A model generated the notes under the pieces. It ran no database searches and was not told the origin of the DNA. It worked only from the letters and a program-made list of their open reading frames with translations. From contig NW_020846508.1 in assembly GCF_003704095.1 (NCBI RefSeq), positions 1 to 64,000 of the forward strand: a stretch of 64,000 bases of DNA, in the 5' to 3' direction. Shown here piece by piece: positions 1 to 64,000 of the stretch; positions within the stretch are counted from its first letter, which is position 1; every line of letters starts with the position of its first letter. The position numbers and the translations under genes were made by a program. This stretch comes from Pocillopora damicornis. Its lineage: Eukaryota.

Positions 1-775
1 CTTTTAATACCGTGACTGCCGCTGATGTATTTCACGCTACGTGGCGGTTTAGTGTCAAAGTCTTTATTACCCTATGCAGGGATAAAACGGCTTCCGACAA
101 AAATGATAACCTTTTTAGATAATGCAATTCACAAACTTTTTAATGTTAATGCTCGTGACAAATTACGTCACACAGGATACCCAGCCTCATGTTATTGTTT
201 TTTGAGACCCCTGTTTACTCAAGTTACGTAACGACCGGTTTAAAAAAATCCAAAACGTCATTACGGAAGCCTGCGGTCCTAAGAGAAAACCGGATCTCGA
301 TCGGGGAGATATTTTGATTTCTTAAAGGAAATAAACTTCCTTTAATGTTTTCTGTTTTTATTTAATTCTCATGCATGCCCGGGACATTCACAGATTTAAA
401 AATCCATCACTCGCTTGAATAGCTTCGGTTTGGCCTGAGGAGTGAGACAGCAAGTCGTCAAAACAACAAAGGTTTAATCAAAGCCATTAATTGTTCAAGG
501 TATCAACTTCCAAATCTGTTTTCCCCATAAAAATCATCTACACGTCTTCTAAATATACAACGAGCCAGGAATCAAGAACTTCGACAGCTCTTGTTTCACG
601 TTTCATCCGTTGCCTTTCGTTTGTCACGTTTTGCTCATAACGTGAAAAAACGTAAACATCCGCCCATCGTAAGCTTGGGCTGCCTGTGAGGCAAGAGCGC
701 GAGCATGCAAATTTTACGCCGTCGCCGCTCGACCACAGCGGTAACAAACCTGGTGGCTAAGCGGCAATATCAGAA

Positions 776-2498
776 ATGATGGTTCGCTTTGTGGTGCTGT
801 GTTGTTTCGTAACGATACCGATTTCTGGTAGGTACGCTTGTAAAGGCGAGTTCTTCTGTTAGAGTCTGTCTGATGCCGATAGTTTGTAGATTGACTCAGG
901 AAATAATATTCTTAGCGCCTCTTGAGAGATATGGATTGGAGTGCGTAAATTACTTTTGTCGTCCAGGTTTTAGTTATAGTTGTGCTCGTAGAGAACCTGT
1001 CTGAAATTTGGAAACGTGAAGCGATCGACTATAGAAGTTGAGAATTCGGTCATTCAGATTGGTCAAGTTCGTGGAACAGTGAAAACGCTGAATGGCACAT
1101 TTCACCGGTATCACTGAAACATTTTAAAATGCGTAGCTGTTTATTATTCAGTAGAATACAATCACAGAATTCATCTGCATAACCAACCTTAGAAACACTG
1201 AATAACATGGCTAAATATTTTAATGCAGAACTATTTATTTGCAATAACGGGCTACCGCCACTACAAAAGTGTCGCTTTTACGTCGAATCATCAAAACATT
1301 TTTCTCATCGACTGTCCATTCCGCATGGACAATATTACGCTAAACAAAGCATTTTTGTAGTGTTTTGATCTGTCTCAAATTGTATACATTTACTTGCGTG
1401 TACATCGTTCAGTTTCAACCTAAATAGCGCTCCCTATAAAAATTTCATATCGCGAATGTATGTTTTAACGAGATAATATTTCCCTCAAAGACAAGTTTAT
1501 TTCGTGATGTGGTCGAACAGAAACCGCACTATTTAAAATTGCCAAATGAACAAGGCTTGAGGGCATAGCTTAAGTTCCATTTGAAAAATAAAGCACTCCA
1601 AAGACGATCTTCGATATCATTGTTAGACTAAAATTTGCATGTTCTCGTGCGTCACGCAATTTGTTCCAAATGCATCGTAGGATGAGAGAAGAGCCAGTAG
1701 ACCACATGCCTTGGCAAAGTTCAAAATATGAACATGTTATGAAACAGTTTTACATACGACTATATAAATATTCTTTAAGGAAAGCTTTTGACCATAATTA
1801 TAAATTAATCACTTTAAAAAATGTTGAAAATGTCTCAGCGGTACTGGTTGTTGAATTGTTATCATGGTGTTTTCTTGTCACGCGATAATTAAACAACATT
1901 TACCATCTTTTTTTTTGCTTTCTTTTTTAAATACTTCTTTGAAATTTGCATCAGTTCACGACACCAAAATAAAGATGATTACATTTGACAGCTAACAGAA
2001 AACTAATACGTTACCAATCGTTGGTTGATTTCTACCAATTAAATGTCATGAAAATCATATAAAGTTCTATTTAAAAAATCATTAAACACCTAAGGAAGAG
2101 CAGATGTAAGGTAGCTCAGTCAAGAATGTTAGTTTGTTAAATCCGCATAGATTTTTTTTTCTTGCTCCTCAGAGTCTTGACTTGAAAGTAAATAATTTCA
2201 ATATTTTCTGTCTTCCTTTCTGACTCGCGACTCCTCTAACGTTAAATTTGTATGATGCTGTCATTTTAGTCACGTTGTAGAAAGAAAACATCCTTCTATT
2301 TCCTTTTGAGTACTTTGCCTTCTGACTTAATTTTCTTAGAAAATATCTGGCATTTCTCCATTTGTGTTACAAAATTATTCAGCTGCTTTTAGTGTCTTTA
2401 TAAATATGATCTTATTTCTTTTTAAATGTTTATATTTGCGTCTATATAATTACAATTACAAATAATGTTTAACAATAGGCCATTTCTGAATTACCTCA

Positions 2499-2530
<32 letters not shown>

Positions 2531-3693
2531 ATATGATAATAGGTTTTCATTCACATGCAAATAAAACTCAGTCTCATACGACTGGTTGAGCACCAGGCCT
2601 CGTTTTGAAAAAGAGGCAAAAGGTATTTCAGAATGACCGACCTGCAGGTTAGCGTACTGTAGCCTTACCCCCCTCCCTTCTTCCGTTACTCCTCTGGGGG
2701 AAGGGTACGGCTAAACGTGAGCTAACTAGAGGTGAATGGTGGTGGATGCTTACAGAGCTGCAAAGCGGTCAAGGATATATCAACCACTTTCACCCACAGT
2801 AGTGAATTATTAATTACTTCCGAACCCGCCAATCAGTGTGCACGAAAAGTACTATGTGTACTTATCTCGCTTGTTATTTATTAAATATCTATATTTATTA
2901 CCTAACTCATATTAAAAGCGATAATTTTACAATCGTAGCTTACTTTCGGCCCCACCTAGCTGAGTAATAAATAGATAGTAATCGGTAGTTATTTGTAAGG
3001 CAGAAAACACCCAAATATGATGCGCCAATCTTCCAACACAATTGGGTGTCCACATATCGCAAGGAGATATATCTAGGATATTAAAGAAGCTAGCTTTGAA
3101 TTGCCGAAAAAAACAATCATGAAGATTAGGAGTTTTTTCTGTTTGTAAGAAAACCCTTGCGAGGAAACACTTTTCTTTATTAAACAAAAATGGTCAAAAC
3201 TCTGAGACCAGATCAGAGAATTCCAGAATTGAACCCGCTATTTTGATGTAAATTTTCGTAGAAAAAGTCAATTCGATTTTTAGTGTACCTTTGTGATCGG
3301 CCTCCTCGTTAGTAGAGGGTGATCTAAACTTGATTATTTTCTGTATTTTCAGTCTGGACGCGGGAATGTTTCCACTGCCTTGATAAAGCGTCAAGATGCA
3401 AACCAGGCACTAACATCTCGACGATTCTAGAATGTACTGATCCTACTAATCGATGTTTTTTGAGGAAGGTTACAGGTGAAACAAGAGAAGGGGACATGAT
3501 AGAGCGAGGCTGTACCAATGAAGACGGCTGTGATATAATGATGAAAGCATGCGAAAACTCTGGTGATTGTAAAACTACATGCTGCCATCAAGACCTGTGC
3601 AACAGTGCCGTTACCAATGGCATTACGTCGAACACGTGCACATTCTTAGTTCTGTTGGTTATAATACTCATATTGAGGTGGGAGGTTTCTTGA
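776..3693 (+). CDS. Three-finger (Ly6/uPAR, LU-domain) protein 1, secreted and probably GPI-anchored, 130 aa, 2 exons
   Basis: Exon 1 776-827 encodes signal peptide MMVRFVVLCCFVTIPIS, then a phase-1 GTAGGT donor. Exon 2 3353-3693 follows ttttcag and reads in phase: VWTRECFHCLDKASRC...ERGCTNEDGCDIMMKACENSGDCKTTCCHQDLCNSA, then a hydrophobic tail FLVLLVIILIL. CxxC start and CC-x4-CN end are LU-fold hallmarks. Confidence 0.88.
2476..2640. mobile_element. Short palindromic MITE-like repeat in LU gene 1 intron
   Basis: Imperfect terminal inverted ends and a strong internal inverted pair (ttttcaaagcgagtcctggtgctca / tgagcaccaggcctcgttttgaaaa). Confidence 0.55.
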
Positions 3694-4067
3694 ATATATA
3701 CTTCAGAAAAACAAGGATCGGAGGGCATCAATTAATTTCACGCTCGTCCGAGTTTTCTTTCCCACCTCATGTTTGTTTACAAGTCTTCAAGCTCTCCTGG
3801 AAGAAATTCCATGATTTTCTAGGATTCCGTCTGCGTAACTGTGTGTGTTATATCACTTCAGTTCATTATTTTTTCCCAGACTTTCTCTACCGCTGAATTG
3901 GTGCGGACTGGATACTAACATCGAGAAAAGTCTAATTTTGTTTATATCCCGTACGAGCGCTAGTGCATCTTTGTTAAAAATGCGGATGTAAATAAGCAGA
4001 CACGACGCGTCAACGAAAAACTAATATTCCAAATTTTTTGACAGCGAGTCCACAACTCAAACTTGCA

Positions 4068-4190
4068 ATAATTAACAACTACTCACCGGACTGGGGGTGG
4101 CTAGTGGTGGATATTCACCGAACCACGAAGCGTCGAGGCAAATACCCTCCGCTGGCCACCGACACTGAGGTGAATAGCTATTTTACTATC
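4068..4190. repeat. Dispersed quasi-palindromic repeat; a related copy lies at ~2728-2820
   Basis: Both copies share ggtggtggat...gaagcg...gagg...ccac...cacc.ac..gtgaat. Confidence 0.5.
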
Positions 4191-5769
4191 TTTGAAACAG
4201 TGAGAGAATATAACACTAAAAGATCATTTTAATCAATTTATTCCTGCAACGACTACAGTATTTTCGTGCGCGTTGCCCGGGGGTAAATTTTACATGATAT
4301 ACTGATTTATGATAACATGACACCGACCCTCAGAATTAAATTTATGACCCAACTTTTCAGCTCGAGAATTTTTTAGAGATCAGTAGATACAAGGAGAAAT
4401 AATTTACGTAAACTTAAGTTCCATAACTGTTCTTCGGGCTTATCTAATTTATTTATCCTTACTTTGCAATTTGAATAAAAGAATTTGAACGAACGAGCTC
4501 CATCTTAAACTTGTCAAGCAGTGAGTTGACAACGAAACACTTCCTACAGCTTTTGAGGCCCTCCCAAAAGAACCATATCTTTTGCAAAACTGCGAAACAC
4601 ATTGGGGGCACTTTACAACACTCCTCAAGAGTCGTGCATGTAAATGTTAAATGACTTTGTAGGAATTATAAGCTTGGAAAGTTATTACGTCTGTTACATA
4701 TTGTAATACCGAAAAGGTGTTTTCATTATCCAGCTGTACTAAGCAGAGTACGAATAACGAGCTGACCGTGTACAAATATGACACGATATTGTACAGTTGG
4801 TTATTTTGTACCGTAAAAACCGGTCGGCTGTGCTTGCTACTCTCTCTAATTGCTCCGCTTTTCCAGCCTTATAAGAGATGCGCATGAAATAGAGCACTTG
4901 AAAAATAAATGACGTATTAGACATTTGAGTGTGAAGTATTGCTGAGTATTATCAGCCGTTGTTTGTATTTCAACAAAAATCCGTAAAAATACTTAGCGAT
5001 GCTACACACCAAAACATCAAATAAAATATACTTCATCAGTTAACTATAAAAAAAAAATGCGTTTCTAAATTAACGTTAGATCGAGTGACTTGTTAAAATT
5101 TGATCGGTTCTTTCCTTTACAGGGCGCTTTTTTAGACACTGGAATTGAGGACGACCGTGCACATTAAACGCGCTTAAATCTCACTTGCATGACTCAAACG
5201 CTTTCTATGCCTCGAAAACTTGGACTTTAGCTATAGCTCCATTTTTTGGAGCATATTGTGTGTGTCCTGGTCTTCTAAGCCAATGGGAACATGTGTTCCT
5301 CAAGACAATCACAAACAGACAGAAAAAAATAAAAGCAAACACTAAGCGTGAAACAACTCAGGTTGAGGGAAAAACCGCTGTGGATTATAGACTGGGTATT
5401 TTTATGAGGGGGACAGAAAAACCGAAACTCCAACCTCAGAAAAAAACTAAAGCCAAAACGTATGAGGCCTGCTCCTGACACCGGCTCCTGTGATAACACT
5501 ATGCCAGTTTCTAACAGGAAGACTTTTACCCGTTCTTCCATGCAGGGTTCAAATTTTTTTAAACTATGTGAAGCCGGACGACCGCTGTGAAATTATTCAG
5601 GAATTGTAAAAGTCGGTGACTGCACCTGTTTGCGGAGAATACGCGTTAATTAAATCACGCTGAGAAGTTTTGGAAAAAATAATCTGAGAGGAAACGTAGC
5701 TCTTCGTACAACTGGTTTAACATCATCGACGACAGCTAAATGTTAAGAGGGTCTCACGAAAAGAAATTG

Positions 5770-7709
5770 ATGGCAAATATGCTTGCATCGTTATGCGTCG
5801 TGCTTTTATCCATCAAAGGTAAGTAGGTTGTGCTGAAGTATAAACGACATAACTGCTGAAGATAAGTCGAGTTAAGTTTCAAGATTGTTATGGTGAAAGA
5901 ATTGTACGTTTGACGTAATTTCAAGATTGCTCAGACTTAAATTAATTTCCGCATTTCTATGGAGGCATTTTAGAACTGGTCGATGTAAAAACAGGTTTAA
6001 AATGACATGATCCCTTAAGATAAGATTTGCTAGACACTGACGCATATCAAACACTAGACGAATTCACGATTATTTCAAATTGTTGAACATCATTTTAGTC
6101 CTAGCTGTTTTCAATTAGTAAAGCAAACTATTTGGAATTGGAACTGATAAAAAAATTAGAATTTGAAAATAACGCATGAATAAAAATTCTGCCAATGTTT
6201 TTGTTATCCATTGTTTTGTTTCTTTTCTTTTGCAAAGAATCATTTTTCTCAATGATTTACTCATTTAAAGTCTTAAAACAGCCGCGGTTTAATTTGGGAT
6301 GAAGTAACTCTGTGTTCTATTTAAGGAACATTTTCCTGGCTACACTGAGCTTAACTTCATGGGTTCTCACCTTACATTTAGGTGAACCGAATTCCCAAGG
6401 CCATCTCCGCTTTTCGAAAAGAGGAGACCCTGGGAACGAGACTGTGTGTTTGGTCACTGTATAGCTCACTGTCTTAGTTTTTGCTTTTTTGCTTGTTACT
6501 CTGGGCTGAGGGGGTTGTAATGAGGATAACTCTAGTCCCAGGTTAATTGCATATAAATGCCTTATGACAGAATATGAAAGTACTCTCGATTAACCCTCAT
6601 CATGCTTAAAACAACTCGGCTCTGCATGTTTACTCAGCGGACGTTGGTTAGAGCTGAATGCCAACGTTCTTTGTTAAGGTGTGAGACAAAATCGTCGAGC
6701 AATCAAAAATGCGATACACATTAGGTTACCGCCCTGTTTACTCATTTTGATTCCATCGCAATTCACCCATCAGTAATTTTTTCCTTATCTTTCTCTAAAT
6801 CTTCATTTAAACTATTTCCCTTAGCGCCATTGATGTTTTATTGTAGAACTGTCATGTATCAGATGTTTTACATGCGATGAAGGCGGTGACTGTCGAAAAC
6901 AAATGGGAGAAGAGAAATGCCCTGTGGAACCACTACTGAAGGACAGGTGCATTGAGATAATGAATAATGAGAATGGACAGGTATTTGAGAGGAGTTACTT
7001 TGAATTAAAAGCAATGTTATCATTAATATCATATTAAGGAGTGTTTGTTTAATTCTAGAGTTTGTCTGCCAAGTCATAAGAATTCGAATCCATTTGGCAA
7101 TGCTTGATTCAAAGTAAATACAAAACATCATATGCTATCGTAACTATTTTTGATCAAATGAAGAATTACTGCCCTAGCGATAAAGGAAACAAAATCCTCC
7201 CTTCTCCCATTTTGCGCGTTAATCAGGAGTGAAAGCATGCGCATGATGCGAGATAAGAAATTATTCTGGCAGGTGAGCGGCAATCTATCAAATTTCTTTA
7301 AGTGCAGGTCATAAGCGAGGATCATTTATTTCCTTGTACACAATCCGCAAGTCAAAAAATTATTTATTTCATTCAATTGTGGTGCGCAAAATGACCAAAG
7401 TTTTGGTACATTGGATCTAGAACTCCATTTGAATATGATCTAATTGCCTGAAAGGAATATGATCGATGTCGCAATTCATTCCAGGTCGCCAAAGGATGCG
7501 CCAACATCAGAATGTGTCAGAAAGCAGAGAAAAATTGCAAAGAGGCCAAAGAAAGAAGGACTGGGGATTGTGACGTCACTTGTTGTACAGCTGACCTGTG
7601 TAATGCCGGCTCAAAAGGGTCCTCATCTCATTGGCTTCACGCGCTCTGCTTTCTCTTCTGTGTGTTGTTCTTAAACCTCCTCAAAACTGATATGATAAGC
7701 AACGAATAG
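5770..7709 (+). CDS. Three-finger (LU-domain) protein 2, probably GPI-anchored, 135 aa, 3 exons
   Basis: Exons 5770-5818 (MANMLASLCVVLLSIK, GTAAGT, phase 1), 6847-6980 (ELSCIRCFTCDEGGDC...KCP...DRCIEIMNNENGQ, GTATTT, phase 0) and 7485-7709 (VAKGCANIRMC...DCDVTCCTADLCNAGS plus hydrophobic tail). Phases are consistent. AATAAA near 7770. Confidence 0.87.
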
Positions 7710-8473
7710 AAAATCAACGATCAGAATAACTTATAAACAAGACAATGTTCTCCCTAGTATTAAGGAAACAATAAATTAAATAGTAAAAGAAGATGTACCC
7801 ATAAGAAGATTGCCCCATAATTGAAATTTATTAATGGCTGCAAATTTGCTAAAATTGCTTTTTAAGAAAAGCGCGTTCAGCAGTTTCTCGAACTTCACAA
7901 GCCTGGCACAATCATGTATATTCAATAACTAAGAAACATCTCGACTGCTTATGACATGTTACGGTCAACAACATTTGACCTTCAGTTATAGATAGGTTTC
8001 TTTCCAGAAGACATCCTTTGTTTTAACAGAAGAACTGACGTTTCCGCGCCAGGCATCCAAGCCATTGTAAGTCCCTGAAACTAGAAATGAGCTAAGTCTG
8101 ATCGTTTTTCTAGTTACGTATTCATAGATCTATAGCTTATGTCCACTCGAACACTTGTGATTTCTCCAGTTCGCTTAGGGATTCTTTCTCTGAGGCACCT
8201 TTGTCTTTCTCTTTGATTTGCAATAGGCAAAAGCTTTGTCTGGAGACTAACCATTTTCAAAACTGTAAAACCTTTGTCTGACCAAGAGTCATTTGTTATC
8301 GAATCTCTGACTTTTATTCGATGGCGCTCCCTTGCAAGTAAACGGAGAATTACCGACTACGAGAGACGATGACTTCCTTTAGTGAGCAAGCGCAATCTGT
8401 CTCGTGAAATTTACTCTCAAAAGTCGCACAAACAATATTTGTGCTCTTGTGAATAAATATAATCGACGTGCAC

Positions 8474-9295
8474 CTAGGAATGGCCATTTCCTATTTCAGA
8501 TTCTCTTAACAAGGGAAAGTTGATCAAGGACACAGCAGCAAATGATAGAACAATGATCCCTTGAAGATAGCCCCTCAGAATTTTGCCTGCGTTGCATAAG
8601 TTTCCATGACAACACTGATGTAAGCAGTTAAGATGGCCGTCGCAGTAGAGGTCAGGGTTGGCACAGTCACTGTCTGAAGAGCAATCCTTTGTAAACGTCT
8701 TTGTCACTATCTCAGATTTGTTCGAATTTTCTCCCCAGCTGTGAGTTTCTTCCTTAGTTATGGCATTGCAATGTTCAAACTTATAAGGACATATCCTCTT
8801 GATGATGTTTTTGTTACAATGTGCCCAAGATGTATTACTTCGACATGAAAAGCACGTTGACCCTGTAATTTAACAATACGAGGTTGGGTCTCTTTAAAAA
8901 AAAAAGAGGCTTTCAATTTTTACCTAACGAACTACGTATTTGTTTAAAGTTAGTACCTTTTACATGGCCATAAAGATGTGGTTGTACTGAAGGCTGAGTA
9001 GCTAGACATACCAAATAAACGCACACTTAGCTTTTATAGACATCGTTATTTATTCAGACACGTCACTTTAGAAACTCTTTTATCAAGAATGTACAACATC
9101 TACCTGTCACGAACCTCTTGTTGCTAGGATAGGAAGCAACTGCCATGGTGATCACTGTAACACACGAATTGAGGAGGCAAGTTTCTAAAGAAACTGTTGT
9201 GCTACGTCGGTGGGGGAGTGTAACAAGATAATTTGCTTTTATCAACTGAGTTGATGATGCAAATTGGCCACCATAAAGAGTTTCTAAACTGATGT

Positions 9296-9326
<31 letters not shown>

Positions 9327-11798
9327 GTGATAAAAATATGGCTTACACACATAAGTATGTGTTATGTTTATTGTGACCGATTGTAAACAATTTTCAATCA
9401 TTTTGATATTCTATTCTGTTATTTGTCAAAAGAAAAAGAAACCATCAGTATATTGCGAAGGTTAAACTGACCTGCGCAATAACCCCAGCCCGATCTGCTC
9501 AGATTCCTGTCAAATTCATTCTCTGTTGCACACCAGTATTCACCATTTGGATCATTATCAGTGGCTGCGCAGCTGATGTAGTCTTTACCAAGATATTTAA
9601 ACGGGAATTTGCAACATTCTCCATCTGTAGTCTTCACAAGACACTGCGATTTCCTCACTGCGTGAAGAGAAGACAAGTGAGGTCAATAAAACTTACTCCT
9701 CTGAGAATACCTTCTTGAGATCTAGGTCAACTGGATCGATGAGATTTAAAGGAAGCTTACATTTGCAGTAGCCCCAACTGGTAGTTTCGTTACTGCGATG
9801 TCTAACGTCTTCAGTGGCGCACCAAAAGCGGCCCTCGGCGTCCCCATTATTCGTGCATTTCTTGTATTTTACTCCTTTGTAGCGGAATGGAAATCGACAG
9901 CAGTGATAATCAACCGTTCTCTGGATACAGGCCGTATTTCTCTCTGTGACAACACTTTCTGAAACGAGTACAAAAGAATAAAATGAATATGCACCTTGGG
10001 AAAAAAGACAAAACTGCGCAGTCAGATGCACAGTATGCCCGGTAAAACTGCTCTCGGCCTAAGTCAGGGACGGTTTTGAGTGAAAGGAGATGTATAATAT
10101 TCAGCAGCGGAGGAAGGAAAGATGCCAATGTTGCGGAATTCACTCAAGATACAGTGAAGCAGTGCTTCCCTCCTTTATGAGGGACCTTAGGCAGTCAGGA
10201 CGGCAACGTCAAAAAAGACGTCGATTAAAAAATAAATTCGTATTTTAAGTTAGAATTTCGCGAATGGCTGAATGTCTTCACCATCTCTTACGGCGCCAAA
10301 CCTCAACTTTTACATAACGGATGTGAGCAGCGTTTGGTTCCCAAAGGAGACTTAAATAATTTGCCGTCGGGGTTTCCGCTCTAAGACCGCGCAAAATTCG
10401 GGGGGTTTCTTGATCCCATGTTGTTGTTTTGCACCGAGAGTAAGAATGTAGAAAGTTTTGAAAACTCACGTGCTGAGCTCAAGTTGTTCTGCCCATTAAT
10501 AGGTTTTTTGTTTTTGCCACGTCCTCGTTGCCGTCGCTGTCGTGGTTTGCTATTAAAAGACCCCTTTTATCCGCGATATGCTTAGATGTAGGCTTTTCCT
10601 TGATTCGAACGGCGTGATTGCAAGGCACATAGAGACATTTTGCCGAAACTTTTTGAAAAGAGTTCACTTTCGTTCTAGAGTCTATTTTCTTACCAGATTT
10701 TTACTGAACTATTAATGGAGCTAAACATGTTCTTGGCTTGTTTCGAGCACAACAGGGAGTTTTAATATATTCAAATATGACACAAGACATTTCACCGCAA
10801 TCTTTGCGTGACCATCGTAACCGACATGACCTATACATATCTACACGTGAGGATCAATGTATCGAAATTAAGACATAGCATAACCCACAAACTGACGAGT
10901 TTACTTGCAGTTCTGATATCACTTACTATCACATTATGCTGGAATATTGCGGCATCCGATATTTCTCAAACTGAAGCAATTGGAAATCGACTTTCCACTG
11001 AAGCCATCAAAATATATAAATAGACAAGAAAACGATTTTAACTAGCTTTCGCAAATATCGACACCTGCTGTTTTATGAATATTTAATCTGACGGGCAACC
11101 TACCGTTTTAAAGTTTAACTTTGATAAAAGGGATCTAATTCGCACCCCGTCGGGTCTTTCATTGAGATTAATCCCCTGAAACAAGAAAGCCCATCTTTTC
11201 CTGATTTCTTTCCGTACCACTTCATTGACCCAAAGTTAATAAGCAACTCCACAAACACATTCACATGGCTTATTCACTCTTGAGCAATTCCTAAATTTCT
11301 GAATTAAACATGACCATGCCATGGTGAATTAGTTTTTCCTGTTAAATTTGACGTCTTTTAGCTTTATTTCAGGTAAATCGATCAGCAAGACTCTCTCTAA
11401 ACTATGAATGAGTCAGGATATATTACAACCACGGTATCTCCATTTCAAACAGTTCCTACGTATGTTATAAACAAGCCGCATCTTTAGCATGCAAGCTCTT
11501 GGCAATTAACCCTTCGGCGTGTTATTCCCCCATCAGAAGTTAACTATATTTGTCCTTCTGTGTAAGAACTGGTCTCAATTCATCGAAGTTAAAAGTTTGA
11601 ACAACTTCCGTCGAAACTGCTTTCTACGAAACGTGTTGAAATAAATCGCAGCTAATGGATGACGAAAGAACTAAAAATTTGGCGTTCAGTCAAGAAAAAC
11701 ATATTTTTCTTCGATAGCTTGCAGAAGTATTCTTCCTTACCTGTGAAAACATAAGTCAGTACTGCGACAAACAAACGCGTTGCTCTCGCTTTCATCAT
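8474..11798 (-). CDS. Signal peptide-FN2-FN2-LU(three-finger)-GPI protein, 276 aa, 4 exons
   Basis: Exons 11798-11741 (MMKARATRLFVAVLTYVFT, GTAAGG), 9958-9761 (FN2: CCRFPFRYKGVKYKKCT...FWCATE...WGYC), 9657-9472 (FN2: CCKFPFKYLGKDYISC...YWCATE...WGYC) and 8862-8474 (LU: TCFSCRSNTSWAHC...CCHGNLCNAG plus hydrophobic tail). All three introns are GT-AG and phase 1, giving one continuous 831-nt frame. Confidence 0.88.
9178..9326. repeat. Dispersed repeat family (copies at ~46705-46925 and a fragment at 58952-58985)
   Basis: Shared gaaactgt(t/g)gtgct(a/g)cgt..gtgg..gagt.taacaaga.aattt...tatcaactgag.tgat...tg(a/t)cgttt.g..cgttagccctt. The 46.7-46.9 kb copy contains an internal inverted repeat. Confidence 0.65.
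10180..10565. mobile_element. MITE-like element in intron 1 of the FN2-FN2-LU gene
   Basis: Imperfect TIRs agggaccttaggcag..gacggcaacg / cgttgccgtc...tttgct..aagacccc; no ORF of note. Confidence 0.5.
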
Positions 11799-12724
11799 AA
11801 GCTATCTCCACGGTGAATCGTCAATGGCCATCTGGCAGTGTCGAGGTTATCGTGGCTCAAAGATGCATTTTTGTCGCCTTGAATGTGATTGGTCATTAAT
11901 GTTTCAACTCACTCAAGCATGCTAATCATCGACAGTCGATAGTTATCAATAACTCAGAACTCTTATAACTAAGCTGATGTTATTTCAGACCAACATGAAA
12001 TAGTTGATCACGGAATCAAAATTAGAAAGGTTATCACTGCGACACAGGCCATTAGATTAGTCATGGCTGAATGCCTTCAGCTTTGTTTAAAAAAACGTTT
12101 TGAGTGCATTTAGGGGTAATATTGCCCACGGCACATAATAATGACGATGAGCTTTACATTTATCCCTAAAAATTGTCTCCTTCAATTTCCTAATTCCTTT
12201 TTCATTTATTTTGAAATTCCAATCATGTTTTCTGAAGTTTAAAATTGACAGAACAGCCAAGGATTTATTTCCCTTTTTTAATAATTTTTAATTTAACAAT
12301 TCTGGTAGTGCCGCGATTGTACCCTCTACTCGAAGTCAAAACATGAAAGGAAAAGTTTACTCATTCTTAAAATAGTGAGAAACTTAACTTTTATTGATAC
12401 TCGGCTAAAAGAGTTAAAAGTGAAGAAAGCTCCAAAGGGATAAATCAAACAAACAAACAAACAGACAAGAAACAAGCGATTCCAAACAAATCAAAAACAA
12501 CGTAAAAAGAATCAAAAATCGCCTTTTGTATTCAGTCAGTGTTTTCTGGTCGGCGAAAGTTCATCAAGCGTTCTCATAATGATTTTACTGCTGCTTAATG
12601 AGGACATTATTTGACAAAGATAGATTCCTTGTAAGAGGGCGTTTAAAAATTAATTTGCACCAGCTAGCACAGGCCATTCAATTTTCCGAAACATTTGCCA
12701 TTTAAAAACAGCCGAACATCGAGG

Positions 12725-14165
12725 ATGTCACTACGAATATATCGAATTTTCCCTGGCGTGATAATGTTCCTCATAGCACTGTCACCATTATGTAAGTAAA
12801 CATAGAATTTTCCATCATTCAATCCTCATCTGAATGTTGGACAAGATCCCCTCAAACCGACCGATTAGGGATTGTTGCAAGTCCAAGTTTTGTTTAGCAT
12901 TTTTGTATTTTAGAAGCGGAACGGCTTGAACTTTCAAGCATTGCATTGAATCTCTGGTTTACAAACCAAATTAAAAGGAAAAAAAGATGGGGAGACGAAA
13001 GGCGTTGATGTCCGTACTGCATTCCATGTCAATTTTTGTTGGTTTCAAATGGTTTTATTTTACATGAAATCGTATAAACCCAGGGTCGAGTGTAAGGGGT
13101 TTTTCTAAAATCATCTCAAAGCATGACGAGTCACATAACTCACGTTATCAGGTTCTTATCAGGTTATTCACATGCAGCTCATGAATCTTTTTCTTAAAAT
13201 CTCGACAAGATCATTTTTAATCCTTCTTCACGTGTTAAGGACTCATTACTCGAAACAATTTTCTTTGGCCAAGTTAAAGTTTCGAGTATTTTCAAAATGG
13301 CCGAGGAAAGCATCATTTCCCCTTATCTTAAAGAAATTAAGCAATTTTATTCATTTTAAAGCTCAGATTGGGAGAGTACACTTGAAACAGAAATCACGCA
13401 CTGCACCGTATAACCTATTTATACATCAAAAACGGCATAAGTTTTGGACTTTTAAAAAAACAAGTGATTGTACTGGATTCCATCACGCCGGCCTACTTTT
13501 TCTCGTAACTAACATGAATGCAATTGCTATTGTGTACGGATTGAATTAAGATGTGCAGTACATGCACCGTTAGTGACTGACTTACTGACGGACTGATGGA
13601 CCGAGAGATTGACGGATCGAAGGACTGACGGATGGACTGACAGAGTGACTAACTGACTGACTGACTGACTGACCGACCGACTGATTGACTGAATGAGGAA
13701 GAACGGAGACTAAACGACCTGATTAATCGGCTGGTTGGCTAGTCGATGTGTTTATTAGTTTGCCATTTGTTATTTTTCGTCGGTTTTTTAGGCTCTTTGC
13801 ACTTGTGCTATTCTTGTCCAAAGACATCATCCATGGAAGAATGCAATGCCCAGATGACCCAGTATAACTGCTCCAACTTGGGTGCCTATCACAAAAAGTG
13901 TGCGCGCTTTTGTGATTGGAAAAATGGTGTCTATACACGAGAATGCGCAATGGAACACAAGTGCACGGTAATTCAGAGGGAATGTAAAGAAAGAGAGGAC
14001 ATGAAGAATAGCAAACAAAAAGAGCCTGAGTGCGAGTACAAGTGTTGTGATGGGGAGCTGTGCAATACTCACCCCTGTAGTGTGGGGCAGAGTCTTCGTC
14101 TACCACTGAGAAGCATTGTGGGACTCTCAACCGTCTATTTCATTTTTATAATCTGTTTCGATTAG
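12725..14165 (+). CDS. Three-finger (LU-domain) protein 4, probably GPI-anchored, 146 aa, 2 exons
   Basis: Exon 1 12725-12791 (MSLRIYRIFPGVIMFLIALSPL, GTAAGT, phase 1). Exon 2 13792-14165 after ttttttag: CSLHLCYSCPKTSSMEEC...CEYKCCDGELCN...IVGLSTVYFIFIICFD. Confidence 0.85.
13575..13725. repeat. Degenerate (GACT)n tetranucleotide microsatellite
   Basis: ctgactgactgactgactgaccgaccgactg, directly upstream of the acceptor of LU gene 4 exon 2. Confidence 0.85.
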
Positions 14166-15736
14166 TCTGAAAGAAGTAATAAAGTTATACTGAATCATTT
14201 TCCCGGTAAAAATTTATGATTCCCTTTACTGGAACAAAAGTGCTCGAATTCTATACACCGATCGTCAAATGAGGAAAATTTGAGACATTCATGATCAGAG
14301 CTCGAGGTTTTTCGCACGTCTTTAAATCGTGACACTTTATACATTCCTAACCTGAGAAAGGTTCTCCCTATGGGATGATCTGCACATCAAGCATAGTCCA
14401 TTTTCCTAAGCCCCTAGGAACAGAGATTTAAGCGGGGGGAGGGTTAGAGGGGGGAAATCACACCCAGTCTACAGAGCGTCCGTTCTCAAAAGTTAACTTC
14501 CAATGGAGACCCCCCCTGCAAATTCCCTCCATTAACCGAAGTCATACCCAAGCGGGAAGCCATAATGGGAAAGATAAATAGAACTGATTAAAGAGCAGCA
14601 GGAAAGGAATGGCAAAGTTGTTTCAGTCAGCACAGTGACAGCTAATTTTTGTGGTTATTCGCTCCAAGACCCCTAATTCACTGACAAACACTGCAGTATT
14701 GCTCTCAGAGGTGCAAGAGAAGTAATAATAAAATGACAGACAAAAAGCTGTTTTATAAAACTATTAATTGCTGTTTATTGAATACTTGAGATTACACACA
14801 GCCATCTACACCTAAACATACCATACATTCTTCCTGGAGGAATTCATTGAGAATACATACATGTAATTTTGTTCGCACTCAAGTTAAGGGCAAAAAAAAA
14901 ATTCCTTAGGGGAGACACACATCCCAAATCCCAAGAAAAAACTCCTAATTTCCACACTTTTCAGTCACCTCCGTTAATTCACCAGAACTTTTACTGCACT
15001 TTCTTTATCAGGCAAAACAATTTTACCTGCATGAACAGATACACACACTAAAAGAAATAAATGCAACCTATGATCTGTGAACAAAATTCAAGTGCATAGT
15101 TAATCAAAGCAAATACCATAAAGATCGGAAGTGTCAAGGAAACAGGTGCGCATTACTCAGAAGACATATGAATTGCATTTAGGGGAAGGTTGCTAAACAT
15201 CAGCTATATCATGTTTAAGAGTTGAAGCCACGGTTTTTAATTTCCTTACTCACTTGATTTGGGTTCCTGTTTAATTCTTCACAACAGTTGAATCTTATAT
15301 TTTGTATCAACTACACCTACTAAAACTAACAAGACCACTGATTTCACAAAAAATGTTTCACTACCTTGTCTTTTTGCATGTTTAAGAAAAGAGATTCCCT
15401 AGCTCTGTATCCAAATTATAGGATAAAAATAAAGAACACAGATAGGGATGTAGAATTTGCAGTAAAACATGAACATTTTCAAGTGGTTTTACTTTGCACA
15501 TCTCTAATATATTGAGTGTACAAATTTTCAAGGCTACAATTGCTCAAAGGAGCTATTTTTTGCAATTTTCTGTCCTAGCAAGAGAACATCAACAAAAAGA
15601 TAAACATAATGTTTTAAAATATAGAAACAAAACTCCTTCTGTAGACACAGGCCAGCCAGTCTTAATTGTCTTAATGAAGAAAGATGAAAAAAATGGAGTG
15701 TCCACTCAAAAATAAAAAATGACATGATAGAAAACC

Positions 15737-18700
15737 CTAGCCTTCTGCAACCAATCGGGCTTTGTTCCAGGCATTTCTGATGATCTGTTCCACTTGTGCT
15801 GCCTCTGGGTGACGCAGCACATGAGGATGGAATGCACCTGGGTTGGGAGGCTCACCCTCTTTCTGCGCGGCACTGGAGTCATGGTCATCAACGTACATCT
15901 CCAGCTCGGACGCAGTACAGCAGCACAAGCATTTGCGAGTTTCCTTCAACTCCAGATCCTTGAAGAATCGATAGTCCATGTACTCTGTTCGAACTGAAAG
16001 CACAGTTTACATGAAAATCACATTTCCTGTCTAAGTAAACTTGAAACCATTCAATAATATAACAATTTCACTAAAATTTTTCATTGTCCAAACCAAATAA
16101 AAAAGTATGAGCAATGCATGTTGATAGATCTTTAATGACCACATATAGCTACTTTCTGCTATCATGTAAATAAACATTGTTGCTAATTAAATAATAGTTA
16201 GAGATGTCTCAAAATTCTTCTTACAAGTGTAAGACTGTCAAGCACTCATCTATTGAGAATCACAAAGCTCAATTACACAAGGTGGGGAGGTGGATACTTA
16301 CGATGATAAAACTGTCTAGCACCCAAGGGATAATTAATAGTGATCAGGAGAATTGCTTCTCAGATTTTGGGAAAGAAAAGTCTAACCCTTTACACTCTAA
16401 CAGCAAAATGCATATTCTCCATACTGTTCTCTATACATATCCCAAGGTGCTGACAAGGAGAATTTGTCTAATTAACAATCAAGAACTTCTTAAGTTGGTG
16501 ATCATTTCCTTTGTTCTCCCTACCTATATATTTGATTCAGTGGTGTTCTTGTAAGGAGAAATTAGTTGAAAGAACACAAGGCACTCAGCCAATTAATTCA
16601 ACATGAGGAGCTTTTGTTACTTAGGGTCAGAAGAAAAGCATTTTCTCAAAAAGAACTCTGAAAAAACATATATGTGAAATGAATATATATTCTTACAAAA
16701 AAAAAATTGTTTTCTAACCTTCCATCCACAGTCCACAGGGTGGTTCGCGCTTGTAGAATACACCTTGTCCTGTGACACGCCAGAAAGTCTTGGCCAAACA
16801 ACATGGACAGCAATACGCCACACAACATTCTCCACAGTCTTCTTTGTACCGAATTCCAGGAGCTGGTGTAACTCCAGACCACTTGGAAGCACTGAGTTCG
16901 GCTTCCTTCTTTTTCCTCTTCAATAAACCAATCAGATCCATCAGATAAAGTCTGTCTCCCAGAACAGTGATGCCAAGCTCATGCAGATGACCCTGGAGAG
17001 AGTAAAAAATTAATTACAATTCCATAAGTTTTTAAGGTCCAGCTATGAGAGATTTACAGTCAATTAAAAATGAAAAATGTAGATTTACTTCACTTCACAG
17101 TGGCACATGTGGGAGAAATGCAGTCATATTTTCACACCAAAAAGAATTTAACAAGCCAGCTTTTGCCCAGGCTAGAAAATCAACACACCCTCAAAAAACC
17201 CCTCTGAGCAAAGACAGTAACCAAACATAGACAAAAGCCACCTATGAAGCAAGATTGTGGAATTAAATACAGACTGCCACCAAGGAAGGGTAATGCTTGC
17301 ACCACTGCACCAACAATGCACTCCACTACACTTCTTGAATGGTATTACAAACATGTATTACCTATTCTGACATTCAATTTCATTCAACTCTGAAGTTGCT
17401 CACAATTTGACCATAAATAAATAGATGGAATAAATCAAAGCATCAGCTTGTACTACTTTCCCATTGAGAGAATAACTCTATTCTTAACCCTTTCACTTTA
17501 GGAGTGACCAAGACATAACTTCTCCTTACAGTATCAATACAACATCAAGCAGCCAAGTGATGAGAATAACAAAATTTTAATTAGTAACTAGGGAATTATC
17601 TTTAGATTCTACATCAAATTCTCAAAGAAAACTCTATAAGAAATGTTTGGCAGACAGTAAAGATAATTTCAGTGAAAGGGTTAAGAACTAATCAAACAAT
17701 AACTTATTTAAAATTTTGCCAAATTTTGATCATCGAAACCCATATTTGTCCCTGGCATGTCCCAAATATCATTCAAACCCACCTCTGTCAAAAGCATCAG
17801 ACATTTTCCAGTGATCTTGTTCACTGAGAACTGCTCTGCCATATAACCCAATCCAGCACGTTCAAGAAAATTCCTGTTCACATCCTCTACAGACCAAGCT
17901 GTTGAAAAAATTGACAAGCAACACCAAATTAGTGTTGATCGTCATATTATAAGCTATTGATTTCAATTTCATTTCAGTTTGTCTTCTATAATACATGCAA
18001 GTACACCTGCAATGGGAGAGAAAGCACAAAATATTTAGTAAAAAAAACTGAGGAAAAACTGATAACTAGGAAAACAATTTTGAAGATAACAGAGGAGTTT
18101 CAAATTCATGATTAAATTATGAATCAAAGAACTGAAGTTGCAGAATTGCCACTAGTAAGTGTACCTTCTATCATTGTGGTGCAAAAATATAAAACAGCCT
18201 GGACATGAACTTGGAACAAGTAAATGGCACCAAAGCTTTTAAGAAACATTTAATTACTGAATTAATGAGCAATATAGGACAAGTTTGGACATATCATTGT
18301 AAATAGCTAATTTCTTATATTTTTCTGTGATTCATTTATTTATTTTCTGTATTTTGATGTTGATGCTGAAGATCCCTCTTCAGGGATACTCAGTAAAAGT
18401 GTTCATATGTATTTATCCCATTAAAGATCTCCTAATGCAGGCTTCCGTAGCCAATTCCAATATAATTGTTGGAAAGAAAGCATGAACAGCATCTAATCAA
18501 TTTATCCTGAAAAATGTTATATGAAAGAAAATTTAATTTCTAAAGCAGAAACATACAATACATAATTATCCAAAATATTTCACAATTGTGCAACAGATCT
18601 CATCATTCCTTGATGTGCCCCTTCAAGAATGTCACGAGTGGCACAAGTGATCGCATCTGAGTAAAAAGTACTTTAAAAATTCAATCCTCGTTCAAGAGGG

Positions 18701-19954
18701 ATGAGTTACAGTTCCTGGGTACTCAATTATTATTGTACTTGAAGAAATTTTGGTATCACCCAGAAAGCTGCTCTCAATACTTGGCGAGCTCGTCGAAATT
18801 AAACAGTAATATTGAAAACATAATTTTTAACCTGTTGCTCATTTTTGTCTGTTTTTGTTCGTTATCTTTACATGGATACTGGTTCTCAAGTCAATCTAAA
18901 ATACGAACTTATAGGGTCCTCTATGTATTAGGATCTCTACCTACAATAAGATCGTGAAACCTGAACTGTGCGATAAATTTCTAGATTGAACCTTGTTCTA
19001 GATGTCACATAAAAAGAAGCTTTCATTTTGATTTCACTTCACTCAGTAATCACAGCGCGAATTTATTTCGATGGCAGAAATAGCGCGGACACAACAATAG
19101 AATACTTAATCTTACATTGGGCATGCTTCTGTTTGATCTCCAACAAACAACGCGAAGCAAAACTGTCGGCCGCCAGAAGGCAATTGAAATGCAAATTCTT
19201 ATTTCCAGTATGAGGAAAACTGCCCTGACTTTTTGGGAAGGATTTTTGGGTCGATTAATTTAGAATGAAAGTGTGAAAAACTGGCTTCGTAACGCTCAAT
19301 AAGATCGACCTTTGATTAGGGTTTGAATCGCCTAATGCTGTCAGGGACAAAGAGAAATACGATCAGAAATACAGCTACAACAGCGAGCGACAAATTTTTG
19401 CTAGAAGTCATTCTTGAAATTTAAAAATAAATTGAGTTGAACACATCGTGAGAATTTCAGATTGGAATTTGAAAGAAGAGGTTCGAATACCGAGTACTGT
19501 TGAACAACGCCCATAACAGCGAAACAATCAACAGCTCAAGGAAATAGCTTTTGAAAGAGAATAAACAGCGACATCAAAATCCCTTTATTGTTTTTGATGT
19601 AAGGATCGCGGTCTCTCAAACATTTTTAACTAACTATTATTCACATGGTAAGTATAGATAGTGAAAGAAATACGTGTGAAACCCAGGCATGTCATGGCGT
19701 GCGGTATTCGATCGAGAAACGCCGATGCCATAATTGCGATTTGTGATTGTTTGGAGATGTTTGTATCACGTAAAATCATACCACCAGAATTAAACCTTAC
19801 TTGCTACTGTGGCCGGATCCAGGTTGAGAACATATTCTTCCGTGGGGGAAAGTTTGGCTGGCTGGTTGACAATCGGTTTTTCACTCGCCATCACTAGTGG
19901 AGTACCTCCGTCTTTCCCGGGCAGAGATTCGTATTGTTGTTTATTGAAAGCCAT
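15737..19954 (-). CDS. Uncharacterised SAM (sterile alpha motif) domain protein with Cys-rich clusters, ~266 aa, 4 exons
   Basis: Exons 19954-19801, 17898-17783, 16992-16719 and 15993-15737; phases 1, 0, 1; all GT-AG. The spliced segment ATWSVEDVNRNFLERAGLGYMAEQFSVNKITGKCLMLLTEGHLHELGITVLGDRLYLMDLIGLL fits the SAM consensus (WS.EDV..L..Y...F....I.G..LL.L....L.ELGI..LG.R). It is followed by CGECCVAYCCPCC and CLCCC. AATAAA on - at 14779-14774. Confidence 0.85.
16383..16565 (+). mobile_element. TTAACCC-type non-autonomous element; further copies at 21327-21502 (-) and 24571-24763 (+)
   Basis: Three alignable copies (tgcatattct..atactg...gagaatttg...tgatcatt...gtaaggagaaattag) with (t)taaccc / ggttaa ends. 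Confidence 0.7.
17484..17684. mobile_element. piggyBac-like MITE
   Basis: Perfect inverted ends TTAACCCTTTCACT ... AGTGAAAGGGTTAA: a TTAA target site plus CCC/GGG termini, as in piggyBac. A related fragment lies at ~59005-59110. Confidence 0.75.
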
Positions 19955-22803
19955 CTTGGTTAATAATTCATGCACAAGTGTGCACGCCCTATTTATACCC
20001 CGTCACGCCATTGACAGTTGCTCGAAGTTTCTGAGCCACAAGTTGTTTTGTTCTTCAAATATTTGACGATGCATAAACTTACCTCGATTTCTGAACTAAT
20101 TATCATCCTAACGACAAGTTTTTCTTCACACATTTTCGCCACATTTGACTTCAGAAGGGCTGTCACGCTGTCGTTTTGCATAGTAATCCAAGGAAAGAAG
20201 CACTCTAAGCATTGACGAATGCTAAGAAGCTTTATATCTTCCCAAAATGTTTTCACTGACCCTTTCATTTGGTCAAGTCACCGATATCAGCTTTTGAAAG
20301 TGCGGGCACTACTTTCTGAGAACTGGGGCGTTTCCAAGGAACACATTAGAAGGGTGGGGAGGGTATTCTGAAGACTTCATCGTATAAGTATAAGAGAGTG
20401 GTTACTAGGTGGGCTATCCTGCCCTCCACGAATTGTCACTTAAAAAAAAAAAAAAAAAGAAAACTCGGAAAATGCTTGATACCCGCTTTCTCTGAATATC
20501 CGTCCCGCCCACTCGAATGGGCCAAACGAAATTAGTCTGTTTGACTGCACCGCGAGACGGATAAGATGGGAATGGAACGTAGTGGCTTCCGGTCTCAGCC
20601 ACAAGTGTCTAGATAAACAATACTGTAGCAAGAACCTGATATCTTACTGTTTGAAGGCAGCTTCGGATGGTCTTTCCTCCTTAATTAAGTCAGGAAGCAA
20701 TTAATTGTAAGAAAATAATTCATTAATGAAGTAAAATAGGAGATAAGCGAACACGATTTTATTTTCTCTATTACCGTATATATTTAAATTTCTCCAAAGA
20801 TAGTTTGCCAATTCAGCGTGAGAGACACGCTGAATTCGGAAAGCAACCAAGGGCCAAAGTCTTAAGAAACTTTTTAAAAGCTACTCTTCGCTCGAGCTTT
20901 GCAGTCCTCCCGATCCCCCCTCCCCCCAAACACACATACACACACACAATCTCCTTCCCTCTTTGCAATCTTTCTCCCAAACTTGCTACGCTTTCAATAC
21001 TGTTCAGGAGAAAGAGTGGGAGGGGTTTTTCAATCCTACCAGACTGTTGTCAGTGCATACACATTAAAGTAGCATGCCACATGGATTTTTTGCTTGTGTA
21101 TTTTGAAAGTGTCTTGAGGGCTTTTGACCAGGATTTTGGCGCAAGAACGCCTTCAGTAGGAATCAAAGCTGCCAAGAAAGGTGCAATCAACCGAGTGAGA
21201 GGCGAACTTTCGACTCCAATCGCGAAATGACACGGGCATCTTTTTAATCGATGGGCTAAGGGAAGGAAAGGAGTGTTTAGAGCTTTCCTTTCACTTCCAT
21301 GACTATGTGTTCTCCTCGCCCAAGTTTTAACCCTATGGCTAATTTCTCCTTACAATTTCACCCCTGAGGCACACATCAAGGTCACGAGAATAATAATGAT
21401 CACAAGCTGAAAAAGCTCTCGATCGTTACACAAATTCTCTCTATCGACACCTTGGGAAAATGTGTGAATTACAGTATAGAGAATATGCATACTGATGTTA
21501 AGAATGCTCGAATACTTCATCCGCAGTTCCAAACTTACCAAGAATCCTCACGCCCTGTACTAACGCCTAATTGGCACAAATTTTGTTTAGTCATTAACAA
21601 ATTCTTTTCCGGGGCTTGGTATGAGCGGTAAGTCTTCGACATTCTCCGTGACTCACGATCGAAGTTGATTCAAAGGTAATGCAGAAACCAAGGAACTTTT
21701 CCTTCTCTGTCGTCTCAAAAATGTTTTCACATTCAAATTCCACAACAATCTACAACCCATATCAAAGTTTTATGACTTGAAATGCATATCATAGAATTCC
21801 ATGACTTTCGCCATTTTCCTTGACCCCTTCGAATCCCAATTCTCCAAAGTGAAGTATACTAGTGAAACAAGCACTGTCACGACACTTTGCAAGATTTAAA
21901 ATGCCTTATTTTGGGTCTTTACTTTAGCAAAGACCAGAGATAAACAGGCAAGCAAATCCTTTCTTATCAACATCATTCAAAGATTTATTTGCTAATGTTC
22001 ACATATATGACAGAACCAGATAACTTTCAAAGTGCTTTGTACAGAAGTGGATTTACTGATGGTGCGGGTCTGAATGGGTATAACTACTGCCTCTACAGAT
22101 GAACTTGTGAGAATAATCCAAAAGGAAGCACCAATGCTTTGGTTACCTGTACTTAATGATAATTGATAAAGCCTAGACAATAGATGATAGTATAAGAAAG
22201 AATTTTTTTCAAAACTATTGATGCAAGCAAGTTTAAAATGTTTCCTCTCAAAAATGTATGTCATCAGTAGTGAAAGTTAACAATAACTGCTCTTTCCTAT
22301 CTACAGGCCTGCGACTCACTGTGGTTAACTATGAACACATCATAAAACAAAAGGTTTTTTGCTTGTACCATATACTATGGAAAGTAACAAGTGCACCAAC
22401 TAGTTGTGCAGTCATCGCACAAAGCTATCCATGATATGCCATACTGACACATATTTACAAACAAGGATGTTAAATGTTGATCTCTATCCAGTAAACAAGA
22501 AGTGTTCATTGACTCTTGGAGTGAATACAAATTCAAATCAGACCAAGTCCAACAAAGGAAAAATCTCACTACTATTCTGACAAGTTTTAGAACTATGGAT
22601 TACAAAACAGGAAATTAACCAGTCAGAACTCGTGGAATGAAAAACACCACTTGCAAGTTATGGAATAGTTCTGTTAGAGGCCTTGCAAGAGAACACTTCC
22701 AGCCCTTTAAAATAAGGGCCTCAGCAACATTGCTGGCAAGTCTATACATAAAGAGCTCTTTCTCTATTGAGTGGGCTGCTCCATACTGCTAAGATATTTT
22801 GCG

Positions 22804-28181
<5,378 letters not shown>

Positions 28182-28669
28182 TGCACCTTCTACAGAATCG
28201 AACGAGTTGGTTTGCCTCGCGCCACAGTACAATTTCCCCAGAGGGGGTACAATAGATTGACGCTGCTAAGCTCCAGCGTAGTAGCGAATATTTTGAATCC
28301 ATGCAAACTTGCTAACGAGAAACGCATCTTTGATCAGGTGTCAAATACTACGCTTTCCTATCCACGAGAGACTTGAAAGGAGTAAAAATGTATATTTTAC
28401 GCATATTTAAACAAGTCATAGGGTAAAACAAATCTCATTGCCAGATTCACAGATGAAAATCAAAACAAGTAAAGCCTTGCACAAATTTACTAGAGGATTC
28501 TTGTAGGAAAATAATCTCACTTCTCTGAGTAAAAATGATTCTTAAGAGGAACTAGGATGGAAAACAAAGATGGGAAATCCTGTAAGACGAGGCTCTTCTC
28601 ATTTGAAACATAACAGGCGACATAATATGCGTTAGAACTCTCACATATCATATTCTCCCAACTTACCCT

Positions 28670-28725
28670 TTTACGTCACCATTCCGCCAAATGTCAAGTC
28701 ATGTGACTTGCGAAGCCATCTTGGA
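28670..28725 (-). promoter_or_regulatory. ANP32 promoter/5' exon motifs: YY1-like CAAGATGGC, palindromic CAAGTCATGTGACTTG (E-box core), TGACGT half-CRE
   Basis: Motifs cluster within ~55 bp in a CpG-richer stretch next to the first donor site. Function is not demonstrated. Confidence 0.4.
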
Positions 28726-31700
28726 TGCCTGGGAGGGGAAAATTTACAATATTTTGGTCTACAGTTCTTGTAGAAAACGAAAAACTGAAAAATTCGATCG
28801 CAGAAATAGGAAAAAATACACACCAGGCCCACGACCGAAAAATATCTGGCAGAGAACCGGAAAAACTAACAGAATTCCACCCTCGCCATTGTTTTCCTTC
28901 GATGCAAGCCCTTGCGACACGCAATTTCAGACTTTGGCCACCATCCTCCAATTAAGTTGTAGCAAGGCATTTCGCTCTAATGGAGAAATGTTTCTGTGTG
29001 TTCAAACTGTTGACTATTAGATTTCTGAGGCGTAATCCAGCCTCTGGGTGTGTCTAGGGAATTTACCTTCGACAATGTCCGTTCGATTTCTTAAAGCCCA
29101 TCCAGGCGCTAGGAGTTTTAGCGAACATAGCCGCAATTCAGAGAACCCCCTCCAATGATATCCCATAATTTCGCATCTCTCCGAGGCGAATCTTGACCGT
29201 CGCGCCCGTCGAAAACATTTTCTTAGGCTCCAGAAAAGCACGTTTCTCGATCAGGTTTGCCCACCTGATACGCTACAACAATGACTGTCCCTTCCAGTCA
29301 GTAAAATAAAACACCGGCGGCTGTGAAGTTGAAATAGTGTCAACATTACGCAAGACCGCTAACGTTGTACATCTACGGAGAGTAAGGCATGTTTTAAGTA
29401 CATTATTTTACAGAAAATTTTATCAGCGTTGAGTATGGAAACGAGGCTCTGCGGCGGATGAAGTTCATATGTTGGTACTTATTAGTTCTTAGCATGGGCG
29501 GTCGTCAGAAGGGAGTACTTCTGATATCAGAAACGAGGACTGGTTATTTTCGATCCGATTTTAGAAACAAGCTCCTTTACCTTCAATTTTGGTGGGGAAG
29601 AGACAAATTTCTAATCATATAAAAACCGACAATTAAACAATGGCGTTAGTTTGAGCCAAAAAAATAAGCTATATCCAGCTTTACAACCTTTCAGTGCCAA
29701 AATAAGCCATGGGCCGGTTCCAGTACATTTCGTTTTTCTTTGAACTCTTTTCAGGTCTGGCCTTTATCCTGCCTTCTCTAATTCTCTAGCTTTATATATT
29801 TTTTTTTCTCTCCAACAAATTTGACCACGCCAAAAGGAACCAGACACAGGCGTACGCTGACAGGAACTTCCGCCCCCCTGTGATAAGAGGAGTAAAAGGC
29901 AGTTCAAGAAAACCGGTGTGCATTGAAATCTAGCTAGCAAAGGGTAAAAGAATTTTAAAAAGCCCATTAAGGAAAATTACCGTGTATTTGAGTCAGTGGG
30001 GTTTTAAAAATGAGACAAGTTCGAAGGACGAAAAAGTTTGAAGTTTCAATCTAATATTCTTAACATCTTAAAGGCGGGCAGGAAATGGATTCTGTTGTAG
30101 TTTCCCTACATAACAAAGCAAAACTTTGGAAAAAAAAGAAAGAAAACTTCCAAAATCCATGGAAAGGTTGCAGAATTATTTAACGTGGTCGACTATCTGG
30201 GCAAAAAGGCGCTTTAAACAGTCGCTAAGCTGCATAAATGATTTACACGGATGGAATCTAATCAATTGTCATGAGTAACGTTAATCTTTACTTTTTGGTA
30301 AATATAGTTCTTCCGTTGGTAGCCTCAGAGGCGCTCTGACAGTGGGTTACTAAGGGACCCCTAGGGGATGAGGATTTCTTGCGAAATCTCATAGTTTTCT
30401 TGGGAAATGGGGGAGGGGAGGGAGAGAACTATCGTCACCAACAGAGTATAAAAAGGGACCATAGGAAACTGATTTCCAGTTCATTGCAAGAGAAGGGGAT
30501 GATAAGAGTATTACAGTGCCTTATGGCACATATCCTTAACAAATGTGCCGTTCTTTTCGATCTGGTTGGTGCAAATGAACATAGCATCTAGGCCCAAGGA
30601 GCAGGCGCAGTGATTAGAATGATTGCCTCATATGTAACCCAGGGCACTTTATATATGTATTGTAAAACCTGTGAGAATTTTCCATTAAAAGGAGAAGAAT
30701 TATATTTTCCTTAAACAAAGTAAAATAAGGCGTCCATGACTTTAAGGCCTTCTTAGCAAAAGCGCAAAAAAAAAACTTTTTGCAGAACATTGTTCAGTGG
30801 AAGATGTTGCATTTGATTTCCATCTGAAATACCTGCGTTTTCGCAGAAATAATAAGTGCCCTCAACTTTTACTTCTTGACTGGGTGTAAGATGAGGCGAT
30901 TACACAGAAGCTAGGTAAATTTGATATTGAACAAGGAGAAATATCCAGGCAAGAGAGAACTTGTGGTCGACAGAAAGGCAACTGGCGGCACTCGCTGAAG
31001 TCAGAGTCTGCTCATAAACCCACATAAGTTGAGGCACCGCACATTTCGAAAAACCAAGACAACTAGTGGTTAGTAAGTGAAATTTTCCCACCCCAAAATT
31101 AAAAGGCGAAATTGTTTTGGAAAAATAATCACATACGAAACCTACTACAACTTGAAACTATGCCACTCATGATTCCACCAAGTTTCGCCATCATAGCAAG
31201 CTTCAGAGCTAAAAGACGTGCTCATTAATTCCATTTTATGTTTAAGTGATGCGGAATGTGGATTTAATTGGATAAAAAGTAGTAACTATAGACCGACAAA
31301 GTAAATTTAGCACAGCCACGTGACCGGGTGCAACTGACCTCGTGGAAAAGGGACTAAGCCAAAGGAGTTACTGTTCAACCTGCACCAGACTGAGGGAAAG
31401 TTTTTCACTAGCTAAGATAGCGTAAGCGCTGACTCGGATCGACGTCTAGGAGGGGGGCAGGGTGCTTTCGCTAACTAAAGGTCGTTCCAAGCTAGACGTC
31501 TCTCGGTCAAAAGTGGCTCCTGGCTTGAGAGCAAGCCCTTATCATTGGTGCCACGGCACACGCGATTCTACGACACAAGCGTTAGAGGCGACAAGAGGCC
31601 CGGCCCGGCCTACGCCAACTTTCTCGCGGGCAAAGATACGCTTGTGCCTCACCGCAAAGAACGAGTGCCTGTTTGCAGGCTGAAGAATTTGAGATGAGCT

Positions 31701-52473: not shown

Positions 52474-53217
52474 TTACAGTCTCGTTAAGGACTCATTAAT
52501 ATACGTCTTATTTGAAGACACTTCACTGTATTCACTAAGTTTTCGTCTTTGAAGCAATCTTGGATTACTCGTCGTTTGAACAGCGGTCATGGCGGTGACG
52601 TCTGAATGCCTGCGAATCGCATTTTTAAAAGTATTACCCGGTAATTTTGTGCCAGCTTGGTCAACCGTCGTATCTTTAGGGTCTCCCTCTTTGTTTTCTT
52701 GCCAGGATTTCTTTTGGTGAAATATAATGTTGGGCATGGTCGGGACGTTATCCGTCTGTTGACGCGAAGATAGCACAGCTCCTGGCATAGAGGTGAAGTG
52801 GATCGAGTCTGCACTGCTATGGCGTGGAAATGGTGAGGCTGGAAGACTGTGCCTTTTGATTAGCACGGATAGAGGCTCACTGGAAGTGCTGCAGGTTTCA
52901 TCCAAAGAAACAGTTCTGTGGATTGGACGTTTGGTTTGAGTTAACTCTTCAGGGTGTGGTCGTTCTCTATCAGCAGTTTTTTGTCCATTCCCGTAAACCT
53001 GAACTGCGCTGATCTTTTGAGGCAAACTTTCTCTCCGTTTGAGTATCTGCTTCTTGAAATCTTCCTGTCTTCTAACAATTTGCTTCAAAGCCATCTTCTT
53101 CTCCTTGTCAAGCTGTTCTAACACAAGCGACAGGTCTTCATCTTGTTTGGTGTTCCTATCGATGGCTTTCCTCATATCAGCTGTAGGCATGAGGTAACGG
53201 GGCAACTGGTCTTTCAT
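52474..53217 (-). CDS. RRxS-rich coiled-coil family paralogue B (247 aa, intronless)
   Basis: Long ORF with the family N-terminal block LPRYLMPTADMRKAIDRN..QDEDL...LEQLDKEKKMALKQI.RRQEDF...RRESLP. TATAAAA on - at 53313-53307. Confidence 0.85.
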   Translation of the reverse strand: MKDQLPRYLMPTADMRKAIDRNTKQDEDLSLVLEQLDKEKKMALKQIVRRQEDFKKQILKRRESLPQKISAVQVYGNGQKTADRERPHPEELTQTKRPIHRTVSLDETCSTSSEPLSVLIKRHSLPASPFPRHSSADSIHFTSMPGAVLSSRQQTDNVPTMPNIIFHQKKSWQENKEGDPKDTTVDQAGTKLPGNTFKNAIRRHSDVTAMTAVQTTSNPRLLQRRKLSEYSEVSSNKTYINESLTRL

Positions 53218-55343
53218 GTCTGTACACAGAAATATAAGGAGTGTGTTTCAATACGATGGATGTTTAAGGTGTTAGGCAATGATACTAGAGAGCTGTCCGT
53301 GCTCGCTTTTATATCGTAACGGTGCATTCTTGTAAGCGCGTATTGTTCAGACACAAAAAAGAACAATTCTCTTCTCGAATGATGGATCTTATTTGTATTT
53401 TAGTGCCGCATCAGCGCTCGTTTGGAAGGTAGGTTGAATAGGAACACATAGTTTGATTAGTTTTTTTTTATGTTGTAATCGCTAATCCCATTAGCTCTAA
53501 CTTTGTACCACACGTTACAAGTACCGGCAAATTTAGCGTTGTTTTGAATAAACTGTACGATAATTTTTATAAACACAATGTGTACTTGCACCCGCTACTT
53601 ACCAATCTAAACCGGTAATTTGTCTTCGTAAACTGTACGGCAATTTCGTAGACATGTAATTATCTACTTTTAAAATTGCGAATTAATAGTAATTGACTTC
53701 ACACAAATGTCACTAGAACAATATGTGATCGATTGCTTTATAAATGGCGTAGGATCTAAATTTAGCTTGAAAGGATAGAAACTTATTTCCATGTCTGAAA
53801 AGAAACTGCTTACCTTGTTTTCAGGGCTTGAACATAGACTACAGGACTGGGAAGTTTCACAGCGCGTGAGGATATGAGCAGTCATGAGCAAGTGCATTTA
53901 TTTGTGGTACATGCTTAACGTTCACTTTTCGAGTTGGATCCGTGGAAAACACAATTCTTTCGCCTTACTATTTTCTCAGTGAAGGGCGGGCTCATTATGT
54001 ATTCAATGCACGTCGCAGAACGTCTAAATCTGTTCTTCGGCTGCATCTTTGTAAGAAAAGGAACGTGTGAAAAACGTGAGCTGAGAAAATCTTCAGATAG
54101 CGCAGGCGACCCGGAAGTGTGTTGTAATTAGACCGTTAGCAAGATAAACAATCCGTGACCACTTCAGTGATTGCGAGAGCTTGTAATTCAACAATTTAAT
54201 TGAACAGTGTACACGTCCTACCTGTGAAATTGGACAATACGCGTCATGTGTGTGCATTTTACCGAGTTAACTGATGTTTTTTTCAGTATAACCCATGGCT
54301 AGTTCGTTTCTTAAATTTTGTTATATTTTGATTATTTGGCAACAAGTCTTCGTGTCGTCGAATTGTATCTGTAAACACACTCGTGGTTAACTCGTGATTT
54401 TGACAAAGATGTATTGCAGCCGGAGAATAAATCACATTTCCAGTAAATAATTGAACGGTTTCTAGAGTGTAGTTTGGGTATTTTACGTGCATAACGGTTT
54501 GACAATATACAAAAATGGACAATAACATAAAAGGTACAGCACATTACAGTACACATATTGACTAAGTTTAGATGTTACAATAGAGAGTACTCAAAATGTA
54601 TTGTTTTCCTTCACAAGCGCAGTATGTAATTGAAGAGTTCAGCAGAGAAAACTATATTTTATACTGTGCTTGTCAAATAACTCAACACTAAAATTTTCAG
54701 TAAGGGCTGCATTTACTTTTCATAAAGTTTCGGCTATTGCGGTATCAGCTCAGTATGCCACAAAATTAACATTCATGCATTTCCTCCATAAAATGGTTAG
54801 AAGTCTTTGTTTCCCGGATAATTTTGTTCAGCAAGCGTAAAATTTCGGCGAATAAACTGAGTATGAATTGAAATATTAGTCAATGTTGCACCAAAATGCT
54901 TCCTCTTCACATTACATTTCGCAGGATCGTAGCTTAAATTAATGGAGGTTAGGTTGCGAAATATGAATTTTAAAACAGTTGCTTAATTTCTTGTCAAGTA
55001 AAAGTTGCCTGAACCATTTTAACATGAAAAATCCTCGTTCACCTCACTATTAGTATTTTTTAACATTACAGGTAATGACTCAGAATTCTAACAAATTTTT
55101 CCGTGTTCATGACCTTCACAAATTAGTGTGAAGACCAGCCAGGGAGGTTGCTAAGCTCTTCTGAGCTCATTTTAATCTTCCAAAACAAAGCAGCGAACAA
55201 TGGCTTATTATACTCACCAAACATTTTCTGTTTATTTAAGGAACTATTTTAAGCCTGTTTACAATGCAGACTAGTTGCATTACTTGACGAGCAGGTAGAT
55301 CAACAACAACATATCTTTCTGCGTCTCAAATTCTTTAACAACC

Positions 55344-56045
55344 ATGAAAGAAACACTTCCAAGATTTCTCCTCCCAACCGCCGATATGAAAAAAGCCATA
55401 AACAGAAACGCGAAAAACGATGAAGATCTTTCGTTTCTTCTTAAACGAATCGAGAAAGAGAAAAAAGTCGCACTCGAGCAAGTATCAAGACGACAGAAAG
55501 CTTTCAAAAGAGAAATGATTATGAGACGCGAAATTCAAAGCAATATAAACCTAAATTGTCAGTTCTTCGAACACACAGATTTGACGAATAAGAAAGACAA
55601 CGAGAAGGCGCGCCTTGATATTAACCTTTGCAACCGTCGGCGCAAACTTGGAACTGCACAGGGGCTACGAAGAGCATCTTCTTTTGAAGAAAGCCTCGCT
55701 TCTTCCAAAATTGAACTACCTCCCGTCAGGACCAAAAGATACAGCCTGCCAGCATCTCCAATACAGGCTGGATGTAAAGAAGAAGAGCTAAGAGTGAAAA
55801 GTCTGAAAATTGATAAGCCGTTTCCAACTCCCAAAGTTGTTACTGATTTCTGGACAAAATCGCGAAACTATGAGGCTACAAATCTTTTTCGACGGCACTC
55901 GACTACTACCGCAGGAACGTTTGTGCACGTGGACAACAAATCAAAACTACTTGATCGACGACACACTTCACTTCATAATTTAATGCCATTTTCAACCGAG
56001 AAACACTTCTCTGAAGAGGAAACTGTTGTACGACTACCCTTTTGA
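55344..56045 (+). CDS. RRxS-rich coiled-coil family paralogue C (233 aa, intronless)
   Basis: Starts MKETLPRFLLPTADMKKAINRNAKNDEDLSFLLKRIEKEKKVALEQVSRRQKAF; contains KRYSLPASP and RRHS, shared with B. ACCATG start context; AATAAA near 56133. Confidence 0.85.
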   Translation: MKETLPRFLLPTADMKKAINRNAKNDEDLSFLLKRIEKEKKVALEQVSRRQKAFKREMIMRREIQSNINLNCQFFEHTDLTNKKDNEKARLDINLCNRRRKLGTAQGLRRASSFEESLASSKIELPPVRTKRYSLPASPIQAGCKEEELRVKSLKIDKPFPTPKVVTDFWTKSRNYEATNLFRRHSTTTAGTFVHVDNKSKLLDRRHTSLHNLMPFSTEKHFSEEETVVRLPF

Positions 56046-57659
56046 TCAAAACATTCAGCCAGTACGCATAAATTTTTGTGGATCGGAATTGACGTTTAGA
56101 TATCTCTTTGTAATTAATCAGCTTTTGCTGATTAATAAACACGGTACTTGTCCCAGATTTCTTGATTGATTCCTCTGCTTAGAGATTTTAACCTTAACAT
56201 ACTAAATGGGTAAAAACGTGAATCGTCAGTTAGCGGATGATGTAATTTTTAGGGCAATTTGATACCTTCCCATGGTTTCTTTGTCATTATCGCTCGGTCA
56301 TTTCGCATTTCAAACATAGAGTCAGAGATTTGGCAATCGGGCATGCGCGCTAGTCTAAAGCACTCTCTAAGATACATGCGGCCAGAATCATTTGAAAATA
56401 TGTGGGTTTTTTTGCCATATAGATATTAGTCAACTTAAAAAACGAGTTTGAAACTAATATTAACGGCTTAATAGCATCACTAAAAACAACATTTATTTTG
56501 GGTTACCGATTGACAAAAAAAGACGACACCTCATTGTCCAATAACGTGCACAGTGCTCTTAAAATATGACCACTCTCTGTTGCCCTTGAGACCTCATTAT
56601 TCTCTAACAAAGAAAATTCTGCTGACTTCATGACAATACAGAGATTACGACTTAACAATGGTCATCGGTGGTTTAAACATATATATGTGCAGGATTAGTA
56701 TATTTTAAGAAATGGTATACAATTTATTAATTTCTCAAAACAAAAGATTTTGAACGCAAACGTGAATAATCCCAGCACCTTTACGTTGCACGTGCTGCAT
56801 TTTGTTTTGGGAGAGCAGTTCCAAAATACCCTCTGCTAATCCATTTCTAGTAGCTTATTTTGCAACGTTTTTTCGGTTAACTGTTCATTACGTACATGCG
56901 TACTACATCTCGCACTATTTTTAAATGCTCCTGGGAATGAAGTCAGTTGGAAATGAACAAAAAACGTTGTGCATGCTTGAATGTGACCGCTTCTTTCCTC
57001 CTTTATGATGAGTTTCCTACAGTCATTTGGTCATCAGCTAAAAGCTTGGCGTAAAAACGAGATATTTAAGAGCACATAAACCCAAAAAGAACTCATTTCT
57101 TATGGTTTAAAGTTCTATATTTTTTATTACTTTCTCAATCCTTCTTAACGATTTCATTCGCCATTTCCATCGGATGTGAAAAACTCGGCGGCGCACTTCA
57201 GTTGGAATGAAAAGATTGCAAAATCGCCCATGGAAAGAATAGCTTGTAATTCACTGATTCGGAAACAAAACAGGCCTAAACGGAGTTCCAATTTTTAACT
57301 CACTCTAATGAAGTAATTCAAGGGTAATTGTTCATGTTAAATGCAGTCATTGTATTAAAAACTTTTAGGGCTCAGATCAGCATTTTCGTATGACGACCAT
57401 TTCTGCAGTTAAACATGCAACCAAAAAATTCTCATAATGATTATTCAGGGCGGGTAATCCAGTCTTTTGGTGCACAGAAGAGGCTGTTCTGGTTGATTGA
57501 ATGTTTCATTAATCGTGCTACCCTGAACTAACACGAAAACTACATTAAAGGAATTATTTGAGTGTACCGCATCCAATGGCAAGGTGCGAAATATATTGTA
57601 CGTGATCAACATAGCGTTTTAAAGCAAACAAACGTAATACGACAAATCTTCGACTACAT

Positions 57660-58485
57660 ATGACAAACCACGGAACTGAACCTTTGGAGAAAGGGATGTC
57701 TCTGTCAAATAGAAAGGTTTTCTTACCTAACATAAAACTCAGTCAGAACATACGAAAGGCAGTGCAGAAAAATGTTGCCTGTGAGGAAGAACTGATAAAA
57801 AGGCTGTTCGATGTAGACTTAAAAAAACGTGATGCACTAAACGAAATCACTTTGAAGAAGGATGCGTTCCTGAAGGAGCAATGGCGACTACGACGGGAAA
57901 GTATGCCAGATGTTTATTCAAGACACATTCTGAACCAGCGGCTGTTATTTTTTAGTTTTAGAAAGGCGCGAGACGAACTAGAGTTCTCAAAGATTTCTCC
58001 TTCATGTAAGCTGGTGACACAGAGGCCAGAAAAATTAAACATAACAGACGCTGAGAGAGAAAAGAAACATTTGGCTGAATCTGACTCCTTACAGAGCAAC
58101 AATAAAGAAAAAGACTTTGATGGAAAAAACGCAGAAGTACACGTGGCCGCCTAGCCCTAACAAAAGCTGTAGAAAACCGATCCTCAGGAGAAGGTCTGTG
58201 GCGGATGTTGACCAAGCATTCAGCTCAGATCCCGTAGGACAACCAGTATGGCTCAGGCGTCAAACGATTCATCACATTTTCCAAACTGCAGTAACATTAC
58301 AAATGATTGGCACTAATCTAGGAGGCAGTAATTGTGACCCTCTTCTCATTCCAGCTAGTGAAGGAAGAAGCTTTGGAAACCCAACGATCTCTAGATATAG
58401 AAAAGTTCTTAACAGAAGGATATCGTTACAAGCCGAACCCTTCCATCACACAAGTTTTTCAGTCGAAAAGTCCGAAGAATCTTGA
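57660..58485 (+). CDS. RRxS-rich coiled-coil family paralogue D, split into two overlapping frames (57660-58154 and 58045-58485)
   Basis: First frame: FLPNIKLSQNIRKAVQKNVACEEELIKRLFDVDLKKRDALNEITLKKDAF...RRESMP (family block). The +1 frame carries the family-type tail motifs RRRSV, RRQTI and RRISL. Confidence 0.65.
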
Positions 58486-58851
58486 AACAAACAGAAATCG
58501 AAGAGCTTGGAGGAACGTTACACGCTTCCCTATTAAAACAAAAATCAAAGTTCCAGAAGAGTTTCATTTTAGGATCTTACCTAGTGGTAATTACGTATTC
58601 AAATTACCACTACAAATCAATTAAGTTATTCTGGAAGTACAATGCTACGCGTTCAGAGAATCAATGTCACAGTCACGAGTAATCATTGCAATTTACTGAG
58701 CGTAAAAAACTATACTTTTCTTACATAATGACGAGAAAACATTGGATTTGCTGGTTTAAAAGCGGCTTGTTAACAAGACGTAATTAAGTGGTCCAGTATT
58801 GTTTTGTCATAGCAAAATTGGCACGGAAAGACTGATCTGCACAAGGCTAGC

Positions 58852-58951
58852 NNNNNNNNNNNNNNNNNNNNNNNNNNNNNNNNNNNNNNNNNNNNNNNNN
58901 NNNNNNNNNNNNNNNNNNNNNNNNNNNNNNNNNNNNNNNNNNNNNNNNNNN
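58852..58951. other. Assembly gap (100 N)
   Basis: Run of N. Confidence 0.99.
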
Positions 58952-59846
58952 TAATTTACGTTTTCAACTCAGTTGTTAACACTAACTTACTCATTAGGTA
59001 GGAGTTCTTTACTTGATCAAACACCAAATTCTTACGACCAATTTGCAAGGAAATGTGTAGCACTTAAAGGGGAGAATTATCAATTAGATCGTGGGAGTTA
59101 CAGGGATAAAAGTTATTTATCAGGGGTTTCCACAACTTTTTCCATAAGCCTTTGGTGTTTTTGGCAGCTGTGAACAAACACGAAAGCTTAATTGCACGCT
59201 AAACAGACTGCGATCAGAGGTCTTATAAGTTTTATAAGCGGTGGTAGATCGCCGGTTAGTTAATGAAACCCCCTTTATTAATTACCTTTGACGATATAAA
59301 GTCAGTAAGACTCTTTGAGGTGAGTAATTACTTAACGATAAAGGATAATTGGATTAAATAGCAGTTAACCCTAACTAAATGTTGATGCTGATTATTTTAT
59401 TGGCTGATTTGGCTAAGTTTTGGTCGACAACTTTAATGTAATGAGTAGTCTCAAAATGAATTATTTTCAGAATGAGTCAAACATTGCCGAAAGTCAAAAG
59501 ATCTGTACACACGACGCATAAAATATTAACTTACAACAAGAAAAGACATACGAAAAATTTGACATAACAATAAACAGGATTAAACATTCAAGAGTAAAAG
59601 AATGAATCTTTTTTAAGTGTACTGTCGACTGCGCATCTTTCAAATCTATTTAAGACTAGACCATTGTTGAATTTTATCGTCCATGGCTGCTTCATTAGGT
59701 AATTCCGAAACCCTAACCCCAACGGGACCACAGGGAGTATGACAATTTCACAAAAGCAACAAATCAGCGTTCAGTTGAGGGCGATCAACCCTTGTACCTT
59801 TTGGAGCCGGTGGCAACGCTGCACTCTTCATTTGGTATGTTAAAAC

Positions 59847-60398
59847 ATGAGGCAGGAACCTTTACCAAGATACCTTTTGCCAACGCTGGTTATGAAGAAA
59901 GCTATTGAAAAGAATGCTAAAGAAGATGAAACACTCACTTTTACTTTGGAGAAGTTGGACAACGATAGACAGTTAGCGCTATGCCAGGTTTGGGGTAAAA
60001 AAGAAGCTTTTATCAGAGGAACGGCAAAAAAAAATTATCGGTCGAGGTTTAGGCGGAAAATATCTGTTGATGATCTTGGAATGATGAATGAACACATTCC
60101 AACGTGCGCTGCAAGTGGAGAAATGTGTTCGGCTTCAAGGAAAACAAAGAATATTCAAGCAGAAGTAGGTGAAACAAGTCTAGAACTTTCTGGGAAAATA
60201 TCGTTGAAGAATGGAAGGAAATCTTCTCGAGCCAGTTACATAGATAAACTACCCAGCTTAAATGATAATCACCACAGCGCTAAATGTGGCCCAGAGATTC
60301 ATAAATCAAGACGAATTTCATTCGCTGCTTTCGAAACTCCACGTGATCCGAGCATTAGAAGCCGATTCAAAAGGCGAGCAACCATGCATCAACTCTAG
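59847..60398 (+). CDS. RRxS-rich coiled-coil family paralogue E (183 aa, intronless)
   Basis: Starts MRQEPLPRYLLPTLVMKKAIEKNAKEDETLTFTLEKLDNDRQLALCQVWGKKEAF; ends RRISF...RRATMHQL. Confidence 0.85.
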   Translation: MRQEPLPRYLLPTLVMKKAIEKNAKEDETLTFTLEKLDNDRQLALCQVWGKKEAFIRGTAKKNYRSRFRRKISVDDLGMMNEHIPTCAASGEMCSASRKTKNIQAEVGETSLELSGKISLKNGRKSSRASYIDKLPSLNDNHHSAKCGPEIHKSRRISFAAFETPRDPSIRSRFKRRATMHQL

Positions 60399-61341
60399 AA
60401 GATTCAACGACGATACCGAGGCAGTCCAAGGCGATACGCGCTCGGTGGCTTCATTTTCTAACGAATACACACAAACTGGGATGTTACTAATTGACAAATG
60501 CACTCGTCAAAATAATTGTTAATCCACTTTTACGAGATTATTGATCAATGAAAATAATTTATGAAAAGAGGTTAATTACCTTGGAAAAATTTGAGCGTTC
60601 TTTTTAGCAATGTTGACTCCTGTATTAGTCTCTGGAAGAAAGTGATTAAAAAATGAGTTCAAATTTATTTTCTCATCTTAATGACAACCCTTGTCGTAGT
60701 TCACAACACGCTAGTTTTTTTCCTGTTGCCCATTGGGGTACAGTAGTAGCGACATTCTTAGAAATCAAAATTGTTCAATGTTTTACAACCGGTTGATATT
60801 GAAAATAGCATCCATTTATATCGTGAAACCGTCTCATTACAGACGTCTCAGCGTATTCCTCATAAAGCGTTGTACTTTCTTTAAATAAGAACATCATTAG
60901 TTTTGAGACATTCACCGAATCAAACAGAAATAAATTTGAGCAAGAAAAATTTTCATTTAGCAGCCCTCCCTAAAAACCAGCAATGCACAATGCACAAGCC
61001 CGAAAGTAATAATTATGATAATCGCTAAATTGCCGCTTTGAAGATCAAAGCTCTTGCGAACACAAAGGCTTAATAAGATTAAGTGGGTATTTGGATAGCT
61101 TTAAATTGAAAAGATTTGACAAAAGAATGACACCTTTGTGAATTCTTTTAGGACTTAACACGCCGCGATTATATATTCTGGAACACTTGATCGCTTAAAC
61201 AGAAAAGTTTCTTCCCTTTTACTCAGTTGTTGAGATTTTCCTTTGACTCCACGCCAAAAATTTTATTGTGCACCGAAAAAGGATCAGAGGAATCCAATTT
61301 CAAGATCGTGATGGTTTAATTATTATTAATAACATCTGAGC

Positions 61342-61870
61342 CTTGAATGATTCCCATGAGGAACATAACCTGTGTCCCTGCATATTATTTTTGAATATCG
61401 GGATCAGGGTCCAACGATAATAAGATAACAAAGGGGAAACGTGAGCATCGGAGAAGTGTATCACGCAGCACGAGCAAGGAACATCAATGTCAGCCACACC
61501 CTTAAGCTTCGCTACGTTTACTCAGGAAACCAGTCGGAACCTGAGACACAAGCCCTTCTCTCGTTTACTTTCGTGCTGACTCGACACCAAAAATTGACTA
61601 TGCATCGAAATGGTTAGAGTGAAAAGGAACCCAATTTCGAAATCGTGATTGCTATTTTTCACACCACTCCATTGAATGATTCCCATGAGGAACAATCCGT
61701 GTCTCTGCAAATAATTATCTTTGAATAAGCCTAAACATGATGTGACCTGTGTCAGAGGGGCAACAAAAGGGGAAACGTGAGCATGGCGGAAGTGTATCAC
61801 GCAGCACGAGAAGACAACATCAATTTCAGCTGCATCCTTTGGTTTAGTTACATTTGCTCAGGATACCAAC
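61342..61870. repeat. Local direct duplication of ~200 bp (61342-61535 and 61672-61870)
   Basis: Shared ttgaatgattcccatgaggaaca, aaggggaaacgtgagcat and gaagtgtatcacgcagcacgag. Confidence 0.85.
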
Positions 61871-62145
61871 TGAATATGACAAAAGAAAATACACGTACAC
61901 CATTACTCTTGACCCTATGTGAAGAAATTAGCTTAGAAATGCAACCTCATCTTTGGCACGTCAAAATATTACGACATGCATGTTGCATCATGTGTTATGT
62001 TCTGTTTTGGTGCAGTCTGTGTTCATTTTCAATAGTTTTTTCAGAGGTGGATAAATGAGCCTAAAGACATAAAACAAAAACGCAAGGCCGACCGGTCTAT
62101 GAAACGTTCCGAGAACGGTAAAAAAGCGATATGATAAACAAATAA

Positions 62146-62245
62146 NNNNNNNNNNNNNNNNNNNNNNNNNNNNNNNNNNNNNNNNNNNNNNNNNNNNNNN
62201 NNNNNNNNNNNNNNNNNNNNNNNNNNNNNNNNNNNNNNNNNNNNN
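62146..62245. other. Assembly gap (100 N) covering the start of paralogue F
   Basis: Run of N. Confidence 0.99.
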
Positions 62246-62246
62246 T

Positions 62247-62843
62247 GTAAAAAGAACAAGATTGACTCAAGACATGAAGAAAGCCATTCAAAGGAATGCT
62301 AAACTCGACGAGAACTTCTCAGTCATTGAGCGACAACTAGACAAAGAGAAACTGATGACTTTAAACCAGCTATCAGAGAGGAAAAGAGAATTCATCAGAG
62401 AAAGGGCAAAAAGACGACTAAGCTTGCCAAACATTGAGACGACAGGAACTCGTTCAGTGAGTTTTGGGCGGCAGAAAGCCCCTTCAACTGACGAGGGCAA
62501 GGACGCCCCTATTTGGCGTCAATTTTCTGACAGGCTAAATTTTCATCCAAGATCCTTGAGTCCAAGCAACAAACAGGACCCTGAACTCATCAGTGTGTCT
62601 TCCCTGGGCTCAGTTAAGAAAAAGAGCCATTCAGATAACATTTCCAATGATATTTATGATACTCCTTTCACAGATGAGAACAACGTTTGTAGACTTCCGC
62701 GTCTGACAGATGAGGGAGAAAACGAAAACGTGCGAGCTCAACTGCAAAGTTTCAAGCCTAGAAGGATCTCTATTGCAGCAACTTCGCCATCGCTTCATAT
62801 TTCAAGAAGACTTGGGCGAAGAGCAACATTACCCACTTTATAA
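62247..62843 (+). CDS. RRxS-rich coiled-coil family paralogue F (5' end lost in assembly gap)
   Basis: The frame is open from the gap edge: VKRTRLTQDMKKAIQRNAKLDENFSVIERQLDKEKLMTLNQLSERKREF...RRLSLP...RRISI...RRATLPTL. Confidence 0.82.
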   Translation, partial: VKRTRLTQDMKKAIQRNAKLDENFSVIERQLDKEKLMTLNQLSERKREFIRERAKRRLSLPNIETTGTRSVSFGRQKAPSTDEGKDAPIWRQFSDRLNFHPRSLSPSNKQDPELISVSSLGSVKKKSHSDNISNDIYDTPFTDENNVCRLPRLTDEGENENVRAQLQSFKPRRISIAATSPSLHISRRLGRRATLPTL

Positions 62844-64000
62844 AATGCAAAAGTTTGTTGACTAGTTGAATTTGCCTCCATAAGACACAAGTTTTGCGAT
62901 GCGTTAAAATTTGACTCACAATTTTTGCTAATAGAAAACTGCCGCTACACAACGCATGTTTGCATGTTTGCATGTTCTAGGTTTAAATCTAACTATGTTA
63001 ATAAAAGGTGAAAAAAAATTAAGAAAAGCAGTGCGTTTCAATTTGTAACTAACTTATGCAATAAAAAAGACTCTAATATTAATAAGTATATCAGTATTTA
63101 GCCTTGCTGTTTACCAAATGTTCATGAATGTTATTTATGCTTTTGACTCGGTGCACAAGAGGGCGTTGGAGTAATCAAATCTTGCAATCTGAATGGGCCC
63201 TTGCAGTAAATGAATTTCCTCATTATGCGTGTGATGCACGGATTTTCTGCGTCGGATTGCTTTTCGCCAATAATGAAAACACATGCATTGTCTGTCAATC
63301 CTTTGCCACCTTCCCAATTTCAGCCACGACTTATTAAAAAACTTCGATTACACATAATTTATATTGACAAGCAAAGTCATTGTAAGTGAATTCAAACGTT
63401 TTTTTTCATTAGAGCTTTTTTAGGTAGAGGTTGAATGATTACTTTCAGTCTCGTACCCAGACCTTCTGCGGATAAGCGGCACATATGTACGATCTGCGTA
63501 CTAGATTACTTTGCGTCTAAGAACATTGATTATAGAATCAGTGAATTATATATTTATTTATTTTTCATTAAATATCATGTGATCAAATTTCAACCAAGTT
63601 CAAGACTTCAAACTGCAAAACTCTTGAATAAAACTTTTTTTCTCTAAAAATAGATGTAGCTGGCCACTGAACCGGATGCAGCGCGATCGATTAAGGCAAA
63701 GTTAACCAGCATGAAGGGCTTTTGTAGGGTTCGTTTGAGGCTGAAATATTATATTCTGTACCTGTTCGTAAGTGGTCACCAAAATTGAAACAAAAAGAAG
63801 AAATTATCTTCGAAAAGAATCATAGAAAAACTTTTAAACGGTAAGTATGAAAAACACCTTGCACAACAAAACACTGTCATAAACATACGCACCATTGAAA
63901 ACGCATCACGCAAGCTAGATTTTCTCCTAACAACTGCGGTAATTATTTTACTCAAAACTTTGGGAAGCAAAGTTTTATACATTGGGTATACTTTTTTCTC

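Follow-up and report, generated by a model that had tools for sequence, protein, structure and literature searches.

A stony-coral Ly6/uPAR gene cluster with a Lypd6-type cysteine frame includes a fibronectin type II-LU fusion listed under a collagenase name

The window analysed here, a stretch of 64,000 nucleotides from the coral Pocillopora damicornis, carries four genes of the Ly6/uPAR (LU) family, one of which joins its LU domain to a pair of fibronectin type II (FN2) domains. The product of this gene (gene 3) is a protein of 276 aa encoded by four exons, with the order signal peptide, FN2, FN2, LU and hydrophobic tail. Apart from this fusion the cluster is an ordinary Ly6 cluster. On balance, we think that these are four stony-coral Ly6/uPAR genes with the 12-cysteine frame of the Lypd6 type, and that the gene 3 product acts as a membrane-tethered adaptor. 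The features are as follows:

776..827, + strand: gene 1 exon 1, encoding a predicted signal peptide and ending in a phase-1 donor (joint 826>3352, GT..AG, 4/4 RNA runs)
3353..3693, + strand: gene 1 exon 2, 12-Cys LU domain and hydrophobic tail (PF00021, 25.6 bits)
5770..5818, + strand: gene 2 exon 1, encoding a predicted signal peptide and ending in a phase-1 donor (joint 5816>6845, run X3 only)
6847..6980, + strand: gene 2 exon 2, encoding the first half of the LU domain, phase-0 donor (joint 6977>7482, run X6 only)
7485..7709, + strand: gene 2 exon 3, encoding the second half of the 12-Cys LU domain and a hydrophobic tail (from the sequence)
7080..8473, - strand (deduced): long stretch that is likely the gene 3 3' UTR and overlaps the last exon of gene 2 in antisense
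8474..8862, - strand: coding part of gene 3 exon 4, comprising a 12-Cys LU domain whose loop II is long, a hydrophobic stretch and 15 polar residues
9472..9657, - strand: gene 3 exon 3, second FN2 domain, phase 1-1 (PF00040, 42.6 bits; joints in 7/7 RNA runs)
9761..9958, - strand: gene 3 exon 2, first FN2 domain, phase 1-1 (PF00040, 47.9 bits; joints in 7/7 RNA runs)
11741..11798, - strand: coding part of gene 3 exon 1, encoding a predicted signal peptide (joint 9958/11741, 7/7 RNA runs)
12725..12791, + strand: predicted exon 1 of gene 4, encoding a signal peptide and ending in a phase-1 donor (sequence model only)
13792..14165, + strand: gene 4 exon 2, encoding an LU domain of 12+2 Cys and a hydrophobic tail at its end (from the sequence; likely orthologues P0028, P0029 and P0037)

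The original prediction described four LU genes, each with a signal exon followed by a phase-1 intron. In 4/4 genes the first exon is indeed short and hydrophobic and is followed by a phase-1 intron, and all four LU domains end in CC-x4-CN followed by a hydrophobic tail. However, gene 3 is not a plain signal-plus-LU gene, since two FN2 exons (9958-9761 and 9657-9472), which had escaped notice, are spliced between these parts. All introns of gene 3 are in phase 1, and its three joints occur in 7/7 RNA runs (6 studies) and in none of the contigs of the DNA-like run X15. RNA runs were chosen by the stretch of genes 2 and 3, and joints were read from RNA contigs. The proposed junctions are borne out for genes 1 (4/4 runs) and 3, while each of the two introns of gene 2 appears in 1/7 runs and gene 4 is a sequence model. 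No contig of the 7 RNA runs covers gene 4, which in contig data from runs chosen in this way says nothing on its absence. For genes 1 and 3 the exon structure is established, as is the domain order. One RNA contig carries gene 3 exon 1 out to 11989, and contigs joined to its exons continue unspliced to 7080-7271, inside intron 2 of gene 2; the strand of this likely 3' UTR was deduced, the contigs carrying no strand.

The predicted products of genes 1, 2 and 4 have 130, 135 and 146 aa. P0018, a P. meandrina protein, is near-identical to the first, and the LU domain of gene 2 (6847-7709, + strand) is interrupted by a phase-0 intron. Genes 4 and 3 are arranged head-to-head. A further CC-x4-CN match at 9189-9251 was discarded as a fifth gene, being a 21-aa open stretch within a high-copy repeat. 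An in-frame hydrophobic stretch just upstream of the gene 4 LU exon was likewise rejected as a signal peptide because of the good acceptor and its pyrimidine-tract-like reading; it is probably such a tract.

Both FN2 domains of gene 3 exceed the Pfam cut-off. The gene 3 product has the same sequence as P0004, a protein of Pocillopora that bears the name '72 kDa type IV collagenase-like'. A profile scan of P0004 returned fn2 only, the other residues of the 276 being covered by other domains, and neither a peptidase M10 nor a hemopexin domain was found in P0004 or the gene 3 product. The database name is a mislabel. Short exons had been expected to make such genes easy for annotation to miss; gene 3 is present in RefSeq, under this wrong name.

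Eight core cysteines and the C-terminal CC-x4-CN are found in all four LU domains which, together with the fold match of the gene 3 LU domain, supports the Ly6/uPAR membership first proposed. In genes 1-3 each LU domain contains 12 Cys. Gene 4 has 13 up to the CN and one 5 residues beyond; both extras are kept in 3/3 likely orthologues and may form a seventh disulfide. Twelve cysteines had been thought to exceed the known range (8-10), but the same frame is common to 27/31 other LU domains of this genome, of which it is the default, and occurs in human Lypd6, Lypd6b and Lynx2. These proteins carry their extra pairs in loops I and III, and the loop III disulfide is demonstrated for Lypd6 and Lypd6b (PMC7582953, PMC9410279). 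Cysteine spacing is 2,8,8,6,28,5,6,5,3,0,4 in gene 3 against 2,8,8,6,18,5,4,10,2,0,4 in Lypd6, the latter derived from the published description. This spacing supports the earlier suggestion that the extra pair closes a bond in loop III, and the cluster proteins would share the disulfides of the Lypd6-type frame.

The LU domain of gene 3 is predicted to adopt a three-finger fold. Its structure model (pLDDT 92.7) has only three-finger proteins among its top structure matches, as the original prediction would have it, the best being Lypd6b (Z 9.2, rmsd 3.1, 82 aligned residues), followed by CD59 (8.9) and uPAR (8.8). The full-length protein was modelled by AlphaFold2 from a two-row alignment with a pLDDT of 38.7, too low for use, a homodimer of the ectodomain scored 0.23 against a mark of 0.32, which speaks neither for nor against a dimer, and a Foldseek search gave no match at E<=0.001. 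A search with a family profile matched uPAR, Lypd6 and Lynx2; when gene 1 was compared with the PDB as a single sequence, nothing but chance matches to ribosomal S28 came back. With PF00021, gene 1 scores 25.6 (cut-off 24.8), gene 3 16.4 and its relative P0069 31, while gene 4 has no match and gene 2 was scanned as two exon pieces; in genes 3 and 4 the LU domain falls under Pfam cut-offs. PF16975, the profile of the Lypd6 group, gives 16.5 bits for gene 3 against a cut-off of 31.5 and no match for the other cluster genes. The N-x-I motif of Lypd6 mediates LRP6 binding; in gene 3 and 7 relatives, no N-x-I/V occupies a position common to them all.

The genome contains 42 PF00021 matches, many of them clustered. 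LU domains of the cluster paralogues share 13-31% identity outside the shared Cys, whereas each is 38-73% identical to its own likely orthologues (61-64% for gene 4 with P0028, P0029 and P0037). The residues between the cysteines, described at the outset as almost unalignable, are so between paralogues but not between likely orthologues. No clear orthologue was found for gene 2, whose best non-Cys identity is 45% (P0096, which has another Cys spacing) and next best 32%. Genes 1, 3 and 4 form strongly supported tree groups with likely orthologues from other samples and, these being conserved, look like old paralogues.

The FN2+LU layout is conserved in other corals. It occurs in 13 sequence clusters (68/69 matches examined), among which Montipora, Porites and Oculina are named, genera which between them cover both main lineages of stony corals. 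In the same genome a second gene, with the order signal-FN2-LU, lies on another contig (G000:C3405), and its LU domain is identical to that of the full-length P0201. This was the only place with an LU exon near FN2 exons among 36 FN2 stretches scanned (from 75 matches, the array on C2706 counting as one stretch and C317 being left out). The two FN2-bearing LU groups are sisters with weak support (91/11), so that a single origin of the fusion is not established. Literature searches gave no FN2-LU protein among the titles and abstract openings listed, the cluster gene identifiers tried gave no match in the literature, and the supplements of PMC13581030 contained none of the terms searched. The main text of a 2026 survey on LU architectures of invertebrates does not include the layout, although its supplement may list it (PMC13719153). 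ESM Atlas feature matches, all <0.9 and leads only, included no FN2+LU cluster. The fusion is apparently undescribed in print.

The ligand of the FN2 domains was approached through the pocket residues of Endo180, whose positions were mapped through Cys offsets, a mapping checked on MMP-like matches. Among the 19 FN2 domains of coral FN2-LU proteins, the position of Tyr193 is Tyr in 18 and that of Trp225 is Trp in all 19; the position of Tyr219 is aromatic in 14, although not in the first FN2 of gene 3. The position of Arg206 is Arg in 0/19, and in Endo180 the R206/D208 pair is required for gelatin binding. The missing Arg is not specific, since R-x-D is lacking in 40/41 other FN2 domains of the genome; R-x-D occurs in 1/19 coral FN2-LU domains and in 3/101 FN2 domains of ELSPBP1-named matches. 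In PDC-109, choline is held by Trp/Tyr pockets of the FN2 domains, whose numbering was carried over to the coral domains by presumed Cys positions. By analogy with the seminal BSP proteins, our best guess is that the ligand would be a choline-type lipid headgroup rather than gelatin.

We infer from sequence only what the gene 3 product may bind and do. Its FN2 pockets are predicted to grip an extracellular ligand while the three-finger domain would engage a membrane receptor. The cluster proteins are probably secreted and anchored in the membrane. A GPI anchor is likely for genes 1, 2 and 4 and for the single-FN2 paralogue, and gene 3 may be held by either GPI or a short transmembrane helix: the hydrophobic stretch is followed by 5, 8, 15 and 1 residues in genes 1, 2, 3 and 4 respectively, and the 13-24 residues found past it in gene 3 and 2/5 relatives fit a GPI signal poorly. 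The fusion may have arisen when FN2 exons, being symmetric (phase 1-1), entered the phase-1 intron of a Ly6 gene with two exons; duplication of the exon and of the gene would then have followed. The products of the single-LU genes would act in the usual way of receptor modulators or co-receptors, and each would have retained a partner of its own for a long time.

Gene 3 could instead be a matrix anchor, holding the collagen of the mesoglea or the skeletal organic matrix, or an uptake co-receptor resembling uPAR and uPARAP in one chain. FN2 is a gelatin-binding module in Endo180 and MMP-2, the closest solved relatives of the gene 3 FN2 domains are those of MMP-2, MMP-9 and fibronectin, and a localised coral Ly6 protein, Pdcyst-rich, is found in the calicoblastic ectoderm (PMC2728513). 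However, the uniform absence of the Endo180 Arg, the lack of a cytoplasmic endocytic domain in gene 3 and the absence of the Pdcyst-rich peptide motifs from the window make this rather doubtful. Another reading has the LU domains modulating cholinergic or other ion channels in the manner of Lynx, Lypd6 or Lystar5, the FN2 domains merely concentrating gene 3 on membranes. The six-disulfide frame, as in Lypd6, Lypd6b, Lynx2 and starfish Lystar5, and the best fold match to Lypd6b point this way; but the frame is the family default in this genome, the Z-score of Lypd6b is tied with those of CD59 and uPAR, and PF16975 stays well below its cut-off. We regard it as unlikely.

The cluster had also been proposed to be a fast-diversifying recognition locus, for gametes, allorecognition or symbionts. 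Paralogue divergence agrees with this, as do the coding differences in RNA contigs (among those listed, non-synonymous in 11/15, and in 6/6 for gene 3), the variable length of loop II between gene 3 relatives, and the fact that a single clade of the cluster genes is not rejected (p-AU 0.063). On the other side, genes 1, 3 and 4 have their groups of likely orthologues, and in gene 3 the LU and FN2 domains are conserved to about the same degree: 6/91 LU against 6/128 FN2 positions vary among 14 full-length Pocillopora-cluster sequences, and LU identity of 47-78% between likely orthologues is similar in the FN2 domains. The tree shows a long stem with short tips for each gene, in contrast to contigs C4293 and C1708 with their recent duplicates. 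The proposal is not established and appears quite improbable. Venom or toxin-like three-finger proteins share the fold of snake toxins, but with a C-terminal hydrophobic tail in 4/4 genes and toxin structures scoring below GPI-type LU proteins this is scarcely credible. The adaptor described above is the reading we retain. A bolder version of it, and a long shot, is a coral-made recognition receptor assembled by exon shuffling, in which an FN2 pair like that of sperm-binding proteins, gripping choline or betaine lipid headgroups, and a Bouncer-like LU domain would link a host receptor to the membrane of a gamete or of an algal symbiont; if true, corals would have a concrete candidate, open to testing, for the recognition of sperm and egg or of symbionts.

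Neither the cluster nor its cysteine frame is unusual in a coral; they suggest that the scaffold with six disulfides of the Lypd6 type has an early origin and was not added in vertebrates. The product of the fusion is a small, probably surface-bound protein concealed by a wrong protease name, whose correction matters for expression studies treating gene 3 as a collagenase. It unites modules used in vertebrate matrix uptake and fertilization and is therefore a compact candidate for coral binding and knockout tests.

A survey counts 563 three-finger proteins across 13 cnidarian genomes, 43 per genome; the LU partners given in its main text include Kunitz, C1q, fibrinogen, Ig, MAM, thioredoxin, permease, 7TM and others, but not FN2 (PMC13719153). 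Like the single-LU products here, human Lypd6, Lypd6b and Lynx2/Lypd1 and starfish Lystar5 have one 12-Cys LU domain (PMC7582953, PMC9410279). The cluster differs from the Lypd6-type proteins by its identity of only about 26%, by scores below the Lypd6 Pfam cut-off, by the two FN2 domains of gene 3 and by the two extra Cys of gene 4. Pdcyst-rich is a Pocillopora Ly6 protein predicted to carry GPI (PMC2728513); three short motifs of its antibody peptide are absent from the six frames of the window and from the other loci and proteins compared. Snake three-finger toxins are secreted and have no C-terminal anchor signal, in contrast to the 4/4 hydrophobic tails of the cluster. Bouncer and SPACA4 are reported to be gamete-restricted in expression with a role in sperm-egg binding. 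MMP-2, the true 72 kDa type IV collagenase, has similar FN2 repeats, but gene 3 lacks its catalytic and hemopexin domains. BSP, PDC-109 and ELSPBP1 are secreted vertebrate proteins. Their likeness to gene 3, at the domain level only, lies in the tandem FN2 pair, the kept Tyr/Trp pocket positions and the rarity of R-x-D; ELSPBP1-type matches have no LU domain, whereas in gene 3 the pair is followed by LU and a hydrophobic tail. Vertebrate uPAR and Endo180/uPARAP bring LU and FN2 to the cell surface in two separate proteins, whereas coral gene 3, in which the gelatin-binding Arg of Endo180 is absent, joins both in one small chain.

The genes at 776-14165 form a real but ordinary Ly6/uPAR (LU) cluster in which one gene model is corrected. 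A six-frame scan of the window, which is the first 64 kb of contig C3143, identified four cysteine-rich segments ending in CC-x4-CN in this interval. When exons are modelled on canonical splice sites, the proteins are:

gene 1, plus strand, 130 aa
gene 2, plus strand, 135 aa
gene 3, minus strand, 276 aa
gene 4, plus strand, 146 aa

Given these strands, genes 2 and 3 are convergent and genes 3 and 4 divergent, the latter with 927 bases between their start codons. The single intron originally predicted for gene 3 proved to contain a fibronectin type II (FN2) domain at 9696-10058, minus strand (Pfam fn2, same scan). Elsewhere in the window, 49318-62840 carries five or more related open frames, distributed over the two strands and sharing an initial LPR(Y/F)L-x-PT motif, for which Pfam returned only a weak CFAP95 match under the cut-off. 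A minus-strand exon at 27424-27801 shows weak leucine-rich-repeat matches.

Splice joints were examined in assembled RNA contigs, which show presence rather than level, strand or cell type. The stretch 7450-8900 is present in 18 sequencing runs, 8 of which were compared with the window. The gene 3 joints 8861/9471, 9657/9761 and 9958/11741 occur in all four RNA runs, from four studies, of the first comparison, as does the gene 1 joint, while gene 2 intron 2 is spliced in one of the four. In the second comparison all three gene 3 joints recur in 3/3 RNA or probable-RNA runs and the gene 2 intron 1 joint is found in run X3; run X15 has no gene 3 joints, its contigs reading straight through the introns. 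Gene 3 is therefore organized as signal-FN2-FN2-LU-tail, and the predicted four-gene LU cluster holds for its four LU segments but not for the composition of this gene. The gene 4 exon-exon junction is predicted. Contigs joined to gene 3 also cross the last exon of gene 2 into a gene 2 intron (7080-8473), which suggests sense-antisense overlap of these convergent genes. High-copy repeats lie within the gene 3 introns (9180-9330 and 10180-10550, with depths that sum to thousands and to hundreds, respectively). A well-covered transcript at 14749-16000, whose poly(A) end falls close to 14749, probably lies on the minus strand, convergent with gene 4.

Gene 3 introns are in phase 1 throughout and both FN2 exons exceed the Pfam cut-off. 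A search for longer relatives recovered the full 276-aa protein (P0004), to which the window model is identical letter for letter. Its cluster has 56 members. Among the 40 of these that were examined, three are named, their sources being Pocillopora damicornis, P. verrucosa and P. meandrina; '72 kDa type IV collagenase(-like)' is the name given to two of the three. Pfam matched only fn2 in P0004, finding no protease domain and missing the LU domain. The AlphaFold2 model of the latter (34-row alignment) has a pLDDT of 92.7. Its best fold match among 48,161 chains is Lypd6b (Z 9.2, rmsd 3.1, 82 aligned), tied with CD59 (8.9) and uPAR (8.8), and each of the top 39 rows is an LU domain, a three-finger toxin or a TGF-beta receptor domain. 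Foldseek put proteins of these kinds at the top as well, none at E<=0.001.

A second place in the assembly where FN2 and LU matches fall together is contig C3405:

C3405, 235136-236046: second FN2-LU gene (L034), with ordered signal exon, one FN2 exon and 12-Cys LU exon

Its LU domain is identical to that of a full-length database protein (P0201) and shares 72-80% identity with those of relatives from Montipora, Porites, Oculina and other sources, making L034 more conserved than gene 3. A profile built from four FN2-LU proteins gave 69 matches in a search dependent on shared words. In 68 of these plus P0004, FN2 and LU occur together in 14 sequences (13 clusters), six clusters with two FN2 and seven with one. 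The one-FN2 clusters include Montipora foliosa, Porites lutea and Oculina patagonica, and the named sources of the two-FN2 form are Pocillopora only. Vertebrate-named matches among the 68 have no LU domain. The two LU groups that carry FN2 are sisters with weak support (91/11, 61-row tree). FN2 is not among the non-standard LU partners given in the main text of a 2026 survey (PMC13719153), and a literature search, with most subscription journals outside its coverage, turned up no account of the fusion. The FN2-LU protein of stony corals, a putative surface protein, is conserved and mislabelled, and apparently undescribed. Another layout absent from that main-text list is P0119 (409 aa), in which an LU domain accompanies two LDL-receptor class A repeats. 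Contig C2706 (19454-64354, minus strand) carries 26 consecutive FN2 exons, possibly one very long poly-FN2 protein.

The 12-cysteine frame, originally taken as unusual, is commonplace. PF00021 has at least 42 matches in the assembly, 27 of which pass the cut-off; this is a minimum, as all four window genes are missing from the list. Among 31 other distinct LU domains of the assembly, taken from 30 retrieved loci and the search that placed the window (L032, which duplicates L003, is left out), the frame is present in 27; the exceptions are two with 10 Cys, one with 11 and one with 12 in another spacing. Lypd6, Lypd6b and Lynx2 have six disulfides, the extra ones in loops I and III, and the spacing of genes 1-3 matches that derived from the Lypd6 numbers in the same source (PMC7582953). 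Starfish Lystar5 likewise has six (PMC9410279), and three-finger proteins number 43 per cnidarian genome (PMC13719153). Frame frequency, Lypd6-type spacing and family size together make frame and clustering ordinary. Gene 4 has two further Cys, the first in loop II and the second beyond CN. Both are present in 3/3 likely orthologues and would pair as a seventh bond. Among known coral Ly6 genes, Pocillopora Pdcyst-rich is described in calicoblasts (PMC2728513); a sequence check of the window ruled it out as one of the four. A Ly6h-like gene is up in heat-stressed alga-hosting Stylophora cells (bioRxiv 10.64898/2026.07.18.739195).

Searching 1.84 billion representatives with a profile yielded 130 matches. 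In the LU tree, which has 61 rows and 86 columns and leaves many forks unresolved, gene 1 joins five relatives (support 95/99), gene 3 seven (98/98) and gene 4 three (100/99); gene 2 is solitary on a long branch. LU identity of genes 1, 3 and 4 to these relatives is 47-78%, and 26-43% between the four paralogues. Without shared Cys, the 13-31% between paralogues agrees with the predicted divergence within the cluster, but the 38-73% to each gene's relatives does not extend it to the individual genes. From sequence comparison, the four would be old paralogues. Against this, 11 of 15 coding differences, among those listed from RNA contigs, are non-synonymous, and a tree test does not reject one common origin for all four. 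In gene 3, LU diverges about as the second FN2 and slightly faster than the first; the Pocillopora cluster (14 sequences) varies at 6/91 LU versus 6/128 FN2 positions. Other Ly6 clusters lie on C4293, C1899, C1708, C4076, C2873 and C3272. The duplicates on C4293 and C1708 are close and recent, which makes these two better candidates than the window for a diversifying locus.

Proteins of the LU family act at the cell surface as modulators and co-receptors, and FN2 domains hold ligands in an aromatic pocket. Gene 3 is, by a narrow balance of probability, predicted to be a membrane-tethered surface adaptor whose FN2 pockets would hold an extracellular ligand while LU contacts a membrane receptor. 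A transmembrane helix may serve as its anchor, given the 15 polar residues beyond the hydrophobic stretch; single-FN2 relatives end 0-2 residues past theirs. Mapped onto Endo180 by cysteine offsets, 19 coral FN2-LU FN2 domains retain Tyr193 (18/19), Trp225 (19/19) and an aromatic residue at 219 (14/19). In Endo180, gelatin binding is abolished by Y193A, R206A/D208A and Y219A (PMC4635314). R206/D208 are thus needed there, whereas none of the 19 coral domains has the Arg206 equivalent. R-x-D is also lacking from 40/41 other FN2 domains of the assembly, so that its absence is not specific to the FN2-LU proteins. Within the adaptor model, a lipid headgroup leads a matrix ligand by just a small margin: the absence of Arg206, the rarity of R-x-D in ELSPBP1-named matches (3/101) and the FN2 pair of PDC-109, which binds choline through Trp and Tyr (PMC2823774), slightly favour a choline-type headgroup.

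What the first reader, a model, noticed from the sequence alone, without database searches (positions are those of the whole stretch)
8474..11798. Exon-shuffled FN2-FN2-LU-GPI fusion protein
Seen: two complete fibronectin type II modules on symmetric phase 1-1 exons (198 and 186 nt) sit between the signal exon and the LU exon, in the intron position that the three neighbouring LU genes have empty. Known: FN2 binds collagen/gelatin (MMP2/9, Endo180) or choline phospholipids. Tandem FN2-FN2 is the whole architecture of mammalian binder-of-sperm proteins, and GPI-anchored LU proteins (Bouncer, SPACA4) mediate sperm-egg recognition. In vertebrates the FN2 protein uPARAP/Endo180 partners the LU protein uPAR. 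I know of no described protein joining these two domains. Inference: a lineage-specific surface receptor coupling collagen or lipid binding to a three-finger recognition module.
Basis: partly seen in the sequence, partly recalled or inferred. Interest (0 to 1): 0.85.

Follow-up and report, generated by a model that had tools for sequence, protein, structure and literature searches.

The report
Coral FN2-FN2-Ly6 surface protein gene
This is a real, expressed stony-coral gene for a membrane-tethered protein that joins two collagen-binding-type fibronectin type II modules to a Ly6/uPAR three-finger domain, a combination that is conserved across stony corals, sits in databases only as "fibronectin-like", and was described in no paper I found.

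Summary
On the minus strand there are four exons. They are a signal exon (11798-11741), two phase 1-1 FN2 exons (9958-9761 and 9657-9472) and an LU-plus-hydrophobic-tail exon (8862-8474). RNA contigs from four independent studies carry all three GT-AG junctions, and two single contigs span all four exons.

The genome is Pocillopora damicornis. The gene is not a species-specific novelty:
- FN2-FN2-LU orthologues occur in Acropora, Porites and Orbicella.
- A second subfamily, FN2-LU, occurs in Pocillopora (contig C3405 of this genome), Montipora, Porites, Oculina and Desmophyllum.
- Both major coral clades are covered, and no named hit lies outside Scleractinia.

All are annotated by their FN2 part only ("fibronectin-like", "epididymal sperm-binding protein 1-like", "uncharacterized"). 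A 2026 survey of invertebrate Ly6/uPAR architectures does not list the combination.

dN/dS of 0.19-0.33 indicates purifying selection on all three domains. The FN2 modules are closest to the MMP-2/MMP-9/fibronectin gelatin-binding modules.

My best reading, which is inferred, is a GPI-type anchored surface protein that binds collagen or matrix. The function, the GPI anchor and any gamete role are untested. I class it as a new variant of known kinds, of moderate interest.

This scan had not found the architecture before on other DNA.

The parts
11741..11989 (-). Exon 1: 5' UTR (RNA contigs reach about 11989) plus the signal-peptide coding part 11798-11741 (58 nt, ends in phase 1)
   Evidence: Translation shows a basic n-region followed by a hydrophobic core. 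Donor GT at 11740. RNA contigs X13 record 9 (11741-11989) and X6 record 21 (11741-11958), and joint 9958|11741 in 4 runs.
9761..9958 (-). Exon 2: FN2 module a (198 nt, phase 1-1), 6-Cys form (C-x8-CC...), one N-x-T site
   Evidence: Pfam fn2 E=1.3e-12, 47.9 bits. Best solved relatives are the MMP-2/MMP-9 FN2 modules. Joints on both sides appear in 4 RNA runs. dN/dS is 0.19 against the mRNA of a closely related coral of unknown species.
9472..9657 (-). Exon 3: FN2 module b (186 nt, phase 1-1), 6-Cys form, canonical aromatic positions kept, one N-x-S site
   Evidence: Pfam fn2 E=5.8e-11, 42.6 bits. MMP-9/MMP-2/fibronectin are the top solved hits. RNA joints. dN/dS 0.33.
8474..8862 (-). Exon 4 coding part: a 12-Cys Ly6/uPAR (LU) domain starting 4 residues after the last FN2 Cys. 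It is followed by small residues (N-A-G), a spacer, a hydrophobic stretch of about 18 residues and 10 hydrophilic residues. Stop TAG at 8476-8474.
   Evidence: Translation. UPAR_LY6 at 15.9 bits is sub-threshold, but the family profile hits uPAR, LYPD6, LYPD3, PSCA, SLURP1 and CD59. In the structure search, 20 of the top 21 hits are three-finger/LU proteins, though Z is at most 4.7. Hydropathy of the tail. dN/dS 0.24.
7810..8473 (-). 3' UTR. AATAAA signals on the minus strand begin at 8318 and 7832. Contigs end near 7810-7908. One contig runs on to 7482 and may merge with the convergent neighbour's 3' end.
   Evidence: RNA contig pieces (table 8). Poly(A) signal scan.

Best explanation
Shown: this is an intact, spliced, expressed Pocillopora damicornis gene. 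Exon by exon, it encodes signal peptide, FN2, FN2, LU (three-finger) domain and a C-terminal hydrophobic anchor signal. It belongs to a protein family conserved across stony corals. The family has two subfamilies, FN2x2-LU (this gene) and FN2x1-LU (paralogue on contig C3405). All three domains are under purifying selection. Inferred origin: class 1-1 FN2 exons were inserted into the phase-1 intron that coral LU genes carry between the signal exon and the LU exon. This happened before crown Scleractinia diversified, probably once, and the FN2 exon later duplicated in the x2 branch. Inferred mechanism: the protein is exported and tethered to the outer leaflet by a GPI-type anchor (less likely a short transmembrane tail). 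The LU domain sits next to the membrane. The two FN2 modules, joined to it and to each other without flexible linkers, project outward. They use the conserved aromatic pocket of gelatinase/fibronectin-type FN2 modules to bind collagen or another matrix ligand. The protein would then act as a cell-surface matrix adhesion or capture receptor, with the LU domain as a stalk and possible second recognition or co-receptor surface.
For: Gene model and expression: searches show three canonical junctions in 4 runs from 4 studies, with single contigs across all exons. Genome identity: the paralogue product P0191 is RMX38014.1/XP_027053601.1 of P. damicornis, on a contig of 340434 nt, the length of C3405. 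Family: the exhaustive HMMER search with the LU exon returned FN2-bearing proteins P0002, P0006, P0008 and P0023. P0006 carries fn2 x2 plus UPAR_LY6 at 31 bits. Named members are from Acropora millepora, A. muricata, A. palmata, A. cervicornis, Porites (4 spp.), Orbicella faveolata, Montipora foliosa, Oculina patagonica, Desmophyllum pertusum and Pocillopora (3 spp.). Within this genome, at least 73 FN2 and at least 66 LU matches share a contig only at these two loci. Purifying selection: dN/dS 0.19, 0.33 and 0.24. Single origin favoured: in the best tree the x2 and x1 LU domains lie on one side of a branch against 22 LU-only genes (support 79/77), and the junction motif and intron phase are the same in both. 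FN2 type: top solved relatives are the MMP-2, MMP-9 and fibronectin gelatin-binding modules. Surface location: signal peptide, four N-glycosylation sequons and a short C-terminal hydrophobic stretch after small residues. In most orthologues, and in all x1 members, the protein ends at or just after that stretch.
Against: No binding, localisation or cell-type data exist for any member, and literature searches found none. FN2a of the Pocillopora protein has lost one consensus aromatic position, so only FN2b keeps the full pocket pattern. FN2 modules also bind choline phospholipids in BSP proteins, and sequence similarity alone does not exclude that. The tail has 10 hydrophilic residues after the hydrophobic stretch, and the Orbicella orthologue has a 22-residue basic tail, which is atypical for GPI signals. 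AlphaFold models were of low confidence (pLDDT 60 and 64), so the domain arrangement is not established. The single-origin tree branch is weakly supported, and the FN2 tree does not place the x1 FN2 with FN2b.
Confidence: 0.55

Rival explanations
1. Same protein, different ligand. The tandem FN2 pair works like the binder-of-sperm/ELSPBP1 proteins and binds phosphorylcholine lipids on another cell's membrane (gamete, symbiont or microbe). The LU domain acts as the recognition module, as in Bouncer/SPACA4. The protein would then be a cell-cell recognition molecule rather than a matrix receptor.
For: Tandem FN2 is the BSP/ELSPBP1 architecture. ELSPBP1-like proteins are the strongest non-coral hits of the family profile, and NCBI names the Orbicella orthologue 'epididymal sperm-binding protein 1-like'. 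PDC-109 is a significant hit for FN2a, although a weak one (2e-5).
Against: Those hits cover only the FN2 part (about 39% of the query) and reflect generic FN2 similarity. Gelatinase and fibronectin modules score better than PDC-109, and FN2b does not hit PDC-109 at 1e-3. The transcript is found in routine adult-colony RNA libraries from many studies, which does not suggest gamete restriction. No expression data by stage or cell type were available.
Confidence: 0.15
2. The anchor is shed or never attached. The protein would then be a secreted matrix or skeletal-organic-matrix component, or a soluble modulator like SLURPs or three-finger toxins, rather than a surface receptor.
For: GPI proteins are often released. 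The tail is atypical, with hydrophilic residues after the hydrophobic stretch. Cnidarians have secreted LU mosaics such as Kunitz+LU (PMC13719153).
Against: Every family member keeps a C-terminal hydrophobic segment preceded by small residues. A purely secreted protein would not need to conserve this. None of the papers my searches returned mentions such a protein, and coral skeletal proteome lists were not searched directly.
Confidence: 0.15
3. The four-exon model is an artefact: a chimeric assembly, or FN2 exons and the LU exon belonging to separate mRNAs.
For: Logan contigs are assemblies of short reads, and the tool warns that a contig across two genes shows no single transcript.
Against: The three junctions are canonical and in frame, and they are present in four independent studies. 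The same joined architecture appears in transcript-derived or annotated proteins of many other coral species and in the paralogue. Purifying selection acts on each part.
Confidence: 0.02

Closest known systems
Gelatinase (MMP-2/MMP-9) and fibronectin collagen-binding FN2 modules
   Same: They are the best solved sequence relatives of both FN2 exons. The four canonical Cys are present in both modules. The consensus aromatic positions (FPF, Y, WC, [FY]D, WG[FY]C) are all kept in FN2b, while FN2a lacks the [FY]D aromatic. The modules are tandem with short linkers, and the exons are class 1-1.
   Different: There is no catalytic, hemopexin or FN1 context. The coral modules carry an extra Cys pair (C-x8-CC), which is general to this coral's FN2 repertoire. 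They are fused to an LU domain and a membrane anchor.
Binder-of-sperm proteins / ELSPBP1 (tandem FN2 only)
   Same: Small secreted-pathway proteins built from tandem FN2 modules. They are the top non-coral hits of the family profile.
   Different: They have no LU domain and no membrane anchor. Similarity is limited to the FN2 region, and choline-lipid binding was not tested here.
GPI-anchored single-LU proteins (LYPD6, Lynx1, PSCA, CD59, SPACA4/Bouncer) and uPAR
   Same: The LU cysteine frame with a terminal CC-x4-CN, a phase-1 intron after the signal exon, and a C-terminal hydrophobic anchor signal. Profile hits to uPAR and LYPD6. Structure-search hits are nearly all three-finger proteins.
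   Different: The coral form has 12 Cys. N-terminal FN2 modules are fused directly, with 4 residues between the flanking Cys. No ligand is known.
uPAR with uPARAP/Endo180 (LU protein and FN2 protein acting together in vertebrates)
   Same: It brings a collagen-binding FN2 module and an LU receptor together at one cell surface.
   Different: In vertebrates these are two separate proteins in trans, and Endo180 is a large C-type lectin receptor. Here the domains are in one small polypeptide. The resemblance is conceptual only and no homology of the system was shown.
Non-standard LU mosaics in invertebrates (Kunitz+LU in cnidarians; C1q+LU, FreD+LU, 7TM+LU elsewhere), PMC13719153
   Same: LU domains combined with other extracellular modules in single phyla.
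   Different: FN2+LU is not among the architectures listed there. A likely reason is that most members' LU domains fall below Pfam thresholds.

Membership tests
Fibronectin type II domain (Pfam PF00040) | Score above the curated Pfam gathering threshold over the full 42-position model | tested here: met
   47.9 and 42.6 bits against 22.2, with model positions 1-42 matched in both exons. The own-genome scan also lists both.
Fibronectin type II domain (Pfam PF00040) | Four conserved Cys and the conserved aromatic core or pocket positions | tested here: met
   Alignments to the MMP-2/MMP-9 modules show all four Cys and FPF, Y, WC and WG[YF]C in both modules. The [FY]-D position is kept in FN2b but not in FN2a. 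Disulfide connectivity itself cannot be tested here.
Fibronectin type II domain (Pfam PF00040) | Collagen/gelatin (or choline-lipid) binding | not testable with these tools
   This needs a binding assay. The only evidence here is sequence proximity to gelatin-binding modules.
Ly6/uPAR (LU, three-finger) domain (Pfam PF00021 and clan) | Score above the Pfam gathering threshold | tested here: not met
   The window's LU exon scores 15.9 bits against 24.8. Orthologue P0006 scores 31.0 bits and the C3405 paralogue exon 28.2 bits, so both pass.
Ly6/uPAR (LU, three-finger) domain (Pfam PF00021 and clan) | Significant profile similarity to experimentally solved LU proteins | tested here: met
   The profile of alignment A5, whose first row is the window exon, gives uPAR 1e-8, LYPD6 6e-8, LYPD6B 6e-8, LYPD3 2.8e-5, PSCA 1e-4 and SLURP1 5e-4.
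Ly6/uPAR (LU, three-finger) domain (Pfam PF00021 and clan) | Cysteine frame with N-terminal C-x2-C and C-terminal CC-x4-CN | tested here: met
   This is directly visible in the translation. The frame is conserved in all family members and in about 20 other LU genes of the genome.
Ly6/uPAR (LU, three-finger) domain (Pfam PF00021 and clan) | Three-finger fold | tested here: inconclusive
   The AF2 model has pLDDT 63.8 and finger 3 is unresolved. Foldseek found nothing significant. In the VIA wide search, 20 of the top 21 hits are LU or three-finger proteins, but Z is only 2.5-4.7.
GPI-anchored protein | C-terminal signal: small omega residues, hydrophilic spacer, and a terminal hydrophobic stretch too short for a transmembrane helix | tested here: inconclusive
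   N-A-G after the last Cys, a spacer of about 9 residues and a hydrophobic stretch of about 18 residues, followed by 10 hydrophilic residues. Most orthologues and all x1 members end at or near the hydrophobic stretch, while Orbicella has a 22-residue basic tail. No GPI predictor or experiment was available.
Binder-of-sperm / ELSPBP1 family | Architecture consisting only of tandem FN2 modules, secreted | tested here: not met
   An LU domain and a hydrophobic anchor follow the FN2 pair. Similarity to ELSPBP1 covers only about 39% of the query.

The most novel reading that the evidence does not exclude
FN2-LU proteins are a stony-coral innovation. They would be a GPI-anchored receptor family that couples epithelial (for example calicoblastic or desmocyte) cell surfaces to collagenous mesoglea or the skeletal organic matrix. 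That would make them part of the tool-kit that arose with the scleractinian body plan. It would also be a natural single-chain counterpart of the vertebrate uPAR-uPARAP collagen-handling pair.
Probability: 0.12. Interest if true: 0.75.

Novelty: new variant of a known kind. Interest (0 to 1): 0.5.

Why it matters
The finding adds an undescribed extracellular domain combination (FN2 fused directly to an LU domain on a membrane anchor) to the Ly6/uPAR and FN2 repertoires. It shows the combination is an old, selectively maintained family of stony corals rather than an annotation accident. It explains why the family has been overlooked: the LU domains fall below Pfam thresholds, so every database name rests on the FN2 part. 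It is a clean example of class 1-1 exon shuffling into a conserved phase-1 intron in a non-bilaterian. It also gives coral biologists a small, tractable candidate for cell-matrix or cell-skeleton adhesion that simple binding and localisation experiments can test.

Tried and rejected
1. Full-length fold of the closest orthologue (P0002, 26-row alignment). Mean pLDDT was 60.1 and the LU part fell below 50. It was not used for any claim about domain packing.
2. Fold of the window's LU exon. pLDDT was 63.8. Foldseek against PDB gave no hit at E<=0.001. The VIA wide search gave only low Z values.
3. ESM Atlas look-up of P0006. Only LU-only clusters came back, at scores 0.82-0.84, which is below the useful range, and no FN2+LU cluster appeared.
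4. Literature searches found nothing relevant beyond the 2026 LU survey. I searched for FN2+Ly6+coral, ELSPBP1+coral, FN2+scleractinia (those hits were 'type III' word-start artefacts), FN2+calicoblast, six protein and gene accessions and two SRA ids.
5. LU-only proteins P0014, P0018, P0059 and P0060 first looked like exon-skipped isoforms. I rejected that reading because their N-termini look like translated intron in front of the LU exon, i.e. ORF calls on genomic contigs.
6. The C-x8-CC extra cysteines might have been a signature of this family. I rejected this because most FN2 modules of the genome have them.
7. I rejected the idea that the gene arose by FN2 insertion into one of the neighbouring LU genes. 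The neighbours' LU domains lie on very long, separate branches.
All searches used single exons by reference or database proteins returned by the tools.
9. I could not determine the organisms of the Logan-derived orthologues P0002, P0006, P0045 and P0046.
Full report
**1. Is it there?**

The gene lies on the minus strand. Its exons are:
- Exon 1 carries an ATG at 11798 and ends at 11741, with GT following. The 58 coding nt end in phase 1 and encode a typical signal peptide: basic residues followed by a hydrophobic core.
- Exon 2 (9958-9761, 198 nt) and exon 3 (9657-9472, 186 nt) are both phase 1-1. Each translates into a complete FN2 module.
- Exon 4 (8862 to the TAG at 8476-8474) encodes a 12-cysteine LU-type domain. 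It begins C-x2-C and ends CC-x4-CN, and a hydrophobic tail follows.

Pfam scores the two middle exons as fn2 at 47.9 and 42.6 bits, against a cut-off of 22.2. The last exon reaches only 15.9 bits for UPAR_LY6, against a cut-off of 24.8.

**2. Is it one mRNA?**

Fifteen RNA runs hold about the exonic share of the stretch. I laid contigs of four RNA runs from four studies on 7300-12800. All four carry the joints 8861|9471, 9657|9761 and 9958|11741 with CT..AC ends, which is GT..AG on the coding strand.

One contig of 1588 nt (X13) and one of 1076 nt (X6) cover all four exons. A third contig (X1, 1806 nt) covers exons 2-4 and reaches 41 nt into exon 1. No exon-skipping joint is listed in the table of joints (two less-supported joints are not shown there), though contigs can drop rare isoforms.

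The transcript runs from about 11989 to about 7810, with an AATAAA at 7832. Every search used single exons by reference or database proteins returned by the tools.

**3. Whose genome?**

G000 has 234.35 Mb in 4393 contigs, and the RNA holders are coral libraries. The product of the paralogue on contig C3405 (340434 nt) is in the protein collection as RMX38014.1/XP_027053601.1 of Pocillopora damicornis. That record sits on a contig of exactly that length.

**4. A family, not a one-off**

I ran an exhaustive HMMER search of 1.84 billion representatives with the LU exon. It returned proteins in which the LU match is C-terminal and FN2 modules lie in front:
- P0002: 259 aa, 72% identity, fn2 x2.
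- P0006: 271 aa, fn2 x2 plus UPAR_LY6 at 31 bits, above the cut-off.
- P0008: Acropora cervicornis KAK2563807.1.
- P0023: 186 aa, fn2 x1 plus LU.

Word-based searches and cluster look-ups added named members.

| Subfamily | Named members | Names given by the sources |
|---|---|---|
| FN2x2-LU | Acropora millepora (XP_044173037.1), A. muricata, A. palmata | "fibronectin-like" |
| FN2x2-LU | Porites lobata, P. lutea, P. evermanni, P. harrisoni | "unnamed protein product", "uncharacterized protein", "the peptidase M10A" |
| FN2x2-LU | Orbicella faveolata (XP_020616091.1) | "epididymal sperm-binding protein 1-like" |
| FN2x1-LU | Montipora foliosa, Porites spp., Oculina patagonica, Desmophyllum pertusum, Pocillopora verrucosa, P. 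meandrina, P. damicornis | "uncharacterized", "HGF activator-like", "cation-independent mannose-6-phosphate receptor" |

Every name reflects only the FN2 part. The precomputed Pfam columns show PF00021 in just two clusters.

All named species are Scleractinia, from both the complex and the robust clades. That clade assignment rests on my knowledge of coral systematics. The profile search found only FN2-only proteins outside corals, namely ELSPBP1, MMP-9 fragments and an Actinia CUB/peptidase protein. That search has limited sensitivity, so absence elsewhere is not proven.

**5. The paralogue in this genome**

On C3405 (locus L001, minus strand) there are three exons:
- a signal exon at 5468-5417, ending in phase 1;
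- one FN2 exon at 5103-4921 (183 nt, phase 1-1; fn2 56.7 bits);
- an LU exon at 4390-4071 (UPAR_LY6 28.2 bits, above the cut-off). Its product ends right at the hydrophobic tail.

The spliced product is matched by P0058, a near-identical 186-aa protein seen on many short Logan contigs, and by P0191, P. damicornis's own annotated protein.

Genome-wide there are at least 73 FN2 matches and at least 66 LU matches. The two sets share a contig only at C3143 (this window) and C3405. P. damicornis therefore has exactly two detectable FN2-LU genes among large FN2 and LU repertoires.

**6. Domain identities**

FN2: both exons find the gelatin-binding FN2 modules of MMP-2 and MMP-9 as the best solved relatives. 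Whole-chain E-values are about 1e-20, and single modules reach 1e-6 to 1e-8. Fibronectin, SEL1L, factor XII and CI-MPR follow. PDC-109 is a weak hit for FN2a only.

The consensus aromatic positions are all present in FN2b. FN2a of the Pocillopora protein lacks the [FY]-D aromatic. The extra cysteine pair (C-x8-CC) is general to this coral's FN2 modules and is not a mark of this family.

LU: a profile built from LU-only rows, headed by the window exon, hits several solved LU proteins:
- uPAR at 1e-8
- LYPD6 and LYPD6B at 6e-8
- LYPD3, PSCA, SLURP1, GPIHBP1 and CD59 at weaker values

AlphaFold models were poor, with pLDDT 60 and 64. Foldseek found nothing. An all-against-representatives structural search listed almost only three-finger proteins among its top 21, including CD177, TEX101, Lynx1, LYPD6B, GPIHBP1, C4.4A, toxins, uPAR and CD59. 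However, Z was at most 4.7. The fold is consistent with LU but not independently proven. Membership rests on the sequence profile, the cysteine frame and the orthologues' Pfam scores.

**7. Selection and origin**

I compared the window's exons with the mRNA contig of P0002, a close relative of unknown species. dN/dS is 0.19 for FN2a, 0.33 for FN2b and 0.24 for LU plus tail, with dS about 0.3-0.4. All three domains are maintained by selection.

The family alignment shows an invariant tight junction. The last FN2 Cys and the first LU Cys are 4 residues apart, and the phase-1 intron sits in the Gly codon between them. This is identical in both subfamilies.

In an LU tree with 22 LU-only genes of this genome, the x2 and x1 LU domains fall on one side of a branch. 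Support is 79/77, with 76% of bootstrap trees. A single fusion is favoured but not shown. The neighbours' LU domains sit on long branches elsewhere, so the gene did not arise recently from its cluster neighbours.

In the FN2 tree, FN2a and FN2b each form a clade and join each other at 86/81, with a long-branch caution. The x1 FN2 is unresolved among other FN2 modules.

Two neighbours have sequence-predicted signal exons ending in phase 1 (776-827 and 5770-5818). Their LU exons start in the matching phase. The FN2 exons therefore do sit in the intron that ordinary coral LU genes have between signal and LU. This is classic class 1-1 exon shuffling, but an ancient event.

**8. Anchor**

After the terminal CN come small residues (A-G), a spacer of about 9 residues and a hydrophobic stretch of about 18 residues (maximum Kyte-Doolittle mean 2.3 over 15 residues). 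Ten hydrophilic residues follow.

Most orthologues and all x1 members end at or just after a 12-15-residue hydrophobic stretch. That fits a GPI signal better than a transmembrane helix. The Orbicella protein, however, continues with a basic 22-residue tail. GPI-type anchoring is the likelier reading but remains untested.

**9. Function**

Nothing is published on any member that I could find. The most complete recent survey of invertebrate LU architectures covers 13 cnidarian genomes and 563 three-finger proteins. For Cnidaria it lists only LU, receptor kinases and a Kunitz+LU protein (PMC13719153).

From the anatomy, I commit to a membrane-tethered matrix-binding protein. The tandem gelatinase-type FN2 modules would form the distal collagen or matrix-binding head. 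The LU domain would be the membrane-proximal module, with a possible second binding surface.

The rivals are BSP-like lipid binding or cell-cell recognition, and a shed or secreted matrix component. The presence of the transcript in routine adult-colony libraries from several studies argues mildly against a gamete-restricted role.

**10. Verdict**

It is wrong about recency and lineage-specificity, and its functional parallels are unsupported.

The finding is a new variant of known kinds: a novel, conserved, unnamed domain combination. The proteins already sit in public databases under FN2-based names. Interest is moderate, because domain mosaics are common in cnidarians. On the other hand, this one is old, constrained, apparently coral-restricted and easy to test.

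Noticed in passing
window 9140-9323 (intron 3); also 10060-10243 and 10428-10611 (intron 1): Short intronic segments have enormous summed RNA contig depth (about 6,600-15,800 at 9140-9323) in all four runs. Many partly fitting contigs, loose ends and opposite-strand joints are present. They look like high-copy, transcribed interspersed repeats (MITE/SINE-like) rather than part of this gene.
   Followed up: no
window 12268-12635: RNA contig coverage lies upstream of the gene's 5' end (depth 87-183 in X1, 53-140 in X6) and is not joined to exon 1 in any listed contig. It could be an unannotated exon, another transcript or a repeat. A possible signal exon for the downstream LU gene lies at 12725-12791, but no RNA was seen there.
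   Followed up: partly
window 7452-7832: Convergent 3' ends nearly abut. The plus-strand LU neighbour stops at 7706 with AATAAA at 7770, and this gene's minus-strand AATAAA begins at 7832. One RNA contig (X1, 7482-8861) runs through both, either as read-through or as an unstranded merge.
   Followed up: partly
G000 contig C2706:19454-64354 (minus strand): At least 27 FN2 modules, most scoring 55-72 bits, are spaced every 1-3 kb along 45 kb. This is a giant poly-FN2 gene or a tandem array of FN2 genes.
   Followed up: no
G000, genome-wide; window 3334-3690, 6834-7706, 13743-14162: The genome has at least 66 LU exons. Most sampled copies use a 12-Cys frame with an S-W-x-x-C motif after the first C-x2-C. 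The window's other LU genes are very divergent from each other and from the FN2-LU gene (long branches).
   Followed up: partly
L004-L023 (sampled FN2 loci of G000): Nineteen of 21 sampled FN2 modules carry the doubled CC in front of the canonical first Cys, and most of them also have a further Cys 8-10 residues upstream. This suggests a 6-Cys FN2 variant with an extra N-terminal disulfide as the norm in this coral.
   Followed up: partly
P0002 (locus L025) compared with window 8600-8760: The closest orthologue mRNA lacks 16 residues of the second LU finger that the window gene has. Its AlphaFold LU region was disordered. This could be a real lineage difference, or a deletion or alternative form.
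   Followed up: no
P0049/P0157 (Orbicella faveolata orthologue): The C-terminal hydrophobic stretch is followed by a 22-residue basic tail (R-R-K-R-K). This hints that some orthologues may be transmembrane rather than GPI-anchored.
   Followed up: no
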